Assembly (NCBI GenBank): GCA_046350775.1
Contig: JAXLZS010000001.1
Location: 156,379-220,378 of the forward strand
DNA length: 64,000 nucleotides
From: Minisyncoccota bacterium
Lineage (GTDB): Bacteria > Patescibacteriota > Minisyncoccia > Phycocordibacterales > UBA5272
Reading direction: 5' to 3'
Shown here: positions 1 through 64,000 of the stretch, piece by piece
How positions within the stretch are numbered: the first letter of the stretch is position 1
Layout: each line of letters begins with the position of its first letter
The notes under the pieces: generated by a model
Told to the model about the DNA's origin: nothing
The model's input: only the letters and a program-made list of their open reading frames with translations
Databases searched by the model: none
Program-made: the position numbers and the translations under genes

Positions 1-1
1 A

Positions 2-439
2 TATGAAAATAAAGTTGAAATGACAAAAGGAGTTAGAGAATTTTTAAATTTTTTAAATGAAAATAAAATCAGAAAAGCTGTAGCTACAACAGCGAGAAAT
101 AAAACTATAAAAATTCTTTTTGATAAATATGATTTATGGAAAGAGTTTGAAGTTATAGTTTGTGGTGAAGATATAGAAAAAAGTAAACCAGATCCTGAAA
201 TTTATGAAAAAGTTTTTGCTAAGCTAAACGACAATAATAATTTTGAAAAATTAGAAAAGATTGATTGTTTAGCAATAGAAGATGCGAGAAGTGGTATAGA
301 GTCTGCAAGGAATGCCGGAATAGAAGTAGTTTGTATTCCAAATGAAAATGCTTTTAATAAAGATGAAGATTTATCTATTGCAAATTATATTTGTGAAAGT
401 TTTGAGGATGAGAAATTAAGAGGAGTGGTATTAAAATAA
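2..439 (+). CDS. HAD-superfamily hydrolase (beta-phosphoglucomutase-like), C-terminal part; 5' end lies outside the window
   Basis: The reading frame is open back to position 2. HAD motifs III/IV are present: VIVCGEDIEKSKPDPEIY and IEDARSGIESARNAGIEVV. Confidence 0.55.
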   Translation, partial: YENKVEMTKGVREFLNFLNENKIRKAVATTARNKTIKILFDKYDLWKEFEVIVCGEDIEKSKPDPEIYEKVFAKLNDNNNFEKLEKIDCLAIEDARSGIESARNAGIEVVCIPNENAFNKDEDLSIANYICESFEDEKLRGVVLK

Positions 440-486
440 AAAAGCTTTTCAAAAAGAAAAGCTTTTATAAAAATACTGTTTACTGT

Positions 487-960
487 TTACTCTATCAATT
501 TGGTCTTTATCTTTAACCATAAAAAATAAAAAATCAAAGTCTTTGTAGAATTTTCATATATAATTCCAAACGTACTTCTCATTTCATTTTTTTTACACTG
601 TCCTATAGCAATACCAACAAAAGAAACCAAATCTCCTTCAGCATTACCTATAGCAATGCCAACAATAGAAAACAAATCTCTTTCAGCATTACCTATAGTA
701 ATACCAACAAGAGAAGTCAAATCTCTTTTAGCATTACCTATAGCAATACCAACAAAAGAAACCAAATCTTTTCCGGCTTTACCTATGACAAGGCCAACTA
801 AAGTAATATACTTGTACTGATATGCCAAAGCAAAAAAGAGTACAAGTGCTGGAAATAGCCAAAAGTTTAAATTATACTTTTGGACTACATAATAAAATCC
901 CCAAGTAAGTAATACAGAAAATAATACCTGTATATCTTTCAATAAATTTGATTTTCTCAT
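487..960 (-). CDS. small membrane protein with 2 N-terminal TM helices and 4-5 tandem 15-aa glycine-zipper-like repeats (VGIAIGNAxxDLxSx)
   Basis: ORF translation. The repeats GIAIGNAKRDLTSLV / GITIGNAERDLFSIV / GIAIGNAEGDLVSFV are encoded by 45-bp DNA tandem repeats. Confidence 0.45.
   Translation of the reverse strand: MRKSNLLKDIQVLFSVLLTWGFYYVVQKYNLNFWLFPALVLFFALAYQYKYITLVGLVIGKAGKDLVSFVGIAIGNAKRDLTSLVGITIGNAERDLFSIVGIAIGNAEGDLVSFVGIAIGQCKKNEMRSTFGIIYENSTKTLIFYFLWLKIKTKLIE
603..798. repeat. in-frame 45-bp tandem repeat, 4 full units plus 1 partial, inside the 487..960 gene
   Basis: Direct reading: ctatagcaataccaacaaaagaaaccaaatctccttcagcattac reiterated with point differences. Confidence 0.8.
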
Positions 961-1031
961 TTTTTATTGTTTTAGAACGTGAATAATTTTGTTTAAAATT
1001 CTGAATATATTTTATCATATATAAATCTATA

Positions 1032-1049
1032 TTGTCAAGTCTTAAAAAT
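1032..1049 (+). promoter_or_regulatory. conserved upstream motif TTGTCAAGTCTTAAAAAT (prfB); candidate promoter -35 region or regulator site
   Basis: Near-identical 18-mer also at 18044 (serS) and 21522 (dnaX). Core TTGTCAAG found at several other upstream regions. Confidence 0.55.
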
Positions 1050-1080
1050 ATCTTGATTTTAGAATATAATTTTAATAATT

Positions 1081-1977
1081 ATGAATCCTGATAAACAAAA
1101 TGTTCAAAAAGAAATAGAAAACCTTGAATCACAAATGAATAGCGCTGATTTTTGGAATGATAAAAATAAAGCGCAAGAAGTGATACAAAAAATAAAAGAA
1201 TTAAAAATGAAGCTTGAAGGAGGAAGTATTCTTGATGCTGGTGGAGCAATATTAAATATTTTAGCTGGAGCTGGCGGTGATGATAGTGAAGACTGGGCCA
1301 GAATGCTCCTTAATATGTATTTGAAATATTTTGAAAAAGAAAATTGGAGTGTAAACTTTCTTCACGAAAACAAAAATGATCATGGAGGATTTAGAAATAT
1401 ATCTTTAGAGATCGTTGGTAAAAATGTATATGGAAAATTAAAAAACGAATCTGGAGTGCATAGATTAGTAAGAATTTCACCATTTAATGCAAATGGAAAG
1501 CGTCATACAAGCTTTGCAATGGTAGAAATATTACCAATACTTCCAAAATTAGAGTTTGATAAATTTAAAAATAATATTAATTCTGATGAAATAGAAGTAG
1601 AGACTTCAAAATCAAGCGGACCAGGAGGACAGAATGTAAATAAAAGAGAAACAGCTGTGAGAGTGGTACACAGACCAACAAATATTGCAGTTCATGTATC
1701 GACAGAAAGAAGTCAGGAGCAAAATAAAGAAAAAGCTATGAATATGCTCTATGCAAAATTATTTAAAATAGAAGAAGAAAATAAAAAAGCAGAAGCTGAA
1801 GGTAGAAAAATATCTAAAATTACCGAAATAGAATGGGGGAATCAGATCAGAAACTATGTCCTTCATCCATATAAACTCGTAAAAGATTTAAGGACAAATA
1901 TTGAAACAAGTGACATCGATAAAATTTTAGAAAAAGGGGATTTGGAAGAATTTATTGAAGCAGAAAAGAATATTTAA
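1081..1977 (+). CDS. prfB: peptide chain release factor 2 (short form; no programmed +1 frameshift)
   Basis: SPF tripeptide (RISPFNANGKRHTSF) and GGQ motif (SSGPGGQNVNKRETAVRVVHRPT). It is a single uninterrupted ORF, and the promoter-like motif lies only 48 nt upstream. Confidence 0.85.
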   Translation: MNPDKQNVQKEIENLESQMNSADFWNDKNKAQEVIQKIKELKMKLEGGSILDAGGAILNILAGAGGDDSEDWARMLLNMYLKYFEKENWSVNFLHENKNDHGGFRNISLEIVGKNVYGKLKNESGVHRLVRISPFNANGKRHTSFAMVEILPILPKLEFDKFKNNINSDEIEVETSKSSGPGGQNVNKRETAVRVVHRPTNIAVHVSTERSQEQNKEKAMNMLYAKLFKIEEENKKAEAEGRKISKITEIEWGNQIRNYVLHPYKLVKDLRTNIETSDIDKILEKGDLEEFIEAEKNI

Positions 1978-2054
1978 TTTTTTGTTAATAACTTTTTTGA
2001 GAAGTTTTAATATATGATAGAATTAAAAATGTAATAAATAAGCGCTTTTATTTT

Positions 2055-2735
2055 ATGCTTTACTTCGAAAATGTAAGAAAAGAATATCCTGGAGGATTTA
2101 TCGTCTTAGACGATATTAATTTGACCATAGATAAAGGTGAACTTGTATCTGTTGTGGGACATTCTGGGGCCGGAAAGACTACTCTTATAAAGATGATACT
2201 AGCAGAAGAGAAACCAACTCACGGAAAAATATCTTTTAATTCTAGTCAGATACATAAATTAAAAGGAAATAAATTAGTAGATTTTCGTAGAAAAATAGGA
2301 ATGGTATTCCAGGATTTTAGATTATTATCAAATAGGACTGTGTTTGAAAACATTGCTTTTGCGATGGAGGCTTCTGGGAAAACAGATGAGGAAATACGCA
2401 AAGACGTACCTCATGTTCTTGATCTTGTGGATCTCGGAAATAAAATTTCCCATTTTCCAGATCAGCTCTCAGGCGGAGAAAAACAGCGTGTAGCCATAGC
2501 AAGAGCCCTTGTAAATAGACCAGAAATAATCATAGCTGATGAGCCTACAGGAAATCTTGATCCTGTGAATACTTATGACATTATACAAATATTGAAAAAA
2601 ATAAATGATCTAGGGACTACAGTCATATTAACTACCCACAACAAAGGCATCATAGATCACCTAAAGAAAAGAGTGATAACCATGGAAGATGGTAAAATAG
2701 TGAAAGATGAAAAAATAGGAAAATACTCAATTTAA
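2055..2735 (+). CDS. ftsE: cell-division ABC ATPase FtsE
   Basis: Walker [13 protein letters not shown] signature [15 protein letters not shown], Walker [13 protein letters not shown]. It is adjacent to ftsX. Confidence 0.85.
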
Positions 2736-2748
2736 ATTTTAATAAAAT

Positions 2749-3672
2749 ATGAAAATAACAATCAAAAGAATATTTAGATCCGGATTAAAAAGTTTTTTAA
2801 GAAACAAGACTGTATCTATATCTTCAGTCGGAATATTGACTACTACTCTAGTGATAATAGGGATATTTTTCTTTTTCAGAGGTATTTTTGATTATACTGT
2901 TGGTGAAATTAGAGATAAATTAGACATAAAAATCTCATTTAAATTAAATGCTGATTATGCTGATATAAATCAAATAAAAGATAAAATATCATCTATGCCA
3001 GAAGTAAAGTCTGCGACTCTCACTACCTCAGAAGATGCTCTCGAAATATTTAAGAAAAATCACTCAAATGATCCTGTGGCTTTGCAAGCATTGGATGAGA
3101 TAGGCTACAATCCTTTTCCAGCTTATCTCACTATCAATGCCCAAGATATAACGAGCTATGAGACTATATCTCAATCTCTAGATTCAGGATCAGAGTTTTT
3201 AGGTAATTCATACTCTATTATTGGAGATATAAATTATTATAAATTGAAATCAAGTATAGATAAATTAAATAATATCGTAAATTGGATAAATACTATAGGA
3301 TATTGGATTACTTTGATTTTTATAATATTGAGCGCCCTTATAGTTTTTAATACCATAAGATTGTCCATCTTTATTTATAAAGACGAAATATCGGTTATGA
3401 AGCTTGTAGGTGCTTCAAATATGTATATAAGAGGACCATTTTTGATAGAGGCTGCTATATACGCAGTGTCATCTTCTATATTATCAATGATATTATTTTG
3501 GCCCATGACTTATTATTTATCAAAAAAGACAATCTTATTCCTTAATGGTTTAAATATTTATAAATATTACACAGACAATTTTCTTTCTTTATTTTTCATA
3601 TTACTAGTCATGAGTTTAGCTCTTTCTTTTATATCTTGTCTCTTAGCTATTAGAAGATATTTGAAAATATAG
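2749..3672 (+). CDS. ftsX: cell-division permease FtsX
   Basis: N-terminal TM helix, a large extracytoplasmic loop and three C-terminal TM helices. It lies immediately downstream of ftsE. Confidence 0.8.
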   Translation: MKITIKRIFRSGLKSFLRNKTVSISSVGILTTTLVIIGIFFFFRGIFDYTVGEIRDKLDIKISFKLNADYADINQIKDKISSMPEVKSATLTTSEDALEIFKKNHSNDPVALQALDEIGYNPFPAYLTINAQDITSYETISQSLDSGSEFLGNSYSIIGDINYYKLKSSIDKLNNIVNWINTIGYWITLIFIILSALIVFNTIRLSIFIYKDEISVMKLVGASNMYIRGPFLIEAAIYAVSSSILSMILFWPMTYYLSKKTILFLNGLNIYKYYTDNFLSLFFILLVMSLALSFISCLLAIRRYLKI

Positions 3673-3749
3673 ATTTTTATCATGATATAATATTGTGATA
3701 CAAAGTCGACAATTATTTATTAAAATTTTTAGTTCACAAAAATTAATTT

Positions 3750-6104
3750 ATGTTATCAAAATCATCACAAAGAGTTTTTCTTTTTGTATCACTTTTTCTA
3801 GGGCTGTTTAGTTTGTCTTATTTTTCTTTCTTTAAAATTCCTTTTATCTTAAAATATTTATCAATAGATGCTGAAAAAAGTTTTATTTTTAGCATAGTGA
3901 GTCTTTTGTCAATTATTTCTTTTTATATTTATTTGATAATGAAAAAACAAATAAGTCTTCCTGAAAATAAATATGTAAAATGGTTGTTTATTGCTACTCC
4001 AGTAGCGATCCTACTGTCCTCTTTATTTTCTGGTAGTTTATCTGTTTCTTTTTTTGGTAAATATATCTCAATTCAAAATGCCGCATCATTCTTATCTATC
4101 GCTTTTCTGGTTTATATTTTATCTGCTTATCTTAAAAAGTTTAAAAGATTTGCCTGGACAGTTTTTATGGTTAGTAATTTTTTATTGACCTTACCAGTAA
4201 TATTGGCGGTACTTTTTTCAAAGTTCAATCTATTCAATATTGCCAACAAATTGGTCATTTTTGTAGATAATTGGGACACTGTCGCTATAATCTCCAGCAC
4301 TCTTTTAATAGTCACTCTAGTATACTTCGAGACAATAGCTTTTTCCAGAAAGCAAAAAATAATATCTGCCAGCATAATTTTTATACATCTAATTTTAATT
4401 ATTTGCATAATAATTCCAGATATTTGGTACGCTTTAGCATTTTCTTCTCTAGGTATCTTACTTATCTCCTTGTTTACTGACAGATCAAAAAATCAAAAAA
4501 TTAATATTTATAAAAAACTTTCTTTATATGTCTTTATAATATCAATATTTTTCGCACTGGCTTTTACTATACAAAATAGTAAAATACAAAATTTCTCTAA
4601 AAAAATAATTAATTTTACAGAAAAATATTCTGGTATTCATTACAATTTTGTTAAACCAAAATTGGGTATAAGTCTAGATCTTGGATTTACAGAATTGAGA
4701 AAGGGTAAAATATTTGGATCTGGTCCAGCTAGCTTTGACAGTGTCTGGCAAAAAGAAAAACCAGATTCAGTGATCGCTTCATCTTATTGGAATACTACTT
4801 TTACATCATCATATTCGGCTTTTACTACATTACTAGTAACTCTGGGAATAGTAGGGATATTGTTGCTTTTATTAATCATAGTCACAATATTTATCAGTAT
4901 TATTAAAAGCCTAAAAAAAGATTCAGAAAATTCTTATCTTGGACATGACGATGAGGATAGATTTTATTTCATATCATCGGTCGCTTTATTTATATTTAGT
5001 ACCACATCAATGTTTGTATTTACAAATATAGTCATATCTATAATAATATTCTCTTTATCTGTAGCTTTTGTGACATCAAATACGACAACATGGAAAGACA
5101 AAGAATCTACAAAATTAATTAATGGTATATTTTTATCTATCTTAATTATAGCCTTACTCGGAACATTGATTTCTATTAATAGAGTCAGAAGTACTTCTGT
5201 GTCATTGAGAGCAATAAATAATTATCAAATCGACAATGATATATCTAAATTGGAATCCGGACTTAGAAAAGCCGCTAGACTATCAGGAGATGATAATGAT
5301 TATAGAACTTTAACTCAATTCTATATATATAAAGCGGGAAGAATTTTAAATTCTACACCTGCGACTTCTACTGCAAATGAATTACAAAAAAATATTTTAG
5401 ATTCTGTAAATGAGGCCATCTCATCAGCAAATACGGCTATAAATATAGACAATCAAAATTATAATAATTATATAACCTTGGGATCTGTTTATAATTTTTT
5501 GATGTCTATAGGAGGGCAAAATAGAGACTCTTATTATCAAAAAGCAAAGGATAATTATTCTAAAGCTTTAAATCTTTACCCTAAAGATCCATCTACTTCT
5601 TTAACTATGGCCAGCTTAGAATATTCTTACAATCAAAACGCTACTACTACACTAGAAAATATAAAAAGGGCCCTAAATATAAAACCAAATTTTTCTACAG
5701 CATATTATGTCTTATCGCAATTAGCGGTACAATATAATGACAGAAATTCAGCAATACAATACGCTGCCCAAGCTATCCAGACAGATCCTAAAAATATAGA
5801 AGCCTATATGCAATATGGCATCTTGGTATTAAATAAAAAAGATTTGAATCAAGATGATTTAAATCAAGCATATTCAGCTTTTATGTCTGTGTTAAATATT
5901 GATCCAAATAATGTGACTGCTGCTTATTATTTATCTATCACATATATATTGGCGAAAGATTTTGATCATGCTCAATCATTGATCAATATATTACAAAAAG
6001 TATTGCCAAATGACCAAAAAATTAAAGATTTACAATCTTTCTTAAACACACAAAAAAATGGAGTGCCTACAGCCTCAACAACTAAAAAAACTATTAAAAA
6101 ATAG
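3750..6104 (+). CDS. large polytopic membrane protein (more than 10 TM helices) with C-terminal TPR-like repeats; possibly O-antigen-ligase/glycosyltransferase-like
   Basis: Hydrophobic N-terminal ~450 aa. The C-terminus carries repeated YxxAxxxYxKALNLxP-type TPR signatures. Confidence 0.45.
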   Translation: MLSKSSQRVFLFVSLFLGLFSLSYFSFFKIPFILKYLSIDAEKSFIFSIVSLLSIISFYIYLIMKKQISLPENKYVKWLFIATPVAILLSSLFSGSLSVSFFGKYISIQNAASFLSIAFLVYILSAYLKKFKRFAWTVFMVSNFLLTLPVILAVLFSKFNLFNIANKLVIFVDNWDTVAIISSTLLIVTLVYFETIAFSRKQKIISASIIFIHLILIICIIIPDIWYALAFSSLGILLISLFTDRSKNQKINIYKKLSLYVFIISIFFALAFTIQNSKIQNFSKKIINFTEKYSGIHYNFVKPKLGISLDLGFTELRKGKIFGSGPASFDSVWQKEKPDSVIASSYWNTTFTSSYSAFTTLLVTLGIVGILLLLLIIVTIFISIIKSLKKDSENSYLGHDDEDRFYFISSVALFIFSTTSMFVFTNIVISIIIFSLSVAFVTSNTTTWKDKESTKLINGIFLSILIIALLGTLISINRVRSTSVSLRAINNYQIDNDISKLESGLRKAARLSGDDNDYRTLTQFYIYKAGRILNSTPATSTANELQKNILDSVNEAISSANTAINIDNQNYNNYITLGSVYNFLMSIGGQNRDSYYQKAKDNYSKALNLYPKDPSTSLTMASLEYSYNQNATTTLENIKRALNIKPNFSTAYYVLSQLAVQYNDRNSAIQYAAQAIQTDPKNIEAYMQYGILVLNKKDLNQDDLNQAYSAFMSVLNIDPNNVTAAYYLSITYILAKDFDHAQSLINILQKVLPNDQKIKDLQSFLNTQKNGVPTASTTKKTIKK

Positions 6105-6120
6105 TAAAAGATAAAATAAG

Positions 6121-6149
6121 AAACAACCAAATTTAAAAGGTTGTTTTTT
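6121..6149 (+). terminator. rho-independent terminator after the TPR membrane protein gene
   Basis: aaacaacc-aaatttaaaa-ggttgtt stem-loop followed by TTTTTTATTATTT. Confidence 0.6.
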
Positions 6150-6175
6150 ATTATTTCATGATATAATCAAAAAAT

Positions 6176-7192
6176 ATGAAAGAAAAAAAAGTTTTGGTAT
6201 CTGGTGTCCAATCTAGCGGGCAGCTACATATCGGAAATTATTTCGGAGCTATCAAGCAAATGGTCGACCTTGTAAACACAGGAGAGTATGAATCTTATAT
6301 ATTCTTAGCCGATTATCACTCAATGACGTCTCTTACAAATAGAGAAGAAAGGCTAAAAAATACTTTCGAGAGTGTCGCTAGTTATTTGGCGTGCGGACTT
6401 AATCCTAAAAAAGTAAATATTTTTAAACAAAGCGATGTAAAACAAGTGACAGAACTTGCTTGGATATTAAATACAGTGACTCCAATACCCATGCTATTTT
6501 TATCTCATGCATTTAAAGATAAAAAAGAAAGCGATGTAGAAAAAATGAAGGATGTAAATGTCGGACTTTTTGATTATCCTGTACTCATGGCGGCGGATAT
6601 ATTAATTTATAATGCAGATGTGGTACCAGTTGGTAAAGATCAAGAGCAACACATAGAATACACAAGAGATATAGCTGGAAAATATAATAGAGCTTATAAT
6701 GTAAATACTTTTAAATCTCCAAAAAGTTATTCAGTAAAAGGTATGGAGACAGTTTTAGGTGTTGATGGTAATAAAATGGCCAAAAGTAAAGGTAACCAAA
6801 TATCAATGTTTGCGCCAGAAGAAGAAATAAAAAAGAAAGTAATGAGTATCACAACAGACAGCAAACTCCCAAATGAAATAAAGAATCCTGACGAAAATAA
6901 TATTTATAAAATTCATAAATTATTCTTAAATAAAGAAGAAGATAGATTGTTAAGAGAAAAATTTGAAAATAGCGACAAAATTCCTTACGGATATAAAGAG
7001 GCAAAAGAAGATTTGTTAAAGACTATACTTTCATATTTTAAAGATATGAGAAAAAAATATGAATATTATACGAGCACAACAAAAGGCAAAAAGGAAGTGA
7101 TGTCAGTCATGAAAAATGGGACTAAAAAAGCAAACAAAAAAGCTGAAGAAATGATGAAGAAAGTTAGAAAAGAAGTTGGTCTTGATTTTTAA
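6176..7192 (+). CDS. trpS: tryptophanyl-tRNA synthetase
   Basis: Class I HIGH motif (GQLHIGNYFGA) and KMSKS variant (KMAKSKGN). TrpRS-typical VLVSGVQSSG N-terminus. Confidence 0.85.
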   Translation: MKEKKVLVSGVQSSGQLHIGNYFGAIKQMVDLVNTGEYESYIFLADYHSMTSLTNREERLKNTFESVASYLACGLNPKKVNIFKQSDVKQVTELAWILNTVTPIPMLFLSHAFKDKKESDVEKMKDVNVGLFDYPVLMAADILIYNADVVPVGKDQEQHIEYTRDIAGKYNRAYNVNTFKSPKSYSVKGMETVLGVDGNKMAKSKGNQISMFAPEEEIKKKVMSITTDSKLPNEIKNPDENNIYKIHKLFLNKEEDRLLREKFENSDKIPYGYKEAKEDLLKTILSYFKDMRKKYEYYTSTTKGKKEVMSVMKNGTKKANKKAEEMMKKVRKEVGLDF

Positions 7193-7246
7193 TTTTCTTA
7201 ACTTATCATTTTAATTAGCTTAGTTAAAATGATAATATAATTAGAT

Positions 7247-8545
7247 ATGAAGAAAAAATTTTTAATATTTTTTATATTTGCTATTTTATTTTTGGAGATA
7301 CATGTCTCTTTAGCTATTACAAAACCAAAGTATTTACCAAATGCAAATTTCTCTTATTCTGTGTGGATACCATATTGGGCTAGATGGGGAGGGGTGGACG
7401 AATTGTTGGCTACAAACACTTCAAATGGTCTAGTATATAATTCGAATTTTAATTCAAATAATACTAATTCATCCTTTTTTGGAGCCACGACATCAAAAAT
7501 GAATATAGATAAAATTGATATTATCTCTCCATTTACTTTTGAAGTTGATGGTACAGGAGCCTTTTTAGATAAAGGAAAAATGAATCAAGATGCTTTTGAT
7601 ACTCTTATAAAAATAGCTCAAGCTAAAAAAATAAAAATATATCCTACTGTGCTCTGGGGAAATGCTGAGCAGATGAGTAAAGTCTTGGCAGACAAGGATC
7701 TTCAGCAGGCGATATTGTCAGATATAGAATACTATTTAAATAAATATAATCTTGATGGTATAGATATTGATTTTGAAGGTAAAAAATCCTCTACTAAAGA
7801 TAATTTTTCATCTTTATTAAAATTGGTATCTACAAGTCTTCATAAAAAAAATAAAGGTATGATTTGTACAATAGAGGCTCGTACACCTTTAGTTGATAAT
7901 TATTTAAAACTAACTAAAAAAACTATAACTAATGTGGAATTTGCTAATGATTATTCTGTTATTGGAAAATATTGTGACCAAGTTAGAATCATGGCTTATG
8001 ATCAGATGGGTAGTGATATGTCACTTAACAATCAAAACAAAAATACATACTATAGGCCAGTAGCTGATATAAATTGGGTGGAAAGAGTTATAAAAAATAC
8101 TATAACTTATGGAATTCCAGCAAATAAAATTGTCTTAGGAGTAGCGACTTATGGATACAAATTTGAAGTATCCACCTCTACGGCTACTACCACAAATATA
8201 AATACTCCAGATAAATATGGGAGCATACTTTTAAATAATCAATCTAAATACTCATACAGTAGAATAGGAAGTATAAATTATAGCTTTGCTGATCAGCTGG
8301 CAAAATCTTTAAATATAAATCCAACCAGAAATAATGGAGGCGAATTAGAATTTTCATATTCTTCTACTACAGATATATCAAATTCTACTCCTGGAGTTTT
8401 AAAAACTTACTATGTGGAATATTCCGATAGTAAAGCTATAGAACAAAAAATATCTTTGGCTAAAAAATATAAATTAGCTGGCATTTCTATCTTTAAAATA
8501 GATGGAAACAACGATCATAATATCTGGAATATTATAAAAAGATAA
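7247..8545 (+). CDS. secreted glycoside hydrolase family 18-like protein (chitinase / peptidoglycan hydrolase fold)
   Basis: Signal peptide present. Exact DxxDxDxE GH18 catalytic motif in LDGIDIDFEGK. Confidence 0.6.
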   Translation: MKKKFLIFFIFAILFLEIHVSLAITKPKYLPNANFSYSVWIPYWARWGGVDELLATNTSNGLVYNSNFNSNNTNSSFFGATTSKMNIDKIDIISPFTFEVDGTGAFLDKGKMNQDAFDTLIKIAQAKKIKIYPTVLWGNAEQMSKVLADKDLQQAILSDIEYYLNKYNLDGIDIDFEGKKSSTKDNFSSLLKLVSTSLHKKNKGMICTIEARTPLVDNYLKLTKKTITNVEFANDYSVIGKYCDQVRIMAYDQMGSDMSLNNQNKNTYYRPVADINWVERVIKNTITYGIPANKIVLGVATYGYKFEVSTSTATTTNINTPDKYGSILLNNQSKYSYSRIGSINYSFADQLAKSLNINPTRNNGGELEFSYSSTTDISNSTPGVLKTYYVEYSDSKAIEQKISLAKKYKLAGISIFKIDGNNDHNIWNIIKR

Positions 8546-8575
8546 ATTTTATCTTATATGATATAATTTAAAATT

Positions 8576-9319
8576 ATGTCAGAGATATTTAATGTAAATC
8601 TAGAACGCTTTTCTGGACCATATTTTAAGCTTTTAGAAATGATTGAAGAAAGAAAACTTTCTATCAACGAGTTTTCTTTATCTCAAATCACAGATGATTA
8701 TATATCTTATATAAAAGAGCTAGAAAATAAAGGCCGAAAAGACATAGTCGATATTTCTCAATTTATTTCTGTGGCTTCTACTCTTATGCTTATAAAAGCA
8801 AAATCATTATTTCCAAATCTTGAATACACAGAAGAAGAAAAAGAGGCCGTCAGTAATCTAGAAAAAAAACTAGAACTTTATAAAATAATGATGGAAGCCA
8901 CAAAAAATATCAATAAAAATTATAATAAAAAAATCATGTCTTCTATTTCTAAATTTGAAAATGAAGAGTCAGTTTTTGTTTGGGATGATAGATTAAATAC
9001 AAATTTACTACATTCTATTTCTATAGCATCTTTACTTAAAATACCTAAAAAAGAAAAACTAAAACAAGTTGCTGTAAGACAAGTCTTAAAAATAGAAGAT
9101 GTCATCGAGACATTATTAGAAAGAGTTAAAAAAAGTTTGAGTCTTTCATTTAAAGAATTTTCTAGCTCTATGTCTAATGAAGCAAAAAATTTTGAAGAAA
9201 AAAAATCTGCTTTTATAGTATCATTTTTAGCTATGTTAGAACTTATTAAAAATGGTTTACTGAATGCTGATCAGACTGGTGATCACAATGAGATACGCAT
9301 CTCCAATATAAGTAAATAA
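8576..9319 (+). CDS. scpA: segregation and condensation protein A
   Basis: N-terminal FSGPYFKLLEMIEERKLSINEFSLSQITDDYISYI matches the ScpA kleisin N-terminus. It is followed by scpB. Confidence 0.7.
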   Translation: MSEIFNVNLERFSGPYFKLLEMIEERKLSINEFSLSQITDDYISYIKELENKGRKDIVDISQFISVASTLMLIKAKSLFPNLEYTEEEKEAVSNLEKKLELYKIMMEATKNINKNYNKKIMSSISKFENEESVFVWDDRLNTNLLHSISIASLLKIPKKEKLKQVAVRQVLKIEDVIETLLERVKKSLSLSFKEFSSSMSNEAKNFEEKKSAFIVSFLAMLELIKNGLLNADQTGDHNEIRISNISK

Positions 9320-9354
9320 AATATTTTGATTTAAATGATATAATAATAAAAAAT

Positions 9355-9915
9355 ATGCAAGAAAATGATTTAAAAATTCAAGAAAAGATATCGGCTATTT
9401 TGTTCTTGTACAATGATTCTATAAGTATTTCTAAAATAAAAGAATTTTTAAATAATGATGACATAAAAGATGAGGAGTTAATTAAAAATTTAGAAAATTT
9501 AAATGATTATCTAAATAAAATAGGACTAACTTTAATAAAAAAAGAAAATAAAAATTTTGACAAGATAGAACTCACCATTGCTGTAAAAAAAGAATTATCG
9601 GAAATAGCAAAAATGATAAAAAAGGATGAGCTTGAAGGAGAATTGACTCCAGCCGCTCTACAAGTAATGACAATATGTGCATATTTAGATTCGCCAACCA
9701 AAAATGAAATTTCTTTCATAAGAGGAGTCCAGTCTTCTCAGAGTATAAGATCTCTTTCTGCTAGAGGCCTTTTAAAAAGAGAAGGGGAAAGATACTCTCT
9801 TTCTATTGATGCTATTAAAAGTCTCGGGATAAGTAGCCTACAGGATCTTCCAGAATATGAAAAAATAAAAAAAGATTTTGAGGAAAGATTGAAAGATATT
9901 TTAAAAGAAGAATAA
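9355..9915 (+). CDS. scpB: segregation and condensation protein B
   Basis: Size, position directly after scpA, and the ISAILFLYNDSISISKIKEFL winged-helix N-terminus. Confidence 0.6.
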   Translation: MQENDLKIQEKISAILFLYNDSISISKIKEFLNNDDIKDEELIKNLENLNDYLNKIGLTLIKKENKNFDKIELTIAVKKELSEIAKMIKKDELEGELTPAALQVMTICAYLDSPTKNEISFIRGVQSSQSIRSLSARGLLKREGERYSLSIDAIKSLGISSLQDLPEYEKIKKDFEERLKDILKEE

Positions 9916-9918
9916 AAT

Positions 9919-10923
9919 ATGAATAGTAAAAAAAGAAAAGAAGATATAGTTGAGCATGGTCATATACACAATCTTGGTATTTCTACTGTGATATTTTTTT
10001 TTGTATTGATAATTTTTTTTAATTCAGCGCCTATAATATTTTCCAGTTCTTATAATAGATTTAATTCTTTAGTGGCATCCTTTAATTCTTTCAATAAAAA
10101 ACTTTTACAAAATAGTCTATCTAAAATTAACGCCACACAACAAGAAAGAGATTATTCTTCACTTCAAAATGTATTTGTTGAAGCAAAAAGTTATGTCATA
10201 TACGATGTTAACAATAAAAAAATCTTAGCAAGTAAAAACGAAGATCAGATTTTGCCATTAGCATCATTAACAAAAATCGTGACAGCAATAACAGCTATAA
10301 AAATAGCCTCAGAAGATACAGATATTATAATAAGGAAAGATTATATGAGAAAAGATGAAAATCTGGACATAGGCATGAAAGTAGACCAGAAATGGAAACT
10401 CAAGGAGCTCTTAAAATATGCATTGACAGTATCTTCAAATTCTTCTATGGACATTATAGCGAGTACTGTTAGTAGTTCTAATTCGAGCTTTGTAAATAGC
10501 ATGAACGACTATGTAAAAGAGTTGGGTTTTAAAAATTTCAATTTTAAATCTGCATCTGGTCTTGATTATGGAGACGAAATAGGAGGAGAGGGTAGTGCTT
10601 TAGAATATGCAAAATTATTTGCAAAATCTTATGAATTGATACCTGAAATAATGTCTTATACTGTGAATTCAAAAGTAAATTTAGATTCTGGCACGAAAAA
10701 AATATATCAAGTACCAAATACAAATCAAAAAGCTAGCTCTATAATAGGTCTCATGGCTTCTAAGACTGGCTACACAACTGCCGCAGGTGGAAATTTAGCA
10801 GTATTAGTAAATCTCGATGTGAATAGACCAATAGTAATAGTGGTTTTAGGATCTTCTTTGACTGGAAGATTTGAGGACGTAAATAGACTCCATAATGCAG
10901 TAGAAAAGATATTTCAAAAATAA
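9919..10923 (+). CDS. dacA: D-alanyl-D-alanine carboxypeptidase (serine-type, PBP5/6-like), membrane-anchored
   Basis: SxxK (ASLTK), SxN (SSNSS) and KTG (SKTGYT) motifs. Confidence 0.7.
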   Translation: MNSKKRKEDIVEHGHIHNLGISTVIFFFVLIIFFNSAPIIFSSSYNRFNSLVASFNSFNKKLLQNSLSKINATQQERDYSSLQNVFVEAKSYVIYDVNNKKILASKNEDQILPLASLTKIVTAITAIKIASEDTDIIIRKDYMRKDENLDIGMKVDQKWKLKELLKYALTVSSNSSMDIIASTVSSSNSSFVNSMNDYVKELGFKNFNFKSASGLDYGDEIGGEGSALEYAKLFAKSYELIPEIMSYTVNSKVNLDSGTKKIYQVPNTNQKASSIIGLMASKTGYTTAAGGNLAVLVNLDVNRPIVIVVLGSSLTGRFEDVNRLHNAVEKIFQK

Positions 10924-11007
10924 TCAATTTTCGTCAATATTTTAAAGAAAATTTTACGTGTTATAATCAAATAATTATAAGAATAATAACATTTATCAAT
11001 AATTAAT

Positions 11008-12114
11008 ATGAACCCAGATATTGTGGGACGTAGTCCTGAATTAGTCATTACTTCACTTTCTATATTTAAAATATTGTGGCCAACTATCACAGCTTTCTTT
11101 TTTGGTATAATCATCACTCCTTTCATATCAAGATTTTTGTATAAAAATAAATTTTGGAAGAAAAAAAATATTCAATCAACAATAGATGGTCAGCAAGCTA
11201 CCATAACAGCTTCTATATTAAATGATGGGAAAAAAGAGACACCTAGAATGGGGGGATTGATAATAGTATTTGCTGTTTTGTTTTCAATTTTATTTTATTA
11301 TTTTTTGCCATATATTATAACTGGACATCACATAGTAGAAAAATTAAATTTTATCTCAAGAAATCAAACTTGGCTACCTATAGCAATATTTATTTTCGCA
11401 GCAATTGTAGGTCTTGTAGATGATCTTGCTTCTGTAGGATCCATGAGTATAAAAAATAAACACGGTGAGGCTGGTATGCCTCTAAAAATCAGAATAATTT
11501 TTATAATTTTATTCGGATTGATAGCTGGAGCTTGGTTTTATTTCAAGTTGAATTTTGATTATATACATATTCCTTTTTTTGGCAATCTCCACCTAGGAGT
11601 CTACATGATACTTTTTTTTGTATTTTTGTTTTTAGCAAGCTATGGAGCATCAAATATAGATGGATTAGACGGCTTGTCCGGAGGGCTTTTTACGATTATA
11701 TTTTCTAGCTATGGAATAATAGCTCTAATAAATAATCAGATAGATATAGCAACTCTTTGTTTTGTAGTTGTTGGCTCAATATTGGCATTTTTGTGGTTTA
11801 ATATTTCACCAGCAAGATTTTATTTATCAGAAGTAGGATATATGCCTCTTGCTATACTTTTGGCCATGATCTCCATAATGACTAATGCTGCGATATTGTT
11901 AATAATAATAGCAATGCCTTTTGTAATCACAGAAGCCACTACAATATTACAACTTTTATCTAAAAAGTTTAGACACAAAAAAATCTTTCCAGTAACACCT
12001 ATACATAATACTTTTGTATACCTTGGATGGTCTCGTGAAAAAGTAGTTATGAGATATTGGATATTTTCTTCAGTCTTCGCTTTTTTGGGTCTGGCTATAT
12101 ATTTAATATCTTAA
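11008..12114 (+). CDS. mraY: phospho-N-acetylmuramoyl-pentapeptide transferase
   Basis: PRMGGL and NIDGLDGLSGG motifs. About 10 TM helices. Confidence 0.85.
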   Translation: MNPDIVGRSPELVITSLSIFKILWPTITAFFFGIIITPFISRFLYKNKFWKKKNIQSTIDGQQATITASILNDGKKETPRMGGLIIVFAVLFSILFYYFLPYIITGHHIVEKLNFISRNQTWLPIAIFIFAAIVGLVDDLASVGSMSIKNKHGEAGMPLKIRIIFIILFGLIAGAWFYFKLNFDYIHIPFFGNLHLGVYMILFFVFLFLASYGASNIDGLDGLSGGLFTIIFSSYGIIALINNQIDIATLCFVVVGSILAFLWFNISPARFYLSEVGYMPLAILLAMISIMTNAAILLIIIAMPFVITEATTILQLLSKKFRHKKIFPVTPIHNTFVYLGWSREKVVMRYWIFSSVFAFLGLAIYLIS

Positions 12115-12115
12115 T

Positions 12116-13228
12116 ATGCAAAGAATAATCAGTAAATTAAAAGTAGACAAAGCTTTCTTAATTTCAACTGTAGTGCTTTTGTTTTTAGGAATAATAATTT
12201 TTCTTTCAGCTTCTCTTGGTATACTACCTTCAAATGAGTTAAAATTTTTCGCAATAATAAAATCTCAACTATTATACGTTTTTGTATTTGGCTCAATAGC
12301 TCTTTATATCGGATCAAAGATAAATTATAAATATTACAAAAAGTATTCTATTATTTTATTTGCAATTTCAATTCTTGGAGCATTTTTAGTTTTTGTTCCA
12401 GGATTAGGTTTTTATTATAATGGGGCGCATCGCTGGATACACATATTTTCTATTTCTATTCAGCCAAGTGAAATGATAAAGCTTACAAGTGTTATTTTAG
12501 TAGCTTTTTTTTGCAATAAATATAAAAAGAAATTTTCTGATTACAAATATGGATTAATACCTTTTGCAGGATTTGTGGTTCTAGTAGCAGGAACACTATT
12601 GTTACAAAGAGATTTTGGGACTTTACTTATAATCCTTTCTTCTTCTTTTTTAGTGTTTTTTGTTGGTGGCGCAAAGATGAGAGATATCTTGATTTTAGTC
12701 TTAAGTGGAATATTGTTGTTTCTTTTATTAATAGAAGTCAGACCTTATATGAAAGAAAGAGTTTTGACTTTTGTTGATCCAAGTAGAGAATTACTCGGAG
12801 CAGGATATCAGTTAAATCAATCTTTGATTGCTGTAGGATCTGGAAATATATTTGGTAGAGGAATAGGTCAATCTATACAAAAGTTTAACTATCTTCCAGA
12901 ACAAATATCGGACTCTATTTTTCCTGTCTTTGCTGAAGAAACAGGCTTTGTAGGATCTCTGATTTTACTTTTTATATTCTTATTTATAATAATAAGAGGA
13001 ATACATATTGCAAAATACACGACTGATGAATTTGGAAAACTTTTAGCTATTGGGATAGTCTCGATTTTTCTATTTCAAACAGTCTTAAATATTAGCTCAT
13101 CAATAGGTATTGCCCCTTTGACAGGGGTGCCGCTGCCTTTTATATCAAAAGGAGGAACTTCTTTGGTATTTCTACTGTTTGAATTTGGAATACTTTTAAA
13201 TATTTCAAAATACAGAATCAGATTGTAA
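12116..13228 (+). CDS. ftsW: SEDS-family peptidoglycan glycosyltransferase (FtsW/RodA)
   Basis: IQPSEMIKL motif (the QPSEF region). Polytopic. Adjacent to mraY upstream and mreB downstream. Confidence 0.8.
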   Translation: MQRIISKLKVDKAFLISTVVLLFLGIIIFLSASLGILPSNELKFFAIIKSQLLYVFVFGSIALYIGSKINYKYYKKYSIILFAISILGAFLVFVPGLGFYYNGAHRWIHIFSISIQPSEMIKLTSVILVAFFCNKYKKKFSDYKYGLIPFAGFVVLVAGTLLLQRDFGTLLIILSSSFLVFFVGGAKMRDILILVLSGILLFLLLIEVRPYMKERVLTFVDPSRELLGAGYQLNQSLIAVGSGNIFGRGIGQSIQKFNYLPEQISDSIFPVFAEETGFVGSLILLFIFLFIIIRGIHIAKYTTDEFGKLLAIGIVSIFLFQTVLNISSSIGIAPLTGVPLPFISKGGTSLVFLLFEFGILLNISKYRIRL

Positions 13229-13285
13229 TCTTTTATTTATTTGGTCAAGTTTTAAGTTTTATGATAAAATAGACATATTAAAACT

Positions 13286-14299
13286 ATGTCTATTTTTATT
13301 AAAAAACTCGGTATAGATTTGGGTACAGAGAATACTCTTGTTTATGTTCCTGATAGAGGGATTGTGGTAAATGAACCATCTGTAGTAGCTATTTCTAAAG
13401 ATGAAAATAAAATATTAGCTATTGGAAACAAAGCAAAAGAAATGATAGGAAAAACCCCGGACGCTATTATAGCTTACAAGCCAATGCGTGATGGCGTGAT
13501 AGCAGACTATAAAGTCACAGAGATAATGTTGAAATACTACATAGACAAAGCTCTGCCAAAATTTAATATTTTCAAACCTGAAATAATGGTCTCTGTACCA
13601 AGTGGAGTCACGAGCACAGAAAGAAGATCGGTGATTGAAGTGACTGTAAAAGCTGGTGCAAAAAATGCTTATGTAGTAAAAGAGCCTGTATTAGCAGCTA
13701 TAGGTGCAGGGATACCAATTCATGAAGCTAGAGGAAGAATAATAGTAGACATTGGGGGAGGAACAACGGATGTGGCCGTGATATCTCTTGGAGGTATAGT
13801 GTGTGCCAACTCTATAAAATGTGCCGGAAATAAAATAGATAAAGCCATAATAGATTATATGAAAAAGGTTCACAATCTGATAATTGGAGACCAAACTGCT
13901 GAAGAAATGAAAATCCAGATCGGATCAGCTTTGCCTTTAGAAGAAGAATTATCAATGAATGTCAAAGGTAGAGATTCTCAGTCTGGCCTTCCAACAACAA
14001 TAGAAATAAAAACAAATGAAATCACCAAAGCTATAGACAAAGAACTCAAACAAATAATCTCAGCAATAAAAACAGTGCTTCAAGAGACTCCACCAGAATT
14101 ATCAAGAGATATAATAGATAATGGGATTATAATGAGTGGAGGATCTTCAATGTTGCGCCATTTCCCTGTATTGGTAGAGAGAAGGACAGGAGTAAAAGCG
14201 GAAGTGGCCACTGATCCTATTTTTTGTGTATCAAAAGGTACAGGTCACGCACTATCTCATCTTGATGTATACAAGAAATCAATTTTAGCAAAAAGATAA
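13286..14299 (+). CDS. mreB: rod-shape-determining actin homologue MreB
   Basis: GIDLGTENTLVY phosphate-1 motif and DIGGGTTD phosphate-2 motif. Confidence 0.9.
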   Translation: MSIFIKKLGIDLGTENTLVYVPDRGIVVNEPSVVAISKDENKILAIGNKAKEMIGKTPDAIIAYKPMRDGVIADYKVTEIMLKYYIDKALPKFNIFKPEIMVSVPSGVTSTERRSVIEVTVKAGAKNAYVVKEPVLAAIGAGIPIHEARGRIIVDIGGGTTDVAVISLGGIVCANSIKCAGNKIDKAIIDYMKKVHNLIIGDQTAEEMKIQIGSALPLEEELSMNVKGRDSQSGLPTTIEIKTNEITKAIDKELKQIISAIKTVLQETPPELSRDIIDNGIIMSGGSSMLRHFPVLVERRTGVKAEVATDPIFCVSKGTGHALSHLDVYKKSILAKR

Positions 14300-14325
14300 A
14301 AATTGTTTATTTAATAATTTTAATC

Positions 14326-15084
14326 ATGGATAAAAATAATAATAAAAATCTAGAAAATCTTTTTGAAGAATTTAATAGTTCTTTTCATCATGCCTTTTTA
14401 TTTGAAAGCGAGGAAAGAGAAAAAGATTTTGAATATTTTAAAGATAAGATAGAAAAAGAAAGAACAAATGAAAATGAAAATTTGTTTTTAAAATTAAAAA
14501 TATTAGATATAAATAAAGCTAGAGAAATAATAGAATATGGTAAGACTGATTTTGAAAAACCACATTTTATTGTAGTTTCTTTTTATTCTATAAATAGAGA
14601 AGCACAAAATGCTCTTTTGAAATTTTTAGAAGAAGTTGGCAAAAATATAAAGATATTATTTATAATCCATGCTGGAGCTAAAATCTTGAGCACTGTGCAA
14701 TCTAGAATGTACAGACTTAATTCATCTTTCCAAAAAAAAGACACAAATAATGAAGACAATGAAATAGAATCTTTAGTTAAAGAATTTTTAAAATCTAAAA
14801 AACTTTCAAGAATGAAATTAAGAGAAATGGTAGAGCTGTTGGCAAAAAAAGATGAGTATGCGTTAGAAAATGAAGATAAAGAAAGATCTGACAGAGAGAT
14901 AGTAGAAAAATTTTTAATATTTTTACATAAAAATGTTTTTGCTTTTTATAAGAAAAACAAAGATAGGAATCTGCTAGAAAATCTAAAAGAAATAGAAGAA
15001 AATATAAAATATATAAAAAATAACTCTAGTAGTGGAAAAATTATACTAGAATACTTATCTCTAAAACTCCCAGAAATCAGTTAA
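14326..15084 (+). CDS. holB: DNA polymerase III delta-prime-like subunit (degenerate clamp-loader subunit; no Walker A)
   Basis: HAFLFES box and sensor-like STVQSRMYRL (resembles TIRSRC). Synteny is weak. Confidence 0.4.
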   Translation: MDKNNNKNLENLFEEFNSSFHHAFLFESEEREKDFEYFKDKIEKERTNENENLFLKLKILDINKAREIIEYGKTDFEKPHFIVVSFYSINREAQNALLKFLEEVGKNIKILFIIHAGAKILSTVQSRMYRLNSSFQKKDTNNEDNEIESLVKEFLKSKKLSRMKLREMVELLAKKDEYALENEDKERSDREIVEKFLIFLHKNVFAFYKKNKDRNLLENLKEIEENIKYIKNNSSSGKIILEYLSLKLPEIS

Positions 15085-15129
15085 TTTTTAATATCTTTTG
15101 TGCTATAATCCTCTCATAAAACAAAAATT

Positions 15130-15684
15130 ATGTCATACGATTTTAAAAAATTTAAAGAAGAAAAAGATAAGATTATATCTTATTTATCTTCAGAATACAG
15201 AAGTATTCAAACTGGAGCAGCTACTCCTCAGGTCCTCGATCTGATAAATGTGGACGCTTATGGATCTAAAATGCATATCTCACACATAGCTTCTATAAAC
15301 ATCGAAAGTCCAGCAAATTTACTTCTTTCACCTTATGATAAAACACTTTTGAAAGATATAGAAAAAGCTATCAATGAAGCTGATTTAGGATTATCTGTGG
15401 CTAGTGATTCTGAAGGTTTACGTGTTTATTTTCCAAAACCAACTACAGAATCACGTCAAAAAATGATAAAAATAATCAAAGAAAAATTAGAAGAGTCTAG
15501 AGTAAAAATTAGAGGATTAAGGGAAGAAAATAAGAAAGATATAGAAAAAGCTTGTAAAGAAGGAGAATACGGAAAAGATGAAGAAGCAAAATATTTGGAA
15601 GAATTACAAAATCTTGTCTCTTCCGCAAACAATGAACTTGAAAATATTTATTCTAAGAAAGAAAAAGATATTTTAGGAGAATAA
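15130..15684 (+). CDS. frr: ribosome recycling factor
   Basis: Full-length similarity to the RRF fold: IQTGAATPQVLD...GLRVYFPKPTTESRQKMIK. Confidence 0.85.
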   Translation: MSYDFKKFKEEKDKIISYLSSEYRSIQTGAATPQVLDLINVDAYGSKMHISHIASINIESPANLLLSPYDKTLLKDIEKAINEADLGLSVASDSEGLRVYFPKPTTESRQKMIKIIKEKLEESRVKIRGLREENKKDIEKACKEGEYGKDEEAKYLEELQNLVSSANNELENIYSKKEKDILGE

Positions 15685-15689
15685 AAAAT

Positions 15690-16871
15690 ATGACTATTAT
15701 AATTTTTATCATAATATTATTAGTCTTAGTCTTGATACATGAAGCTGGTCATTTTTTTGCAGCAAAATTATCAGGAGTCAGAGTAGACGAATTTGCTTTT
15801 GGATTTCCGCCAAAGCTTTATTCTATAAAAAAAGGAGAGACTAATTATGTCTTTAACGCTTTACCACTAGGAGGATATGTAAAGATCTTTGGAGAAAATG
15901 GAGATAAAAATTCTAACGATTTAAATAAAAAAGAATTAAAAGACGAGACAAATTTTGTAAACAAAAATCCTTTTATAAAAATATTTATATTAGCGGCTGG
16001 AGTAATAATGAATTTTGTCTTGGCTTATTTATTGATAACTGCCTCATTTTATATTGGGACCACATTCCAAATTGACAGAAATAGTTCTGAATATAAAAAA
16101 TTTTCTAGTGAAGGAAGAATAAGGAGTGAATACATTGTAATATCTCAGGTTGTAAATAATTCTCCAGCCAAAAATGCTGGACTAACTCCAGGATTGAAAA
16201 TAGAAAAGATTTATCTAAATCAAGAAAGCTCTGTCGGTAAAGTAGCCTCAAAACAATCTGTGGATTTACGTAAAAATGGAGATGAAGTAGCTCAAAATAT
16301 TTCAGAAAAATTGAATTCTGGTGATGCTGACTCTATCACTATAATCTATCTAAATAAAAAAGGTGTAGAAGAGACTACCACGATATCTGGAGTATACGGT
16401 CTAGATGGTAATACAGAAAAAAGATTAACCGGGCTATCTTTTACAAAATTTGCCATCGTAAATCTATCTATACCAGAAACTATCACAACTGGATATAAAA
16501 ATACAATGATGATAACTAAGGGCACATTAGTAGGATTTAAGGATTTATTTTTAAATTTATTTAAAAAAGGAGAAATATCTAGTGAAATCTCTGGTCCAGT
16601 AGGCATATTTAATATGGTGGCCCAAGCTAGTCAATTTGGTTTTAGCTATGTACTTCTTTTTGCTGCAATACTGTCTATATCACTAGCAATATTTAACATA
16701 CTACCTTTTCCAGCTTTAGATGGAGGAAGAATACTATTTGTGATTATAGAGTCTATTACTCACAAAAAAATATCTGAAAAATGGCAAACCATATTAAATG
16801 GTATAGGATTTATAATATTGATACTACTAATGATAGTAGTATCTGTAAGAGATATAATGAAATTTTTCTAG
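15690..16871 (+). CDS. rseP: site-2 protease RseP (M50 zinc metalloprotease with PDZ domain)
   Basis: HEAGHF HExxH motif in TM1 and LDG motif (PALDGGR) near the C-terminus. Confidence 0.8.
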   Translation: MTIIIFIIILLVLVLIHEAGHFFAAKLSGVRVDEFAFGFPPKLYSIKKGETNYVFNALPLGGYVKIFGENGDKNSNDLNKKELKDETNFVNKNPFIKIFILAAGVIMNFVLAYLLITASFYIGTTFQIDRNSSEYKKFSSEGRIRSEYIVISQVVNNSPAKNAGLTPGLKIEKIYLNQESSVGKVASKQSVDLRKNGDEVAQNISEKLNSGDADSITIIYLNKKGVEETTTISGVYGLDGNTEKRLTGLSFTKFAIVNLSIPETITTGYKNTMMITKGTLVGFKDLFLNLFKKGEISSEISGPVGIFNMVAQASQFGFSYVLLFAAILSISLAIFNILPFPALDGGRILFVIIESITHKKISEKWQTILNGIGFIILILLMIVVSVRDIMKFF

Positions 16872-16910
16872 ATAATTTTATGATATTATAAAGTTATAAC
16901 ATTAAAATCT

Positions 16911-18029
16911 ATGAAAATAATTTTAACTGGAGCCGGAGGAGGACACTTTTACCCTTTAATAGCTGTAGCTGAAAGAGTAAAAAAAGAAGCGGTCGACGAA
17001 AAGATAATCGACACTGAAATATTTTTCTTATCAGACAAACCATATAATCAGGATCTGCTAAAAAGTAAAAATATAGAATTTATAAAAATACCAGCTGGAA
17101 AAATGAGGCTCTATTTTTCTTTAGATAATTTTTTTGATCCTATAAAATCTTTTTTTGGATTTTTTGTGGCTCTTTATCATGTGTTTAAAATATATCCAGA
17201 TGTCGTCTTTACAAAGGGGGGATACGCCAGTATTCCAGTACTTTTTGCCGCCAAAGTTTTATTTATACCAATCTTTATGCACGAAAGTGATTCTGCTCCT
17301 GGTAAAAGTAATTTGCTAGCCGGAAAGTTTTCAAAAAGAATCGCGACCAGCTATGTTTCAGCTGTAAAATATTTTAATCCAAAAAAGACAGCTTATACAG
17401 GCCAACCAATAATGGAAGAATATCTGCCTACTAAAGAAATATTAGAAAAGAAGAAAAGTAATTTTGACTCTGATTCTAGAAAAACTATATTTATACAAGG
17501 GGCTTCACAAGGTAGCGAAACTATAAATAATATAGTATTAGAATCTTTACCTGAATTATTGGAGAAATATAATGTTATTCATCAGACAGGCGATCTACAT
17601 GTGAACAATATCAAAATAGCTAGTGAATTATTATTAAAAAATAATCCAAACAGAGAAAATTATTATTTCTTTGGCTCTGGAGATTTAAGCAAATATTATG
17701 AGTCCGCAGATCTGATAATTTCTAGAGCAGGATCATCTCTTTTTGAATTTGCAGCCTGGGGTATACCTTCAATCGTCATACCAATCACAATTAGCAATAA
17801 AAACCATCAAATGCTAAATGCATATACTTTTGAAAAAGCTGGCTGCTCTCTAGTCATAGAAGAGGCGAATTTAAAAAAGAATTTATTATTAAATAATATA
17901 AATCAAATTTTAGAAAATAAAGACAAATACAATCAAATGAGAACTGCCAATTTAAATTCATTTAAATCTGGTGCTGCAGAGACCATTGCAAAAGAGATTG
18001 TAAAAATTGGTTTGTCACACAATTATTAA
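16911..18029 (+). CDS. murG: undecaprenyldiphospho-muramoylpentapeptide beta-N-acetylglucosaminyltransferase
   Basis: N-terminal LTGAGGGHFYPLIAVA G-loop. GT28 C-terminal domain. Confidence 0.8.
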   Translation: MKIILTGAGGGHFYPLIAVAERVKKEAVDEKIIDTEIFFLSDKPYNQDLLKSKNIEFIKIPAGKMRLYFSLDNFFDPIKSFFGFFVALYHVFKIYPDVVFTKGGYASIPVLFAAKVLFIPIFMHESDSAPGKSNLLAGKFSKRIATSYVSAVKYFNPKKTAYTGQPIMEEYLPTKEILEKKKSNFDSDSRKTIFIQGASQGSETINNIVLESLPELLEKYNVIHQTGDLHVNNIKIASELLLKNNPNRENYYFFGSGDLSKYYESADLIISRAGSSLFEFAAWGIPSIVIPITISNKNHQMLNAYTFEKAGCSLVIEEANLKKNLLLNNINQILENKDKYNQMRTANLNSFKSGAAETIAKEIVKIGLSHNY

Positions 18030-18043
18030 AATAAAATATAATA

Positions 18044-18061
18044 TTGTCAAGTCTTAAAAAT
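18044..18061 (+). promoter_or_regulatory. same motif upstream of serS
   Basis: ttgtcaagtcttaaaaat. Confidence 0.55.
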
Positions 18062-18115
18062 CCTTATTTTATGATATTATTTTATTATTAACAATATATA
18101 AAACTTTATAAACTT

Positions 18116-19399
18116 ATGCTTGATATTAAATTCATCAGGGAAAATTCTGATCTCATAAAAATGGCAGCTTCTAAAAAACATTTATCTTTTAATGTCGATG
18201 AGCTAATTGAAGTAGATAAAAAGAGAATTGATCTACTTCAAAAAGTAGAAGATCTAAGAGCAAAACAAAACTCAGTCTCTATTGAAATTCCAAAAGCTGC
18301 TCCAGAAGACAAAGCTAAAAAAATAGAAGAAATGAGTGTTGTAAAAAATGAGCTTAAAGATCTAGAGACAGAATTAGATAAAATCATGGAGTCTTGGAGA
18401 AATCTAATGCTAAAAGTACCAAATGTTCCAGATATGTCAGTACCAGAGGGAGATACTGACGCAGACAATCAAGAAGTGAAAAAATGGGGCAATCCAAAAA
18501 CTGAAAATGAATTTGGATTTAAGCCAAAAGATCATATTGAGATCATGGAGGGACAAGACTGGGTAGATTTTGAAAGAGGGATAAAAACATCTGGCTTTCG
18601 TGGATATTTCTTAAAAGGAGAAGCTGCACTACTTGATGTGGCTATCTGGCAATACGGGATGCAAAGATGGGGAGAAAAAGGATTTGTGCCAATGCTGGTA
18701 CCATCACTAGTAAAAAAAGAGACCTTGCTAGGATCTGGATATCTTCCTCAAGGACAAGATGACCTTTATAATGACATCGACGGTGACTATTTTGCAGGTA
18801 CTGGTGAAGTAGCTACAATGTATTATCACGCTGGAGAAATTTTAGAAAAAAAAGATTTACCAAAAAAATTTATTTCATTTTCTCCATGTTTTCGTAAAGA
18901 AGCTGGAGCTCATGGAAAAGATACAAAAGGACTTTATCGTGTACATGAATTTATGAAGCTAGAGCAAGTCATACTCTGTGAAGCAAATCATGAAGAATCT
19001 GTAAAATATCACGAGGAACTCACTTTGCACGCCGAAGAAGTGCTAGAGCAATTTAATATACCTTATCATCGTGTGGTCAACTGTGGCGGAGATCTTGGTC
19101 TTGGACAAGTTAAAAAATATGATCTAGAGGCTTGGATGCCAAGCAAAAATAAATATGGAGAGACAAATTCATCATCTTATTTTCATGATTTTCAAACAAG
19201 AAGACTCAATATCAGATATCGTGACGATGATGGTAAACTAAAATTTGTACACTCACTCAATAATACAGCGATAGCTACACCAAGACTCTTGCTCATGATA
19301 ATAGAAAATTATCAAAATTCTGATGGTACAGTCACAGTACCAGAGGCTCTGGTACCTCTCATGGGTGGCAAAAAAATAATCGGTAAACCAATCTTCTAA
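18116..19399 (+). CDS. serS: seryl-tRNA synthetase
   Basis: MLDIKFIREN N-terminus, coiled-coil arm, and class II motifs (FRKEAGAHGKDTKGLYRVHEF; GETNSSSYF). Confidence 0.9.
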   Translation: MLDIKFIRENSDLIKMAASKKHLSFNVDELIEVDKKRIDLLQKVEDLRAKQNSVSIEIPKAAPEDKAKKIEEMSVVKNELKDLETELDKIMESWRNLMLKVPNVPDMSVPEGDTDADNQEVKKWGNPKTENEFGFKPKDHIEIMEGQDWVDFERGIKTSGFRGYFLKGEAALLDVAIWQYGMQRWGEKGFVPMLVPSLVKKETLLGSGYLPQGQDDLYNDIDGDYFAGTGEVATMYYHAGEILEKKDLPKKFISFSPCFRKEAGAHGKDTKGLYRVHEFMKLEQVILCEANHEESVKYHEELTLHAEEVLEQFNIPYHRVVNCGGDLGLGQVKKYDLEAWMPSKNKYGETNSSSYFHDFQTRRLNIRYRDDDGKLKFVHSLNNTAIATPRLLLMIIENYQNSDGTVTVPEALVPLMGGKKIIGKPIF

Positions 19400-19419
19400 T
19401 ATTAATTTAATTAAAATTA

Positions 19420-19971
19420 ATGCAAATTGTGACAAAGAAAAAATCTAAAAGAAGACTAAAAAGAGGATTTAAAATTATATTAATTTTGATAATATTTTTA
19501 TCTATTTTAATTGCAACTTTTTTTACCATTAAAAAAAATAATATTTATCCTTTTGATAAAAAAGAAGAAATAAAAGAATCTAATCAAGAGATTGTAGAAA
19601 TGAATACTGACAGTAATCTTGATCCATTTTCTAAGCTCTTTAAACTAAGACTTCCTAGTCAACGTCTAGAATATTTTAAGAGTGGTGAGATTTCTGAAAA
19701 TGGTGATATGAAAATCTATCTCAAAAATACTAATCAAGATTCTGGCTATCTATTTGTAAATACCAATGATGATCCGAGTTTTGTCTGGATAACATTTGTC
19801 TCGGCAATAGCCGGAGATCCACTCAAATCCTCTCTGACAAATAATCTAAAAAATCTAAACTATATAGATCTTCGATTTAAAAATAAAGTATTTTATAAAT
19901 TTGAAAATAAATCTATTTCTACAAACAACACTGATAATAATAGCTCTACAACTTCAACAAGTATCAGATAA
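19420..19971 (+). CDS. hypothetical membrane-anchored protein
   Basis: Single N-terminal TM helix. No recognisable domain. Confidence 0.35.
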   Translation: MQIVTKKKSKRRLKRGFKIILILIIFLSILIATFFTIKKNNIYPFDKKEEIKESNQEIVEMNTDSNLDPFSKLFKLRLPSQRLEYFKSGEISENGDMKIYLKNTNQDSGYLFVNTNDDPSFVWITFVSAIAGDPLKSSLTNNLKNLNYIDLRFKNKVFYKFENKSISTNNTDNNSSTTSTSIR

Positions 19972-19985
19972 TATAAATAAAAAAA

Positions 19986-21056
19986 ATGTTAAAACAAAAA
20001 AACTTTCTAGAAAAATTAAAAGATAAAAAGAAAAAAGGAAAAACTATCACAGCCCTTGCTCCGATGGCAGATGTGACTGATTGTGTCTTTAGAGAGATGA
20101 TAGAAAAATATTCACGCCCAAATGGTCCAGATATTTTTTGGACAGAATTTGTCTCTGCTGACGGATTAGCAAGTGTAGGTAGAGAGCATCTCAAAATAGA
20201 TTTGAAATTTAATAAAAAAGAAAGTCCAATACTTGCTCAAATATTTGGATCACAAAAAGAAAATTTATCTAAAGCTATAAATCTAGTCTACAAATTAGGA
20301 TTTGATGGAGTTGATATCAATATGGGCTGCCCCGATAAAAGCATAGAAAAGCAAGGTGCTGGTGCAGGTATGATCAAAAATCCAGAATTAGTCAGAGAAA
20401 TATTAGAACATATCAGACCTCAAATAAAAGAATTAAACAAAAAAAGATTTTTCTCTTTTTCTATCAAGACTAGAATAGGCTACAACAAAATAGAATACGA
20501 AAAATGGTTTCCAAATATTTTGGATTATGAGCCAGATATTTTTACTGTACATTTGAGAACTAGAAAAGAAATGAGTCTTGTAGAGGCCCACTGGGAGATC
20601 TCTAGTGAGATAGTAGATTTTATAAAAACTTACTGTGAAAAAAATAATTTAAAAATCCCGTTTATTATTTTAAATGGTGATGTAAAAAATACAATAGACG
20701 CAAAAGATAAAATAAAATTGTCAGGGGCTGACGGAGTCATGATTGGTAGGGGAGTTTTTGGTACTCCTTGGCTATTTAATGAAAAAGAATATTTAAAAAG
20801 AAAAGAAGCAGATCTGGAGACTAAAAAAGGTAGAGGGAATATTTTATTTAGATTAAAAGTTTGTCTAGAGCATACACAAAAATATGAAAAAGTTTTAGGA
20901 AAATATAAATCTTTTAATATTATGAAAAAGCATTACAAAGCATATGTGAATGGATTTGATAATGCAAAAGAATTGAGAGTCGCCTTGATTGAGGCCAAAG
21001 ATTATAAAGAGGTAAAGACTATTACTGATGAGTTTATAAAAAATAAATTAAAATAA
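19986..21056 (+). CDS. dus: tRNA-dihydrouridine synthase
   Basis: LAPMADVTDCVFREM and the conserved GVDINMGCP Dus region. Confidence 0.8.
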   Translation: MLKQKNFLEKLKDKKKKGKTITALAPMADVTDCVFREMIEKYSRPNGPDIFWTEFVSADGLASVGREHLKIDLKFNKKESPILAQIFGSQKENLSKAINLVYKLGFDGVDINMGCPDKSIEKQGAGAGMIKNPELVREILEHIRPQIKELNKKRFFSFSIKTRIGYNKIEYEKWFPNILDYEPDIFTVHLRTRKEMSLVEAHWEISSEIVDFIKTYCEKNNLKIPFIILNGDVKNTIDAKDKIKLSGADGVMIGRGVFGTPWLFNEKEYLKRKEADLETKKGRGNILFRLKVCLEHTQKYEKVLGKYKSFNIMKKHYKAYVNGFDNAKELRVALIEAKDYKEVKTITDEFIKNKLK

Positions 21057-21090
21057 AAATCCTCGTTGTCGAGGACTTTTCTTGTATTTC

Positions 21091-21453
21091 TTAGATTAAA
21101 TATTTAAAGACTAAATAGCCTATAAACATTAAAATCCACGGAACACAAAGTATTAAAAACAATTGCTCTAAATTGTTTTTAATATTATCAGTTATTTTTT
21201 GATTATCTTTAACATCAACATCTTCAATTTCTTTCTTGAGAAGAAAAGAGATGTTGATATTTACAATCAATAAAATAAATAAACCAATGCCCACAAGTGC
21301 ATTTTTATAAACCAACTCCGGTTGTGGCATATTTTTAAAAACTGGTGCCAAAAACCAATCGAAATAGCTCGATATTACACATTTCCAGCTAAAAGCCGAT
21401 ATTGGTAAATATAAAAAGAAGATGATTAAAAATGAAATTATATTCTTTTTCAT
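21091..21453 (-). CDS. hypothetical small membrane protein
   Basis: ORF with 3 predicted TM helices. Confidence 0.35.
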   Translation of the reverse strand: MKKNIISFLIIFFLYLPISAFSWKCVISSYFDWFLAPVFKNMPQPELVYKNALVGIGLFILLIVNINISFLLKKEIEDVDVKDNQKITDNIKNNLEQLFLILCVPWILMFIGYLVFKYLI

Positions 21454-21521
21454 GACAGAATTTTTTATTTATTGTTATTTAATATGAACATTCTATTTTA
21501 TCATACATAAAATATATAAAA

Positions 21522-21539
21522 TAGTCAAGTCTTAAAAAT
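21522..21539 (+). promoter_or_regulatory. same motif upstream of dnaX (TAGTCAAGTCTTAAAAAT)
   Basis: Direct reading. Confidence 0.55.
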
Positions 21540-21569
21540 ATCTCATTTTTATAATATAATTTTATCTAT

Positions 21570-22643
21570 ATGAAAAATACTAAAGAAGAAAATAAGCCAA
21601 ATCATCTAGCTCTTTATAGAAAATATCGTCCAGACAATTTTAAAGACGTCATAGGCCAAGAATTGGCTCTAGAAACGCTACAAAACTCTATAAAGCAAGA
21701 TAAGATTTATCATGCTTATATCTTTTCTGGAGATCGTGGCACAGGCAAAACTACAGTCGCTAGAATCTTTGCAAAAGAAATAGGATCTACAAAAGATGAC
21801 ATATATGAGCTGGACGCAGCTAGCAACAATAGTGTTGACGATATAAGACTACTCACAGAAGCTGCTCAATCTTCGACTTTTGGCTCTAGATATAAAGTCT
21901 ATATTCTAGATGAGGCCCACATGCTCTCTAAATCAGCCTTTAATGCACTTTTAAAAACTCTGGAAGAGCCTCCAGCACATGTCATTTTTATACTAGCTAC
22001 CACAGATAAACATAAATTACCAAACACCATTGTCTCTCGCTGCCAAGAGATAAATTTTGCTTCACCAGAAATTAAGACTCTAGAAAAATTAATAGAAAAA
22101 GTTTCAAAAAAAGAAGATAGGACTTTAGATAAAGAATCTATCAACTTGATAGCAAGACAAGGTAAAGGATCATTTCGTGACACTCTTGGAATATTAGAAA
22201 AAGTATTTAGCACTATAAAAGAAAATAATATAAATAAAGAACAAGTAGAAAATATTTTTGGAATTGTAAATGAAAAAGAAATTTTTACAATTTTAGAATC
22301 AGTTTGCGAAAAGGATATAAACAAGCTTTTGACTCATTTTGAAAATTTGAATCTCGAGACTAGTCAATCAATAGAAGCAGCTTATGTGGAGACAGTAAAA
22401 ATGATGGAGCATGCACTATTTTTAAGATTAATCAAAGAAGAAGAAATCAAGAAAATTTTTGATAAAAAAATAGGGGAAGATATGATTAAAAAATTGAGAG
22501 AGCTAAGTCTAAAATTTGGAAACATAGTTTCATCATCCAATTTATATAAATTATTACAAATAGAAAAAGATTTAAATACTAATAATGTAGAAATCAAAAA
22601 GACGATACTGATAGCAGGGCTAATCAGAATAATAGAAGAATAG
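21570..22643 (+). CDS. dnaX: DNA polymerase III subunit gamma (short DnaX, no tau extension)
   Basis: YRKYRP...VIGQE opening, Walker A GDRGTGKTT, DEAH-like ILDEAHML, and sensor SRCQ. Confidence 0.85.
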   Translation: MKNTKEENKPNHLALYRKYRPDNFKDVIGQELALETLQNSIKQDKIYHAYIFSGDRGTGKTTVARIFAKEIGSTKDDIYELDAASNNSVDDIRLLTEAAQSSTFGSRYKVYILDEAHMLSKSAFNALLKTLEEPPAHVIFILATTDKHKLPNTIVSRCQEINFASPEIKTLEKLIEKVSKKEDRTLDKESINLIARQGKGSFRDTLGILEKVFSTIKENNINKEQVENIFGIVNEKEIFTILESVCEKDINKLLTHFENLNLETSQSIEAAYVETVKMMEHALFLRLIKEEEIKKIFDKKIGEDMIKKLRELSLKFGNIVSSSNLYKLLQIEKDLNTNNVEIKKTILIAGLIRIIEE

Positions 22644-22672
22644 ATATAATTAATAATGAAAAGAAATGAAAA

Positions 22673-22701
22673 GAATCGATTCCAAAGCTGAATCGATTTT
22701 T
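22673..22701 (+). terminator. rho-independent terminator of dnaX
   Basis: Self-complementary gaatcgatt...aatcgatt stem followed by TTTTTATTT. Confidence 0.65.
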
Positions 22702-23020
22702 ATTTAGATTATTAAATAAAGCTTTTTTATAGATATACGTGTCGTAAAAGATATATTGTGCGAAGCGTATATAAAAAAGAAAGAGACTTCTCTATATGGA
22801 TTTATATCTACAGAGACTTTATAAATACTTTTAATTTATTTTTATACAAAAACAAAACGCGACCGATATGAGGCGGTGCGTTTTGCTTTAGTCACCCAAG
22901 ACTAGTAGGAGAGACAGGAGTGTGGGATTCTTCTATCTCCCCTATCAAAAATTATAACAAAAGACTTTTGATATACAATATTTACAAAATAAAAATTTAT
23001 TTTATTATTTTATTTTTTAA

Positions 23021-23302
23021 TTATTTCTTTTTCGGATCTAAAATTTCTAAATTGATACCAAGTAAAGCAAAGAAGCTTACAATAGGTAGCCAAATCATTT
23101 CGAATAAAGTAACCAATTTTATTTGTTTGAAAACCAAAAAGAAATCTAAAATCATTTTTGTGTCCACATCAATTTTCTTCATAGATTTTTGATATCCTTC
23201 ATCAGCATTACCTTGTATAGTAAAAAAAGCAACTACAGCTCCTAAAACTAGAGCAATAACACAATAAATTATAAGTCTGGATATATAGATCTCAAATACC
23301 AT
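23021..23302 (-). CDS. hypothetical small membrane protein (2 TM) downstream of gltX
   Basis: Same-strand ORF with hydrophobic helices. Confidence 0.35.
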   Translation of the reverse strand: MVFEIYISRLIIYCVIALVLGAVVAFFTIQGNADEGYQKSMKKIDVDTKMILDFFLVFKQIKLVTLFEMIWLPIVSFFALLGINLEILDPKKK

Positions 23303-23449
23303 ATTATTTTAAAAATTTAATAGTGTAATAAAAACCCAAAATACTTCCTCCAATAAAAAGGATTAAAAATAATATAAATAGATCTTGAAATGATATATCG
23401 ATTAACATTTCCTTATACTACCATATATAAAGTAATATGTCAAAGGTAA

Positions 23450-24835
23450 TTAATTTAGAGCAGAGATGGCATTTCCTATTCTTTTCAAGCTTTCTTCTAT
23501 ATCTAAAATATCCAAAAGAGTCTTTGGGTCAGGTGATTTTTCTTTTCCTGATAGCGCATAGCGAAGTGGCCAAAGCATATCACCCTTTCCTTTTTCTTCT
23601 GCTAATTTGTATATATCATTCCAAATATCTTCAATAGATTTTTCTTGATTATTTTCTAAAATATTTTTGAGAGCTAGAAGATTTTCTAAAGTCTTTTCTT
23701 TATCTGACTTTTTCCAAATAAGTCTTTCAGGATTCTTTTCTTTTGTGGAGGAATCAAATACTGGTGCATTGAGATAATAGTCCAGCTCACCAGCTTCATG
23801 CATAGATTTTAATTCTCCATAATAATTTATCCTATCTATAAGGATAGGCCTCATTTTACTTAAAAGCTCATCACTATACTTTTGTATTTCAGGAAGATAT
23901 TTTTTGATATATTCTATCTGCTCAGTCTCACTTTGCTTTTTGATATATTCTTTATTGTACCAATTGAGTTTCTCAACATTAAAGACCGCTCCACCTTTTT
24001 GGACTTTGGTGATATCAAATTTATTTATAAGCTCATCTAGACTATAAATCTCTTCCTCTCCTCCAGGATTCCAGCCAAGAAAGGCTATAAAATTTATAAA
24101 AGCATCTTTAAGATATCCATTGTCTCGATAATATTCTACTGAGACAGTTTCCCCATGTTTTCTTTTGGATAATTTTTCTTTTTCTGTAGAAAGTATGAGG
24201 GGTATATGAGCGTAGATAGGAGCATCTTGTACACCAATAGCCTCTCTGATCAAAATCTGTCTTGGAGTATTTGCGATATGCTCTTCTGCTCTAATAATAT
24301 GATTTACGCCCATCAAGATATCATCGATCACATTTGAAAGATGAAAGATTGGCTCATCGAGAGTCTTAGCTATCACAAAATCTCCTAGATCTGTAGTGTC
24401 CGTAGAGACAGTGCCACGAATCATATCTTCAAAAGTCACCACCTTATTTGGATTTTTAAATCTGATAACTTCTTCTCTCAAAACCTTTCCTTCTTTTTTA
24501 GCATTTTCTATTTCTTCTTCACTTGTCTTGGAAATATAAGCATGTCCATCGGCGATTAATTTTTCAAGATATTGTCTATGAATAGCAAAATTGTCTGATT
24601 GCTTTTTTGTATCATCAAATTTTAAATCTAGCCAATTAAAAATCTCTATGATGCCAGTAGTGTATTCTTCTCTATTTCTTTCTGTGTCAGTATCTTCAAT
24701 TCTTAAAATTATTTTTCCATCCTTTTGTTTTGTAAAAAGATAATTAAAGAGAGCAGTTCTCGCTCCACCAATATGGAGAAAGCCGGTCGGACTTGGAGCA
24801 AATCTAGTGACTATTTGTTTATTTTCTAAAGACAT
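23450..24835 (-). CDS. gltX: glutamyl-tRNA synthetase
   Basis: VTRFAPSPTGFLHIGGARTALFNY HIGH region and KLSKRKHG KMSKS motif. Confidence 0.9.
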   Translation of the reverse strand: MSLENKQIVTRFAPSPTGFLHIGGARTALFNYLFTKQKDGKIILRIEDTDTERNREEYTTGIIEIFNWLDLKFDDTKKQSDNFAIHRQYLEKLIADGHAYISKTSEEEIENAKKEGKVLREEVIRFKNPNKVVTFEDMIRGTVSTDTTDLGDFVIAKTLDEPIFHLSNVIDDILMGVNHIIRAEEHIANTPRQILIREAIGVQDAPIYAHIPLILSTEKEKLSKRKHGETVSVEYYRDNGYLKDAFINFIAFLGWNPGGEEEIYSLDELINKFDITKVQKGGAVFNVEKLNWYNKEYIKKQSETEQIEYIKKYLPEIQKYSDELLSKMRPILIDRINYYGELKSMHEAGELDYYLNAPVFDSSTKEKNPERLIWKKSDKEKTLENLLALKNILENNQEKSIEDIWNDIYKLAEEKGKGDMLWPLRYALSGKEKSPDPKTLLDILDIEESLKRIGNAISALN

Positions 24836-24874
24836 ATTTGATATATAATATTAAAATATTATCACAAAATCCCC

Positions 24875-24892
24875 TTTTTTCAGACTTGACAA
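24875..24892 (-). promoter_or_regulatory. same motif upstream of gltX (TTGTCAAGTCTGAAAAAA on the - strand)
   Basis: Direct reading. Confidence 0.5.
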
Positions 24893-24961
24893 ATTATATT
24901 TAGAATGATACATTATATTTAGTTTTATTTTTTTAATGAACCTTTTAAATATTTTCAAAAA

Positions 24962-25207
24962 ATGAAAAAGTATGTTTATCAAATCAGTTGTGACTTTTAC
25001 TTAAAAAAAAGAAATGAAAATGGCTACATCTCGGTAATTTCAGGGTTTGTACAAAAAGAAGATGAACCAAATGAATCTTTTTTTGGCCAACGACTTCCTA
25101 AAGAAATCGAGGCTCATTTAGTAAAAAGTATCGGGAAGAAATCTTCTGACGAAACTCTAAAAACAGGAGATGTTGATTTAAAATATAATATCAACAAACT
25201 TAATTAA
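24962..25207 (+). CDS. hypothetical small protein
   Basis: ORF only. Confidence 0.25.
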   Translation: MKKYVYQISCDFYLKKRNENGYISVISGFVQKEDEPNESFFGQRLPKEIEAHLVKSIGKKSSDETLKTGDVDLKYNINKLN

Positions 25208-25775
25208 GGAAACTTCCCTCGAAATCTTTTTCCGCTTCCTTTTCGGAAGATCCATGAAGGCCGGCATACCAAATGTCGGCTTTTTTTATTTTTGAGACTG
25301 ACATCGCATGAGAGACGACGACTTCATGACTAGCAATATCCAGATTTGGAATCGCATCTATTTCCCCTGTCTCACCATTTTCATCTGTCACAAAAATAAA
25401 TTTTACTTTTTCTTCTCCTACCACTCCTTTGATATTTTCTGTGACTAAAATATTTGATCGTGAGATAATTTTTCCACTTACATCTGCGATACCTCGCACA
25501 TTGATTTTGGATTTGGTATGGCTAGCATTGTGATTGACTATACAAGATGCGTCACAAAGACTGTCTTTAGCTTTATATCTGCCGACAAATTCTACACTCG
25601 CCCCTTCCGCATTTATATTGATGATAGTATGCGAAATAAAATCTTTTTCAATATTTTCTAAATTATTTTCTTTAAATTCAAAATGTTTAGCTTCATCGAG
25701 ATTAATCACCTTCGTATTTTTTACGATTTCTTCTTCTGTAAATTTAGTTTTAATTTTTAATCCGTAGTTTGTCAT
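25200..25775 (-). CDS. sufD: miniature SufD-like Fe-S assembly protein (C-terminal beta-helix domain only)
   Basis: Lies immediately downstream of sufB. Similar to the SufB/SufD C-terminal domain: RSNILVTENIKGVVGEEKVKFIFV...ASHEVVVSH. Confidence 0.5.
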   Translation of the reverse strand: MTNYGLKIKTKFTEEEIVKNTKVINLDEAKHFEFKENNLENIEKDFISHTIININAEGASVEFVGRYKAKDSLCDASCIVNHNASHTKSKINVRGIADVSGKIISRSNILVTENIKGVVGEEKVKFIFVTDENGETGEIDAIPNLDIASHEVVVSHAMSVSKIKKADIWYAGLHGSSEKEAEKDFEGSFLN

Positions 25776-25781
25776 AATTTT

Positions 25782-27173
25782 TTACATTCCTTCGATTTCA
25801 AGATCAATCAACTTATTCAACTCTACCGCATATTCAAGCGGTAGTTTTTTTATTATCTCACTCGCAAATCCTCCGATGATCAGTCTCTGTGCTCCATACT
25901 CATCAAAGCCATGGAGATTGGTATAAAAGATTTCTTTTTCAGAAAGCTGTCCAACTTTGGCTTCGTGAGAAATTTCTACATCTTTATTGGAGACTTTATT
26001 TACTGGAATAGCCAAAGCTTTAGATTCTTTATCTAAAAGCAAAGTATCACAAGCCACCACAACTTTTGAATTTGTAGCTCTCTTTCCTATCTCTACAAAG
26101 CCTCTATAAGTCGAAATTCCACCATTTTTAGCGATAGATTTAGATTTTATGACAGATGATGTATTGGGAGCTAGATGGACGACTTTTGAGCCAACATCTT
26201 GATTTTGATCGTGCCCTGCCATAGCGATACCAAGGCTTTCACTTCTAGCCCACTCACCAAGCAAGATTGAAGAAGGATAGAGCATTGTAGTATGTCCGCC
26301 AGTATTTCCATTGAGCCACTCTACTTCTCCCTTTTCATAGACTAGAGCTTTTTTAGTATTTAAATTAAAAACATTTTTACTCCAATTTTCTATACTGCTA
26401 TATTTTATTTTTGCATCTTTTAAGACAAATAGTTCTACCCCTCCAGCATGAAGTGATGAGTAAGAATATTTTGGAGCAGAGCATCCTTCAATATATTCGA
26501 CATAGCTACCTTCATCGGCGATGATGATAGTATGCTCAAATTGTCCTCCTTTTTCTTTATTCATTCTAAAATATGATTGAAGTGGCATTTTAACTTTCAC
26601 ACCTTTTGGTACATAGATAAATGTGCCACCACTCCAGGTGGCCGCATGCAGCATGGCAAATTTATGCTCATCAATCTTTATACAATCTGTCATAAAATAT
26701 TTTTTCACCAGCTCAGGATATTTTTCTACAGCAGTATCCATATTTTCAAAAATAACTCCTTGCTTTTTGAGAGAGTCTTTGATTGAGTGATAGACTACAC
26801 CAGAGTCGTATTGGGCTCCGACACCACCAAGATACTCACGCTCTGCCTTTGGTATACCAAGCTTTTCAAATTGCTCACTGATCTCTTTTGGTACTTCACT
26901 CCAGCTATTTTGCTCTTTGAGATCTGAGGGTATGTAGTAGATGATTTCATTTAGATTTAATTTATCTAGACTTGGTCCCCAATTTGGAAGTGGAGTCTTT
27001 TTGTAATGGTTAAAAGCTTCGAGTCTTTTTTGTAGCATCCAATCTGGCTCATTTTTATCTTTTGAGATACCTCTTACTATTTCCTCTGTTAATCCAAAAG
27101 AAAAATCCAAAGAATTCTCGGATTCTTTTTCTTGATTTTTCTTATTGAATTTAGCGAAAATTTTCTTAAACAT
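25782..27173 (-). CDS. sufB: Fe-S cluster assembly protein SufB
   Basis: Strong full-length similarity: HTIIIADEGSYVEYIEGCSAP...ISHEAKVGQLSEKEIFY. Confidence 0.9.
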   Translation of the reverse strand: MFKKIFAKFNKKNQEKESENSLDFSFGLTEEIVRGISKDKNEPDWMLQKRLEAFNHYKKTPLPNWGPSLDKLNLNEIIYYIPSDLKEQNSWSEVPKEISEQFEKLGIPKAEREYLGGVGAQYDSGVVYHSIKDSLKKQGVIFENMDTAVEKYPELVKKYFMTDCIKIDEHKFAMLHAATWSGGTFIYVPKGVKVKMPLQSYFRMNKEKGGQFEHTIIIADEGSYVEYIEGCSAPKYSYSSLHAGGVELFVLKDAKIKYSSIENWSKNVFNLNTKKALVYEKGEVEWLNGNTGGHTTMLYPSSILLGEWARSESLGIAMAGHDQNQDVGSKVVHLAPNTSSVIKSKSIAKNGGISTYRGFVEIGKRATNSKVVVACDTLLLDKESKALAIPVNKVSNKDVEISHEAKVGQLSEKEIFYTNLHGFDEYGAQRLIIGGFASEIIKKLPLEYAVELNKLIDLEIEGM

Positions 27174-27202
27174 TATTTAATATAATAATACATTTTTGTA
27201 TT

Positions 27203-27220
27203 TTTAGAAAGACTTGACAA
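27203..27220 (-). promoter_or_regulatory. same motif upstream of sufB (TTGTCAAGTCTTTCTAAA)
   Basis: Direct reading. Confidence 0.5.
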
Positions 27221-27232
27221 TATTTATATTTA

Positions 27233-28489
27233 TTATTTATATTCAATTAAAAATTCTTTTACAGAGACAATTTTTCCTTCAGCTTCATTTCTTCTTTTTA
27301 CTTCTACTCCACCAGCCGCAAGAGATTTTTCTGAAATGACAACACGAAGTGGAATACCGATTAAGTCTGCGTCAGAGAATTTTTCACCAGCAGTTTTATT
27401 TTCTCTATCATCAAAAAGTACTTCGATATCATTTTCGATTAATTCTTGATAAATCTTTTTAGCTTCAGAGTAGACTTCACTTTCACTATCTTTTGCGAGA
27501 GATAGTAAATGTATTTGAAATGGAGAGACTGACTCTGGCCAGACTATACCTTTTTCATCTGCAAAGACTTCTACGATAGTGCCCATGAGTCTTGTAATAC
27601 CAATACCATATGAGCCCATATAGACGGGACGAACTTCACCATCTTGATCTTTATAATTTAATTCTAGTGGATCAGAATATTTGTAAGCAAGTGAGAAAAT
27701 ATTTCCGACTTCTATCGCCTTTTTCTCAATTAGATTTTCCTTTTTTAATTCTAAATCTTCCAACACTTCGTCGAGCATCACCTCTTTATTGACTGCCAGA
27801 TTCTTTTTCTCATCTACATACACCATATCTTCTCCAGCCTCTGAGATAGTCTGAAACTCGTGTGAGAATTTTGAAAAGGTTCCACCACTAGCAAAAGTCA
27901 GATATGTGATATCTCCTAGACCAACTCTACGAAATACATTCATATAGGCTGATTTTGATTTCTCATAAAAAGCATCATGCTCATCTTTGTCTTTTGAAAA
28001 TGAATAGAGAGCCTTCCAATAAAATTCTCTTCCTCTCATGAGGCCAGATTTACTTCTGACTTCATTTCTAAAAATCTCTTTAAAATCATATGGATATATT
28101 GGGAGATCTTTATATGAATTTATATATTGCTTCATGATATTGGTATAAGCTTCTTCATTTGTAAATGAAAGACCAACCTGACTACCGTTTTTCAATTCTG
28201 TCTTAAACCAATTGTCCACCACATCATCACTCCATCTACCAGACTTTTCCCAAGCTTCTTTGGTTTGAATAATAGAAGTTTTCATTTCGATGCCACCAAT
28301 CCTATTCATTTCTTCACGGATGATATTTTCAATTTTTTCTACGACTCTCACTCCGAGTGGCAAAAGAGAATAGACGCCGGCCATTTCTTTAAATACATAT
28401 CCTGCTTGGATGAGAAGCTGTGCATTGCGAGCCTGCTCATCAGCTGGGATATCTTTTTTGGTTTTACTAAAAAGTTTTGATTGAAGCAT
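27233..28489 (-). CDS. proS: prolyl-tRNA synthetase (short form lacking the editing insertion)
   Basis: ProRS N-terminus MLQSKLFSKTKKDIPADEQARNAQLLIQAGY and class II motifs. Confidence 0.85.
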   Translation of the reverse strand: MLQSKLFSKTKKDIPADEQARNAQLLIQAGYVFKEMAGVYSLLPLGVRVVEKIENIIREEMNRIGGIEMKTSIIQTKEAWEKSGRWSDDVVDNWFKTELKNGSQVGLSFTNEEAYTNIMKQYINSYKDLPIYPYDFKEIFRNEVRSKSGLMRGREFYWKALYSFSKDKDEHDAFYEKSKSAYMNVFRRVGLGDITYLTFASGGTFSKFSHEFQTISEAGEDMVYVDEKKNLAVNKEVMLDEVLEDLELKKENLIEKKAIEVGNIFSLAYKYSDPLELNYKDQDGEVRPVYMGSYGIGITRLMGTIVEVFADEKGIVWPESVSPFQIHLLSLAKDSESEVYSEAKKIYQELIENDIEVLFDDRENKTAGEKFSDADLIGIPLRVVISEKSLAAGGVEVKRRNEAEGKIVSVKEFLIEYK

Positions 28490-28540
28490 AAAATAAATAT
28501 TATAATATTTAATTATTTTATCTTATTTTTCAATATATAC

Positions 28541-28553
28541 AAATACTTGACAA
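28541..28553 (-). promoter_or_regulatory. motif core upstream of proS (TTGTCAAGTATTT)
   Basis: Direct reading. Confidence 0.45.
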
Positions 28554-28620
28554 AGTTATGGGATTGGGATATGGTAGTATAAGATAGGTTTTGTTTTTTT
28601 AACAATTAAAATTAATTAAC

Positions 28621-29175
28621 ATGACAAATAAAACAGATTCTTTTTTAAGCTTTAATGATGGTTATCTTTTTGAGACTTTAATGAAAAGGCTTACAGACAA
28701 AGAAGTATTTAAAAAGGTAATAGATGAAGGAATAATCAAAATAGATTTTGAATCTCTCAAGTTTTTTTTACAGAAGGAAATCGGATTTATATTTTATGAT
28801 CGTAGTCCATTAATTTTACCAGAAGACATGATAATGTACCCTGCTTATTCATTATTGTTGCTAGATACATATCTGTTTAAAATTAAATTACCGGCAACAA
28901 AAGAGGAAATAGAATCTCAATTCTTGAAAAGACACCTAGTATTTCCTCCTTATGGTCTAGTTAACGTTTTGGAACAAATACCAGATCAAAAGCTATATGA
29001 GAAAAGATTTTTAAGTATTGGAAAATATCCAAAAGCTGGATTGTTTTATAGTTTAATTAATTTCAGCGAAAATGGATCAGGGTCTCATAGCAGCGAATTT
29101 GTCGGCACCATCAAAATCCAAGATGGTTATGGTTCAGCAAAAGATACTTGGACCATTGGTGTAAAAGAAACTTAA
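28621..29175 (+). CDS. hypothetical protein
   Basis: ORF with no recognisable motif. Precedes the Pif1-like helicase. Confidence 0.35.
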   Translation: MTNKTDSFLSFNDGYLFETLMKRLTDKEVFKKVIDEGIIKIDFESLKFFLQKEIGFIFYDRSPLILPEDMIMYPAYSLLLLDTYLFKIKLPATKEEIESQFLKRHLVFPPYGLVNVLEQIPDQKLYEKRFLSIGKYPKAGLFYSLINFSENGSGSHSSEFVGTIKIQDGYGSAKDTWTIGVKET

Positions 29176-29272
29176 AAAGTTATTTATTTATTTTCCAAAA
29201 TAACCTCACTTTCGTGAGGTTATTTTTTTAATTATATATTTATATCTTTTATGTTAAAATTAATCTACTTTT

Positions 29273-30985
29273 ATGACTCAAAATGAGGCGCTGGATATTT
29301 TAAAAATGGGACATTCAGTATTTTTAACTGGAGCCGCTGGCACTGGTAAAACTTTTGTCTTGAATAAATATATTGAATATCTAAAATCACACAGCGTGAG
29401 ACCAGTCATCACAGCCTCGACCGGCATCGCCGCGACCCATGTCGGCGGACAAACTATACACTCTTGGAGTGGTATCGGTATAATAGAAAAGCTAGACAGA
29501 TACACTCTTGATAGATTAGAACAAAATGAAAAGCTCTATAAAAAATACGAAAATGTAAAAGTCTTGATCATAGATGAGATATCAATGCTTCACGCCTCAA
29601 GGCTAGATATGATCAACAAACTTTTTAAAACTTTTCGCCAAAGTGACAAGCCTTTTGCTGGTATACAAATGATCTTTTGTGGAGACTTTTTTCAGCTTCC
29701 GCCTGTAGTCAAAAATTCTCAGGCAGATTTTCAAAATGAAAAAGAGTTTGCTTATCACTCTCTCGCCTGGCAAGAATTAAATCCAGTCGTCTGCTATCTC
29801 TCAGAAAACTATAGACAAGATGATGAGAAGCTTTTAAAAATATTAAATGATATCAGATTTGAAAGAGATATAGAAAAAATACACGACATCCTCTCAAAAA
29901 AAATAAATAATCAAAAATCAGAAAATGGTGTCTTGAAACTCTACACTCACAATGTAGATGTAGACAATATTAATAAAAATGAATATGAAAAAATAGATAG
30001 TGAAGATGAATATACTTTTGAGATGACATCCTCTGGCAAAAAGCATCTCATAGAGTCACTAAAAAATAATTGCCTCGCTCCAGAGATTCTTGATCTAAAA
30101 ATCGGCACCAAAGTCATCTTTGTCAGAAATGATCAAAATAGAGAATATCAAAATGGTACACTCGGCACAATAATTGATTTTGATGTAGCCAAGATGCCGA
30201 TAGTCGAGACTTTTGATAAAAAAGAAATCACCACCAAGATAGAGACTTGGCAGCATGTCGATGATAATGGAAAGGTCCTAGCAGAAATCTCACAGATCCC
30301 TCTCCGCTATGCCTGGGCTATCACCGTCCATAAATCACAAGGTATGACTCTCGACGCTGCTGAGATAGATCTAGAAAAAGCTTTTGGATCTGGTATGGGA
30401 TATGTCGCACTTTCTCGTGTTAAAAAATTAGAAAACATATATTTAAAAGGTATCAATAAAGAAGCTCTCAAAATCCACAAAGATGTAGTGAGACAAGATA
30501 AAATTTTCCGAGAAAAATCAGATCGCGCTAGTCACGCTCTAGAAAAGTATTACGAAAATAGTGAGATGAAAAAAAAGCTAATCAAAAAGCAAGAAGATTT
30601 TATCATCTATTGTGACGGAGATCTGGTAGAGCATGAGATCGAAGAAGTAGAGCCAATAAAAAATAAAATCAAGACTTCACTGGTGACTCTAGAATATATA
30701 AAAGGAGAAATACTTCCAAAAGATATCGCTGAGCAAAGAGATCTGACTCTCGGGACAATTGTCGGACATATCGAAGATCTTTTTGAAGGGAAAATAATCA
30801 ATGAAAAAGATATTTCTTATATTATAAAAAATATCGAAAAGCATTATTCAGGATCTGATATGAAGACTATCAAAAAAGTCTTGAGAGAAGATAAAGGGCT
30901 AAAAGCTAAACATGATGAGCTAAATAAAAAGCACAAAATAAATATCGATTTCCATACTTTGAAATTATTGAGGCTCGAAATATAA
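29273..30985 (+). CDS. Pif1/RecD-family SF1B DNA helicase with a C-terminal extension
   Basis: Walker A GAAGTGKT, Walker B DEISML, and the Pif1/RecD-characteristic FCGDFFQLPPV motif. Confidence 0.75.
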   Translation: MTQNEALDILKMGHSVFLTGAAGTGKTFVLNKYIEYLKSHSVRPVITASTGIAATHVGGQTIHSWSGIGIIEKLDRYTLDRLEQNEKLYKKYENVKVLIIDEISMLHASRLDMINKLFKTFRQSDKPFAGIQMIFCGDFFQLPPVVKNSQADFQNEKEFAYHSLAWQELNPVVCYLSENYRQDDEKLLKILNDIRFERDIEKIHDILSKKINNQKSENGVLKLYTHNVDVDNINKNEYEKIDSEDEYTFEMTSSGKKHLIESLKNNCLAPEILDLKIGTKVIFVRNDQNREYQNGTLGTIIDFDVAKMPIVETFDKKEITTKIETWQHVDDNGKVLAEISQIPLRYAWAITVHKSQGMTLDAAEIDLEKAFGSGMGYVALSRVKKLENIYLKGINKEALKIHKDVVRQDKIFREKSDRASHALEKYYENSEMKKKLIKKQEDFIIYCDGDLVEHEIEEVEPIKNKIKTSLVTLEYIKGEILPKDIAEQRDLTLGTIVGHIEDLFEGKIINEKDISYIIKNIEKHYSGSDMKTIKKVLREDKGLKAKHDELNKKHKINIDFHTLKLLRLEI

Positions 30986-30986
30986 A

Positions 30987-31988
30987 TTATTTCACAAAAT
31001 ACATGTCTTGATTATAATCAGAGACGCCGAGATACTCGACATTATCCATCTCCTCACCATCAAGATCTAGACTGATTGTCTTTTCGTCGAGATTGTTTTT
31101 TCTATTTTCGATAAATTTATAAATCTTTTCAAAATCTCTACAATGTCTACATCCTTCACCTTTTACTTTTTCATTTGGACAGATATAGATACCTTTTTCA
31201 CGCAGATTTTTAATTTTGATGCCTATTTCTAAAATTTTATTTTTAGTTTCTTCTATATCTTTTAATTTTTCTTCATCTATCTTTTTTATATAAAATTCAT
31301 CATGCTCACTGTCTTCTTTTTTATTTTCATGATCGAGATACCAATAGGCCACCTCATCTATCTTAAAAATCTTGGAAGAATTTTCTTTCATGAGATTGGA
31401 GAGTAAAAGATAGTAGATTGGTAGCTGAAAAGAGTCATCATCTTCATCATTGCGACCAGTCTTAAAATCGATGATGCGTAGTGAGTCTGTATCTTTTAAA
31501 TATTCTACCCAATCAATACTACCGCAGAGTATGATATTCTCATCGAGAGAAAGATAATAATTTGGTATCATATCTCCTTTATAAAAATAACTAAGTGGAA
31601 TAATCTTATTTAAAAGTATCTTTGGACTCTCTACGACTTTCTTGATCATTTCTTCACCACGAATATAAAAAGATTTTTCTTCATCTTCATTTTTAAAGCC
31701 TCCCTTTTTACCATTATACTTTTTCCATTCTCTTTGAAAATTATTTAAAAGATTTTCTTTGATTTCTTTTTCTCTATCTTCGGTCTTTATATTTTTGAGA
31801 TCTTCGATGACTTTGTGGACCGCGACTCCGAGAGTGAGATGTGGTGAGGCAATATTTATCTTTCTCCTTGAAATAGGATCTTTAAAAACATTTTTCAAAT
31901 AATAAAGTCTGTCACAAGATAAAAAATCTCGGATTGATGAATGTGATATCCATACTGATTTGTATTTATCAGGCATAATTTTATACAT
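30987..31988 (-). CDS. PD-(D/E)XK RecB-family nuclease with a Cas4/AddB-type Cys cluster (nuclease domain only)
   Basis: Motif II GSIDWV, motif III IIDFKTG, QLPIYY motif. N-terminal Cys (SCDRLYYL) plus C-terminal CPNEKVKGEGCRHC. Confidence 0.7.
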   Translation of the reverse strand: MYKIMPDKYKSVWISHSSIRDFLSCDRLYYLKNVFKDPISRRKINIASPHLTLGVAVHKVIEDLKNIKTEDREKEIKENLLNNFQREWKKYNGKKGGFKNEDEEKSFYIRGEEMIKKVVESPKILLNKIIPLSYFYKGDMIPNYYLSLDENIILCGSIDWVEYLKDTDSLRIIDFKTGRNDEDDDSFQLPIYYLLLSNLMKENSSKIFKIDEVAYWYLDHENKKEDSEHDEFYIKKIDEEKLKDIEETKNKILEIGIKIKNLREKGIYICPNEKVKGEGCRHCRDFEKIYKFIENRKNNLDEKTISLDLDGEEMDNVEYLGVSDYNQDMYFVK

Positions 31989-32065
31989 TTTAGCATATTT
32001 GGGAAATAATAAATAAAATAAAACCTTAAAACTTATAAAAAGTTTAAGGTTTTATACACTTTACT

Positions 32066-32335
32066 TTACATAGCTTTCAGATCTTCTTCAAAACCATCGA
32101 TGTCTTTTCCTATATCCTCAAGAAGTTTCATATTAATTGCATGACTATCATTAATTAATTTAGACTCTTCCCTTGTAAGTTCATCGATTCTTTTTAATTC
32201 TTCATCTGTGTTGTATTTCTTTGTCATCAAAGGTAGTAATTCTTTACGCAAAGATTCTAATTTTTTATTAGTTTCTTCTTGTTGAACAAGTAAAGCATCC
32301 AAATTTTTATTAAAATTATCCATTGAGACTGGCAT
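32066..32335 (-). CDS. small coiled-coil protein lying between the AddA-like gene and the nuclease gene
   Basis: 89-aa charged helical ORF. Confidence 0.35.
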   Translation of the reverse strand: MPVSMDNFNKNLDALLVQQEETNKKLESLRKELLPLMTKKYNTDEELKRIDELTREESKLINDSHAINMKLLEDIGKDIDGFEEDLKAM

Positions 32336-32416
32336 TTGTAAGAACGATTTAAATTGTTAACTAATATATACATTATATATTATTAATATATGTTTGTCAA
32401 TAGTAATAAAAATCTT

Positions 32417-35400
32417 TTATATCTTCCCTTCAATCAAATCTCTTTCAAATTCTAAGATACCATTTATATTTGGTTCGTATTTGGATATATCTATTTTTGA
32501 TAATTCATCAATATTTTTTATTATCTTGTAGACTTTGACTATCAATTTTTCGAAATCTCTCCATTCATCTTTACTGATATCATTTTCAAAATCAAGATCA
32601 ATCTCCAAGACATCTTCATCATCTACAAAAGAAATCTGACCAGATTTTATTTCTTTACCTTTAAAATCTCTACTATTTTCGAGTAGGATTTTATAAAACA
32701 TCAGCTGCTGCTTATAATTATGCTTTTTGATATTCTCATAATCGTCTTTTTTAGCAGATTTGATTTCAAAATCTTTAAAGGCTTTTCCTGTCTTGATATC
32801 GACGACTTTTAGATTTTCATCTATCAATATCCTATCTACCTTTCCAGTAAACTCTGCTCCATCTATGACTATCCCCTGATTTTTAAAATTAGTCTCAGTC
32901 TTAGCATTTTTTGATTCTTCTAAAATTTCTTTTTGTTTTAATTTATAAAAATTATTTAAAGATTTTTCACCTTTCTTGATAAGATCTTCTTCATCTCCTA
33001 TTAAAAGTCTCGCCTTTTTGATTTCTTTTTCAAAAATTTCTAAGACTTCTTTTAATGCTAAAGATTTATTATTGGCTTTTGCGTAGACATACATTTCTTC
33101 TATAGCTCTATGCATAGCTGATCCATAGACAGCGCTACTGGATTTAGCTTGTGGAAAAAGAAGAAGATTCTGCTCGAGAAATAATTTTGGTCCACCTTTT
33201 TCGATATTCAAAAAATTATTGAGATGTGTAGGAGAAAGTTTATAATCTTCTAAAAGCTTTTCAAGTAACACCTTTTCAGATTTTGCAAAAGGAGGAATAT
33301 TATAAATCTTGAGTCCATTTTTGAGATCTTTATTTTCTATTTCTACTTTTTTATTTTTTAAATCTTGAAAATCCGCCAAAAAGGAAAGTACTTCACCTGA
33401 GTGAGTGATATAGATAGTATGCTTGGCACGAGTGACCGCTACGAAAAATAGTCTCAAGAAATCATCTTCATTGTCAGACAATCTCGAGAAAGGCATATTA
33501 AGAGGTAGTGGCAATTTATTCATGACACCTTTACTCTTCCAGACATTCTCATCAGCTGAGATGAGAAAGACGTATTCAAACTCTAGTCCTTTAGCTTTGT
33601 GACTAGTCATGAGATGTATAGCGTTTTTATCACCGATAAAGCTGGTCTTGTTGAGTAATGCGACATTATAATTTTTATGAAGATCTATAAAGCTAGAGAG
33701 ATCTTTGACTAGGAGCTTTTCTCCCTTTTTAAATTCTCTTAGTGCATAGATAAATACTCTCAGGCTTGAGAGGAAATGTATATATGAGGCCAGATTGCCT
33801 TTGATAACATCTTCACCAAAATAAAAGTCTTTATAATTTGAGACGAATTTACTTTTTAATTTTGGAATAGAGTTATTAAAATATTCGTCTTGATTTTCTT
33901 CTTGAGAGATCTCAATATCTTTGCTACCAATCAAAATATCTAAAATGATCTCCAGTGAGACAGTCTTAGCCAGCACTCCGAGCTCGACAAAAAACTTGGC
34001 CAGCTCTCTCACTTTTTCATCATCACTATCTTTCATGGTATCCAGCCATGACTTTTTTTCTTTATAGCTTTCTTCGGATATCTTCCAGATAGATAATCTA
34101 TCAATATCTAAAAATGAATAAGAAAGTATCTCTGGTAAAAGATCATCTGCTTCCTCTTTTTTATTATCACCGACACTTTCTAAAAATTTACAGATCTTGA
34201 TGAGTGGCTCAATATGGACCTCATTAAATACAGACTCTTTTCTCTCATAATTATAAGAAATATTTTCTGCATCGAGATATGGGAGTATCTCTTGCAGATC
34301 AGCGTGACGGCGACTGATGATAGCTATCTCTTTTTCATCGACACCTTTCTCTATCAGAGACTTGATCTCTTTAGCGACAAATAAAAACTCTTTTTCTTTT
34401 TCGTCGAAGCTATTGAGATATATTTCTCCGTCTTTTAATTCTTTATTTTTCGCGACGAGGTCCTTGATGAGATCTTGATTGTGCTTGGTCAATCTCTCGT
34501 CAGCCTTTTCTATGAGACTCTTGGCAAAGTCGAGCACCTTTTGAGTAGAGCGATAGTTGTCAGTCAGGACGATAAACTTCACTTCACTGTACATATTTTG
34601 AAAATTAAAAATATTATTTAATTCTGCTCCTTGAAATTTAAAAATAGATTGATCGTCATCTCCTACCGCAAAGACATTGGCCCTACCTTCGAGGACTGGA
34701 TTTTTGGTGATACTCTCTATCAATTTTACTTGAGCGAGATTGGTATCTTGAAATTCATCTACTAGTATGTATTGATATGTCTCCTCGATCTCAGCGCGCA
34801 GAGTCGCATTGTTTAGCAGTCTATCTCTCACATAGATGATCATGTCATTAAAATCAAATAGCCCGAGCCTGTGCAACTCTTTTTGGTATTCTTCATAGAT
34901 ATCACAAGCAGCAAAAAGCTTTTCCAGATATTTTTCTTCTTTAAAGACAAATTCCTCATTTTCATTTTTTTCAAAAAGCTTGAGCTTAGCTTTACTGAGA
35001 TTGTCCGCCTCTATCTCTTTTTCAAGATAGACAGCATAAAATTTTCCCACCTCAGTCCCGCTATTTGCAAATTCATCTTTGAGATTTATAAATTCTTCTT
35101 TAGCACCTTTTGAGCGGAGAGACTCTGGCACCTTTTTTAGTATTGGCTTTAGCTTTTCCAATTCTTCTCTATTCTTTTCTAATTTTTCTTTGACTTCTCT
35201 CGGAGTGAGACCAGCTTCTTTAAAATTTTGAATTCTAGCTTTGACATCAGAAAAGTAAGCATAGCCTATCTCCTCATGATATCCGTAGAGTGGATGACCG
35301 TATCTCAGATTTTTAAAAATATTTTCTAGTATCTCATTTTGTTTTAATTCGGCTATCGGCTCGTATCTATGTGCATCAAAAAAGTGCTCTGGATATTTTG

Positions 35401-35722
35401 AAATGATCTCAGTACAAAATGCATGAAAAGTAAATATTGGCACCTTGTAGGCAGTGCTACCCATGATCTTACTTAGTCTCTCGAGCATGTTTTTACTAGC
35501 ACTCTCGGTGAAAGTCAGACACAGTATCTCGTCAGGCTTCGCTAGGCCTTTATATATAATATTTGCGATACGAAGTGACAAAAGCTCTGTCTTTCCGCTT
35601 CCTGGGCCAGCTACGACGATCACAGGGCCTTCTAGAGCCTCGACAGCTTCCATTTGAGCCTTATTTAGCTTTTTTAGTCTCTCTTCAAAGAGTTTGTTGT
35701 GCTCCAAAAGTTGATTTATCAT
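32417..35722 (-). CDS. addA: AddA/RecB-like helicase-nuclease (UvrD-family SF1A helicase plus C-terminal RecB nuclease domain)
   Basis: Walker A VVAGPGSGKTE and UvrD motifs. C-terminal nuclease region GKVDRILID...VVDIKTGK with a QQLMFY motif. Confidence 0.8.
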   Translation of the reverse strand: MINQLLEHNKLFEERLKKLNKAQMEAVEALEGPVIVVAGPGSGKTELLSLRIANIIYKGLAKPDEILCLTFTESASKNMLERLSKIMGSTAYKVPIFTFHAFCTEIISKYPEHFFDAHRYEPIAELKQNEILENIFKNLRYGHPLYGYHEEIGYAYFSDVKARIQNFKEAGLTPREVKEKLEKNREELEKLKPILKKVPESLRSKGAKEEFINLKDEFANSGTEVGKFYAVYLEKEIEADNLSKAKLKLFEKNENEEFVFKEEKYLEKLFAACDIYEEYQKELHRLGLFDFNDMIIYVRDRLLNNATLRAEIEETYQYILVDEFQDTNLAQVKLIESITKNPVLEGRANVFAVGDDDQSIFKFQGAELNNIFNFQNMYSEVKFIVLTDNYRSTQKVLDFAKSLIEKADERLTKHNQDLIKDLVAKNKELKDGEIYLNSFDEKEKEFLFVAKEIKSLIEKGVDEKEIAIISRRHADLQEILPYLDAENISYNYERKESVFNEVHIEPLIKICKFLESVGDNKKEEADDLLPEILSYSFLDIDRLSIWKISEESYKEKKSWLDTMKDSDDEKVRELAKFFVELGVLAKTVSLEIILDILIGSKDIEISQEENQDEYFNNSIPKLKSKFVSNYKDFYFGEDVIKGNLASYIHFLSSLRVFIYALREFKKGEKLLVKDLSSFIDLHKNYNVALLNKTSFIGDKNAIHLMTSHKAKGLEFEYVFLISADENVWKSKGVMNKLPLPLNMPFSRLSDNEDDFLRLFFVAVTRAKHTIYITHSGEVLSFLADFQDLKNKKVEIENKDLKNGLKIYNIPPFAKSEKVLLEKLLEDYKLSPTHLNNFLNIEKGGPKLFLEQNLLLFPQAKSSSAVYGSAMHRAIEEMYVYAKANNKSLALKEVLEIFEKEIKKARLLIGDEEDLIKKGEKSLNNFYKLKQKEILEESKNAKTETNFKNQGIVIDGAEFTGKVDRILIDENLKVVDIKTGKAFKDFEIKSAKKDDYENIKKHNYKQQLMFYKILLENSRDFKGKEIKSGQISFVDDEDVLEIDLDFENDISKDEWRDFEKLIVKVYKIIKNIDELSKIDISKYEPNINGILEFERDLIEGKI

Positions 35723-35742
35723 AATAATATTTTTATCTTTAT

Positions 35743-36306
35743 TTATCCTATCTTAATACCTATTTTAGATAAAATCTTAGATAAAAAGAAAATAAATTTA
35801 TATTTAAAAGTCAAATTTGAAAGAAAAATAAATTTTTGCCCTTCAAGATTAGAAACGTCTTTTAATATTGTAGTATTAATTATTTTTTCTAGTTGATTCT
35901 TATAATTCAAAATATCGCTAGTCGAGGACATTGCATTTATTCTTGTATATAAAATGTTAGCCATCTCTATTTCATTAGACAAATCTATTAAACTAGTAGT
36001 AATTTCTGGATTTGTGTGTATTATATAATCTGATGAAATTAATATTTTTAATATTGAATTAGATAATAAAAATCCATTGTTAAATATAAGAGCGGGATTC
36101 AATTCAAAAATCTTTATCATTCCTTGTATTTTGTCTACATTTCTATTTTGTTCTATTGATAGCTCTGTATCTAATTTCTTTAATAACTTTTCTTTACTTT
36201 TATTAGACTCTCTCTTTTTTAAAAAAGAAACCAAAATTATTGAAAATAGAAGTGTTGTTATAATGCCAGAAATTAAATTTTGATTCAAGAAATTCCAAAT
36301 ATCCAT
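35743..36306 (-). CDS. hypothetical membrane-anchored protein
   Basis: ORF with an N-terminal TM helix. Confidence 0.35.
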   Translation of the reverse strand: MDIWNFLNQNLISGIITTLLFSIILVSFLKKRESNKSKEKLLKKLDTELSIEQNRNVDKIQGMIKIFELNPALIFNNGFLLSNSILKILISSDYIIHTNPEITTSLIDLSNEIEMANILYTRINAMSSTSDILNYKNQLEKIINTTILKDVSNLEGQKFIFLSNLTFKYKFIFFLSKILSKIGIKIG

Positions 36307-36381
36307 ATATTATATTAAAATATTATATCATTCCTTTTTCTTAATTAAAAACACCTCATTTCTGAGATATTTTTTAAAAAA

Positions 36382-36837
36382 CTATTTTACATCCTCCTTC
36401 ACTTCACCCACATGTTCCTTTGGCTTCACCTCCTCATAAATCTTTTCTATCTTTCCATTTTGATCTATAAGAAAACTCATACGCAGTATACCCATATATT
36501 CGCGGCCCATGAACTTTTTCTTGCCCCAGGCACCATAAGCTTCTATCACATCACCAGTCTCATCAGAAAGTATCGGAAAATTGAGATCATACTTTTTGGC
36601 AAACTTGGCATGACTGGCGACACTGTCTTTGCTGACACCGAGCACCACGAGACCGAGACTAGAGAGATCTTTTAAATTATCACGAAAGCTGCAAGCCTCA
36701 GTCGTACAGCCTGGAGTGTCGTCTTTTGGATAAAAGTAGAGGAGGACTTTTTTGCCTTTATACATTTTAAGATTGTGCATTTCGCCTGATTGATCAGGAA
36801 GATTAAATTCTGGAGCTTTTTGATTTATTTTTAACAT
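36382..36837 (-). CDS. bcp: peroxiredoxin (Bcp/PrxQ-type thiol peroxidase)
   Basis: Peroxidatic Cys motif YFYPKDDTPGCTTEAC. Confidence 0.85.
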   Translation of the reverse strand: MLKINQKAPEFNLPDQSGEMHNLKMYKGKKVLLYFYPKDDTPGCTTEACSFRDNLKDLSSLGLVVLGVSKDSVASHAKFAKKYDLNFPILSDETGDVIEAYGAWGKKKFMGREYMGILRMSFLIDQNGKIEKIYEEVKPKEHVGEVKEDVK

Positions 36838-37010
36838 AATTTTTTATTTATTATAACAAAAACAAAGCACCTCAAATAGAGATGCTTTGTCTTCGATATT
36901 ACTTAGCTTTTACTTGCTTTGGTTTTTTCTTTTCTTTTCTTTGTGAAAAATTTCCCTTTGCCATATATTTAAAATTTATATTTTTTATATATAAATTATA
37001 TCATAAAAAA

Positions 37011-37030
37011 ATCCCCGACTTTTCGGGGAT
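37011..37030. terminator. bidirectional stem-loop terminator
   Basis: atccccga-cttt-tcggggat stem-loop flanked by an A-run and a T-run. Confidence 0.6.
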
Positions 37031-37040
37031 TTGCATAAAA

Positions 37041-37430
37041 TCAAAATCCTTTGAAAGCTCTTTTTTCATAGAGCTCTTTCCACAGATTTATTTCCATGAT
37101 TTCCGGGATATGATCGGCTGCCCTGACACGAAGACTCAAAAATTTTTCATCTATGAGTCTTTTTTCTACCTCACAAATTGAGCAAAATTTATAGACCTCT
37201 ATAAATTCATAAGATAAAAATCCTGCAAAAATTACCATGTGTGGAGTCAGACCTATTTCGAAATGGTCTCCTGCCTCATATCTGACCTTTAGTGTCTTTT
37301 CTTGCTTCTCTGAATAGACAAAAAAGTCATCTGCAATTCTAGGTCTTGCTAGACTATTGCAAAATGGGCATATGTCCATAATGTTAAAGCAACCAGCTTT
37401 TGAAATCTGACGAAGTTCTTTAGAATTCAT
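37041..37430 (-). CDS. Cys-rich small protein, paralog A (CxFC...GLTPH...CSxCE signature)
   Basis: ORF. Shares its Cys spacing and GLTPH box with the neighbouring paralog at 37539..37898. Confidence 0.4.
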   Translation of the reverse strand: MNSKELRQISKAGCFNIMDICPFCNSLARPRIADDFFVYSEKQEKTLKVRYEAGDHFEIGLTPHMVIFAGFLSYEFIEVYKFCSICEVEKRLIDEKFLSLRVRAADHIPEIMEINLWKELYEKRAFKGF

Positions 37431-37538
37431 TTTTACGGGTTTTAAAGTACAAAAAAATATTTGACAACATTAAATATATAATATTTAATAAATAAATGCA
37501 AATAAAAAACTCCGAGCACTTTAGCTAAACTCGGAGTT

Positions 37539-37898
37539 TTAAAATGAATGTTTTGCCATCTGTTCCCATTTTTCAATACTCATCTCCCCTTTTTTCATTA
37601 GAGCATTTTGTACCTGATAAGGTTTTTTACGCTTATTTATTGCATACTTCTGTTTTAAAATCAACTCACAAGAGCAACATATAAGGTCGTATATAACCAA
37701 TCCTTTTTTTGTTTCTATTTTTCTATATATGTGAGGAGTAAGGCCGGAAGGAAAAGAATTTTTTTCATCAACTTTTACATGTATATAAGCATCCTTTCCT
37801 TTGCTAAAGATTGGCATTTGAAAACCTTGAGCTGGCAATTTGTTATTCATACAATGAAAACAAAAAGAAATTTGGCAAAATTCTAACATTGAAATCAT
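37539..37898 (-). CDS. Cys-rich small protein, paralog B
   Basis: FCFHC...SGLTPHIY...CCSCE. It is a tandem paralog of 37041..37430. Confidence 0.4.
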   Translation of the reverse strand: MISMLEFCQISFCFHCMNNKLPAQGFQMPIFSKGKDAYIHVKVDEKNSFPSGLTPHIYRKIETKKGLVIYDLICCSCELILKQKYAINKRKKPYQVQNALMKKGEMSIEKWEQMAKHSF

Positions 37899-37947
37899 TT
37901 AAAGTTTATTTACAATAAATACCGTTTTTAAATATATAACAAAAAAG

Positions 37948-38289
37948 TCATGATTTGCAAGTTTTTGCTAGAGAATATCCAGCAAAGATAGCAGACTCCT
38001 CCGTATTAAAATAAATCTTATTTTCTTCTTTTATACTAGATTTACAATTAAAATAATAATATTTTGTACCCCTCTTGCTAGCATAAATAAATTTATCTTT
38101 TGGATTTTGAGCAAGCGTATTTGAAAAACCATAAATAAGAGATTCATTTCCAAATGAAAATTGAGATGAGTAGACTTTGTATCCTACAAATATATTGATT
38201 ATTAGAAGGCTTAAAATTATAGATAGAAAAGAAGGACCTTTCAGCTCGATATTGATTTTTTTCAAAGTTTCTGTTATACTTTTCCACAT
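37948..38289 (-). CDS. small membrane-anchored/secreted protein with a C-terminal Ada-type metal-binding-like motif
   Basis: N-terminal TM helix. C-terminal FNCKSS...EESAIFAGYSLAKTC. Confidence 0.35.
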   Translation of the reverse strand: MWKSITETLKKINIELKGPSFLSIILSLLIINIFVGYKVYSSQFSFGNESLIYGFSNTLAQNPKDKFIYASKRGTKYYYFNCKSSIKEENKIYFNTEESAIFAGYSLAKTCKS

Positions 38290-38340
38290 ATTTTATAGAG
38301 AAATACTTTAAAATACTTAATAATTATATAACAAAAAACT

Positions 38341-38613
38341 ATGGCACATCGTAAGGCGGCCGGAACCGCGAAAAACCTGCGCGACAGTCAACCAAAGTAT
38401 CTGGGTCTCAAAAAAGGATCTGGAGAGGCTGTCAAAGCGGGCAATATCCTTATTCGCCAGAGAGGAACAAAATTCCTAGCTGGGAAAAATGTAGGCATGG
38501 GTAAAGATCACACTCTCTTTGCTTTGAAAGATGGAGTGGTCAATTTCTCCCAAAAAAGACAAGTAAAATTTGATAATACTACAGTAATGAAAAAAGTGAT
38601 CAGTGTACTCTAG
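38341..38613 (+). CDS. rpmA: 50S ribosomal protein L27
   Basis: [45 protein letters not shown]. Confidence 0.85.
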
Positions 38614-38640
38614 GATAAATATCAAATAAAAACAAAAAAA

Positions 38641-38674
38641 CCTTCCATGAAAATGAGAGGGTTTTTTGTTTTTT
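38641..38674 (+). terminator. rho-independent terminator of rpmA
   Basis: ccttc...gaggg imperfect stem followed by TTTTTTGTTTTTT. Confidence 0.55.
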
Positions 38675-38727
38675 CTCGTATTGAGAAAAAACAACTTAAA
38701 CTTCTAAAAATAAGAGGTCACAAATTT

Positions 38728-38762
38728 TGTAAAATAAAAATCCCTCTGCATTTTGCAGAGGG
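38728..38762 (-). terminator. rho-independent terminator of rplI
   Basis: ccctctgca-ttt-tgcagaggg 9-bp stem. The T-run is on the - strand (aaaataaaaa on +). Confidence 0.7.
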
Positions 38763-38865
38763 AAAAAGATAGGTACGTTCGAAACTTAAACTTCTAAAAT
38801 GACATGAAATGAAAAAAGTTTTCACTCCCCAATAAGTATACTCTATCTAAAAATATTGTCAAATA

Positions 38866-39330
38866 TTATTTGACCAGAATCTTAACTTTCTTTTTAAAGA
38901 CTTTATCTGTGAGCTCTATCTCAAATTCACCCTTTTGCTTTATAGACTGCTTTCCTATGACTATCTGATCTGGATTAAGAGAAATTTTTATCTTTTTATA
39001 AATAGCGTCTGCTATATCACCTTCTCTGATAGCAGAAAAAAGATGTCCTTTGTCATCAGATTTGTGACCAAGTATTTCTAGAAAACCATCTGATTCAGTA
39101 TTTAATATTTCTTGTAGAGAATTTATAGATTTTATAAAAATATTTTTATCTATCTCTCTTTGGGATTGTTTATTTTTGTTTTCATCTTCTATCTTTTTGA
39201 TAGCTTGTGGAGTCGCTATGATGACTTGCTTTTTTGGAAGAAGTACATTCATGACATATCCATCAGCGAGATCTTTTATCTCACCTCTTCTACCAACTCT
39301 AGCTACATCTTGTATAAAAATCACTTTCAT
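38866..39330 (-). CDS. rplI: 50S ribosomal protein L9
   Basis: MKVIFIQDVARVGRRGEIKDLADGYVMNVLLPKKQVIIATP. Confidence 0.85.
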   Translation of the reverse strand: MKVIFIQDVARVGRRGEIKDLADGYVMNVLLPKKQVIIATPQAIKKIEDENKNKQSQREIDKNIFIKSINSLQEILNTESDGFLEILGHKSDDKGHLFSAIREGDIADAIYKKIKISLNPDQIVIGKQSIKQKGEFEIELTDKVFKKKVKILVK

Positions 39331-39369
39331 ATTTTTAAAAATTATAACAAAAAATCCACAATTAATAAA

Positions 39370-39398
39370 TTGACAAAACTCTTTAATTTTTATAGTAT
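39370..39398 (+). promoter_or_regulatory. sigma70-type promoter (TTGACA-17-TAGTAT) for the 39454 gene
   Basis: Direct reading of the -35 and -10 hexamers with a 17-nt spacer. Confidence 0.5.
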
Positions 39399-39453
39399 AT
39401 TTAAATCAAAACTCGTCCTTTCAATAATTTTTCACCCCTAAAATTAATAAGCC

Positions 39454-39750
39454 ATGGGAAACGATCAGGAAAAAGTAAGGCTGCTTACTATGATAGCAGC
39501 TTTTAAATCTTTAAACGATAATCCAAACATGAAAAGCTATCTTGCGCAAGCTTGTTCAGCAATCTCTGACAATGAGATAAAATATGTAGAAAACAGGATA
39601 AAAGAAATCCAGGAAAAATGTCCGCACAATGGAAACAAGATTATCGAATCAAATTTTTCTATTGTCGAACTGAGATTCAAGCAAAAATGCTGCCTCTGTG
39701 GGCACGTGATAAAAGATGAGATCACCATGAAAGAATTGCTTGAATTGTGA
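39454..39750 (+). CDS. small zinc-finger-like protein (Cys4)
   Basis: CPHNGNK...CCLCGHV. Confidence 0.35.
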   Translation: MGNDQEKVRLLTMIAAFKSLNDNPNMKSYLAQACSAISDNEIKYVENRIKEIQEKCPHNGNKIIESNFSIVELRFKQKCCLCGHVIKDEITMKELLEL

Positions 39751-39814
39751 ATTATCAATTATCAAAAAATCTCTTGAGATACATCAAGAGATTTTTTATT
39801 TTTATTCTAAATCA

Positions 39815-41059
39815 TTATTTAGAATTTTGTATATATTTGACCGCTTCGAGTAGTTGGAGATCAAGGACTTTTCCATTTTCATCAACAGTGGTAGTTGCTG
39901 TACTCGTCGCTATGACATCTGGGACTATGCCAGTCTCAGAAATATTTATACCATTTGGTGTAAACCATTTTGCGACTGTCACTTTGATATCTGATCCGTC
40001 TGACAATTTAATAAGTTGCTGAACACTTCCCTTTCCAAAAGATTTTTCTCCGACTATTGTGGCGACACCATTATCTTTGAGGGCTCCAGCGAGTATCTCA
40101 GAGGCAGAAGCAGATCCACCATCTATCAACACTACCAATTTTAAATTATTATTAAAATAATTGTATCCTTTTGAATAATCTTTTTGATCTTCTCCGTTTT
40201 TACTATTTCTCTCGGTCACTATGACTTTGTCTTTGGTTAAAAAGAAAGAGGCAATATCGACAGCGGAATCGAGATATCCTCCACCATTTCCACGAAGATC
40301 GATAATGAGTCTTGATTTACCAGATTTTAAGAACTCTTGGAGAGCTTGTTCAAATTTTGTAGCAGAATCAGCAGTAAAAGAATAAAAATGAATAATGAAA
40401 GTATCTTCTTTTATTTCTGTATCCAATATTGGGATATTTATTTCTTTTCTCACAATCTTTATCTTTTCAGTCTTTGCCTCACCTTTATGCAACACTTCAA
40501 GTGTGACAGTAGTATCGATATCACCTCTCACGAGACTCACCACTTGATCAGAAGACATCCCTACGGTCAATGTACCATTTACAGAGATGATAATATCTCC
40601 ACCCTTGATACCAGATTTTTCAGCAGGACTATCTTTTATAGTAGATATAATTACCACATTAGAATCTTTGTATCCAATATAGGCACCAATGCCACCAAAT
40701 GTACCTTTGATATTTTCTTCAAATTGCTTTGACTCTTGTGGAGTAAAAAATTCTGTATATGGGTCTTTGTAGCTCTCGACATAGCCTTTGACCATACCAT
40801 ATGCCAAATCTTTAGCTGTAGGTAAAGTAGAAGAAGCTTTCCAAGATATAAAATTATTATCGAGGACTTTTTTAACTTCATACAAAATCTTTGGCACAGT
40901 GACGGGAGAATTGGATGCTGCAGCAGAAGAAAAAACATTTGACGGACTAAGTGAAAAATTAGCGAACATATATCCTAAAGCAAAAAAGAAAATTGCTATG
41001 ACGCCGATATATACGTATTTGACTCTCGTATTTAAATGTTTGTAAAAATAATTTTTCAT
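39815..41059 (-). CDS. ctpA: carboxy-terminal processing protease (S41, with PDZ domain)
   Basis: GGIGAYIGYKD, a PDZ domain, and the S41 catalytic region VVLIDGGSASASEILAGALKDNGVATIVGEKSFGKGSVQ. Confidence 0.8.
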   Translation of the reverse strand: MKNYFYKHLNTRVKYVYIGVIAIFFFALGYMFANFSLSPSNVFSSAAASNSPVTVPKILYEVKKVLDNNFISWKASSTLPTAKDLAYGMVKGYVESYKDPYTEFFTPQESKQFEENIKGTFGGIGAYIGYKDSNVVIISTIKDSPAEKSGIKGGDIIISVNGTLTVGMSSDQVVSLVRGDIDTTVTLEVLHKGEAKTEKIKIVRKEINIPILDTEIKEDTFIIHFYSFTADSATKFEQALQEFLKSGKSRLIIDLRGNGGGYLDSAVDIASFFLTKDKVIVTERNSKNGEDQKDYSKGYNYFNNNLKLVVLIDGGSASASEILAGALKDNGVATIVGEKSFGKGSVQQLIKLSDGSDIKVTVAKWFTPNGINISETGIVPDVIATSTATTTVDENGKVLDLQLLEAVKYIQNSK

Positions 41060-41140
41060 AATTAAATATATTTATGGATAAATTATAGCATAATATTTTC
41101 AGTGAGATTTTATTAGGTTTTTATGCTAAAATAGAAAAAT

Positions 41141-42385
41141 ATGAAAGAAATACATTTTTACAACACTCTCAGTAAAGAGAAAGATTTATTTAAAACTATC
41201 GACGAAAAAGAAGTCAAAATCTACTCTTGCGGTCCTACTGTATATCACTATGCCCACCTTGGCAATCTGAGAGCATATGTATTTGCAGATATTTTAAATA
41301 ATACATTACGTGAGGCTGGATATAATGTAAAGCATCAGATCAATATCACAGATGTGGGACATTTGACTGGAGAAAATGAGGGCGACGCAAATAACGGAGA
41401 AGATAAATTAGAAAAAGGAGCAAAAAGAGAAGGAAAATCCGTATGGGAGGTAGCAGAATTTTACACACAAGCATTTTATTCTGATTTAAAAGATTTAAAT
41501 ATTGATAAAGAAAAATTTATCTGGACTAAAGCGACTGACTATATAAAAGAACAGATAGATATGATAAAAATCCTAGAAGAAAAAGGATACACATACAAGA
41601 CCAGTGACGGAATCTATTTTGACACTTCAAAATTTGAAAAATACACAGAGCTTGCACACATTGATATCGAAGGTCTGCAAAAAGGAAAAAGAATAGAAGA
41701 TGAAAATAATGAAAAGAAAAATAAGACAGACTTTGCTTTGTGGAAATTTTCACCTACAAATGAAAAAAGACAAATGGAGTGGGATTCTCCTTGGGGTGTC
41801 GGATTTCCAGGATGGCATATCGAGTGTAGTGCCATGATCAAAGCTGTGCTTGGCGATCATATCGATATCCATACAGGAGGAATAGATCATATACCAGTTC
41901 ATCATACAAATGAAATAGCTCAAAGTGAGTCAACCTGTGATGATGGAAAAAGATTTGTAAATTTTTGGATGCATGTTAATTTTCTAAACGCTGACAAAGG
42001 AAAAATGAGTAAAAGTAGTGGAGACTTTTTAAGACTTGAAACTCTTAAAGAAAAAAATATTAATCCTCTAGCCTATAGATATTTACTTCTCATGACACAT
42101 TACAGAAAAGAAATAAAATTCTCTTTTGAGTCACTCGAAGCTGCGGAAAATGCGTATAATAAACTATTGAAGCAAGTAGAAAAAATCAAAGGAGAAACTG
42201 TAGAAAAATTAAGTGATGCTGGAGAAAAATATTTTGATAAATTTGTCTCAGCTATGAATGACGATCTCAATACTTCTATTGCTCTTGCTACACTTTGGTC
42301 AATACTCGGAGATAAAGAATTATCAAATCAAGAAAAATATACTTTAATGTTAAAGACTAATAAATATTTAGGATTAGGGATATAA
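41141..42385 (+). CDS. cysS: cysteinyl-tRNA synthetase (short form)
   Basis: CGPTVYHYAHLGNLRAY HIGH region, KMSKSSGDF, and Zn-binding Cys/His. Confidence 0.9.
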   Translation: MKEIHFYNTLSKEKDLFKTIDEKEVKIYSCGPTVYHYAHLGNLRAYVFADILNNTLREAGYNVKHQINITDVGHLTGENEGDANNGEDKLEKGAKREGKSVWEVAEFYTQAFYSDLKDLNIDKEKFIWTKATDYIKEQIDMIKILEEKGYTYKTSDGIYFDTSKFEKYTELAHIDIEGLQKGKRIEDENNEKKNKTDFALWKFSPTNEKRQMEWDSPWGVGFPGWHIECSAMIKAVLGDHIDIHTGGIDHIPVHHTNEIAQSESTCDDGKRFVNFWMHVNFLNADKGKMSKSSGDFLRLETLKEKNINPLAYRYLLLMTHYRKEIKFSFESLEAAENAYNKLLKQVEKIKGETVEKLSDAGEKYFDKFVSAMNDDLNTSIALATLWSILGDKELSNQEKYTLMLKTNKYLGLGI

Positions 42386-42422
42386 AAAATACCAATATTC
42401 AACTTCTTGTTAAATATTGGTA

Positions 42423-42734
42423 TCAAGAATTTTTAATAAAAAGAAAAACAATACTGTAATTAAGATCATCTCTATAAACCAGAGCAAAAGGTATTTGTTT
42501 GTTTTTATTATCTTTTGTATAAAAAGATAAAAAATACAAAGTCCCTGACAAAATAAAAGCTCCATCTTTTATCTTGTTCTCTGCGTCATATTGAGAATCT
42601 ACAATTCCAGGAGTAGTAAAAAACGAATACTCTACGTTTTGACTTTGTGACTTTTCTTTTTTTAAAAATTCAGATATTTTTTCCGTGACAAAACTATGAG
42701 CTAAGTTTTCATCAATGAATGAAAATCTTTTCAT
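42423..42734 (-). CDS. hypothetical protein
   Basis: ORF only. Confidence 0.3.
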   Translation of the reverse strand: MKRFSFIDENLAHSFVTEKISEFLKKEKSQSQNVEYSFFTTPGIVDSQYDAENKIKDGAFILSGTLYFLSFYTKDNKNKQIPFALVYRDDLNYSIVFLFIKNS

Positions 42735-42816
42735 TTAAAAGGATTTTTTAAGTTATTAACTTTCTCCACAGAGAATAACATAAAAAATAATTAGTATCAA
42801 TAGTAGTTTTTTTGAT

Positions 42817-44340
42817 ATGATTAGTCTATTAAAAAATGGGGCGATAATTATTTATAAAAATATGCTAACACCACAAGATCTAGCAAAACAAAGTGGAAAT
42901 ACAAAAAATAAAAATTATTCTAAAAATAATTTTCAAAATAAAAATATACTTTCACCTTTTGATGATCTGTCTGGTGTTCGAGTCCCACCTCAAGATCTAG
43001 AAACAGAAAAGGCTCTACTCGGATCACTTCTTCTTGTGCCAGATTCATTTTATGAAGTGGCACACATCATAGATAGAGATGATTTTTATTCTGAAAAACA
43101 TAAAACTATCTATGACACTATCTCTGATCTCGTAAATAAAAAAGAGCCTGTCGATCTACTGACTGTCTCCTCAAAGCTTCGTGAAAAAAAAGAATTGGAG
43201 CAAATCGGTGGAACTGATTATCTTTCCAATCTTCTAGGACTCGTCGGATCTGCGGCCAATATAGTCTATTATGCAAATATAATAAAAAAGAAATCAGTAT
43301 TACGAAAATTAATTATAGCCGGAAGTCATATTGGAGAAATAGCTTTTAGTGAAGAAAATGAACTAGAAAATATTTTGGAAGAAGCTGAGAGGAAAATCTA
43401 CGAGATCACAAGTGGTAATGGTGGCGATAGTGAACTCGTGTCTATGAAAGATCTCGGAGAAGAGGCCATCTCTAGATTTATACACCTAGCAGAAAATCCT
43501 ACTGAAGTCCGTGGTGTACCAACAGGATTTAAAGAGCTTGATAATAAATTGTCAGGCTTTCAAAAATCAGATCTTATAATTCTCGCCGCGCGTCCATCTG
43601 TCGGTAAGACTTCTCTCGCTCTAGATCTTGCTCGCAACGCTGCCATAAAAGGTGGAGTGCCTACAGTTATATTTTCACTTGAAATGAGTAAACAGCAGTT
43701 GGTAGACAGAATGCTTTCCGCTGAGGCTCAGGTTGATGGATGGAAACTACGCACAGGAAAATTGAGTGTAGATGAAGAATTAGAAAGACTTCAAGAAGGC
43801 ATGCACAAACTCATGCAAGCTCCAATATTTATAGATGATAAACCGGCCAATACAATAATGAATATGCGTAGTGTGCTAAGAAAATTAAATCATGACAAAC
43901 CTGTAGGACTAGTGATAGTAGACTATCTACAACTCATGGGTACATCTCGCACTTATGAAAACATGGTCAATCAAGTAACTGAGATCTCAAGATCGTTGAA
44001 AGGTCTCGCCAAAGAATTTAATGTGCCTGTCATAGCACTCTCACAGCTTTCTCGTAATGTAGAGCAACGTGGTGGACGTCCTCGCCTCTCAGACTTGCGT
44101 GACTCAGGATCTATTGAGCAAGATGCGGATATTGTGATGTTTATTCACAGAGAAGACAAACATAGTGAAAATACTGAAAAGAAAAATATCGTCGAGATTA
44201 TGATTGAAAAACACAGAAATGGTCCAACTGGCATAGTAGAGCTATACTTCGACAACAAAAAGACATCTTTCTTGTCTATCGAGAAAAATGAGTTTGGTGA
44301 TTTTGAAATGCCAAAAGTTGATGGTCTAGATGATTTTTAA
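42817..44340 (+). CDS. dnaB: replicative DNA helicase DnaB
   Basis: VPPQDLETEKALLGSLL N-terminal domain, Walker A ARPSVGKTSLAL, and a RecA-like C-terminal domain. The start codon is ambiguous (42817 or about 42862). Confidence 0.9.
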   Translation: MISLLKNGAIIIYKNMLTPQDLAKQSGNTKNKNYSKNNFQNKNILSPFDDLSGVRVPPQDLETEKALLGSLLLVPDSFYEVAHIIDRDDFYSEKHKTIYDTISDLVNKKEPVDLLTVSSKLREKKELEQIGGTDYLSNLLGLVGSAANIVYYANIIKKKSVLRKLIIAGSHIGEIAFSEENELENILEEAERKIYEITSGNGGDSELVSMKDLGEEAISRFIHLAENPTEVRGVPTGFKELDNKLSGFQKSDLIILAARPSVGKTSLALDLARNAAIKGGVPTVIFSLEMSKQQLVDRMLSAEAQVDGWKLRTGKLSVDEELERLQEGMHKLMQAPIFIDDKPANTIMNMRSVLRKLNHDKPVGLVIVDYLQLMGTSRTYENMVNQVTEISRSLKGLAKEFNVPVIALSQLSRNVEQRGGRPRLSDLRDSGSIEQDADIVMFIHREDKHSENTEKKNIVEIMIEKHRNGPTGIVELYFDNKKTSFLSIEKNEFGDFEMPKVDGLDDF

Positions 44341-44358
44341 AAATCAAAATATAATAAT

Positions 44359-45321
44359 ATGCCAGAAAATATAAAAAATTCTTCTAGTAAGAATAAAGTA
44401 GAAGAAAATAATACTAACCTATTAAAAGAAATACCAAATCAATATAAAGATTTGGATGCTGATACTTTAGAATTTATCTGGGCAAATGAAAACTCTATTC
44501 CCATATCGAGTAACCCAGAAAAACAAAAAGAAAGAGATTTAGAATTGCGAAAGAGGAAAGAAATCATTGCAAAAAAGAGAGTTTTAGATGAAAAATATCT
44601 AATAACATCTAATGAATCTAAAAATACTTCTGAAAACATTGAAAATAAAAAAACTCCACCTATAAATTATATAGATGTAAAGATTGATGATGAATATATG
44701 AAAAAGAATTTAACTTCAAATGGTGGATTAATAATGACAGGCGGACAAGCTAATTGGAATGGAGAGGTTGATATAATGCGATATATCATCTCTGATAAAC
44801 TGTCCCCAGCATATAGAATGATTGCTCAAGATAGAATTGAAAAAATAAAAGCTAACCAAGAGAAGACATATCAACATGAGTCTCACCATATTCTCAATAG
44901 AGAGAATAATCTAACTCCTCACCTAGCAGCAAAAAATCTAAGAGAATTTTTAGCATTTCGCGTACTGGATGAATTGTCTGCTTTTTCTACTGGAGAGTTA
45001 TATAATACAGATATAAATGTAGAAAATATTTTTCAAGCTCTCAAAATATCAGAGCAAAAAATTATAGATTCTTATTATGGGGAACCATTCCAAAAAGAAG
45101 CTAACTGGTATTTAAATCAACATAAAAATGATCCCGTAATTCTCTCTAGAGAAATTAATTCAGAAAAATATCATCAAATATTAAAACAATATTTCCAAAT
45201 CAAAGAACAAGATATTTTATCTATACTACAAAAAGAAAATAAAATGACAGAATTTAAAAAAATAGTTGATAATTTAATTATTAAACTTGACCCATTAATT
45301 AATAATTTAAAAATGCTATAA
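44359..45321 (+). CDS. hypothetical K/N-rich protein between dnaB and recR
   Basis: ORF only. Confidence 0.35.
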   Translation: MPENIKNSSSKNKVEENNTNLLKEIPNQYKDLDADTLEFIWANENSIPISSNPEKQKERDLELRKRKEIIAKKRVLDEKYLITSNESKNTSENIENKKTPPINYIDVKIDDEYMKKNLTSNGGLIMTGGQANWNGEVDIMRYIISDKLSPAYRMIAQDRIEKIKANQEKTYQHESHHILNRENNLTPHLAAKNLREFLAFRVLDELSAFSTGELYNTDINVENIFQALKISEQKIIDSYYGEPFQKEANWYLNQHKNDPVILSREINSEKYHQILKQYFQIKEQDILSILQKENKMTEFKKIVDNLIIKLDPLINNLKML

Positions 45322-45338
45322 TTTTAGAATCATTTATT

Positions 45339-45971
45339 ATGAATCCTACAGAAAAACTACAAGAAATGTTTTTAAAATTCCCTGGCATTGGCCCAAAGCA
45401 AGCTGCTAGATTTGTATATTTTTTACTTCGCTCCAGAACTGACTATAAAGTAGAGCTAGCAAGAAATATAGAAATGCTAAAAGACTCGTCTCATATCTGC
45501 GAGAGATGTCTTCGTGTATTTAGTAAATCAAATAATATAAACGAAAAAAGAATCTGCGACATTTGTGACAACAAAAATCGTGACAATAAATCACTCATGA
45601 TAGTCGTCAAAGAGCTCGATATAGACGCTATAGAAAAGACTGGATTTTATAATGGAAAATATTTTGTACTCGGTGCGACTCTTCCATTTCTGACAGAAAA
45701 GCCTAGCGAGGTCATCAATATAAGAGAGCTTGTAAATCTCATACATTCTGATCTGCAAAAACAAGAAGAAAAAATCGAGGAAATAATCTTCGCTTTACCA
45801 GCTACAGATGAAGGAGAAAATACTATAGAATATTTAAAAAAGACTCTCTCACAGATCGTCGGTATAGAAAAAGTAAAAATGTCTACTCTGGCTAGAGGTC
45901 TCTCTACTGGACTCGATATAGAATATGTAGATAGAAATACTTTCCAGCAAGCCTTCACACACAGAGAATAA
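45339..45971 (+). CDS. recR: recombination protein RecR
   Basis: FPGIGPKQAARFVYFLL HhH motif, C4 zinc finger (CERC...CDIC), Toprim domain. Confidence 0.85.
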   Translation: MNPTEKLQEMFLKFPGIGPKQAARFVYFLLRSRTDYKVELARNIEMLKDSSHICERCLRVFSKSNNINEKRICDICDNKNRDNKSLMIVVKELDIDAIEKTGFYNGKYFVLGATLPFLTEKPSEVINIRELVNLIHSDLQKQEEKIEEIIFALPATDEGENTIEYLKKTLSQIVGIEKVKMSTLARGLSTGLDIEYVDRNTFQQAFTHRE

Positions 45972-45980
45972 AAATAGAAA

Positions 45981-46017
45981 AATAAAAACTCGTAATTTCT
46001 TACGAGTTTTTATTTTA
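45981..46017. terminator. bidirectional terminator between recR and rplU
   Basis: actcgtaa-tttc-ttacgagt 8-bp stem with an A-run and a T-run. Confidence 0.65.
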
Positions 46018-46022
46018 ATTTA

Positions 46023-46349
46023 TTAGATAGATAAAACTTTAACTTCAAAATATGGTTGTCTGTGACCATTTCTCTTGAAATAGCGAGACTTTGGCATATA
46101 TTTCACCACTTCTACAGTCTTGTGCTTTGCAATATCGACTATCTCAGCATCTACTTTAGCTCCAGACACAAAAGGAGTACCAACTTTCACGTCTTCTCCA
46201 TTTGCTACAAGCAAAACATTCTCAAAAGAGAGTTTATCACCGACATTATATTCACCAATAATCTTTTCGATTTTGATTTTACTGCCGACTTCCACTTTGT
46301 ATTCCTTACCACCTGTTTGAATAACTGCAAAATTAGTCATATATTTCAA
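46023..46349 (-). CDS. rplU: 50S ribosomal protein L21
   Basis: FAVIQTGGKEYKVEVGSKIKIEKI matches the L21 N-terminus. Confidence 0.8.
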   Translation of the reverse strand: MKYMTNFAVIQTGGKEYKVEVGSKIKIEKIIGEYNVGDKLSFENVLLVANGEDVKVGTPFVSGAKVDAEIVDIAKHKTVEVVKYMPKSRYFKRNGHRQPYFEVKVLSI

Positions 46350-46385
46350 TAGTTTTTAATAAATTAAAGCTTTTTTAATACGTTA

Positions 46386-46414
46386 ATATTAACATAAAAG
46401 TCCTTTTTTTGCAA
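46386..46414 (-). promoter_or_regulatory. sigma70-type promoter (TTGCAA-17-TAATAT) for rplU
   Basis: Direct reading on the - strand. Confidence 0.45.
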
Positions 46415-46470
46415 ATAAAAAGGAGATCTCTCAAATATATCTTGTATATAAGAAATCTCCTTAAAATAAT

Positions 46471-46740
46471 TCATTTTTTATTTCCCTTTGGAATTATTAT
46501 GGGTTTTGAATAATGTAAATCGGATTCATACCGAATAATATTCAAAACTTTTGCTTTTTTACTGCCGACAAAAACTCTTTTATTTATCTGAGAAAAAGAC
46601 AAAATGTCTTCTCTTGATAAACTGACTTGTCTTCCACAGAATACACATTTTATGATTTTTGAATTTTCTTTATCAAGAAGAATGTGTCCTGACTCCGTCT
46701 GACAAACAGGGCAAATATGCGTAAATTTTTTTTCCGCCAT
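46471..46740 (-). CDS. small zinc-ribbon protein
   Basis: CPVCQTE...CVFCGRQV. Confidence 0.4.
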   Translation of the reverse strand: MAEKKFTHICPVCQTESGHILLDKENSKIIKCVFCGRQVSLSREDILSFSQINKRVFVGSKKAKVLNIIRYESDLHYSKPIIIPKGNKK

Positions 46741-46804
46741 TTTATTAAATTTTTAAAGGGTTATATATTTAATATAACATTTTTAAAAAAACTGTCAATA
46801 TAAA

Positions 46805-46832
46805 AGAAAAAACCCGTGAATACGGGCTTTTT
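46805..46832. terminator. stem-loop terminator (cccgt-gaat-acggg), bidirectional A/T flanks
   Basis: Hairpin plus T-runs on both strands. Confidence 0.55.
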
Positions 46833-46841
46833 ATTAAACTT

Positions 46842-47348
46842 TTAATAAATTTCACATCTCTCAAGGAGCTGGAAAAATTCTTTCTTCACATTATTTGTGA
46901 ATTTTTTAATTCTCGCACCATTTTCGAGAGAATCTTTTAATGATTTTAAAGACCTGTCTGGCGGTTGAGACTTCAACGCAAGACCCAGACCAAAATGAGT
47001 CCAGATCTTGTTCTGATCCAAATATACAAGAATCTCGCCGACAGTGTTAGCTTTTATAATCAAAGTTTCCTCAATAAAAGAATAATCAGAGTCCACATTT
47101 TCGGGATCTTTGATCTTAATGGAGGGATAAAACACTCCTTTTTTATGTGATGATTTGTTTATTATTTTCAAAAAATCTTCCTCGGAGATTTTTTGAGTTA
47201 CAGACAGGCAATATTTATCACCCGTTTTTACAAAAGAAATCCTGGACTTCGAGTTGTTCAGAATTCCTGTTTCTCTCAAAAAATCCGTAAAATATTCTGA
47301 TAAAAGATCAGATATTTCGGATCTTGTTTTCGTGATTTCTTCTCCCAT
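46842..47348 (-). CDS. hypothetical protein
   Basis: ORF preceded by a perfect sigma70 promoter. Confidence 0.4.
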   Translation of the reverse strand: MGEEITKTRSEISDLLSEYFTDFLRETGILNNSKSRISFVKTGDKYCLSVTQKISEEDFLKIINKSSHKKGVFYPSIKIKDPENVDSDYSFIEETLIIKANTVGEILVYLDQNKIWTHFGLGLALKSQPPDRSLKSLKDSLENGARIKKFTNNVKKEFFQLLERCEIY

Positions 47349-47401
47349 AATAAGTTTATTTTTAAATTGTGAGAAATATAAAGAACTTTTTTATCAATTT
47401 A

Positions 47402-47430
47402 AATTATAACAATATATTAATATTTTGTCA
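47402..47430 (-). promoter_or_regulatory. consensus sigma70 promoter TTGACA-17-TATAAT for the 46842..47348 gene
   Basis: - strand reads ttgaca aaatattaatatattgt tataat. Confidence 0.6.
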
Positions 47431-47436
47431 AATATA

Positions 47437-48882
47437 TTAAATTAATTTCAAAAATTTTTCACCTCTATCGTATTCATTTAAAAACATTCCAAAACTAGCA
47501 AAACCAGGAGAAAAAAGAATGATATCGCCTGATCCAGCTTTTTCTTTGGCTATTTCTACAGCCTTTTCTAAACTCTCAGCAAAGATATAATCAGAAAAAT
47601 TTTCTTCTTCCATTTTTTCTAAAGCTTTTTTAGTACCTGTGGTAGTCTCATCTGATAAAAAGATGATATCTTTTATTTTTCCTTCATTTTTATTTTTAAT
47701 CAACTTTTCTATATAATTTTCTATTTCTAATTTTTTATCAGTACCACCCGTTATCAAAATTATTTTTTTATTTACATTTCTAAAAGCATTAATAGCTGCT
47801 ACCGTCGCCTCGCCTGTCGTCGCAGTAGTATCATTGTAATATTCTACGCCATTTTCTTCTTTTACTAGCTCCAATCTTCCTGAGACACCTTTAAAATTTT
47901 TGACTGAATTTTTTATCGAATCCAGATCAATATTGAGCTCTAAAGCTACTCTGACAGCGAGAGAAATATTGAGTCTATTGTGTTCGCCTTTTAGCTGACT
48001 CTCAAAAATATCTTCATCTTTTTTTATATCTTCTTTATTTAAAAATATTTTCTTATTTTTAGAATCATTATAAATATTTCTATATTCTGCTTTAAGATAT
48101 TTCTCTAGACATATTTTTAATCCATCTTCAGCTACTAAGACAGAATTTTCATTTTGATAAAGAAATGTCTGAGCTTTATCAGTAAAATATTCACTCATAT
48201 CATCTTTATAATAATTCATATGATCACGCATCAAATTTGTAAAGATAGCGATATCTCCACTAAATTTTATATTTTCAAATCCTTGAGAAATCCAAGAGTC
48301 GGACTCCATGACAACAATATCTTTTTCTTTTAACTTCTCTAAAAGCTCAATTGTGGAAATTCCTTGTATATTGCCACCAAGATAAACTTCTCTATCTTTA
48401 TAAAATTCTGAGAGAATAGAAAAAATCAGATTGGTAGTAGTAGTCTTTCCTCGTGTGCCAGTTATAGTAATTATTTTAATTTTATTTTCTTTTTCTAAAT
48501 TATTATTAAAATCTCTGACTATATTTAAAAATAAAGAACTCTCTTGATAGACTGGAATATTATTTTCTCTTGCATGATTTAAATAAACATTATCTTTTGG
48601 CACTCCGCTAGCTTGGACAACATAGTCACAATTAATAAAATCTTTCATCTCATGCTTTCCAAAAACAAATTTTATATTCTCTTCTCCGATATTATTTTCG
48701 AGCATCCAATTTTTTAATTCCAAAATCTGATCTTTAAAAAAAGATTCTTCTTTCGTGTCCGTCACGAGTACTTGCGCATTATTTTTTAAAAGAAACTTTA
48801 CCGCTCCCAATCCGCGACCAAGCACTCCAAATCCTTGCTTTGTAATTTTCTTGTTTTCAAAATATGCTTTATAATTATCCAT
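47437..48882 (-). CDS. murD: UDP-N-acetylmuramoylalanine--D-glutamate ligase
   Basis: N-terminal Rossmann-like GVLGRGLGAVKFL and Mur ligase P-loop ITGTRGKTTTT. Confidence 0.8.
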   Translation of the reverse strand: MDNYKAYFENKKITKQGFGVLGRGLGAVKFLLKNNAQVLVTDTKEESFFKDQILELKNWMLENNIGEENIKFVFGKHEMKDFINCDYVVQASGVPKDNVYLNHARENNIPVYQESSLFLNIVRDFNNNLEKENKIKIITITGTRGKTTTTNLIFSILSEFYKDREVYLGGNIQGISTIELLEKLKEKDIVVMESDSWISQGFENIKFSGDIAIFTNLMRDHMNYYKDDMSEYFTDKAQTFLYQNENSVLVAEDGLKICLEKYLKAEYRNIYNDSKNKKIFLNKEDIKKDEDIFESQLKGEHNRLNISLAVRVALELNIDLDSIKNSVKNFKGVSGRLELVKEENGVEYYNDTTATTGEATVAAINAFRNVNKKIILITGGTDKKLEIENYIEKLIKNKNEGKIKDIIFLSDETTTGTKKALEKMEEENFSDYIFAESLEKAVEIAKEKAGSGDIILFSPGFASFGMFLNEYDRGEKFLKLI

Positions 48883-48884
48883 TT

Positions 48885-50006
48885 TTATTCCTCTTCAATA
48901 TTTACTTTATCAAGTAAGACGGGATCAATATTCATCTCGTGTGCTCCGTCTGTAATCTTATAGACATCTTTATCAATCTTTTTTAATTCTTTATAGCTCG
49001 CATTATAATGATTGACTGTAGTATTTAAAGAGTTGCCGAGCTTTTGCATATATTCTTCATACTTACTGATATGCTTTCCAAGTTCTTCGACTTTCTTTTT
49101 TATCTCTTTCGCATTTTCTTCTATCTTACTATCTTTGATACCAGTGATGACAAGATGTAAATACGCAAGAATAGAAGTTGGAGAGACTATTATCACCTTT
49201 TTCTCCTGAGCAAAGTCGAGTAATTTTTGTGTATTTATTTTTAGTCCACCAGAAAGTCCAGCTTGAATATCATAATAAATAGCCTCACTTGGGATAAACA
49301 TGAAAGCAAAAGGAAGAGTGTTTTCATCGACTTCATTGATGTATTTTTGAGTCTCTTCTATTCTTTTTTTAATATCTTTTTTAAATTCATCGGCAAAATA
49401 TTTTTTATCGTCTTCATTTGTAGCATCTATAGATCGGCGATAATTATCAATACTAAATTTAGAATCTATTGCCAATATTTTATCTTTTATAAAGATCACC
49501 GCATCGACTATTTCTCCAGATTTGTATCCATACTGCATCTGATAAACTCCATGAGGTAGAAAATTTGATAAAATTAATTCGAGACTAGACTCTCCCCAAT
49601 TTCCTCTCTGCTTTTGATTAGTCAAAACTTTTTCCAGATTAGAGAGCTGCTCTGTCATGCTGATGACTTGCTTACTACCCTCTTTTACTTCTATGACACT
49701 TTCATTTACTTTTGATAAATGCTCGTGTATATCTTTGATCAATTCTTGAGATTTATCAAATTGATATTTGACATTTTCATTACTTTCTTTTTGTCCAGCG
49801 TAGATCTTTTGATCGAGCTCTCTCCTAGTCTCTCTAATATCAGTCTTAATATCGTCCTTTAGCATCTTCAGAGTCTCAGCAAATACGAGCATACTCTCAT
49901 CATCCCCTTTATTTTTTAATTTTTTATTAAAAATAGTAATAATAATTATTAAAATTACCAAAATTACTAGTAAAATAGCTAATAGAATTATAGAAAATGT
50001 ATCCAT
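48885..50006 (-). CDS. rmuC: DNA recombination protein RmuC
   Basis: N-terminal TM helix plus coiled coil. Conserved RGNWGESSLELIL RmuC motif and the C-terminal RmuC domain. Confidence 0.75.
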   Translation of the reverse strand: MDTFSIILLAILLVILVILIIIITIFNKKLKNKGDDESMLVFAETLKMLKDDIKTDIRETRRELDQKIYAGQKESNENVKYQFDKSQELIKDIHEHLSKVNESVIEVKEGSKQVISMTEQLSNLEKVLTNQKQRGNWGESSLELILSNFLPHGVYQMQYGYKSGEIVDAVIFIKDKILAIDSKFSIDNYRRSIDATNEDDKKYFADEFKKDIKKRIEETQKYINEVDENTLPFAFMFIPSEAIYYDIQAGLSGGLKINTQKLLDFAQEKKVIIVSPTSILAYLHLVITGIKDSKIEENAKEIKKKVEELGKHISKYEEYMQKLGNSLNTTVNHYNASYKELKKIDKDVYKITDGAHEMNIDPVLLDKVNIEEE

Positions 50007-50037
50007 ATTTAGAGATTATAGCATGTAAAATTATGAA

Positions 50038-50066
50038 AAGAAAAAAACCACATTTCTGTGGTTTTA
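50038..50066 (-). terminator. terminator of the 50079..50591 gene
   Basis: aaccaca-tttct-gtggtt stem. T-run on the - strand. Confidence 0.6.
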
Positions 50067-50078
50067 CTAAAATTTAGC

Positions 50079-50591
50079 CTAATCAAAGTTTCCGTCATAT
50101 CGGTCAAGGGTTGGCCTTGAACCAATCTTTCCCCCTGTCGTAAAATAATCTCCGCTTGGAACAAGCTGCTCACGAATTTCACTGTAAAGACTTTTGTGAA
50201 TTTTCCAATGCGATTCATCTTTTAACACTGTTTCCTCATCACCGATTTTGTACTTCACAATTGTATCACGTACAATACGACTGATCGTTTTGAATTTTTT
50301 AGCAAGTTCGCTATCTGTGTACCAATCTTCTTCTACTACAACTTTTTTCATTTTCGCAACATCTGAAAATTCTTGAATACTCTCAAGAACCTGTGCAACA
50401 AACGCTTGATTGTATGCGTAAGTATGATATCCATTTTTACGCTTAAAGATTGCAATGGCCATATCTGGAAACTGTTCACGCAGATTATCGATAATTCGAT
50501 TAGCTTTTGCTCTTGGAAAATCTGATGGCATTTTTTCATAAATACCAGATTTTGTACAATATCCTTCAGGAACAATAAATGGTTTTGACAT
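50079..50591 (-). CDS. hypothetical protein on GC-atypical DNA (likely horizontally acquired)
   Basis: ORF. Local GC is about 45-49% against about 29% in the flanks. It has its own terminator. Confidence 0.45.
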   Translation of the reverse strand: MSKPFIVPEGYCTKSGIYEKMPSDFPRAKANRIIDNLREQFPDMAIAIFKRKNGYHTYAYNQAFVAQVLESIQEFSDVAKMKKVVVEEDWYTDSELAKKFKTISRIVRDTIVKYKIGDEETVLKDESHWKIHKSLYSEIREQLVPSGDYFTTGGKIGSRPTLDRYDGNFD

Positions 50592-50750
50592 TTTGTTTTA
50601 TTTTTATAATGAACAAAAAAGATTCCTATTTTGAAATCATAAATTGTTTTATGATCTCAAAAAGGGAGGCAAGAAATACTTGCCTTATCTTTATAATTCT
50701 CTAAAAGTTTACTCTACATGAAAGCTTTTTCCTTTTAGAACACCTGGGAG

Positions 50751-51272
50751 CTATCGAGAGCCAGGTTCGCTGGAAATATATGCTATTGGTCTAGGAACAA
50801 ACAATGTTTGATACCTGAGAGGTATACCCCATTCTTTATCGTAACAACATCCGCAATTCAACTGATGATATTCAAAACCTTCACGGTTTGTATGAATATA
50901 ATCACGAAACTTAAACACTTGCGGAACTTCAGAAGAAGTTTGTGTCACGAAAAGATTGGTTACATACCAATCCAATGCATAAATTTTCCAACCGTGTAAG
51001 GGCACTATTTGCTGAAATCTATATTGTCTTCTACCAAACCATTCCACATTACTATAGCGATCAATAAAATCAGCTACAGATTTTACAGCTACAGGAAATG
51101 AATGAATTACTTCATCTATAATCTGATGGTTATGGTCAAAGAAAAACAATTTTTTGTAGTTCTGATTTCTATATGCTTGAATATTTTTAGCCATATAGTT
51201 TTGATCTCGCAAAAATACCACTGAATTACTTTTCATATAATACAAATAAAAGAACAAAAAATTGCAACACAC
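50751..51272 (-). CDS. hypothetical protein on GC-atypical DNA. The true start is probably an internal ATG (MKSNS... or MAKNIQ...)
   Basis: ORF. The listed start is GTG. A hairpin terminator lies downstream (aggcaag-tatttc-ttgcct plus T-run). Confidence 0.4.
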   Translation of the reverse strand: MCCNFLFFYLYYMKSNSVVFLRDQNYMAKNIQAYRNQNYKKLFFFDHNHQIIDEVIHSFPVAVKSVADFIDRYSNVEWFGRRQYRFQQIVPLHGWKIYALDWYVTNLFVTQTSSEVPQVFKFRDYIHTNREGFEYHQLNCGCCYDKEWGIPLRYQTLFVPRPIAYISSEPGSR

Positions 51273-51830
51273 CCTCTTCTGATATTGCGTCCTTTAACAC
51301 AAAATTAAGAGCGTCGAGTTGTACCTGATTAGTACTTGGTGTCTGGATTTTTCCTCTCCAGTGGAGTTTGTTTTACTAATTCACTTTCATAAACTTATGC
51401 TTCCCACAAGAAATTATTCTAAAGATTCTTATCTTTGCAATTAGACAAGAAATACTTCTTAGAAAATCGCTCCTTATAAAATCCTCTATCATATAGATAG
51501 TTTTTGGATTTTACGAGCGAAAGGAAGGGGTAAATTAGTCGTATTAACTTACAAAATCACTCTCGTAAGTTCAGTAATATCTCTAAAGCCATACAATTAT
51601 CATTTGTCCGTATAAGATAAAGAAAAAGGGCTCTACTTTAAGAGTTTTATTACTACTGCCAAAGAATACGTAAGGCAACTTTAATATTAGGTGTGCCGTT
51701 CAAACCTAATTAGAATGATAGCATAATATAATTTATTTGTCAAGTGTTTTTAGATAAAAATCAAATATTCTTCTTAATATTTGCAAAAAAGTACTGTAAT
51801 ACAAGAATATTTTAGAAGTATAAGGAAAAT

Positions 51831-52235
51831 GAAAATAAAAAACCGTCGCAAAATAATGCGCGACGGCTTTTAATCGGAGCTTTAAGGCAAGATTTTTGTG
51901 GAAAATTGTGCACATTTTTCCAAATTCTTACTCCAACCTACTTCAAGCTTTATGCCACTGAGTGTAAAAAGCTATTTAATTAATAAATTATTTGGCTCCA
52001 TGGCCAAAAATCCATTAAATCATCAGACACATTTTCTTTCGTGTCAGCCCAGATTTGTTAGGGCTCCCCATAGAAGTCGATGGGTATGATTATTTTGCAG
52101 ATAAAGGTGCGGCGGGACATCTTGCCAATCTTGGCACGAAGACTTTTTTCAGTCCAATGCGCCCCGAATCGAATACTAATTGTCATAATAATTACAATAT
52201 TAGCACCAACTATCCATATCTTATCACAAGAAATA
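51831..52235 (+). ncRNA. candidate structured non-coding RNA of unknown class, flanked by ~85-bp direct repeats
   Basis: No credible ORF, elevated GC, a promoter-like TTGTCAAG box upstream, and an internal hairpin at 51843..51866. Short similarities to RNase P RNA conserved blocks (GGGCTCC.ATAG..., AAAGGTGCGG, GGCACGAAGAC) are unconvincing by eye. Confidence 0.15.
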
Positions 52236-52415
52236 TTTTTTGTCAATATCTTTTAACCAAAAATCAAGGATTTTTCTCATAATTCGCAAAAAAGTATTGC
52301 AAAATAAGGATTTTTTAAAGATCTTAATAAAATATTATTTTCCTATTTATTAAAAATTCTATGGAAATATATCGATTTGAAATATTTTTAATTATGTGTT
52401 ATAGTATTAAAGATA

Positions 52416-52610
52416 TTGTACTTTTTTAAATCTTATAAAAAAATCAACATGGGATGGTATTTATTTTTCATTGGTTTACTTTTTTCTGGTATAGGTTTAT
52501 TTTTGCTGGAAAATAAAATTATTAAAACAGTAGGCATAATTTTGGTAGTAATAGCAGCCATAATGATACTCTTAATACTTATTCATGGAATCAGCAAAAG
52601 ACAAAACTAA
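52416..52610 (+). CDS. small membrane protein (2 TM)
   Basis: ORF. The second copy of the duplicated promoter-like block lies upstream, and a terminator follows. Confidence 0.35.
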   Translation: MYFFKSYKKINMGWYLFFIGLLFSGIGLFLLENKIIKTVGIILVVIAAIMILLILIHGISKRQN

Positions 52611-52611
52611 C

Positions 52612-52650
52612 CAAAACCCCGCTCTAATGCGGGGATTGTTTTTTTTATTT
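52612..52650. terminator. bidirectional terminator between the 52416 gene and rpoD
   Basis: ccccgc-tctaat-gcgggg stem followed by TTGTTTTTTTTATTTT. Confidence 0.7.
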
Positions 52651-54089
52651 TAAAAATTCTTTAATCTGTATGCTTTTTCGTGATCACGAATCTTTTCGTG
52701 TACCTTGGCTTCAATCTGACGAATACGCTCACGAGTCACCTGAAATTCTTCTCCCACCTCTTCGAGTGTATGCATGACGCCATTGTATTGTCCGAGTCCA
52801 TTTCTCATTTCTACAATTTTTCTTTCTTTTTCAGACAGATCCATAAGTATTTCATTTATCTGATCTGCTAGAATTCTGCGACTCGCCTCTTGATCAGGAG
52901 AGAGAATCTTGTCGTCTGAGACAAACTCACCAAGTGATGATTTATCATCATCATCTCCTGTTGGCTTTTCAAGCGAAAGAGTCTCTTGATCTATATTTTC
53001 AATGACATGAATCTTTTCTACATCGACACCCATCTCATCAGCTATCTCTTCAGCTAGAGGCTCTCTACCCAAATCTTGAGAAAGTCTTCTGAGGACTTGT
53101 TTGTACTTGGCAATAGTCTCTACCATGTGTACCGGGATACGGATTGTACGAGATTGGTCAGCTAGAGCACGAGTGATACCTTGTCTGATCCACCAACATG
53201 CATAAGTCGAAAACTTATATCCTTTACTAAAGTCATATTTTTCGACAGCTTTAAAGAGTCCGAGATTTCCCTCTTGTATGAGATCAAGCAATGTGAGATT
53301 TGGACTTCTACCTACATATTTTTTTGCAAATGTCACCACAAGACGAAGATTAGCCTTGGCTAATATATTTTTTGCCTCCTCATCCCCCATTTCTATTCTT
53401 TTTGCTAATTCTTTTTCTTCTTCAGAAGAAAGTAGTGGATACTGACCAATTTCTTTTAAATAAATTTGAATACTATCATGATTGGCATCATCTTTTGCAA
53501 GTCTAGCAATGTCTTCATCCATGTCGAGCAAATTACTACCATCAAGAATATCCACTCCCGCGGCTGATAGTTTTTCGTAAAGTTCATCAATAAAAGTAAT
53601 ATCTCTCTCTAGATCGGGAAAAATTTTAATAATATCATCATAAGTTATAAATCCACGCTCTTTACCTTTTTTGATAAGTTCTGCCTCTTTTTCTATTTTT
53701 TCTATTTCATTTTTAGAAAGTTTTGTGACTACTTTTACTTTTTTATTATTATCACGAGCTAATTTAGCTTTATTTTTTTCAATTCTTTTTTGTCTTTCTT
53801 TTTTATCTTTAGCATTTTTTACTTCACGCCTCTTTTTTTCTTCAATTTTTTCTTTAGCACTAAGAGCTTTTAAATTTATAAATTTATTAGATTTTTCTTT
53901 TTCAGAAGAATTCTTTTTGATTATTTTTACTTTTGTCTTTTTGGTTGCCTTTTTAACAATTTTGGATTTTGTTGTGTTCTTCTTTTTTGTAGAAATAGTT
54001 TTTTTAGCTGCTTTTTTTACAGTTTTTACTTTAGTTTTTTTTACTATTTTTTTAACTGATTTCTTTGCTTTTTTAGTGTTTTTTTTCAT
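52650..54089 (-). CDS. rpoD: RNA polymerase sigma-70 factor RpoD with a ~130-aa Lys-rich N-terminal extension
   Basis: Regions 2-4 conserved ([16 protein letters not shown]..., [20 protein letters not shown]). The N-terminus is a poly-K/AKK low-complexity stretch. Confidence 0.9.
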
Positions 54090-54150
54090 ATTTAAATATT
54101 TAAAATAAAATTGAGTGCAATCACAAACACGCCTTTGTCAAATTTTCTAT

Positions 54151-54179
54151 ATTATACTTCATGTATTCAAAATATGCAA
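54151..54179 (-). promoter_or_regulatory. sigma70-type promoter TTGCAT-17-TATAAT upstream of rpoD
   Basis: - strand reads ttgcat attttgaatacatgaag tataat. Confidence 0.5.
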
Positions 54180-54316
54180 GCAATTTTTTAAAGACAATGT
54201 ATAACTTTTTAAAATATAAAAAATAAATTTGACCAAAAAATATAGAGAAAAAAATCCTCTACAACATACTTATACAAAAGAAAAAACATTTTATTACAAA
54301 ATTTTAAAAAGATAAA

Positions 54317-56086
54317 CTAATTTTCTAGTTTTTGATTTTTTAATTTTTGTATCTCTTGATGAAAAAGAGTAATGTTTTTTAAATCTAGTTCTTGATCAAT
54401 CTCAGTCTTTTCTTTATTTTGAATCTGTTTTATCTCTTCTTGAAAAATTTCTATTTTATAATTCCTAGCTAAATCGTGAAGTTGTCTATCGACAAACTTT
54501 TTTTCATGACTTTGATAATATCTATTTTTAGAAAATTCTTTTTCGAGTCTAGATATCTCTGGCTCTAAAATCTCTTTCGGAAAATCATTTTTATCTTCCA
54601 AAAATATCTTATTAAAATCAAGACTTTTATTTTCTTCAGAGTTAAAATTATTTTCCATAAACCTCTCCTCTTTGATTTTTTTCCAATGTAAAATAGCTAA
54701 AATTTCTTTTAACAATCTATCTCTTTTGCTTGCTAATTTTATATTAGATTCATCTTTTTTTAAATCTTCTTCAGGAGAAGACTTTATAGAATCAAGATTT
54801 TCTACCATCTTAATCTTTTTTAAATCATTGTATATATCGATCTCTTCTATTTGTAATTTATTAGCTAAAAAACGAATAAAATAAGATCTGTCCATATCGC
54901 TCTCTATAGCTCGTAAAAATGGCAAAACTTCTAAGCGAATCTCTTTTAATCTTTCTCTATCGTCCTTCACTTTTTCAAAAATAGTATTTGTAAGATATTC
55001 TACAATGTGTATTCTTTTATCAATTAATTTTTTCCATTCTTCACCACCAAAATCTTTTATAAGATCAGCTACATCTTTTACTTCTGATTTTTTTGGAATA
55101 ATAAAAACATCTAGTCCACCATAAAGAGCAAGCGAGCCGGCTCTTTTCATAGCCTTTTCTCCAGCCTCATCTTGATCAAAAGAAAGTAATACTTTGTCAG
55201 CAAATCTTTTTAGTATTTTTACATGATCATCTGTAAAGCTTGTACCAGATACTGCCACCACATTTTCGACTCCAGCCTGATGACTCATAATGAGATCCAT
55301 CTGACCCTCGACTATTATCGCCTCTTTTTTGTCAGCAATACTTTTTTTGGCATTATTATACCCAAAAAGAATTTTACTTTTATGATAAATATCAGTTTCT
55401 GGAGAATTTATATATTTCCCAGATTTACCATCATCAAATTTTGGTAAAATTCTAGCAGAAAATCCGACAACATTGCCGAAAGTATTTTTAATTGGAAAAG
55501 TTATCCTACCACGAAATCTATCAAACCATTTATCTTCATTTTCCTTTTTTATAACTATCCCCGCAGCCATCATTTCTTCTGGAGAAAAACCTTCTTTTGA
55601 TAAATTTATAAATTGATCTCGCCAACCATTTTCTCCACCAAGAGCGAATCCAATATTAAACTTTTTAATAGTCTCAGGAAGAAGTCCACGCTCACCAAGA
55701 TAAACTTTTGCTTCTGGTGAATTTTGGAGATTCTTCTCATAATGATCACTAGCCTTTTGGAGTAGCGATATAAGATAGGATTCTTTATCTTTTTCTTGTT
55801 TTTTATATGGAGTCAATTTTACTCCAGCCCTTTCAGCTAGAATGGTGAGAGCTTCATAAAATGGTACACTTTCTAATTTTTCTACAAAAGAAAAAATATC
55901 TCCATGCTGGGCACAGCCAAAACAATGATAAGTACCTCTATCTGGCGAGACATAAAAACTAGGAGTCTTTTCATTATGAAAAGGACAGCGACCCTTAAAT
56001 TGTGAGCCAGCTTTTTCAAGTCTGACATAAGTCGAGACCACATCTAAAATAGATAAAGTTTGCTTGATTTGATCTTTTGGATTCAT
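54317..56086 (-). CDS. dnaG: DNA primase
   Basis: Zinc ribbon CPFHNEKTPSF...CFGC and Toprim domain (EGQMDL, DQDEAG). Confidence 0.9.
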   Translation of the reverse strand: MNPKDQIKQTLSILDVVSTYVRLEKAGSQFKGRCPFHNEKTPSFYVSPDRGTYHCFGCAQHGDIFSFVEKLESVPFYEALTILAERAGVKLTPYKKQEKDKESYLISLLQKASDHYEKNLQNSPEAKVYLGERGLLPETIKKFNIGFALGGENGWRDQFINLSKEGFSPEEMMAAGIVIKKENEDKWFDRFRGRITFPIKNTFGNVVGFSARILPKFDDGKSGKYINSPETDIYHKSKILFGYNNAKKSIADKKEAIIVEGQMDLIMSHQAGVENVVAVSGTSFTDDHVKILKRFADKVLLSFDQDEAGEKAMKRAGSLALYGGLDVFIIPKKSEVKDVADLIKDFGGEEWKKLIDKRIHIVEYLTNTIFEKVKDDRERLKEIRLEVLPFLRAIESDMDRSYFIRFLANKLQIEEIDIYNDLKKIKMVENLDSIKSSPEEDLKKDESNIKLASKRDRLLKEILAILHWKKIKEERFMENNFNSEENKSLDFNKIFLEDKNDFPKEILEPEISRLEKEFSKNRYYQSHEKKFVDRQLHDLARNYKIEIFQEEIKQIQNKEKTEIDQELDLKNITLFHQEIQKLKNQKLEN

Positions 56087-56125
56087 AATTAACTCTATTC
56101 TATCAAATTTGAGTCTTAATCTAAA

Positions 56126-56137
56126 ATCCTTGACAAA
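56126..56137 (-). promoter_or_regulatory. motif core upstream of dnaG (TTGTCAAGGATT)
   Basis: Direct reading. Confidence 0.45.
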
Positions 56138-56182
56138 TATAATACATTATGCTATATTATATATAGATTGTAATAAACCATA

Positions 56183-56437
56183 TTGTTCATAAATAAAACT
56201 TCAAAAATGAAACTACTTATTAAAAAAATCCTTATTACTTTATTCCTTCTTTTGTTTGAACTTGGATTTACAATACTTCTCTACTACATATCTAAACATG
56301 TAGAAAATGAAATGAGGGAGGCGTTTGCTTATATAGGGATTATTGCTACTTTTGCTATAATAGGTTTAATTTTTATGGTGATATTTCATACAGAAAAATC
56401 TGTACAGTTAATATCAGAAAAAGCAAAAGCTGAATAA
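56183..56437 (+). CDS. small membrane protein (the start is probably the second Met at 56207)
   Basis: ORF with a TTGACA-17-TATATT promoter at 56130..56158. Confidence 0.35.
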   Translation: MFINKTSKMKLLIKKILITLFLLLFELGFTILLYYISKHVENEMREAFAYIGIIATFAIIGLIFMVIFHTEKSVQLISEKAKAE

Positions 56438-56499
56438 GAATAAATCAAAATCCCCTCGCGGTTGCTTGGGGATTTTTTCTTTTATAAAATTTCTAATAA

Positions 56500-59400
56500 T
56501 TATTCTTTATCTTCTTCTACTTTCTCATCTTCAATACCTGTACCAGCTGGAATAAGTTTACCGATAATCACATTTTCTTTTAGACCATGCAATTTATCAA
56601 CTTGTCCACGAGCAGAAGCATTGATCAAAACTTTTGTTGTATGTTGGAATGATGCAGATGATAGCCATGAATTTGTTGTAAGAGCAACATCTGATATACC
56701 GCAGATAAGGTTCGCCCCTTTGGCTGGAGTGCCGCCAGCAGCTTTTACTCTTTCATTTTCTGATCTGAAATCAGAGACTTCTACCACATCACCTTGAGTA
56801 AAGATAGTATCTCCGACTTCTTTTATCTTGATACGAGAAAGCATTTGCTTAATGATCAATTCCATGTGTTTTCTAGAGATTGAGGCACCTTGCAATTCGT
56901 AAACTTTATTTAGCTCTGTAGCAATATAATTTTCTGTGACTTCTCTTCCAGCCAATTCATAAAGTTGTTCAATATTCAATGATCCGTCTGTCAAAGGTTG
57001 ACCTTTTGTGACCTTGTCTCCAACTTTGACTATAGGTCTACGAGAATATGCCATGTCATATTCAATCTTTAGACCTTTTTTCTTTGCTGCACCATATGAT
57101 CCATCATCATTACTCAAGACCACAATACTCTTTGACTTTCCATCTCTCTTCACCTCTACCACCTCTCCATTTGAAAGAGATATCACTCCAGGATTCTTTG
57201 GGGCACGTCTTTCAAAAATCTCAGCCACACGAGGAAGACCTTGAGTAATGTCAGCTCCCGCTACTCCTCCAGAGTGGAATGTACGCATTGTAAGCTGTGT
57301 ACCAGGCTCACCAATAGCTTGAGCAGCCACAATACCTACAGCCTCGCCTACTTTCACTAATTCATTTCTAGCGAGATCTAGTCCGTAGCATCTTTGACAA
57401 ACACCATGTAAAGATTCACAAGAAAGTGGTGAATAAATATATGCCTCTTCAATACCAGCTTCTTCGATTAATTTTGAATCCTCTTTTCTGACTAAATGTC
57501 CTTTTTTAAATAAAACATTTCCATTTTTATCCATTAGATCTTGAGCTATCACTCTTCCTCTAATACTCTTTGAAAGAGGTATCTCGATACCTAAAACATT
57601 TTCTGTCTTTAATAATTTAGAATTTTTTGTTCCACAATTTTCTTCGGATATTATAATATCTTGTGCCACGTCTACCAATCTTCTAGTCAAATATCCAGCT
57701 TCAGCAGTCTTTAGAGCTGTGTCAGAAGTACCCTTTCTAGCTCCATATGTGGTGATGAAATATTCTATTGGGGAAAGACCTTCTTTGTTTGAAGAAATGA
57801 TTGGAAAGTCTATACTTTTTCCTGAAGAAGATGCAATGATACCCTTCATACCAGCAAGCTGAATAAGCTGCTTGACTGATCCTCTGGCTCCTGATGTCAA
57901 AAGATTGTAGACTGAGCCATATTTTTCCATACCTTTTGTAGGCATAAGATTTTCAATTTCTTTTCTGATAGATGTCCAATTCTCAATAACTTTTTGATAT
58001 CTTTCTTCTTCTGAGAGAAGACCTTCTTCAAAATATTTTCTAATTTTTTGTTCTTCAACTTTTCCTTTTTCAATAATAGAATTCTTTTCTTCTGGCACTT
58101 TGACCGCATCAATACTCCATGTTGTACCTGAAATTGTGGCATATTTAAATCCAAAAGTCTTAATCTTATCAATAATTTTTGGAGCAATAGTAAATCCATA
58201 TTGAGTAATAACTCTGTCAATAATCTGATTCATTTTATTTCCACCAACTTGTTCATTTATATATTCGAAATCATCTGGAAGAATAGAGTTGAATCTCAAT
58301 CTTCCGACAGTTGTCTCAAATCTTTTTCCTTCAAACTTTTTATATTTCTCTTTTGTTGTTGGGAAAACAATTATTTTAGCTCTAAGATCCACGATACCAA
58401 ATTCTTGAGCTGTAATAGCATCATTTGGAGAAGAGAAATATTTTCCCTCTCCCAATGCTCCAGGAATTTCAGTGGTCAACCAAAAACATCCAAGAAGCAT
58501 GTCCATACGAGGATTGGTAATAGAGTCTCCAGATCCAGGCTTTAGAAGATTTTTATTTGCTGCCATGAGCTCACGAGCTTCTTCTTGAGCTTTTTCTGAC
58601 AATGGAAGATGTACTGCCATCTGATCTCCGTCAAAGTCAGCGTTGAAAGCTGTACATACAAGAGGATGAAGCTGAATAGCATTTCCTTCTACCATTTTTG
58701 GTTTGAAAGCTTGAATACCAAGTCTGTGAAGAGTTGGGGCACGGTTTAATAGTACATATTTTCCTTCAATTACTTCTTCAAGAATTTCCCATACTTCTGG
58801 AATTCCGTCTTCTATCAATTTATTTGCACCTCTAATGTTAAATGTAAACTCTCTTTCTAAAAGTTTTGAAATCACAAAAGGCTTGAAAAGTTCAAGAACC
58901 ATGTGCTTTGGAAGACCACATTCGTCGAGTGCTAGATCAGGACCAATCACAATCACAGAACGTCCAGAATAGTCTACACGCTTTCCTAAAAGATTTTGTC
59001 TAAATAGGCCTGATTTTGATTTGATACCATCAGCAAGAGATTTTAATTGCCTCTTTTGTCCGACAATTGTAGTAGCTTCTTGTCCACGTCTCTTTGAATT
59101 ATCTATAAGAGCATCTACAGCTTCTTGAAGAATTCTTTTTTCATTTCTCAAAATAACATCTGGAGCTGAAATTTCTTTCAATTTTAAAAGACGATTATTT
59201 CTATTTATAACTCTTCTATAAAGATCATTTACATCACTTGTAGCATATCTTCCTCCTTCAAGAGCCACCATAGGACGAATTCCTGGAGGTATAACTGGCA
59301 ATGCTGTGAGGAACATCCACTCTGGTCTGATACCAGCAGTCTTGAAAGCTCTTACCAATGAAAGTCTTTTTTCTTGTTTTTCTCTTTCAATACTAGAAAT

Positions 59401-60120
59401 TTTTTCTAATTTTTGTAAAATTTCCTTTTCAAGCTCATCGAGATCCATAGCTTTGAAAATATTATATATAGCTTCTGCTCCAATCTCAGCTTCAAAAGCG
59501 ATACTATATCTCATAGAATATCTATGATATGTGATTTCGTCTAAGATTTTTCTTTCACGGATATCTTCGATTTCTTTTTTAGTAGCAAGCATCAATTCTT
59601 TCAATTTCTCTTTTGTCTTTTCATCTGTGGCAGCTTTGATCTTTGCTTTAAATTCACTTTCAAGATTTCTAAGAATTTCTTCTTTTTCTGCTTTATTAAC
59701 TTTAGTGATAATATAATTTGCAAAATAGACCACCTTTTCAACTTCTCCTGCTGGTTCACCTAAAATAAGAGCAATACGAGATGGAATATCTCTCAAAAAC
59801 CATATATGAGATACTGGTGAAGCGAGTTCGATATGACCCATTCTTTCGCGACGAACGATTGATTTTGTGACTTCTACTCCACATTTTTCACAAATAATAT
59901 CTTTGTATCTTATTCTTCTATATTTTCCACAATAACATTCATAGTCTTTTTCTGGACCAAAGATTTTTTCATCAAAAAGACCAGATCTTTCAGATCTACC
60001 TGTACGATAGTTAATTGTTTCTGGTTTTGTGACTTCTCCAAAACTCCAAGCACGAATAGCTTCTGGTGAGGCAATCTTAATCTGTAAAGCGTCAAAATTT
60101 GTTGTATCTATTGTTTTCAT
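56500..60120 (-). CDS. rpoC: DNA-directed RNA polymerase subunit beta-prime
   Basis: Zn-binding CxxC motifs (YECYCGKY...CEKCG), the catalytic NADFDGD triplet, and trigger-loop regions. Full-length. Confidence 0.95.
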   Translation of the reverse strand: MKTIDTTNFDALQIKIASPEAIRAWSFGEVTKPETINYRTGRSERSGLFDEKIFGPEKDYECYCGKYRRIRYKDIICEKCGVEVTKSIVRRERMGHIELASPVSHIWFLRDIPSRIALILGEPAGEVEKVVYFANYIITKVNKAEKEEILRNLESEFKAKIKAATDEKTKEKLKELMLATKKEIEDIRERKILDEITYHRYSMRYSIAFEAEIGAEAIYNIFKAMDLDELEKEILQKLEKISSIEREKQEKRLSLVRAFKTAGIRPEWMFLTALPVIPPGIRPMVALEGGRYATSDVNDLYRRVINRNNRLLKLKEISAPDVILRNEKRILQEAVDALIDNSKRRGQEATTIVGQKRQLKSLADGIKSKSGLFRQNLLGKRVDYSGRSVIVIGPDLALDECGLPKHMVLELFKPFVISKLLEREFTFNIRGANKLIEDGIPEVWEILEEVIEGKYVLLNRAPTLHRLGIQAFKPKMVEGNAIQLHPLVCTAFNADFDGDQMAVHLPLSEKAQEEARELMAANKNLLKPGSGDSITNPRMDMLLGCFWLTTEIPGALGEGKYFSSPNDAITAQEFGIVDLRAKIIVFPTTKEKYKKFEGKRFETTVGRLRFNSILPDDFEYINEQVGGNKMNQIIDRVITQYGFTIAPKIIDKIKTFGFKYATISGTTWSIDAVKVPEEKNSIIEKGKVEEQKIRKYFEEGLLSEEERYQKVIENWTSIRKEIENLMPTKGMEKYGSVYNLLTSGARGSVKQLIQLAGMKGIIASSSGKSIDFPIISSNKEGLSPIEYFITTYGARKGTSDTALKTAEAGYLTRRLVDVAQDIIISEENCGTKNSKLLKTENVLGIEIPLSKSIRGRVIAQDLMDKNGNVLFKKGHLVRKEDSKLIEEAGIEEAYIYSPLSCESLHGVCQRCYGLDLARNELVKVGEAVGIVAAQAIGEPGTQLTMRTFHSGGVAGADITQGLPRVAEIFERRAPKNPGVISLSNGEVVEVKRDGKSKSIVVLSNDDGSYGAAKKKGLKIEYDMAYSRRPIVKVGDKVTKGQPLTDGSLNIEQLYELAGREVTENYIATELNKVYELQGASISRKHMELIIKQMLSRIKIKEVGDTIFTQGDVVEVSDFRSENERVKAAGGTPAKGANLICGISDVALTTNSWLSSASFQHTTKVLINASARGQVDKLHGLKENVIIGKLIPAGTGIEDEKVEEDKE

Positions 60121-60157
60121 AATTTTATTTTAATTATTTTATTTATTAATCAAATTT

Positions 60158-63100
60158 TTAATCCTTTATTTTAATAACTTTTTCCTCACCTAATAATTTT
60201 TCTTTTTTCTTATAATTCTTTTCTGTAGATTCTAAAGGAATAACGTCTAAAGATAATCCTCTTAAAGTGTTTAGAAGCACATTTAGTGACGCTGGGGCAT
60301 TTGGCTCTTCTATTTCTTGATTCTTGATAATACTATTGAAAGCGTTTGATCTTCCAACAATATCATCAGACTTGATAGTCAAAACTTCACGCAAGGTGTG
60401 AGCTGCACCATATCCTTCGAGAGCCCAGACTTCCATTTCTCCAAATCTCTGTCCTCCGTTTTGAGACTTACCTCCGAGTGGCTGTTGAGTGATGAGTGAG
60501 TACGGACCGATTGAGCGAGCATGGATTTTGTCTTCCACCATGTGATGCAGCTTGAGCATGTACATGATACCTACCGCTACTTTTTCCGCAAATTTTTCTC
60601 CAGTTCTTCCGTCAAACAATTCTTGAGTACCAGATTCGTCAAATCCTGCTTTTACAAGTTCTTCTTTGATTTCTTTTTCAGTAGCACCATTGAAAACTGG
60701 CACTATAGATTGATAACCGAGAGTTTTTGCTGCAAGACCAAGATGCATTTCTAAAATCTGTCCAAGATTCATGCGGGATGGGACTCCGAGAGGAGTTAGG
60801 ATAATATCAATAGGCTCTCCATCGCTACTATATGGCATGTCTTCGATTGGAAGAACTTTTGAAATAACTCCTTTGTTTCCATGACGTCCAGCTAATTTGT
60901 CTCCGACTGAAATATCACGAAGTTGTGCTACTTCAATACAGATCTTTTTTATCACACCACTTTCAAGTGTGTCACCTTTTTCTCTAGAAAATACTTTTAT
61001 ACCAATGACTCTTCCTCTCTTTCCGTTATCAAGTCTTAGAGATGTATCTTTTACATCACGAATCTTCTCACCAAAGATACTTCTCAAGAGTCTTTCTTCT
61101 GGAGTCAATTCCGTCTCTCCTTTTGGTGTGATTTTTCCTACTAAAATATCTCCAGCTCTCACATCAGCACCAACTCTTATTATTCCATCCTCATCAAGAT
61201 TTTTAAGTTTTGATTCTCCGACATTTGGTATATCATGAGTTGTCACTTCTGCTCCTAGCTTTGTATCACGGACACTACACACAAATTCTTCGATATGAAT
61301 AGAAGAGAATTTCTTCTCACGTACAAGCTTTTCTGAGATTATGATAGCGTCTTCATAGTTTGCCCCATTCCAGCTCATAAATGCGACACGAATATTGTGT
61401 CCGATTGATATTTGTCCTCCACGAGTTGAGGATGAATCAGCGATGACTTCTCCTTTTTTAACTTTGTCTCCAATATTTACTATAGGTCTCTGATAAAATG
61501 CTGTAAAGTTGTTTGTACGAGTAAAGTCTACCAAATTGTAAGTCTTATCCTTTCCTTCTTTATTTGTGATAATTATCTTTTTAGCATCAATATATTTTAC
61601 TTCTCCCGCTTCTTCAGCTAAGACTATTCTGCTGATATGCTTTGCTGACTCAAGCTCCATACCAGTAGCGACATAAGGCGCTTCTGCGAGTAGTAGTGGT
61701 AATGCTTGTTTTTGCATGTTTGATCCGAGAGATGCACGTACAGCGTCATCATGCTCCAAGAATGGTATCAAGTTTGTAGCAATAGAGTAAGCTTGGTTTG
61801 TAGCTACATCAATATATTCAACTTCTTTTTTATTAACAACTGTTGGTGACCCACCTTTTCTAGCTTGAACAAATTCGTCTTTAATATTTCCATTTTCATC
61901 ATATTCTATAGCGGCATGTGTGATGACAGTAGATTCTTCTTGTAAAGCATTTAAATACTGAATCTCGTTTGTAATTTTTCCATTTTTTACTTTAACATAA
62001 GGAGTTTCTATTATTCCAAATTCATTTATCTTCGCATAAGTAGCCAATCTTAAGATAAGACCAACGTTCGCTCCATCTGGTGTGTGAATAGGACAAACAC
62101 GTCCATAGTGTGAAGTGTGCACATCGCGAACTTCAAATCCAGCTCTTTCTTTTGAAAGACCACCTGGGCCAAGAGCTGATACTGTACGAAGTGTCTCAAT
62201 CTCAGCAAGAATATTTTCTTGATTCATGAGATGAGAAAGCTGATTAACTGTAAAGAATTCTTTGATGCGAGCTTGCAATGGTCTTTGATTTACTATAGCT
62301 ACAGGCAAAGTGGTATCAGTATCAACAACAGACATTTTTTCTTGAATATATCTGCGTACTTGGATCATACCTTTTTTGATCTTCATACCAAGCATTTCTC
62401 CGACAAATCTCACTCTTCTTGATGCTAAATGATCTATATCATCACCACTCGCATCTGGATCATTGTTTAATTCGATAAGATGAGCAATAACCAAAACAAA
62501 ATCTTCTTTTGATAAAGTTAATCTTTTCATCTCTTTGCCTTCTAGCGGAAGATTGAATCTTTTATTAAAACGCAATCTACCGATTGGAGAAAGGTCGTAT
62601 CTCTCTTTTGAGAAAAGAGAAGTAATGTATGACTTTGCATTTTCAACAGTCGCAAGATCTCCATCGCGCAATTTTTTATAAATATCAATATAAGCTTCAT
62701 CAGCTGTCTTGATATTATCTTTTTCTGCGAGATTCATTATGTATGCTTTAGCCAAATCTCTTCCTTCAAAAGCTTTTGCTATGTCCTCATTCTTTGCATA
62801 TCCGAGAGCACGAAGAAGTGAAATAACTGAGAATTTTCTTTTTTTGTCTATCTTTACAATCATCTCATTTTCATCGTCAGTGATGAATTCTACCCAAGCA
62901 CCTCTATTTGGTACTATTTTAGCTGAAAAATATTTCTTTCCATTTATTTCCTCACAATCAAAAAATTCTCCAGCACTTCTTGCTAGCTGTGGAATGATCA
63001 CTCTTTCTACACCATTTATGATAAATGATCCGTGGACAGTCATCATCGGGAATGAAGCCAAAAATATTTCTTGTTCTTTTTCTGTATTTAAAATTTTATT

Positions 63101-63415
63101 GCGAAGTAAAATTGTCGCACGAAGTGGGGCCTCGTATGTCAATTTATTTTCTTTAGCATGTTCTTCTGTATATTTTGGCTCACCGAGCTCAAAAGATTTT
63201 ATTTCGAGTTCAAATTTTTTCTCAGTATAGTCTTTGATTGGATTTAATTCTTTTAGAATCAAATCTAAATCTTCTTCGACCAACTTCTTAAAAGAAGCTA
63301 TTTGGTTTTCCACAAGATTTGGTAAATCTGTGAATGGCTGTCTAAATTTTGAAAAGGTCTTTTTGGGTAAACTGGCTACTAATAAACTCTCGTTAATATT
63401 TTTTGTTTTGGACAT
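60158..63415 (-). CDS. rpoB: DNA-directed RNA polymerase subunit beta (start placed at the internal Met; the ORF extends to 63469)
   Basis: Conserved regions throughout (GGQRFGEMEVWALEGYGAAH...). Located upstream of rpoC. Confidence 0.95.
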   Translation of the reverse strand: MSKTKNINESLLVASLPKKTFSKFRQPFTDLPNLVENQIASFKKLVEEDLDLILKELNPIKDYTEKKFELEIKSFELGEPKYTEEHAKENKLTYEAPLRATILLRNKILNTEKEQEIFLASFPMMTVHGSFIINGVERVIIPQLARSAGEFFDCEEINGKKYFSAKIVPNRGAWVEFITDDENEMIVKIDKKRKFSVISLLRALGYAKNEDIAKAFEGRDLAKAYIMNLAEKDNIKTADEAYIDIYKKLRDGDLATVENAKSYITSLFSKERYDLSPIGRLRFNKRFNLPLEGKEMKRLTLSKEDFVLVIAHLIELNNDPDASGDDIDHLASRRVRFVGEMLGMKIKKGMIQVRRYIQEKMSVVDTDTTLPVAIVNQRPLQARIKEFFTVNQLSHLMNQENILAEIETLRTVSALGPGGLSKERAGFEVRDVHTSHYGRVCPIHTPDGANVGLILRLATYAKINEFGIIETPYVKVKNGKITNEIQYLNALQEESTVITHAAIEYDENGNIKDEFVQARKGGSPTVVNKKEVEYIDVATNQAYSIATNLIPFLEHDDAVRASLGSNMQKQALPLLLAEAPYVATGMELESAKHISRIVLAEEAGEVKYIDAKKIIITNKEGKDKTYNLVDFTRTNNFTAFYQRPIVNIGDKVKKGEVIADSSSTRGGQISIGHNIRVAFMSWNGANYEDAIIISEKLVREKKFSSIHIEEFVCSVRDTKLGAEVTTHDIPNVGESKLKNLDEDGIIRVGADVRAGDILVGKITPKGETELTPEERLLRSIFGEKIRDVKDTSLRLDNGKRGRVIGIKVFSREKGDTLESGVIKKICIEVAQLRDISVGDKLAGRHGNKGVISKVLPIEDMPYSSDGEPIDIILTPLGVPSRMNLGQILEMHLGLAAKTLGYQSIVPVFNGATEKEIKEELVKAGFDESGTQELFDGRTGEKFAEKVAVGIMYMLKLHHMVEDKIHARSIGPYSLITQQPLGGKSQNGGQRFGEMEVWALEGYGAAHTLREVLTIKSDDIVGRSNAFNSIIKNQEIEEPNAPASLNVLLNTLRGLSLDVIPLESTEKNYKKKEKLLGEEKVIKIKD

Positions 63416-63531
63416 ATAAAAAATAAAATAAATAAACGAAATATAAAATTTAAACAAAAGAGAGAGCAAAAAACAGACGGAAAGATACGCTGTAATTTAC
63501 TTTTTTACATTTGCATTTTTATATTTTTACT

Positions 63532-63555
63532 AATAATAATTTCGAAATTATTATT
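63532..63555. promoter_or_regulatory. perfect 24-bp palindrome AATAATAATTTCGAAATTATTATT in the rpoB leader (candidate operator or attenuator hairpin)
   Basis: Direct reading. The two 12-nt arms are exact reverse complements. Confidence 0.5.
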
Positions 63556-63654
63556 GACTTGAGTCACCCACAAAACTCAACCTGATGGAATAGAAGATAA
63601 GCCTCGTCAATATTGCATTTAATATATCATGTGCTAGGAAAAAATGCAAGAAAA

Positions 63655-63666
63655 TCTCTTGACAAA
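63655..63666 (-). promoter_or_regulatory. motif core upstream of rpoB (TTTTGTCAAGAG)
   Basis: Direct reading. Confidence 0.45.
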
Positions 63667-63674
63667 ATGTGAAT

Positions 63675-63700
63675 AAAAAACGCCCTGATTTACAGAGCGT
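63675..63700 (-). terminator. terminator of the upstream - strand gene, ahead of the rpoB promoter region
   Basis: acgctctg-taaat-cagggcgt stem followed by TTTTTTATT on the - strand. Confidence 0.6.
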
Positions 63701-63720
63701 ATTAGACAATATTGTTTTCT

Positions 63721-64000
63721 TTAAAAAACTGATCCAAATAAAATCTTTTCTCCTTTTTGAAGTACTGCTGGTGCTGTTCTAGAATAGCCTATACCTAAAG
63801 TATTTCCACCCGTTGTACAATAAGGTATTTGGGCTTCTTCATCATCATTGTCACACAATACTCTATCTTTTCCAAAACAATACGCTGGCGAGAGAATACA
63901 TCCAACATCGAAAATTAATTCCTTATAATTATTTCCTAAATAGACAAAACCTTCCATACCTACTAAATATAAAGAATTCTTAACCAGATCTTTTAAAAAA
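63721..64000 (-). CDS. 3' end of a gene that continues beyond the window edge; product unknown
   Basis: On the - strand the reading frame is open through position 64000. Confidence 0.4.
   Translation of the reverse strand, partial: FLKDLVKNSLYLVGMEGFVYLGNNYKELIFDVGCILSPAYCFGKDRVLCDNDDEEAQIPYCTTGGNTLGIGYSRTAPAVLQKGEKILFGSVF

Follow-up and report, generated by a model that had tools for sequence, protein, structure and literature searches.

Introduction

In phage lambda, the promoters PR and PRM stand back to back with start sites 82 bp apart. Class II activators such as CRP and FNR bind sites centered at -41.5, and Spx-alphaCTD recognizes AGCA at about -44. Genomes of the Candidate Phyla Radiation are roughly 0.6 Mb and likely encode few regulators. 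Divergent gene pairs of E. coli are coupled through supercoiling (PMC4469952). Bidirectional promoters share overlapping -10 elements, and their start sites are 7–29 bp apart, 18 bp being the commonest distance (Warman et al., 10.1101/2020.01.31.928960); competition between the two orientations has been proposed for symmetric bidirectional promoters (NAR 2026, PMC12825309). For Thermotoga maritima, a strong 'triad' promoter of the form ...TTTTTTTGGAGACTTGACA-17-TAAAAT has been predicted (PMC2412878). A literature search for promoter architecture or promoter motifs in the Candidate Phyla Radiation found no study, and string searches of the literature with the motif described below returned primers and one T. 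maritima promoter, and nothing else.

Here we analyze an 18-nt element that recurs in a 64,000-nucleotide stretch of DNA (the window) and in its relatives. We lean towards the view that the 18-mer is the junction of two back-to-back -35 regions in a compact promoter node of one Paceibacteria clade. All promoter elements discussed, including start sites, are predictions from sequence.

Results

An 18-mer recurs upstream of housekeeping genes

The window has 30.9% G+C and is about 90% coding. Two exact copies of TTGTCAAGTCTTAAAAAT were found, at 1032–1049(+) in front of prfB (ATG at 1081) and at 18044–18061(+) in front of serS (ATG at 18116). The dnaX copy, TAGTCAAGTCTTAAAAAT at 21522–21539(+) (ATG at 21570), has one mismatch and the gltX copy, TTGTCAAGTCTGAAAAAA at 24875–24892(-), has two; the sufB copy, TTGTCAAGTCTTTCTAAAAAT at 27200–27220(-), carries a 3-nt insertion. 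An earlier note on this DNA had reported the recurrence in front of housekeeping genes, which these copies bear out, and Pfam assignments of the downstream genes (RF2-like for prfB, serS, dnaX, gltX, sufB, proS, dnaG and rpoD) agree with the names it had given. The distance of 39–75 nt to the gene stated there needs correction: the motif starts 49, 72 and 48 nt before the ATGs of prfB, serS and dnaX, respectively.

When up to three mismatches to the 18-mer were allowed, the window gave seven matches against 0.62 expected, and at least seven were obtained in none of 100 shuffles. Three of the seven (9076, 42025 and 61026) are intragenic and represent chance or coding sequence; the match at 9076 lies within scpA and recurs as coding sequence in the ortholog at L098, one of the related loci described below. 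The octamer TTGTCAAG is present in 8 copies where 2.7 are expected. All eight are intergenic and none falls in the 57 kb of coding sequence, and no other 8-mer of the window is as enriched in intergenic DNA. The view that the element is a DNA-level promoter component rather than a random AT-rich k-mer is supported, its octamer being exclusively intergenic within the window. Motif members account for about 9 of the 45 promoters in the window, a subset, and no further copies were found in the 6 kb scanned beyond its right end. Rfam and tRNA scans of the window gave no matches. A role at the RNA level was dropped because the element lies upstream of the -10s, and for the same reason the discriminator-like role once suggested for it is ruled out.

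The conserved core reads as an inverted -35 box

A consensus was built from 12 promoter families (41 instances) in about 12 related Paceibacteria genomes, with GTCAA as the search criterion. The family-weighted consensus, TTGTCAAGtcTTwAAAA, is essentially the 18-mer. Positions 3–7 are invariant, and variation is found at positions 1 and 2 (TA, AA, AT, TC) and at position 8 (G, T or C). GTCAA is also invariant among the aligned serS and dnaX orthologs, where it had played no part in the selection. The opposite strand of the octamer reads C-TTGACA-A and so carries a consensus -35 box for sigma70, directed away from the housekeeping gene. Conservation of -35 hexamers is strongest in TTG and in the first five bases. 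Since GTCAA is invariant and positions 1–2 vary, we read the core as TTGAC on the other strand; the conservation profile is that of a putative inverted -35 box and not of a sense TTGTCA box. The earlier comparison of the first six bases with a sense sigma70 -35 box does not survive the same pattern of variable positions 1–2 and invariant GTCAA. A sense TTGTCA acting as a -35 box with a long spacer was also rejected: its spacer to the sense -10 is 24–28 bp and never 16–18 bp, and positions 1–3 are not the conserved ones.

Pairing across TTGTCAAG-T-CTTAAAAA was confined to A/T positions, and the G and C of the left arm lacked a right-arm counterpart in 12 of 12 families. A homodimer palindrome was set aside because there is no dyad or repeat symmetry beyond the A/T positions.

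The box keeps a regular distance from the housekeeping -10

The extended -10 (TGnTAnnnT) was used as an anchor to scan the intergenic DNA of ten loci, with coding DNA as the control. TTGACA gave 17 of its 22 matches at spacers of 16–18 bp. TTGTCA gave 17 of its 21 at 24–26 bp, including 12 at exactly 25 bp. The two positions were never exchanged, and the coding controls were flat. These separate peaks support the suggestion that at least two promoter classes are present. The spacing between the element and the -10 had been described as irregular; it is instead regular, at 25 or 27 bp, and is kept in the orthologous promoters of relatives.

Three nodes have the 25-bp spacer from octamer to sense -10: serS (extended -10 TGATATTAT at 18072–18080, +), gltX (TGATAATAT at 24856–24864, -) and mraY, where a degenerate inverted box (TCGTCAAT, 10931–10938, +) precedes the extended -10 TGTTATAAT at 10959–10967(+). 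The 27-bp spacer is found at prfB, dnaX and proS, the -10s of which lack TG and are TATAAT or TAAAAT. The prfB-ftsEX -10 TATAAT (1065–1070, +) follows TTGTCA at 27 bp and precedes the ATG by 10 nt. At dnaX, TATAAT is at 21555–21560(+), with a second, overlapping TATAAT at 21550–21555; the distance from -10 to ATG is 9 nt in the window and 6 nt in most orthologs. The proS octamer (28546–28553, -) is followed by TAAAAT at 28515–28520. At sufB, the -10 run TATTATTATATT occupies 27179–27190. The rplI octamer (TTGTCAAT, 39369–39376, -) has a spacer of 24 bp to the extended -10 TGTTATAAT. A TG at -15/-14 followed by TAnnnT was thus found in TGATATTAT of serS, TGATAATAT of gltX, TGTTATAAT of mraY and rplI, and TGATAGAAT of dnaG, and the extended -10s of housekeeping genes are kept in orthologs. 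From -10 to -10, the node measures about 55 bp, and the two predicted start sites are about 74–76 bp apart. The overlapping -10s and closely set start sites of the bidirectional promoters of Warman et al. are not found here.

Some copies listed earlier as sense-type do not fit this geometry. The rpoB octamer (63658–63665, -) follows a terminator-like hairpin, 8 nt upstream of the gene's own promoter TTGCAT-17-TATATT (63644–63649 and 63621–63626, -), and lies about 250 nt ahead of the start codon called in L106. The copy at 37461, assigned to the 37041 gene, has no -10 at the class spacing. The copy at 51737 is an ordinary opposite-strand -35 box: the octamer (51737–51744, +) at the RNA-like locus supplies TTGACA (51738–51743) to a (-) strand promoter with its -10, TGCTATCAT, at 51715–51720 and a spacer of 17 bp. 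For dnaG, the assignment held in part. Its octamer (56129–56136, -), between dnaG and a divergent 76-aa gene, does have a sense -10 (TAGAAT, 56097–56102) at a spacer of 28 bp, but it also belongs to an excellent opposite-strand promoter, TTGACA-17-TGCTATATT (56130–56158, +), which would feed the called 76-aa gene. The dnaG copy is therefore compatible with being either a divergent -35 box or a sense-type member.

The 3' half resembles a weak sense -35 region

Bases 9–18 of the 18-mer (TCTKAAAAAT) form a weak, A-rich segment that resembles a sense -35 box of the housekeeping promoter (TTAAAA or cTGAAA). This promoter is predicted to depend mainly on its -10, which across the 12 families lies 24–27 bp past the octamer and is mostly extended (TGnTAnnAT). 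In prfB and dnaX (-10 at offset 33), TTAAAA stands 17 bp ahead of the -10, at motif positions 11–16 (1042–1047, + strand, inside the prfB 18-mer). An independent scan returned the same promoter at prfB, TTAAAA-17-TATAAT(+), with a score of 10/12. In serS and gltX the -10 is at offset 31, and the G-variant TCTGAAAAA makes the hexamer cTGAAA, 16 bp ahead of the -10; only together with the offset-31 geometry was a G seen at motif position 12. The conservation that the earlier note had taken for a 12-nt extension of a sense -35 box is better accounted for by this weak -35-like segment or A-tract. We therefore think it somewhat probable that the 18-mer joins two -35 regions back to back, with about 3 bp between them. 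The bottom-strand member would be the consensus box, and the top-strand member would be weak and stand before a strong -10, TG-extended in the serS, gltX and mraY group. A tandem promoter that uses the conserved T-tract (nATTTT) as a -10 at 15–17 bp was also tried and rejected: the T-tract follows the downstream -10 and not the octamer, and it is absent at mraY and sufB.

The box serves predicted promoters on the opposite strand

Intergenic TTGACA is about 8-fold enriched in the ten loci, and TAnnnT is found 16–18 bp beyond 42 of 56 intergenic copies compared with 4 of 44 coding copies. The longer string CTTGACA has TAnnnT at this distance in 26 of 32 intergenic copies, the ordinary sigma70 -35/-10 arrangement on the opposite strand. 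At the prfB node, the independent consensus scan called TTGACA-18-TAAAAT(-) with 11/12 and a TG extension (-35 at 1033–1038, -10 at 1009–1014), facing the ORF at 487–960(-). At gltX it called TTGACA-17-TACATT with 10/12, the + strand TTGACA at 24886–24891 facing the ORF at 24962–25207. The opposite-strand TTGACA of the proS node (28547–28552, +) faces the ORF at 28621–29175, and that of rplI, also on the + strand, faces the ORF at 39454–39750. A further divergent small ORF spans 21091–21453, and the 76-aa gene beside dnaG belongs to the same set. Where a -10 lies 17±1 bp past the inverted box, the box is placed as the -35 of a predicted divergent promoter facing a small, variable ORF.

Small divergent ORFs adjoin 6 of the 9 nodes in the window and most nodes of relatives. 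They are absent from the serS, mraY and sufB nodes of the window and from several nodes in relatives. Their identity differs between relatives. A paralogous family of mobile small genes, each with its own promoter, was considered and discarded, as the divergent ORFs are mostly non-homologous. In the relatives' loci, small ORFs without Pfam matches are interspersed on the opposite strand. Some copies have a gene on the opposite-strand side alone, with a terminator lying on the sense side (L096:6061, L099:18433, L091:1888, L104:11883 and window 51737).

In one rival explanation, two fully independent promoters are packed to the steric limit in a streamlined genome, the octamer serves the divergent small-ORF promoter alone, and the constant spacing is a by-product of compaction. 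The layout occurs in 6 of the 9 divergent intergenic regions of the window, the divergent promoters are near-consensus, and the opposite-strand T-tract, AGAC and TTGACA resemble the predicted strong UP/-35/-10 promoter of T. maritima (PMC2412878). Nodes without a divergent gene, considered below, speak against it.

The element is conserved at orthologous promoters

Loci of about 20 kb (L095, L096, L098, L099, L101–L104 and L109) were collected from relatives through DnaX homologs, with DnaX identity ranging from 86% to 52%. They share the gene order murG-serS-x-dus-dnaX-gltX-sufBD-proS, and the element is present at the orthologous serS, dnaX, gltX and sufB promoters in most of these genomes. 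Nine genomes aligned at serS all have TTGTCAA and share a conserved block, ATTTT-TG-A-TATT (TTATTTTRTGATATTATTT in the window), while the 28 columns upstream of the octamer are unconserved. Across nine dnaX promoters GTCAAGT and the -10 are invariant, and the octamer is still there at 52% DnaX identity. The same layout was found at mraY (window 10931; L101–L103), murG (L095, L096, L099) and proS (window, L096, L099), and also at rplI (window 39376), dnaG and a sufD-like gene in L102. The proS octamer is kept in L096, and L099 keeps just the GTCAAG core. The divergent gene at sufB is absent in the window and present in L096, L098 and L099. The comparison with orthologous intergenic regions of related Patescibacteria that the earlier note had recommended thus turned out in favor of its lineage-specific element.

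In public collections, the exact 18-mer was matched at 28 genome-contig loci and 66 metagenome-contig loci, mostly singletons in unrelated taxa, and many of these are ordinary TTGACA promoters seen from the other strand. The Patescibacteria among them are only L006, L016, L021/L034, L022, L038, L091 and L092, a few with loci syntenic to the window. The scatter of exact matches is what a common AT-rich k-mer, a short dispersed repeat or a mobile promoter without positional function would give. The prfB and dnaX copies are also about 80% identical over about 50 nt, and L096 has three copies of a 45-nt module beside the octamer, the sole hint of local duplication. This explanation is nevertheless largely refuted, and we regard it as highly improbable: copies stand at orthologous promoters in about 12 genomes with the spacing to the -10 preserved, the octamer is absent from coding sequence, and no terminal repeats or target duplications were seen. 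The sites at serS, dnaX, gltX, sufB, proS and mraY are syntenic in relatives and do not occupy the variable, non-orthologous positions of a mobile promoter.

The box is retained where no divergent gene exists

At several nodes the element is kept in the sense arrangement only. This is so for serS in the window, L095, L016 and L102; for dnaX in L098, L016, L102 and L109; for mraY in the window, L101, L102 and L103; for sufB in the window; and for gltX in L102. At these nodes the preceding gene runs in the same direction and ends 4–18 nt away, conservation is lacking in the 5' flanks, and most of them have either no divergent -10 or a weak one. At the serS node of the window, for example, murG ends on the same strand at 18029, which leaves no divergent gene. 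The scanner calls TTGACA-17-AATAAT there, and shuffles give 1.5–1.8 promoter-like matches per 130 bp; weak -10s are common by chance in AT-rich DNA, and cryptic divergent transcription may occur at sense-only nodes. Conservation at this depth in a sense-only context implies selection there. Many of the instances are orthologs, and about 12 promoter families of a single clade count as independent evidence.

Two packed but independent promoters do not predict this result. The octamer holds its spacing even with a co-directional gene ending only 4–18 nt upstream, and for mraY, dnaX and serS this retention was found in four genomes each, over 52–86% DnaX identity and with randomized flanks. Packing of independent promoters is accordingly the weaker rival, and we consider it quite unlikely. 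Since the box is retained where no divergent gene exists, it would also serve the housekeeping promoter.

That the element is kept without a divergent gene also fits an operator. A transcription factor dedicated to TTGTCAAGTCTT, acting either as a repressor or as an activator of class II type, could occupy this site at about -45 to -34 and jointly control a set of housekeeping genes (aaRS genes, dnaX, prfB, suf, mraY/murG), the likeness to an inverted -35 box being coincidental or exploited. The fixed position by the -35 region, centered near -41.5 for dnaX and prfB as in class II activators, would fit such a protein. So would the conservation past the octamer in 12 families (T at positions 9, 11 and 12, and the A-run) and the fact that only some promoters have the element (about 9 of 45 in the window, none in a further 6 kb). 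The properties of the core speak against it. The invariant part is just 5 bp and is TTGAC, the specificity of sigma region 4 itself; 26 of 32 copies of the same sequence lie where the -35 box of a divergent promoter would be; dyad or repeat symmetry is lacking beyond the A/T positions; and the distance to the -10 differs by 2–3 bp between families. Among the Pfam-annotated genes of the window, rpoD was the only transcription-factor gene found. When the element was set against consensus sequences for the Pho box, CtsR, Spo0A, IHF, FNR/CRP, CodY and the marbox, the matches were at best to partial half-sites. We retain a dedicated factor, such as the global regulator suggested in the earlier note, as the serious rival and judge it unlikely on the whole.

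Discussion

The architecture is best described as a predicted sigma70-type variant, with an inverted -35 box set a constant distance ahead of a strong -10 that usually carries the TG extension. Beyond its part in divergent promoters, the inverted box may contribute to the housekeeping promoter from about -45 to -38. Because the TTGAC core, at 5 bp, is too short for an autonomous regulator, its reader is taken to be polymerase or a factor of the same specificity; most likely this would be RNA polymerase itself, through sigma region 4. Such a reader could dock beside the weak -35 region, where it would assist recruitment or else compete against binding in the sense orientation, and would in this way set promoter strength. 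The housekeeping partner is constant and the small ORFs turn over, which suggests that the box is primary and that the ORFs exploit it. Small ORFs could come and go by using a pre-existing outward -35 box.

We know of no mechanism by which an inverted -35 hexamer at -45 to -38 assists a promoter. It is possible, and we put it forward only tentatively, that the housekeeping promoters of Patescibacteria (Paceibacteria) possess a genuine upstream element not described before, an inverted consensus -35 at about -45 to -38. Sigma region 4, in the 'wrong' orientation, or a sigma4-like factor would read it. Through recruitment or through competition between orientations, such an element would determine how strong extended -10 promoters are or how they respond to growth rate, and the outward transcription would seed the birth and turnover of small divergent ORFs.

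The promoter grammar of this clade comprises nearly universal extended -10s, frequent leaderless starts and few canonical -35 boxes, together with a recurrent node whose consensus -35 points away from an essential gene and keeps a set distance from it. Should the inverted box modulate the housekeeping promoter, essential genes would be tuned without a regulator, and the accumulation of variable small ORFs opposite conserved genes would have a mechanistic reason. The geometry GTCAA-N23-25-TAnnnT plus TTGACA-17-TAnnnT can be used for better annotation of operons, start sites and start codons in these MAGs.

The opposite strand of the 18-mer matches canonical sigma70 promoters with an A/T-rich, UP-like tract, a consensus -35 and a -10, of which the T. 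maritima 'triad' is an example (PMC2412878). It reads ATTTTTAAGAC-TTGACA-A and is mostly followed by 17±1 bp and TAnnnT. The difference is that the box is also kept at a fixed distance before a second, opposite-facing promoter, even where it has neither a -10 nor a gene of its own. Back-to-back pairs such as lambda PR/PRM and the divergent pairs of E. coli share with these nodes the outward promoters, the adjacent -35 regions and the potential for interference or coupling between two polymerases; the start sites are predicted here to be about 74–76 bp apart. In contrast to those pairs, no operator is evident between the two -35 boxes, only about 3 bp separate them, and about a dozen unrelated housekeeping promoters repeat the same geometry. 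With the bidirectional promoters based on -10 symmetry, the nodes have in common that symmetry in a core element, here TTGnCAA, lets polymerase engage in two orientations; the near-palindromic element is, however, the -35 box, and about 75 bp separate the start sites. Class II sites and the -44 element of Spx are parallels in position, as each is a short cis element at about -45 to -38 that overlaps a poor -35 or directly precedes it. The sequence found here is unrelated to TGTGA-N6-TCACA, TTGAT-N4-ATCAA or AGCA, and it has no dyad symmetry.

Promoter Type and Leader Length

Nearly all promoters in the intergenic regions of the window take the extended −10 form, TGnTAnnnT; examples lie at 6160–6175, 8560–8575, 41125–41140, and 50007–50020. 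No Shine-Dalgarno sequence is visible in any of these intergenic regions. In 12 of the approximately 45 promoters of the window, only 8–10 nt separate the −10 element from the ATG, and among the dnaX orthologs a distance of exactly 6 nt is kept in seven genomes. These features suggest that leaderless or near-leaderless mRNAs are widespread.

The serS and gltX promoters have in common a stretch directly 3′ of the −10 element, TTT-n-AATATTAA, which contains the palindrome AATATT (serS, 18081–18100; gltX, 24836–24855, minus strand) and is conserved in the orthologs of related Paceibacteria genomes (L095–L103). It may be a start-site or leader element common to both aminoacyl-tRNA synthetase genes.

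The sequence AAGACAAGTCTTAAAAAT (9076–9093), which resembles the 18-mer recurring upstream of housekeeping genes, was rejected as a promoter element; it lies within scpA and is kept as coding sequence in the L098 ortholog (16201–16218). RpoD (52650–54089, minus strand; 479 aa) carries a lysine-rich extension of approximately 135 residues N-terminal to region 1.1.

Small ORFs at Divergent Nodes

Near-consensus TTGACA-17-TATAAT promoters are few in the window and mostly precede small ORFs without a Pfam match (487–960, 24962–25207, 32066–32335, 46471–46740, and 46842–47348) rather than housekeeping genes. The small ORFs divergent from serS, dnaX, gltX, sufB, and proS vary in number and sequence among close relatives and are mostly non-homologous (window, 21091–21453 and 24962–25207; L096, 5712–6434, 13379–14555, and 16625–16888; L099, 13487–13750 and 16332–16595). 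By this pattern, small genes seem to be gained and lost especially often at these intergenic nodes. Within L096, a module of approximately 45 nt (ACTRATATAARTATAACATTATWAATATWA) occurs in three copies (6016–6078, 6446–6508, and 13291–13353), each adjoining the octamer that forms the 5′ end of the 18-mer; this module appears to be a divergent-promoter cassette that has been duplicated locally inside one genome.

Other Noncoding Regions

On the minus strand, approximately 1.4 kb (51273–52649) is free of ORFs. This region is higher in G+C, appears structured, and contains two canonical minus-strand promoters (−35 boxes at 51738–51743 and 52241–52246) and a terminator-like hairpin near 51840–51870. 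An Rfam search of the region returned no match at the gathering score and none with a convincing E-value. It is a candidate for one or more unknown noncoding RNAs or, alternatively, for a long leader of the gene at 50751–51272.

A 51-nt intergenic region (38290–38340) separates a 113-aa ORF on the minus strand from rpmA (L27) on the plus strand. It contains the symmetric sequence TTATATAAT and may be a bidirectional promoter with a shared −10 element, of a type that has been described.

Follow-up and report, generated by a model that had tools for sequence, protein, structure and literature searches.

What does a cluster of helicase and nuclease genes do in a Patescibacteria genome: does it encode a minimised AddAB-type machine, a defence module, or enzymes of a looser DNA-processing repertoire? 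The question is raised by positions 28621 to 36306 of the 64-kb window (the whole stretch of DNA analysed here), where the initial annotation had proposed a minus-strand operon of an AddA-like helicase, a small coiled-coil adaptor and a stand-alone nuclease.

Layout and transcription of the locus

All five ORFs of that annotation were recovered in an ORF check of the window, with agreeing coordinates, strands and Pfam content. The features of the locus are:

28621..29175, plus strand: ORFan of 184 aa, outside the module, followed by a strong terminator (29197..29226)
29273..30985, plus strand: Pif1-family SF1B helicase of 570 aa with a 2B domain and a C-terminal HTH_40, convergent with the nuclease
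30987..31988, minus strand: stand-alone Cas4-family PD-(D/E)XK nuclease with a predicted 4Fe-4S cluster (333-aa ORF)
31989..32416, minus strand: genome-specific insertion of ~420 bp between helicase and nuclease, delimited by alignment against related loci L005, L008 and L001
32066..32335, minus strand: ORFan of 89 aa on this insertion, with no family match above threshold
32417..35722, minus strand: SF1A UvrD/PcrA-type helicase of 1101 aa with a C-terminal cysteine-free RecB-type PD-(D/E)XK nuclease, AddA-like in architecture
35743..36306, minus strand: ORFan of 187 aa upstream of the helicase, outside the module

The same-strand gene order of the proposed operon holds, but the single unit does not, as it is interrupted by the 89-aa ORF's own promoter (32400..32372; a perfect consensus sigma-70 TTGACA-17-TATAAT, 12/12 positions) and by a hairpin and U-tract terminator between this ORF and the nuclease gene (~32055..32011; dG -14.7 kcal/mol, z -3.7). 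The Pif1 and nuclease genes lie tail-to-tail with stop codons 1 nt apart (30985 and 30987). With helicase and nuclease transcription uncoupled in the window by the inserted terminator and Pif1 on the opposite strand, none of the three enzymes is co-transcribed with another here.

The insertion is missing in relatives at 67–79% identity, where 3–28 nt separate the helicase stop from the nuclease start, and no second copy of the cassette was found in the window or in related loci. The 89-aa protein has one near-identical match among 5.8 billion proteins and none in 88 related loci, even at E 10, and phmmer --max showed no relation between it and the small ORFs that other lineages have at this junction. 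The trio was thus not co-conserved in the 88 related loci, an outcome that the initial annotation had named beforehand as grounds for refutation, and a conserved adaptor role for this insertion-borne ORFan is ruled out. Judged by these comparisons, the 89-aa ORF was inserted later, is transcribed on its own and is not a conserved component of a three-gene unit.

Neither flanking ORFan matched any Pfam, NCBIfam or PADLOC family; tblastn of the 184-aa ORF against 84 related loci gave no match, and nothing similar to the 187-aa ORF was found in related loci, which carry other genes at its position. The wider context consists of housekeeping genes (ProRS, SufBD, AhpC, CysRS, L9/L27, S41 peptidase, DnaB, RpoBC). 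No CRISPR-like repeat array lies within the 64-kb window, as the initial annotation had said of the Cas4-like gene, and no non-coding RNAs or tRNAs were found as integration landmarks. A phage or mobile-element origin was considered and ruled out on the lack of IMG/VR relatives and of a second cassette copy.

Domains and active sites of the three enzymes

Pfam domains of the 1101-aa protein (UvrD-helicase, 2.9e-61; UvrD_C; PDDEXK_1 at residues 829–1068, 5.3e-14) confirmed a UvrD-family helicase with a C-terminal RecB nuclease. Walker A, DEFQD, motif VI and the nuclease D..DxK..QxxxY are kept across 23 homologs, and residues 820–1101 contain no Cys; its sequence thus indicates the domain composition of AddA, an SF1A helicase with active motifs joined to a RecB-type nuclease without Fe-S. 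Foldseek analysis of its AF2 model (pLDDT 82) returned AddA (4ceh_A, E 1.2e-30) as the top whole-chain match, so that the label AddA-like is justified for architecture. At the sequence level the motor is nearer to PcrA/UvrD than to AddA, and the protein falls outside the AddA equivalogs: the NCBIfam AddA models scored 122 bits (TIGR02784, cut-off 861) and 92 bits (TIGR02785, cut-off 708), the highest-scoring model was PcrA (266 bits, also under its cut-off of 911), and PcrA (2e-50) and UvrD were the top matches in a PDB sequence search. No AddB-like partner was found among the annotated ORFs of the window. The protein is a member of a large Patescibacteria family of ~1100-aa fusions, and its gene has a conserved synteny of its own (L9, L27, CysRS, S41 peptidase) that is independent of the nuclease gene.

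The 570-aa protein matched Pfam PIF1 (2e-40, 139 bits; cut-off 25.9), Pif1_2B (30 bits; cut-off 23.9) and HTH_40, contains 'KPFAGIQMIFCGDFFQLPPV', and has the Pif1 core, 2B/SH3 region and signature motif; its Walker A, DE and motif V are conserved among homologs. Of the earlier designation Pif1/RecD-family, the Pif1 part therefore stands, but equivalence to RecD2 (75.6 bits, cut-off 500) or RecD (TIGR01447; 68.5 bits, cut-off 310) does not, and no RecC-like gene occurs near this helicase.

For the nuclease, the true start is most likely the second ATG (31976; MPDKYK...), giving 329 aa, because aligned homologs begin there. PDDEXK_1 was its only Pfam domain (1.5e-21, 77.9 bits against a cut-off of 22), so that no helicase-like domain is present. 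Residues D159, D174, K176, Q188 and Y192, which make up PD-(D/E)XK and QxxxY, are invariant in 93 sequences, and the N-terminal C25 and C-terminal C270, C280 and C283, likewise invariant in the alignment, form the 1 + 3 arrangement predicted to bind a 4Fe-4S cluster. In structure searches the fold, of the Cas4/AddB/Dna2 type, was nearest to the nuclease domains of ACE1, AdnA and Dna2, with AdnA ranked second. The Cas4/AddB-type Cys cluster noted earlier is thus supported by Pfam, alignment and fold.

The 120 homologs listed are all 194–352 aa long (full-length ones 273–352 aa), and identities of 40–48% with invariant sites extend across many CPR lineages. These comparisons place the protein in a family of solo Cas4-type nucleases that is well conserved in Patescibacteria. 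It had no match to an NCBIfam AddB model, and the possibility that it is a C-terminal fragment of AddB was ruled out, the full-length family being conserved end to end. Nor is it a CRISPR-associated Cas4: the window is without an array and the surrounding genes encode helicases and housekeeping proteins. One protein, P0385, is a UvrD helicase fused to a nuclease that matches the profile of the 333-aa family (a Rosetta stone). An exhaustive search gave no nuclease-Pif1 fusion in its top 150 representatives, where the only fusions were tandem-nuclease proteins and the one with UvrD. All three enzymes have intact, conserved domains and active-site motifs.

Gene neighbourhoods across relatives

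Neighbourhoods were counted in the 54 nuclease-centred loci that had 3.5 kb or more of flanking sequence on each side. An AddA-like gene was present in 15, Pif1 in 14, either in 22 and both in 7, the chance expectation being ~2–3% per helicase (for a span of 20 kb in a genome of 0.6–1 Mb); about 60% had neither helicase within 10 kb. Two of the four helicase-centred loci were without the nuclease within 6 kb. The AddA-like helicase and nuclease genes are neighbours in many relatives, as the initial annotation had supposed for this locus. The order of AddA-like helicase then nuclease occurs in only a single part of the nuclease tree (one large group), and the reverse order, nuclease then UvrD-nuclease, occurs in one small group (L020, L050, L080). 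The former adjacency looks like essentially one inherited arrangement from a single ancestral event and, for that reason, is weak evidence on its own.

In 18 of 84 loci a Pif1 ortholog adjoins the nuclease; the pairs come in three orientations and from at least five scattered lineages with varied flanking contexts. Same-strand pairs, in both orders and overlapping or separated by -4 to 86 nt, were found in L018, L043, L049, L063 and L068, whose branches are dispersed over the nuclease tree, and convergent pairs (gaps of -8 to 1 nt) in the window, L007 and L022; Pfam PIF1 was confirmed for the partner helicases of L068, L063 and L049. A rough binomial estimate, under a crude null of random placement and independent lineages, gave P 1.9e-6 for at least five immediate adjacencies in 60 lineages. 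Because this adjacency recurs independently in several orientations, the convergent Pif1 is probably a more robust partner of the nuclease than the AddA-like helicase, a partnership that the initial annotation had missed.

A modular reading weighed against its rivals

We favour, with moderate confidence, the view that the locus is a housekeeping, modular DNA-end and flap-processing toolkit typical of Patescibacteria and not a fixed three-gene machine, and we infer that the AddA-like helicase-nuclease, the solo nuclease and Pif1 probably cooperate, physically or functionally, in DNA-end processing. ACE1 has been shown by experiment to be an ssDNA-threading endonuclease that cannot unwind dsDNA (PMC12094033). 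The Fe-S nuclease of the window would similarly thread ssDNA through a narrow channel and cut it; being unable to open a duplex alone, it would therefore be served by separately encoded motors. One would be the 5'->3' Pif1-family helicase, the pair resembling a split Dna2, or a RecD motor with an AddB nuclease; the other, in the lineage of the window, would be the 3'->5' UvrD/PcrA-type helicase with its own RecB-type nuclease, as in AddA. Acting on both strands, the two motors may open up a broken end or a stalled fork, where the 3' strand would be cut by the AddA-like nuclease and the 5' strand by the Fe-S nuclease to yield a substrate for RecA. Such a function would parallel RecBCD in its two motors of opposite polarity and AddAB/AdnAB in its two nucleases, one with Fe-S. 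The subunits would stand alone without a RecC/AddB-type scaffold, and hence probably without Chi-type control.

AddB is a protein of ~1100 aa in which an N-terminal inactivated SF1 helicase-like domain (a scaffold of ~800 aa, with Chi recognition) precedes a C-terminal Fe-S nuclease. As in Bacillus subtilis AddAB (PDB 3U4Q, 4CEH), an SF1A UvrD-like motor with a cysteine-free RecB-type nuclease occurs with a second PD-(D/E)XK nuclease bearing the 1 + 3 Cys staple of the AddB nuclease domain, and one clade has the two genes side by side on the same strand; however, the second nuclease here is a stand-alone protein of ~280–330 aa without AddB scaffold, AddA interface or Chi site, the motor is nearer to PcrA/UvrD by sequence, and the pairing is not universal. 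Mycobacterium AdnAB (PDB 6PPJ, 6PPR) is likewise a two-nuclease resection machine, but both of its subunits are full helicase-nuclease fusions, whereas here one would be nuclease-only. The locus resembles E. coli RecBCD in that a RecB-like SF1A helicase-nuclease has an SF1B helicase of RecD/Pif1 type, with opposite polarity, in its neighbourhood, and differs in having no RecC-like scaffold nearby, an extra Fe-S nuclease, genes outside a single operon, and a Pif1-family helicase in place of a RecD equivalog. In eukaryotic Dna2 (PDB 5EAN) nuclease and helicase share a polypeptide, unlike here, and the helicase is of the Dna2/Upf1-like branch and not the Pif1 family. A further comparison is with the Argonaute-associated Cas4-family nuclease ACE1 (PDB 9IAB, 9IAC) and with solo-Cas4/pfam12705 Cas4-like proteins (PMC5704561); the 333-aa protein has only ~15% sequence identity to ACE1 and no Argonaute or cas gene nearby.

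A literal minimised AddAB, in which an obligate heterodimer of the AddA-like protein with the 333-aa nuclease, assisted by the 89-aa protein as adaptor, resects double-strand break ends, is rather improbable. The helicase's top structural match to AddA, the AddB/AdnA-type Fe-S fold of the nuclease and the abutting genes of close relatives are consistent with it, but the supposed adaptor is an ORFan on an insertion with its own promoter and terminator, unrelated small genes occupy the same junction in other lineages, and the AddB helicase-like scaffold, which would provide the AddA interface and Chi reading, is absent. AddA model scores of 92–122 bits against cut-offs of 708–861 also argue against this proposal of the initial annotation, as do the restriction of the helicase-nuclease order to one part of the tree and the distance of most nuclease-family members from any UvrD-type gene. 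Anti-phage or anti-plasmid defence, either by a helicase and nuclease of the Gabija/Hachiman kind, as had also been suggested, or by a solo-Cas4/ACE1-type nuclease degrading invading DNA, is very unlikely. Gabija relies on GajA, an OLD nuclease, as partner and Hachiman on HamA; no GajA, HamA or pAgo partner is present, with GajA and HamA unmatched by PADLOC in all six proteins, and PADLOC matches were generic only (GajB through UvrD, RecD, weak Cas4). The closest solved relative, ACE1, does work with an Argonaute defence system (PMC12094033), a cyanobacterial solo-Cas4 and UvrD lower plasmid maintenance (abstract of PMC10653904), UvrD-Cas4 fusions are often in defence contexts (PMC5704561), and two sampled homologs lie 4–8 kb from R-M genes. 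However, the nuclease family is conserved across CPR lineages as patchy defence genes are not, it is flanked by core housekeeping genes in conserved synteny, and no copy occurs in the viral contigs of IMG/VR.

It is also possible, though we consider it unlikely, that there is no functional unit: the three housekeeping enzymes would work independently, as a nuclease-bearing equivalent of PcrA/UvrD, a nuclease of general use on ssDNA and a Pif1 helicase for G4 structures or fork barriers, their proximity being inherited synteny in small, gene-dense genomes. This would fit the many nuclease loci with neither helicase nearby, the helicase's own synteny, the apparent single origin of the helicase-then-nuclease order and the uncoupled transcription in the window. 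Against it stand the repeated juxtaposition of nuclease and Pif1 in three orientations and different contexts, their overlapping or abutting ORFs, as is typical for co-translated partners, the second gene order for nuclease and UvrD-nuclease, and the existence of the UvrD-nuclease fusion protein.

Under the modular toolkit reading, the cluster would be a further version of the AddAB/AdnAB/RecBCD/Dna2-type machines. Text searches of PMC5704561 and our wider literature search turned up neither a recurrent Pif1 partner nor a nuclease-bearing AddA-like partner of solo Cas4, and the wider search returned nothing relevant on AddAB or RecBCD repair or Pif1-Cas4 neighbourhoods in CPR/Patescibacteria. 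To our knowledge, DNA-break processing in minimal-genome CPR bacteria is essentially unstudied. An excess of solo Cas4-family nucleases in CPR and DPANN genomes was pointed out in 2017, their functions being ones "that remain to be characterized" (PMC5704561). The locus turns this gap into a testable hypothesis, in which the solo nuclease acts as cutting subunit for Pif1 and AddA-like motors encoded apart from it. Should the hypothesis fail, the locus is no more than ordinary repair genes in inherited synteny. If it is true, end resection can be built from free-standing modules without a RecC/AddB scaffold, and the Dna2/Pif1 pairing would have its counterpart in bacteria. As a tentative proposal, Patescibacteria and perhaps further lineages with reduced genomes may carry a scaffold-less, three-part resection system in which a solo Fe-S nuclease docks on Pif1 as a split bacterial Dna2 analogue and acts with an AddA-like helicase-nuclease, bipolar, with two nucleases and no Chi control; such a system would account for the long-noted excess of solo Cas4-family genes in CPR genomes.

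Gene content of the locus

The open reading frames placed by the initial annotation were confirmed at their positions, and Pfam searches assigned the following content:

32417..35722, - strand: 1101-aa helicase-nuclease (UvrD-helicase, UvrD_C and a C-terminal PDDEXK_1 at residues 829-1068)
30987..31988, - strand: 333-aa stand-alone nuclease (PDDEXK_1 alone)
29273..30985, + strand: 570-aa Pif1 helicase (PIF1, Pif1_2B, HTH_40)
28621-29175, + strand: 184-aa ORFan, followed by a strong terminator with a 13-bp stem (29197-29226)
35743-36306, - strand: 187-aa ORFan, on the other side of the module

The true start codon of the nuclease gene is likely the ATG at 31976. No above-threshold Pfam match was obtained for the 89-, 184- and 187-aa ORFs, and the latter two, neither of which has a family match, are lineage-specific and without counterpart in related loci. 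The window is AT-rich (~30% GC) and carries the core genes RpoB, RpoC, DnaG, RpoD, DnaB, a MurD-like ligase and GluRS, together with CysRS, ProRS, SufBD, AhpC and an S41 peptidase; searches across its 64 kb for CRISPR-like arrays, tRNAs and Rfam RNAs returned none. Relatives of all three enzymes came from Patescibacteria/CPR assemblies, the few labelled otherwise being probably mis-binned. A 45-nt tandem repeat (602-786; ~4 copies, 86% matches) within a - strand ORF (487..960, 157 aa) encodes a 15-residue protein repeat.

The two nuclease proteins

The 333-aa protein is not an ordinary C-terminal fragment of AddB, a possibility raised by the initial annotation, but a member of a full-length family, mostly 275–335 aa, with members in no fewer than 327 species-representative genomes and sharing 40–48% identity between diverse CPR lineages, with C25, C270, C280, C283, D159, D174, K176, Q188 and Y192 invariant. 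An exhaustive HMMER search with the nuclease recovered 93 representatives with E ≤ 1e-30, a number that rose to 2474 when the limit was relaxed to E ≤ 1e-3. Comparison with known folds gave figures of 16.1 for ACE1, 14.7 for the AdnA nuclease domain, 14.0 for Dna2 (241 residues aligned), 12.6 for 3L0A, 10.2 for Cas4, 9.0 for RecB and 8.8 for AddB. Experiments have shown ACE1 to be an Fe4S4 ssDNA endonuclease that threads ssDNA through a channel and is inactive on duplex DNA unless this is unwound (PMC12094033); by homology, the CPR nuclease is expected to depend on a helicase for activity on duplexes. Three single polypeptides from the HMMER search, P0341 (1297 aa), P0358 (1047 aa) and P0365 (769 aa), contain five, four and three tandem Cas4-like PDDEXK_1 domains, respectively, an unusual concatenation in which each repeat of P0365 has its own visible Cys cluster.

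Patescibacteria have many well-conserved proteins of ~1100 aa, named PcrA/UvrD by their sources, and the 1101-aa protein is a member of this large family; in sequence its motor is nearest to PcrA/UvrD. Its best whole-chain structural match is AddA (4ceh_A, E 1.2e-30), its nuclease domain has no cysteines and its ATPase and nuclease motifs are conserved, which together indicate an AddA-like architecture. Membership of AddA proper is not established, as the protein falls below every NCBIfam equivalog cut-off, AddA included; the AddAB analogy of the initial annotation holds for architecture only.

Gene order and the helicase/nuclease junction

Window proteins were compared by tblastn with 84 nuclease-centred loci, and counts were taken from the 54 in which the nuclease is flanked by 3.5 kb or more on each side. 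An AddA-like gene lay within 10 kb of the nuclease in 15/54 loci and Pif1 in 14/54 (either helicase in 22, both in 7), where ~2–3% each is expected by chance, since a 20-kb window is that share of a 0.6–1 Mb genome. The order helicase-nuclease then nuclease on the same strand clusters within a single region of the neighbour-joining nuclease tree and is probably one ancestral arrangement, later decayed through insertions. The reverse order forms a separate small group: in L020 (10001-14538) and L080 (3972-13570) a divergent (~30% identity) ~970-aa UvrD-PDDEXK_1 fusion lies downstream of the nuclease, and in L050 (320-1397) a helicase starts 20 nt downstream before the contig ends. All four helicase-centred loci sampled are set among L9, L27, CysRS and S41-peptidase genes; the nuclease lies 1–2 kb downstream in two, and none was found within 6 kb in the other two. 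Protein P0385 is a Rosetta-stone fusion of a UvrD helicase with a Cys-cluster nuclease matching the profile of the 333-aa family.

Pif1 adjacency is patterned differently on the tree. The group to which the window belongs contains convergent pairs, with gaps of 1 nt in the window (stop codons tail-to-tail), -8 in L007 and 1 in L022, whereas same-strand pairs are on scattered branches, in both gene orders and with differing flanks (IF-2, PAP2/VTT, DUF2914), at gaps of 19 nt (L018), 86 nt (L043), 3 nt (L049) and -4 nt (L068), or overlapping (L063); the Pif1 partners in L068, L063 and L049 have PIF1 and 2B domains in Pfam. At least five immediate nuclease-Pif1 adjacencies in 60 lineages correspond, by a crude binomial estimate, to P = 1.9e-6.

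Of the three nuclease homologs looked at first, two are near R-M genes (L002 149-4438, L004 3886-5468), comprising a type I HsdR with another PDDEXK_1 protein, and MvaI_BcnI with N6_N4_Mtase. CPR genomes carry R-M genes at high density. In a Nomurabacteria relative (L001 1676-3769), a 697-aa protein (ResIII, SLFN-g3_helicase, weak PIF1 and a LexA-like Peptidase_S24) is encoded beside a MazG-like gene and upstream of the helicase-nuclease; no counterpart was seen in the corresponding interval of the window, which runs from AhpC to the helicase.

The 89-aa ORF between the helicase-nuclease and nuclease genes is an insertion. Alignment with the closest species genomes (L005, L008), where 3–28 nt separate the helicase stop from the nuclease start, revealed ~420 extra bases at this junction in the window. 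A search of 5.8 billion sequences matched the protein only once, to a 99%-identical copy on a Paceibacterota contig, and 88 related loci gave no match at E up to 10. A perfect promoter (TTGACA-17-TATAAT) lies upstream of the ORF, and a hairpin with U-tract (dG -14.7 kcal/mol, z -3.7) downstream, marking the insert as a separate transcription unit whose terminator precedes the nuclease gene. The initial annotation had tentatively joined the 1101-, 89- and 333-aa proteins into one unit and had looked to co-conservation in relatives as its measure; with no match to the 89-aa member in the 88 loci, the trio fails by that measure and is rejected. Across lineages the junction repeatedly gains small genes that are unrelated, in the manner of an insertion hot spot:

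window 31989-32416: cassette with the 89-aa ORFan

L040 8492-10001 and L079 9628-10001: ~103-aa protein common to both, no Pfam match
L056 9377-10001: NYN-domain protein
L086 9312-11587 and L006 2945-3317: antisense small ORFs

Readings of the locus

The best-supported reading, to which we give about an even chance, is that helicases and nucleases form a modular toolkit of housekeeping character. Its ssDNA-threading cutter would be the Fe-S nuclease; Pif1 (5'->3'), its most recurrent genomic partner, would form with it a Dna2-like duo, split between two proteins where Dna2 pairs nuclease and helicase; and the AddA-like 3'->5' helicase-nuclease lies alongside in the lineage of the window. Such a toolkit would supply the two opposite-polarity motors of RecBCD and the two nucleases, one Fe-S, of AddAB/AdnAB, but with no counterpart of the RecC or AddB-type scaffold, so that Chi control is probably absent too. 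Cooperation of the three enzymes, their strand assignment and a role in recombination are what we infer from comparative genomics alone.

The main rival, in which the repair enzymes act independently and only inherited synteny links them, seems rather doubtful, although the majority of nuclease loci lack both helicases in their vicinity and the three genes of the window are all transcribed separately. Decidedly unlikely is a mini-AddAB heterodimer in the literal sense, with the 89-aa protein as adaptor, the "adaptor" being an insertion. The defence module also proposed initially is rejected as very improbable: ACE1 has a defence role (PMC12094033), as does a cyanobacterial solo-Cas4 (PMC10653904), and two sampled nuclease homologs lie 4–8 kb from R-M genes, but PADLOC gave only generic matches and no partner genes, the surroundings are core housekeeping genes and the nuclease family is absent from viral contigs.

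The general idea of pairing a Cas4-like nuclease with a UvrD helicase is already known, since Hudaiberdiev et al. 2017 (PMC5704561) reported solo Cas4-family genes of unknown function as common in CPR genomes, a monophyletic UvrD-Cas4 fusion clade in pfam12705, often in defence contexts, and unfused UvrD and Cas4-like operons, mostly in Clostridiales, with a possible repair role. In the searchable literature we did not find described the recurrent pairing of a Cas4-type nuclease with Pif1, its pairing with a helicase bearing its own RecB nuclease (an AddAB-like two-nuclease logic), or the housekeeping, CPR-wide character of the 333-aa family. A specialist is unlikely to be strongly surprised by anything in the locus; it yields a concrete, testable hypothesis on DNA-end processing in minimal-genome bacteria.

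Follow-up and report, generated by a model that had tools for sequence, protein, structure and literature searches.

A putative structured small-RNA gene of Patescibacteria with a lineage-specific insert at its 3' end, upstream of rmuC

The window, as we call the whole 64-kb stretch of DNA that was analysed, carries between rmuC and rpoD-dnaG two minus-strand reading frames, ORF1 and ORF2, and two stretches free of ORFs, ncB and ncA, which together make up its longest interval devoid of ORFs of 100 aa or more. The region is a conserved, unclassified structured small-RNA gene (ncB) with a lineage-specific insert at its 3' end, and not a GC-rich foreign island. The insert is ~1.8 kb long (about 51828-50050), lies within the T-tail of the ncB terminator, and contains a 110-nt promoter cassette paralogous to that of ncB, followed by ncA, ORF2 and ORF1 (Table 1). 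The limits given in the first-pass annotation, 50010-52415, do not coincide with it. The same arrangement is found on 11 independent contigs (5 JGI, 6 Logan) at 99.96-100% identity, which rules out an assembly artefact.

Table 1. Features of the region between rmuC and rpoD-dnaG (coordinates of the window)
Feature	Position	Strand	Description
ncB promoter cassette	52210..52320	-	110 nt incl. ~70 nt conserved upstream region; promoter scan
ncB -35 TTGACA	52246-52241	-	17-nt spacer to TG-extended -10 (TTGACA-17-TGnTAAGAT)
ncB -10 TAAGAT, TG-extended	52223-52218	-	promoter scan
ncB	51832..52211	-	putative, unclassified stand-alone structured RNA gene, about 300-375 nt
ncB intrinsic terminator	51838..51871	-	13-bp stem, 6 G-C pairs, then T-run; terminator scan
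Left flanking direct repeat GGTTTTTTATTTTCAT	51829..51844 (51844-51829)	-	ncB terminator T-tail; upstream insert junction
ncA promoter cassette	51706..51817	-	paralog of ncB cassette
ncA -35 TTGACA	51743-51738	-	17-nt spacer follows
ncA -10 TATCAT, TG-extended	51720-51715	-	promoter scan
ncA	51237..51708	-	~470 nt, ORF-free; putative structured leader of ORF2 or separate RNA
ORF2	50751..51236	-	161 aa; rare uncharacterised family
ORF2 terminator hairpin	50685-50667	-	terminator scan
Palindrome (inverted repeat I5)	50667-50624	-	20-nt arms, then T-run; just upstream of ORF1
ORF1	50079..50591	-	170 aa; sole known homolog P0002
ORF1 intrinsic terminator	50044..50065 (50065-50044)	-	9-bp stem
Right flanking direct repeat GGTTTTTTTCTTTTCAT	50033..50049 (50049-50033)	-	downstream insert junction
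rmuC promoter	50007..50032	-	TG-extended -10 (CATGCTATAAT), ends 8 nt before ATG

The region had been described as a compositionally foreign island in which GC rises from about 29% to 45-50% over 50.08-52.2 kb. The computed GC of 50080-52200 is 0.334. For 50010-52415 it is 0.320 against 0.309 for the whole window, a value reached or exceeded by 36% of all 2.4-kb windows in the 64 kb, and the top 300-bp GC inside these limits is 0.383. By part, GC is 0.361 in ORF1, 0.331 in ORF2, 0.321 in 51273-51736 and 0.373 in 51831-52235; the third of these, listed earlier as a 460-bp GC-richer stretch, is indeed free of ORFs but is not richer in GC. Both ORFs have GC and GC3 values inside the range of host genes (z = 0.7-1.4). 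By tetranucleotide distance the insert ranks only in the top 7.7% of windows, which we judge to be within the host range. Because GC is uniform on computation, the outcome that the first-pass annotation itself had named as speaking against its proposal, we reject a compositional island; GC3 and tetranucleotide usage are likewise host-like. The host-like composition of the insert counts against its foreign origin as well.

Of the two noncoding features, ncB is supported by a second genome. A homolog of ncB (nhmmer E = 1.5e-19) lies at 6676-7013 of L022, a related Patescibacteria genome, immediately upstream of rmuC, whereas in the window the 1.8-kb insert intervenes. The 5' end of ncB is AUAGUUGGUGCU, and the conserved blocks are AAUCAUACCCRUC.ACUUCUAYGGGGAG, GGAAGUAGGUUGGAGUAAGAA, AAAAUGUGCAC and AAAGCUCCRAUUAAAAGCCG. 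The L022 copy retains the promoter, these blocks and compensatory changes in the stems. Nine base pairs are changed on both sides yet still paired, compared with 0-2 in slid controls, and the terminator stem has two compensatory pairs; structure and covariation rest on one pair of sequences, those of the window and L022. The ~400-bp structured-looking stretch reported earlier at 51831-52235 exists, and on the minus strand it folds far better than its shuffles, with z = -5.1/-5.6 for ncB against a background of -0.64 +/- 1.24, although other intergenic gaps in the same genome are also strongly negative. It is a conserved RNA gene with the insert at its 3' end, and not a part of the insert. The fold z-score of ncB is -6.0 in L022; the plus-strand value for comparison is -3.4.

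Synonymous sites between the window and L022 are saturated (dS about 1.9), so the 69-71% identity of ncB and its cassette (69% for the cassette) indicates constraint. Indels in ncB are not multiples of 3, and L022 has not kept its 60-aa ORF, for which reason we rejected a small-protein gene. With a promoter, a terminator, compensatory changes and no coding capacity, ncB has the generic features of a structured non-coding RNA gene, as judged from two sequences. The comparison indicates that ncB is selectively maintained in at least two Patescibacteria genomes, where it would be transcribed from a strong sigma-70-type promoter, end at its intrinsic terminator, and probably act as a trans-acting or protein-binding structured RNA.

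We considered RNase P RNA, tmRNA, SRP RNA, 6S RNA and an intron-split tRNA as identities of ncB and rejected them, as neither Rfam nor ARAGORN returned a match. Rfam 15 has 0 matches at gathering score on the whole 64 kb; at E <= 10, ncB, ncA and the L022 copy yield only terminator-driven sub-threshold matches, and one other intergenic gap nothing meaningful. ARAGORN finds no tRNA or tmRNA anywhere in the window. That ncB is a divergent member of one of these housekeeping families, missed by the models, is nevertheless conceivable: in its length, its stand-alone promoter and terminator and the insert that follows it, ncB is reminiscent of rnpB, ssrA and tRNA loci, the window is devoid of any tRNA or Rfam match, and tRNA genes of Patescibacteria that are split by a group I intron are reported to be missed by standard annotation tools (PMC13011429). 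We consider it very unlikely, since the Rfam search at E <= 10 used short stretches of both genomes and found none of these families, and since inspection by eye reveals no RNase P CR-I/CR-V, tRNA D-arm or T-arm, or CCA-type 3' end (nor is there a group I intron match in Rfam). The L022 copy does without 60-80 nt of the window version, so the core of ncB is shorter than about 300 nt, and ncB is missing from the equivalent site upstream of rmuC in nine of the ten relatives; both points also argue against a housekeeping RNA. This absence, together with the position of the window in the RmuC tree, where it is not sister to L022 (the tree is poorly resolved), suggests that ncB, instead of being a stable gene of the host, may be accessory or mobile. 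Pattern scans of metagenomes for the ncB blocks gave 0 matches, as did a viral scan with the 3'-block pattern; nine 16-mer viral matches were shown to be due to chance.

Several-hundred-nucleotide, multi-helix RNAs of the OLE, GOLLD, ROOL and raiA type likewise have their own promoters and terminators and are conserved with compensatory changes. They resemble ncB, and possibly ncA, in these respects, but ncB and ncA match no Rfam 15 sequence or structure, and ncB has been found in two genomes so far, a much narrower distribution.

The cassette with which the insert opens shares 69% identity with each of the two ncB cassettes and matches the cassette profile at E = 2.4e-22; in loci L013-L028 and the rest of the window, nhmmer detects no further significant copies (next-best E = 0.03 and 0.27). 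Such an opening is unexpected under a simple foreign integration, and fits duplication or cassette-mediated recombination better. Downstream of this cassette, ncA contains at least 10 stops in each frame and folds with z = -4.1/-4.6 on the minus strand versus -0.96 on the plus strand. A long-range helix is predicted between GGCACACC near its 5' end and GGGUGUGUUGC before a U-rich tract and the ORF2 start, and no terminator was detected between ncA and ORF2. Of the generic features of a structured RNA, ncA has the promoter and strand-specific stability only. Searches of the relatives, of the sequences preceding ORF2 homologs, of phage records and of Rfam found no homolog of ncA. The idea of a diverged ncB body was rejected because the two bodies have no detectable similarity, and that of a decayed gene because six-frame comparison with related contigs and relatives revealed none either.

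ORF2 had been predicted as a 173-aa frame (50751-51272). The frame exists on the minus strand, but its homologs align from residue 1-5, which places the real start at 51236. An exhaustive HMMER search of 1.84 billion representatives recovered a family of 18 cluster representatives, with at best 55% identity, which share the motifs VVFLR..NYM, F.DH..VIHAFPV, PP.GW..YAL.W, CGC and YQVVFSP.PIA (alignment A4). Conservation of D34, H45, H115, C128 and C130 suggests a metal site. Homologs are found either within series of small genes that lack annotation or in a small chromosomal islet, which carries a virus-type STIV_B116-like gene. The AF2 model, made without a family alignment, is unusable (pLDDT 36.6).

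ORF1 was confirmed as first annotated, in extent, strand and length, and each ORF has its own hairpin terminator as described. Among 5.8 billion proteins ORF1 has one non-self homolog, P0002 (73% identity), encoded on a contig of 41% GC (L006) four genes away from a large serine integrase (Pfam Resolvase, Recombinase and Zn_ribbon_recom; phrog_95 E = 7e-60). Both frames had been called ORFans; this comes close for ORF1 and does not hold for ORF2. The statement that neither has a recognisable domain stands: no curated threshold is reached in Pfam or NCBIfam, and there is no curated match in PHROGs, PADLOC or PDB sequences. Residues 51-138 of ORF1 weakly match the C-terminal part of the PHROG 1726 anti-repressor profile (E = 8e-5), and P0002 has a mobile-element context; however, P0002 does not reproduce the match, ORF1 has no Pfam KilAC or ANT domain, and structural support is absent, with an AF2 model that is too poor (pLDDT 48.6) and an empty BFVD fold search. 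The dN/dS ratios of 0.07 for ORF1 and 0.19 for ORF2 (versus P0004) indicate that both are under purifying selection. Their families are, as far as the sequence searches reach, very rare and otherwise found in phage-like or integrase-bearing contigs. Both ORFs are absent from IMG/VR and GenBank phages, searched as DNA and protein, and for this reason the label "phage-derived" refers to the style of the gene neighbourhood only.

Phage morons are autonomous promoter-gene-terminator units acquired singly. ORF1 and ORF2 are similar in that each has its own terminator, moves independently of its neighbours across contigs, and has homologs among small unannotated ORFs; they differ in that housekeeping genes of a bacterial chromosome, and no prophage, surround them, and in their lack of IMG/VR or GenBank phage matches. 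The two ORFs occur together only in the window, and the contigs bearing their homologs share no other genes.

A functional RNA-protein module of ncA, ORF2 and ORF1, serving addiction, abortive infection or another defence and retained as useful, would have the structured RNA regulate or partner the small proteins. The strong promoter, the strand-specific structure of the 470-nt RNA, the selection on both proteins, the accessory distribution and mobile contexts, and the ~100% identity of the arrangement on 11 contigs from many samples are in line with such a module. We nevertheless regard it as quite unlikely: PADLOC and Pfam give no curated defence match (only a sub-threshold Csm3, E = 0.004), none of the ORF2 homologs is preceded by a conserved ncA, the two ORFs occur together only here, and tandem terminators separate ORF2 from ORF1. 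Type III toxin-antitoxin systems are marked by tandem antitoxin RNA repeats upstream of a ToxN/AbiQ-family toxin, and retrons by a reverse transcriptase gene adjoining the msr-msd RNA. The region has no tandem repeats and no PADLOC or Pfam toxin match of the ToxIN-like kind, and neither ORF has a reverse transcriptase domain (Pfam, PADLOC).

The boundaries of the insert were obtained from a three-way alignment of the window, L022 and the rmuC-proximal sequence and from a pattern search. In L022 the ncB terminator runs straight into the rmuC promoter, and the 33 nt that follow it are the 33 nt that follow the ORF1 terminator in the window. The right repeat and the rmuC promoter behind it thus match the L022 sequence directly past ncB, and the uninterrupted empty-site junction would read GCGACGGTTTTTT[AC]TTTTCATAATTTTACATGCTATAAT. 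The flanking direct repeat (16/17 nt) is imperfect and T-rich, and the T-tail motif TTTTTNTTTTCAT has 6 occurrences in the window versus 0.44 expected, so the repeat could consist of two ordinary terminator tails. No att-like repeats were found at 50010 and 52415, the borders proposed earlier.

ORF1, ORF2 and ncA are absent upstream of rmuC in all ten relatives (RmuC 73-83% identical), which share the gene order F2-F3-F4-F5-F0-rmuC. In the window rpoD-dnaG takes the place of F0-F6; the rmuC|rpoD junction is conserved in no relative, so the synteny check across it that had been suggested earlier is inapplicable. Of the horizontal or remnant insertion proposed in the first-pass annotation, the core is supported, in that extra, lineage-specific, integrase-less DNA lies between rmuC and rpoD, but its basis in foreign composition and its boundaries are not. 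Alternatively, there may have been no insertion: the whole ncB-ncA-ORF2-ORF1 block would be ancestral, fast-evolving and lost in the sampled relatives, and the junction repeat coincidental. The host-like composition, the frequency of T-tail motifs and the deviating gene order around rmuC agree with this. Yet it requires loss of ORF1, ORF2 and ncA in 10/10 relatives and a precise excision in L022 that joined the terminator directly to an rmuC promoter still intact, and the only relative of ORF1 lies in an unrelated integrase-bearing contig, which points to horizontal transfer. We therefore consider an ancestral block highly improbable.

The best reading, to which we give a probability of about 0.5, is that ncB is a host small-RNA gene whose terminator tail was entered by a 1.8-kb mobile or phage-derived, or captured, cargo with ncA, ORF2 and ORF1. 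In the lineage of the window, the segment, as mobile or phage-derived DNA, would have reached the small-RNA gene at its 3' end either by integration or by capture through recombination between cassette and tail sequences that are conserved; afterwards the recombinase would have been lost and the composition fully ameliorated. What is left would be an old, compositionally indistinguishable, integrase-less remnant. As had been noted at first sight, no integrase or transposase gene lies in the insert, nor does a recombinase gene; Pfam matches on genes called within about 10 kb include none, and the L006 serine integrase has no homolog in the window.

There are integrative elements that insert at the 3' end of a tRNA or tmRNA gene. 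Like the islets at the 3' ends of tRNA, tmRNA and small-RNA genes, the insert is lineage-specific and absent from relatives, lies precisely at the 3' terminus of a structured-RNA gene, is bracketed by a candidate short direct repeat, and has genes with relatives only in integrase-bearing or phage-like contexts. In contrast to these islets, it has no integrase or excisionase and no compositional deviation, its T-rich repeat is neither perfect nor unique, its target is an unclassified RNA rather than a tRNA or tmRNA, and the first part of the insert is a promoter cassette paralogous to that of the target.

It is possible, though doubtful, that the insert arose instead by tandem duplication of the ncB unit with replacement of the second body, or by modular exchange of cassette, payload and terminator tail through homologous recombination. 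The site upstream of rmuC would then be a small array of interchangeable promoter-driven units, and no site-specific integration would have taken place. The insert follows right after the ncB tail with the ncB-like cassette and closes with a similar T-tail, no recombinase is present, the composition is host-like, and L022 likewise has a tandem pair of promoter-terminator units here (ncC and ncB, where the window has ncB and ncA-ORF2-ORF1). On the other hand, any two of the three cassettes are 69% identical, which argues against a recent local duplication; the bodies of ncA and ncB share no detectable similarity, ncC lacks the cassette, and such units are seen in two genomes only. A bolder proposal, which we think unlikely, is that ncB and ncA represent a new Patescibacteria RNA class built on the shared, selectively maintained 110-nt cassette, in a modular array upstream of rmuC whose units, with an RNA alone or with an RNA and small proteins, come and go by recombination, and with ncA-ORF2-ORF1 as an unknown RNA-protein module (for example in defence or addiction).

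The genomes of Patescibacteria (CPR) are very small and densely packed, which makes it unlikely that about 900 nt of structured, promoter-driven non-coding sequence is idle. To our knowledge, the RNA biology of this group is almost unexplored, and with ncB this uncultured clade offers a candidate for a new structured RNA that is under selection. The insert suggests that reduced genomes still gain and retain accessory genes with no compositional trace, and GC-based island detection would overlook it. The ORF2 family, with 18 clusters, and ORF1, with two known members, are genuine proteins under constraint, and neither has a known fold. Current views are unaffected unless ncB or ncA proves to have a defined function.

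The rmuC gene has its own conserved promoter past the ncB terminator, and we therefore rejected ncB as its leader. This promoter is nearly identical in L022, and its form is conserved in all ten relatives. The short distance between its -10 element and the ATG suggests that the rmuC mRNA is leaderless.

The region between rmuC and rpoD-dnaG occurs at 99.96-100% identity in 11 independently assembled contigs (JGI and Logan), and is therefore not an assembly artefact. As first annotated, it carries two minus-strand ORFs, each followed by a hairpin terminator, and no curated domain was found for either. The two ORF-free stretches are also real: the window is very gene-dense, and its longest run lacking ORFs of 100 aa or more is formed by these two jointly. 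The compositional observation of the first-pass annotation, a GC rise to 45-50%, is refuted. The proposed island (50010-52415) has 32.0% GC and its core (50080-52200) 33.4%, against 30.9% for the window, and no 300-bp window within it exceeds 38.3%; 36% of all 2.4-kb windows have a GC content at least that of the island. In GC and in GC3, both ORFs are within the range of 34 host genes (z = 0.7-1.4), and the tetranucleotide distance of the insert delimited below ranks merely in the top 7.7% of windows.

The stretch previously counted inside the island as structured-looking appears to hold a conserved, unclassified RNA, ncB. Its promoter and terminator bound a predicted transcript of ~375 nt with a fold z-score of -5.1 (-5.6 in separate dinucleotide shuffles), compared with -0.64 +/- 1.24 for 18 control windows (minimum -3.6); the plus strand gives -3.4. 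A homolog lies at 6676-7013 of locus L022, the rmuC locus of one relative (nhmmer E = 1.5e-19), and folds with z = -6.0. In the alignment of the pair, the promoter, the terminator, the 5' end (AUAGUUGGUGCU) and four internal blocks are conserved, and the large indels have lengths not divisible by three. Of 59 pairs predicted by RNAalifold, nine are changed on both sides yet still paired (two of these belong to the terminator stem and one to the CCCAU/AUGGG hairpin), while slid partners used as a control give 0-2 compensated pairs. Synonymous sites of rmuC are saturated between the window and L022 (dS about 1.9), so selection is indicated by the 69-71% identity that ncB and the 110 nt surrounding its promoter retain.

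No Rfam family at gathering score, tRNA or tmRNA was found in the whole 64 kb (Rfam, ARAGORN), and ncB matches no Rfam family when short stretches are scanned with the cut-off relaxed to E <= 10, nor does ARAGORN report a tRNA or tmRNA in it. The fold, homolog, covariation, constraint and absence of a family match together identify ncB, at the level of sequence, as a conserved stand-alone structured RNA gene outside known classes; its detailed structure is provisional because it derives from just two sequences. We regard this candidate new structured RNA as the most interesting element of the region.

On inspection, ncB has no features of RNase P, tmRNA, SRP, 6S or tRNA. Intron-split tRNA genes were reported in Patescibacteria in 2026 (PMC13011429), and ncB does not fit that kind of gene. 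Within ncB, a near-perfect palindrome TGGAAAATTGTGCACATTTTTCCA (51899-51922) is centred on GTGCAC, read as UGUGCAC in the RNA, and L022 keeps this core; its possible roles are hairpin formation, kissing or dimerisation, and protein binding.

The RmuC relatives place the source among the Patescibacteria (CPR), as a Paceibacteria-like bacterium. All ten relatives compared (73-83% identical RmuC) share the order F2-F3-F4-F5(-)-F0(-)-rmuC(+), F0-F6 being the genes upstream of rmuC. In none of them do rpoD-dnaG, ORF1 or ORF2 occur within 10 kb, and none of F0-F6 was found in the window, which indicates that the window genome is rearranged at rmuC. The F0-rmuC spacer measures 70-127 nt in nine relatives and 654 nt in L022, the sole relative with a long spacer. 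In L022, GGTTTTTTCTTTTCATAATTTTACATGCTATAATCCATAAAT separates the ncB terminator from the rmuC start codon. In the window, GGTTTTTTATTTTCAT comes after this terminator and gives way to unrelated sequence; the rmuC-proximal sequence of L022 reappears 3' of the ORF1 terminator. Comparison of these junctions places ~1.8 kb (roughly 51828-50050) within the T-tail of the ncB terminator relative to L022. The claim of extra integrase-less DNA near rmuC is partly supported, with its boundaries corrected to this interval; no repeats were found at the earlier boundaries (50010 and 52415), and no tandem repeats in the region. The insert is flanked by an imperfect 16/17-nt direct repeat, which alone is weak evidence since the window contains six copies of TTTTTNTTTTCAT where 0.44 would be expected. 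The contiguous ncB-rmuC junction of L022 is the stronger argument for insertion.

At its start the insert has a promoter cassette of 110 nt, a paralog of the ncB cassette (cassette-profile E = 2.4e-22). All three known copies are mutually equidistant at 69%, so the cassette is not a recent local duplication; searches of the window and of loci L013-L028 gave no further significant copy (next-best E = 0.03 and 0.27). The ~470 nt that follow, ncA, would be transcribed from this cassette; they contain at least 10 stops in each frame and fold strand-specifically (z = -4.1/-4.6 on the minus strand, -0.96 on the plus). A predicted long-range helix pairs the 5' end of ncA with sequence that immediately precedes a U-rich tract and the start of ORF2, and the terminator scan gave no hit from ncA to ORF2. 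ncA does not resemble the ncB body, and no homologs were found in relatives, contigs with ORF2 homologs, phage records or Rfam.

In the best-supported reading, ncB would be a resident small-RNA gene at whose 3' end ncA-ORF2-ORF1 was acquired in this lineage, either as a compositionally ameliorated, integrase-less remnant of mobile or phage DNA or as cargo captured by recombination. The insert would then belong to a known kind, the small accessory inserts at RNA-gene 3' ends. A site built of modular or tandem units also fits: ncB and ncA have the promoter cassette in common and matching tails, and L022 too has two tandem promoter-terminator units here. ncB itself may be accessory, because nine of the ten relatives lack it at the site and an RmuC tree, though poorly resolved, does not place the window and L022 as sisters. 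Less probably, ncA-ORF2-ORF1 could be an RNA-protein accessory module.

A word-index search with ORF2 returned only itself. Exhaustive HMMER against 1.84 billion representatives recovered a family of 18 clusters (up to 55% identity) with invariant D34, H45 and Q143 and a near-invariant CGC; dN/dS is 0.19. The family has no match in Pfam, NCBIfam, PHROGs, PADLOC, PDB, IMG/VR or GenBank phages. Its neighbourhoods consist of small unannotated genes in same-strand runs. On one contig (ENA ERZ1426817), a small islet in a chromosome of otherwise housekeeping content begins with a distant homolog; the islet, which includes Zn-ribbon, viral-type STIV_B116-like and further small ORFs, follows a 570-nt gene-free gap beside TrmB, MgsA and XerC-like genes. 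This layout echoes the long non-coding stretch 5' of ORF2.

ORF1 (dN/dS 0.07) has one homolog (73% identity) among 5.8 billion proteins, on a contig of 41% GC with a large serine integrase four genes away. ORF1 weakly matches a PHROG anti-repressor (E = 8e-5); the homolog gives no such match. Contigs bearing relatives of ORF1 or ORF2 have no other genes in common. Structure predictions for both proteins were of low confidence, and the fold search gave no matches. A palindrome with 20-nt arms (50624-50667; 85% complementary, 4-nt loop), followed by a T-run, lies 3' of the ORF2 terminator and 5' of ORF1; it may serve as a second terminator or as a site resembling an operator.

Features of the rmuC-rpoD region and of related loci (window positions unless a locus is named)
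Feature	Position	Strand	Remarks
ncB promoter	52246-52218	-	near-consensus, TTGACA-17 nt-TG-extended TAAGAT
ncB terminator	51871-51838	-	13-bp stem
ORF2	51236-50751	-	161 aa
ORF2 terminator hairpin	50685-50667	-	terminator scan
ORF1	50591-50079	-	170 aa
ORF1 terminator hairpin	50065-50044	-	terminator scan
Small hydrophobic-protein ORF	within 52377-52634	+	64 aa from TTG 52416, or 53 aa from ATG 52449
Promoter of that ORF	52377-52405	+	
Bidirectional terminator	52617-52634		common to that ORF and rpoD
Small unit	promoter at 38862 to terminator 38763-38741	-	
ncC	L022 6454-6600		~125 nt; promoter and CCCCC/GGGGG terminator; directly upstream of ncB cassette

Folding well beyond that of shuffles was also seen in several other gaps without genes: 38290-38865 (z = -6.9, plus), 46350-46841 (-6.5, minus) and 22644-23449 (-4.5, plus). 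Fold z-scores are less specific for this reason. None of these gaps has an Rfam match at gathering score, and a permissive scan of 38200-38950 gave sub-threshold matches only; they may represent further unannotated RNAs. The small unit ncC of L022 has no counterpart in the window or loci L013-L028. At 52377-52634, public gene calls chose an opposite-strand 42-aa ORF and not the hydrophobic-protein ORF. Upstream of rmuC, a TG-extended TATAAT ends exactly 8 nt 5' of the ATG in the window (50007-50032) and in all ten relatives (L013-L022), a spacing which suggests that the rmuC mRNA is leaderless and that this trait is conserved among these genomes.

Follow-up and report, generated by a model that had tools for sequence, protein, structure and literature searches.

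Patescibacteria genomes are tiny and tightly packed, and the stretch of Minisyncoccota DNA analysed here (64,000 nucleotides, hereafter the window) is 90.7% coding. It nonetheless contains a non-coding gap of 1254 nt, the longest in the window by far (the runner-up measures 377 nt), in which two imperfect copies of a sequence of about 85 bp lie on either side of a segment devoid of convincing open reading frames (ORFs). What does the repeated sequence do, and what, if anything, is made from the DNA around it? The answer that we favour, with somewhat better than even confidence, is that a promoter and regulatory module read on the minus strand has been duplicated, and that its two copies drive orphan candidate non-coding RNAs within an island of cargo genes (Table 1). 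As such, it adds a new, orphan example to known kinds of element, namely a canonical promoter duplication and a candidate non-coding RNA that runs from promoter to terminator.

In so dense a genome it is unusual to find 1.25 kb of non-coding DNA that carries two strong promoters and a clean terminator, and to our knowledge almost nothing is known about lineage-specific regulatory RNAs in uncultivated Patescibacteria. The block is a reasonable candidate source of such RNAs, even if the RNA itself stays an orphan prediction, of modest general interest.

Table 1. Features of the non-coding gap and its surroundings, in window coordinates
Feature	Start	End	Strand	Description
Block between rpoD and rmuC	50026	52641		Strain-specific cargo; holds both units, p147, p170 and the membrane-protein gene
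p170	50079	50591	-	Sole island gene with a homologue
p147	50751	51194	-	Orphan ORF downstream of unit A
Unit A	51273	51707	-	Non-coding stretch of ~435 nt from P1; candidate long leader or second non-coding RNA
Core promoter P1	51715	51743	-	TTGACA-17-TATCAT with TGn extension; consensus match 11/12
Repeat copy 1	51736	51830	-	Upstream region of P1, including the -35 box; starts directly past the unit B terminator
Unit B	51832	52211	-	Predicted non-coding transcript of ~380 nt, from P2 to terminator
Unit B intrinsic terminator	51838	51871	-	13-bp stem, 8-nt loop, then TTTTTTATTTTC
Core promoter P2	52218	52246	-	TTGACA-17-TAAGAT with TGn extension; consensus match 10/12
Repeat copy 2	52239	52333	-	Upstream region of P2, about -125 to -30, including the -35 box
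Small membrane-protein gene	52377	52634	+	Divergent; promoter 52377-52405; ATG ORF 52449-52610 (53 aa); bidirectional terminator 52617-52634

A repeat with exactly two copies

The original prediction held that the two gapless, imperfect direct repeats stem from a genuine duplication, and comparison of the window with itself bears this out. The sequence TTTGTCAA occurs at 51736-51743 and again at 52239-52246, which sets the offset between the copies at 503 and places copy 2 some 1-3 nt away from where it had been predicted. At this offset 60/84 positions are identical without a gap, and the best 84-nt window (51733 versus 52236) reaches 62/84. An all-against-all gapless scan of 84-nt stretches, covering about 2e9 pairs, ranks this as the top dispersed pair of the 64-kb window, the second-best matching at 55/84. 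A profile made from the two copies recovers both of them (E 7e-30 and 3.5e-27), with the next match in the window at E 0.089, and finds nothing in about 170 related or otherwise fetched loci. The repeat is real, beyond chance and present in exactly two copies in the window. Its GC content (0.20 in copy 1 and 0.21 in copy 2) is ordinary for intergenic DNA of the window, and an internal 15-nt sub-repeat is clear in copy 2 only.

Elsewhere in the window, a 45-nt tandem array at 602-786 is the sole source of pairs that score above the repeat copies in the gapless scan.

Direct repeats that flank a discrete segment within a cargo island may bring to mind the ends of an element, with the copies as att-like sites or terminal direct repeats around a cassette of ~400 bp, and the sole homologue of the neighbouring gene p170 does sit beside a serine integrase. 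We nevertheless consider this reading hardly probable at all. An identity of 71-74% is far below that of fresh att sites or target duplications, and the repeats stop exactly in functional-looking promoter boxes with conserved spacing. Furthermore, no recombinase ORF is present in 50026-52641, and neither a further copy nor a single-copy or empty-site variant was found in the fetched loci.

Tandem promoters on the minus strand

Read as its reverse complement, the sequence common to both copies, TTTGTCAA, becomes TTGACAAA, a -35 box; the promoters therefore lie on the minus strand. In a consensus scan of 50600-52800, the top two sigma-70-type matches, with near-TTGACA and near-TATAAT hexamers spaced by 16-18 bp, are P1 and P2, both on the minus strand and each bordering one copy of the repeat; a TG precedes both -10 elements. 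Each copy of the proposed module would reach from the -35 box (TTGACAAA) back to about -125, and an extended -10 element, TGnTAnnnT, would follow after a spacer with a conserved length of 17 bp; P2 and P1 would act as tandem, same-direction promoters of housekeeping type.

A census of the whole window with the pattern TTGAC[AT]-N16-18-TANNNT returned 15 sites, 13 of which are intergenic; in 10 cases a gene starts 25-113 nt downstream on the same strand, which marks this as a working promoter type of the genome. The rpoD gene in the window encodes sigma regions 1.1 to 4. A literature search on promoters and non-coding RNAs of Patescibacteria found nothing relevant. The extended consensus of the window, AAGAC-TTGACA-N17-TGnTAnnnT, supplies a usable promoter consensus for the lineage. 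In its spacer and -10 region, P1 also closely resembles the promoter at 56130-56158.

P1 and P2 share with sigma-70 promoters that carry an extended -10 and an UP element the TTGACA box, the 17-bp spacer, the TGn-TAnnnT element and A/T tracts at about -40 to -60, an architecture that stands before at least 10 genes of this genome. They differ in what lies on either side. Downstream, where other promoters of the class have a gene 25-113 nt away, there are hundreds of non-coding bases, the next minus-strand ORF being 443 nt from P1 and 946 nt from P2, which is exceptional within the class. Upstream, the copies stay alike as far as about -125, which is well outside the reach of an UP element. With 14 canonical promoters of the window anchored on their -35 boxes, 60/90 upstream bases agree between P1 and P2, whereas all other pairings give 29.9 +/- 4.9 (maximum 51); in the far-upstream part alone (-125 to -61) the figures are 44/65 and 21.0 +/- 3.7 (maximum 32), so that the likeness well exceeds a generic A/T-rich UP element.

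Because the similarity extends so far past the core promoter and the UP zone, common upstream control is its most likely role. The shared 85 nt would most likely place both units under such control by combining an A/T-rich, UP-like part with a putative site for a common regulator, the binding of which we infer, in the manner of phage early promoters that share operators. The early promoters of temperate phages do so in, for example, lambda PL/OL and PR/OR. As in these, two promoters of one region of mobile DNA have similar flanking sequences, implying common control, and the neighbouring gene p170 weakly matches a phage anti-repressor family. However, lambda-type early promoters are divergent, whereas P1 and P2 are in tandem; lambda-type operators overlap the core promoter, whereas the sequence shared by P1 and P2 lies upstream of the -35 box; and for P1 and P2 the analysis turned up no repressor gene, no other regulator that could bind the shared region and no clear palindromic operator.

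The idea of a duplicated promoter region driving a non-coding RNA was already part of the original prediction and survives in kind, but not in its geometry, as the promoters face the minus strand. Copy 1 had been thought to drive the ORF-free segment, with copy 2 preceding the small membrane-protein gene, and both copies do lie upstream of the segment and of the 53-aa gene when read plus-wise. In addition, TTGTCAAGTCTT-like motifs are found 44-72 nt before many same-strand gene starts and are conserved in relatives. Even so, we regard it as quite improbable that copy 1 drives a plus-strand RNA through the segment and copy 2 the 53-aa gene. Measured along the strand of the gene itself, the nearest -10 element lies at a variable distance of 17 to 28 nt from TTGTCA, whereas on the opposite strand the spacing is always 16-18 nt and comes with a TGn extension, and a divergent gene accounts for the motif in most cases; the TTGTCAAGTCTT/TTGTCAAG motif thus seems usually to be the -35 box of a divergent promoter. 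No canonical plus-strand promoter is common to both copies. The membrane-protein gene does follow copy 2, but it has its own promoter outside the repeat. The hairpin of the segment would, on the plus strand, be 5'-terminal with a 4-T tail, and the folding z-score of that strand is -1.43. We therefore return to the minus-strand arrangement, in which P2, at copy 2, would drive the segment, and P1, at copy 1, would drive a leftward stretch that the original prediction had not included.

Two candidate non-coding transcripts

From P2, a transcript would start near 52211, continue for ~380 nt through the ORF-free segment and end at a GC-rich hairpin followed by a U-tract (51871-51832), giving a discrete and probably non-coding RNA, unit B, which coincides with the segment first noticed between the copies. 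The strong hairpin reported there exists, but it is not internal: it forms the 3' intrinsic terminator of the minus-strand unit. Six of the 13 pairs of its stem are G-C, and the minus-strand hairpin, at -18.3 kcal/mol, is more stable than its plus-strand counterpart at -13.1 kcal/mol. A T-tract follows the stem on the minus strand only, the plus strand having just CTTTTAATC, a 4-T tail. A GC-rich stem-loop and a U-tract, as expected for intrinsic (rho-independent) termination, are therefore both found on the strand that we infer to be transcribed. From P1, a transcript would start near 51707, begin with a non-coding, well-folding 5' part of ~435 nt (unit A) and read into p147; no terminator was detected between unit A and this ORF.

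The folding check proposed for the segment, run on the single sequence, points to the minus strand. With the terminator left out, unit B has z-scores of -3.46 (minus strand) and -1.43 (plus strand), values that are single-sequence statistics and suggestive only, and the corresponding figures for unit A are -3.50 and -0.58. Among 24 random 340-nt segments of the window (mean z -0.73, s.d. 1.7, minimum -5.3), 1 fell below -3.46, which places values of about -3.5 in the tail of the background and does not make them unique. The GC content of unit B (0.379) is well above the 0.18-0.20 of other intergenic DNA and the 0.319 of coding DNA, and that of unit A is 0.333. This elevation could simply be a sign of foreign origin, since the adjacent island genes are GC-elevated as well. 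Units A and B show no sequence similarity to each other, with a local alignment score below the shuffle mean, and were rejected as paralogues.

The description of the segment between the copies as ORF-free holds, in that it contains just mechanical ORFs of 60-75 aa with non-coding codon usage. Codon usage was scored as log-odds, with 41 long genes from the window as the training set. Genes average +0.36 per codon and never fall below +0.20, whereas the ORFs in 51273-52415 all range from -0.09 down to -0.48 per codon; a further small ORF, of 42 aa, lies on the minus strand at 52186-52058. No 120-nt window looks coding in any frame, save for a faint +0.14 to +0.22 in plus-strand frame 2 at 52020-52140. 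The 75-aa plus-strand ORF of unit B, the sole ORF searched so deeply, has no Pfam or PHROG match and 0 matches among 1.84e9 representative proteins in an exhaustive HMMER search. Both the codon scan and this search are thus negative for a protein gene or pseudogene in the segment.

The same data bear on the possibility that the 1.25-kb stretch consists of one or more eroded protein genes of an imported element, with the promoters and terminator as leftovers and any RNA without function, to which we give a low but appreciable probability. Decay would suit a block of strain-specific cargo, nearly all of it orphans, in a hypervariable spot, with nothing conserved elsewhere and a GC content in the gap close to what the coding parts of the island show. 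Within unit B or next to it are four mechanical ORFs (60-75 aa each), and the overlapping plus-strand ORFs 51898-52089 and 52055-52282 can be read as one frameshifted ORF, with the weakly positive signal in frame 2 also on that strand. Yet no ORF has coding-like codon usage, the best candidate being the one with no match in the protein search, and the putative plus-strand ORF would cross the minus-strand promoter P2. Moreover, promoter and terminator bracket the segment exactly, on the one strand that folding stability favours, and the locus is intact and identical in eight samples.

As to the identity of a non-coding product, the whole window has 0 matches to Rfam 15 (4227 families) at gathering score, and ARAGORN reports no tRNA and no tmRNA. 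Relaxing the Rfam search to E <= 10 over 51250-52700 brings up only chance matches driven by the terminator, the best being SAM-SAH (22.6 bits against a threshold of 40) and STnc240 (27 against 55), and still none to RNase P, tmRNA, 6S, SRP, a riboswitch or an intron. The weak resemblance to RNase P RNA suggested earlier is thus not borne out by the covariance models, and RNase P RNA, tmRNA, 6S and SRP RNA were rejected as identities. RNase P RNA and tmRNA are about 350-400 nt long, and unit B is like these four RNAs in size range only; its locus is absent from close relatives, unlike that of an essential RNA, which would be kept there.

Homologues of unit A, unit B or the repeats were found in none of 80 genome loci, 80 metagenome loci, the L198 contig and IMG/VR, the last screened by two exact-pattern scans, and 20 close Patescibacteria rpoD loci together with the INPHARED phages yielded nothing or chance 16-mers in GC-rich phages. 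The contigs of eight samples are 100% identical over the region, the sole difference being one A in the homopolymer at 50601. The organism is present in the habitats sampled as JGI 3300045352 and 3300045353, SRR14234072 and SRR14234074, SRR23702460, SRR23702504 and SRR23702505, and SRR26348422. Such identity, together with the lack of homologues in the collections searched, leaves no variation in which compensatory changes could show, and units A and B are at most candidate functional RNAs.

Among known kinds of RNA, typical trans-acting sRNAs are much shorter than unit B at ~380 nt. A closer parallel comes from a strategy that Klein, Misulovin and Eddy reportedly followed in 2002, in which orphan non-coding RNAs were sought as G+C-rich, well-folding intergenic islands in A+T-rich genomes. 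Like such RNAs, unit B has its own promoter and its own intrinsic terminator, a GC content (0.38) about twice that of ordinary intergenic DNA, and a fold better than that of shuffled sequences on the transcribed strand. It differs in that homologues were not found and in that its GC excess may be due to foreign origin. A bolder proposal is that unit B, and perhaps unit A, founds a class of its own among large structured non-coding RNAs, borne by the mobile cargo island of an ultra-small genome, co-switched through a shared upstream operator and serving, for example, an as yet undescribed RNA-based mobile-element or defence function; this strikes us as rather improbable.

Genomic context and neighbouring genes

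The gap is part of the block between rpoD and rmuC. The relatives of its RpoD place the organism in the Patescibacteria (Paceibacteria/Nomurabacteria-like), with 78-98% RpoD identity to the closest metagenome-assembled genomes. In one relative (L005) rpoD and rmuC adjoin, 750 bp apart with unrelated small ORFs between them, compared with 2.6 kb in the window. Other relatives carry different genes after rpoD, which makes this a hypervariable spot, and none of the related genomes and metagenome loci examined resembles the 2.6-kb block at the DNA or protein level.

Its genes are mostly orphans. A search of 5.8e9 proteins with p147 returned only p147 itself, which has no Pfam, PHROG or PADLOC match, a codon score of about 0 and an AF2 model with a pLDDT of 38.8 that is unusable. 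The 53-aa membrane ORF, which is called in public assemblies and encodes a small two-helix hydrophobic protein, is likewise an orphan among 5.8 billion proteins.

In this mobile-DNA setting, the gene for a small hydrophobic protein points away from an RNA gene, and an orphan protein gene directly follows a non-coding RNA region. The layout invites a comparison with toxin-antitoxin systems: the membrane protein would be a type I toxin that the RNA of unit B controls, or p147 would have its type III antitoxin in the RNA of unit A. This we hold to be very improbable. Complementarity of units A and B to the mRNA ends of the membrane-protein gene, p147, p170, rpoD and rmuC is at background (z -1.5 to +1.4), and there are no PADLOC or Pfam matches. 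For the type I version, the computed duplex of unit B with the mRNA of the 53-aa gene is not more stable than those with shuffled targets (z +0.41), the genes do not overlap, and known type I antitoxin RNAs are far shorter than unit B. The type III version, and equally TIGR or CRISPR-like arrays, would call for tandem repeats, of which 50500-52700 contains none at a TRF score >= 30. Candidate non-coding RNAs driven by the duplicated module thus remain our preferred account of units A and B.

The one gene of the block with a relative elsewhere is p170. Searches for p147 and p170 in IMG/VR were negative, and the AlphaFold model of p170 (pLDDT 48.6) is too poor for a fold search; its match to the phage anti-repressor family has an E-value of 8e-5. 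The single homologue, with 73% identity, is encoded on a contig of 42% GC, where a large serine integrase (phrog_95, E 7e-60) lies 1.6 kb away; p170 is the only gene that this contig and the window have in common. On the basis of a homologue beside a serine integrase and of a block without relatives, cargo of mobile-element origin is the best reading, and the region between rpoD and rmuC is strain-specific and probably horizontally acquired. The other option raised in the original prediction, that a cassette was inserted together with a promoter copy of its own, would fit this island context.

Cargo at the rpoD–rmuC junction

The junction between rpoD and rmuC is a cargo hot spot: the interval spans 2.6 kb in the window (50026-52641) versus 750 bp in L005, the locus of the closest syntenic relative, where positions 6305-7057 hold unrelated small ORFs of 90 and 62 amino acids. 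The sole homologue of the minus-strand gene p170, with 73% identity, is found amid small hypothetical genes on L198, a contig of 42% GC, where a large serine recombinase/integrase is encoded 1.6 kb away (see table). This setting implies that p170 moves with mobile elements between hosts differing in GC content. Across eight samples, the sole difference is found in an A-run (window 50601, versus 2095 in the contig L199) whose length varies by one A; the run is intergenic and lies directly upstream of p170.

RpoD itself (52650-54089, minus strand) carries an N-terminal extension of about 130 residues preceding region 1.1, lysine-rich with repeated KK-x-KK, and poorly conserved, with the matches of relatives starting at residue 46-70.

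Promoter consensus of the lineage

Window-wide, the promoter consensus of the lineage is AAGAC-TTGACA-N17-(TGn)TAnnnT, located 25-56 nt upstream of start codons, and its reverse-strand form, TTGTCAAGTCTT, is kept in the relatives' loci L016 (about position 1095) and L007 (about 6540). In several genes, such as dnaG (56086), a -10-like box lies just 10-14 nt upstream of the ATG, and no obvious Shine-Dalgarno sequence is present.

Coordinates of L198 features and example promoters
Feature	Sequence	Positions
p170 homologue	L198	1225-1731
Serine recombinase/integrase	L198	3327-4673
Lineage-consensus promoter	Window	1009-1038
Lineage-consensus promoter	Window	21500-21528
Lineage-consensus promoter	Window	24886-24914
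Lineage-consensus promoter	Window	56130-56158

Intergenic gaps and a tandem repeat

Neither tRNA, tmRNA nor any Rfam-recognisable RNA was found anywhere in the 64 kb (1-64000). A further orphan promoter, TTGACA-16-TATACT (11/12), lies on the minus strand within the intergenic gap 38614-38865; about 75 nt downstream, TCCCTCTGCAAAATGCAGAGGGA and a T-run form a strong terminator. The pair (38741-38862) delimits a candidate small RNA of about 95 nt, without an Rfam match. Two more hairpin-plus-T-run elements follow the pair, and the motif TTTTAGAAGTTTAAGTT occurs twice within the gap.

Second in non-coding length within the window is the 377-nt gap separating convergent genes at 22644-23020. It has a patch rich in GC at about 22860-22950 and no Rfam match. 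At 602-786, a tandem repeat (45-nt period, 4.1 copies, 86% matches) falls within the minus-strand ORF 487-960, and therefore encodes a 15-residue protein repeat.
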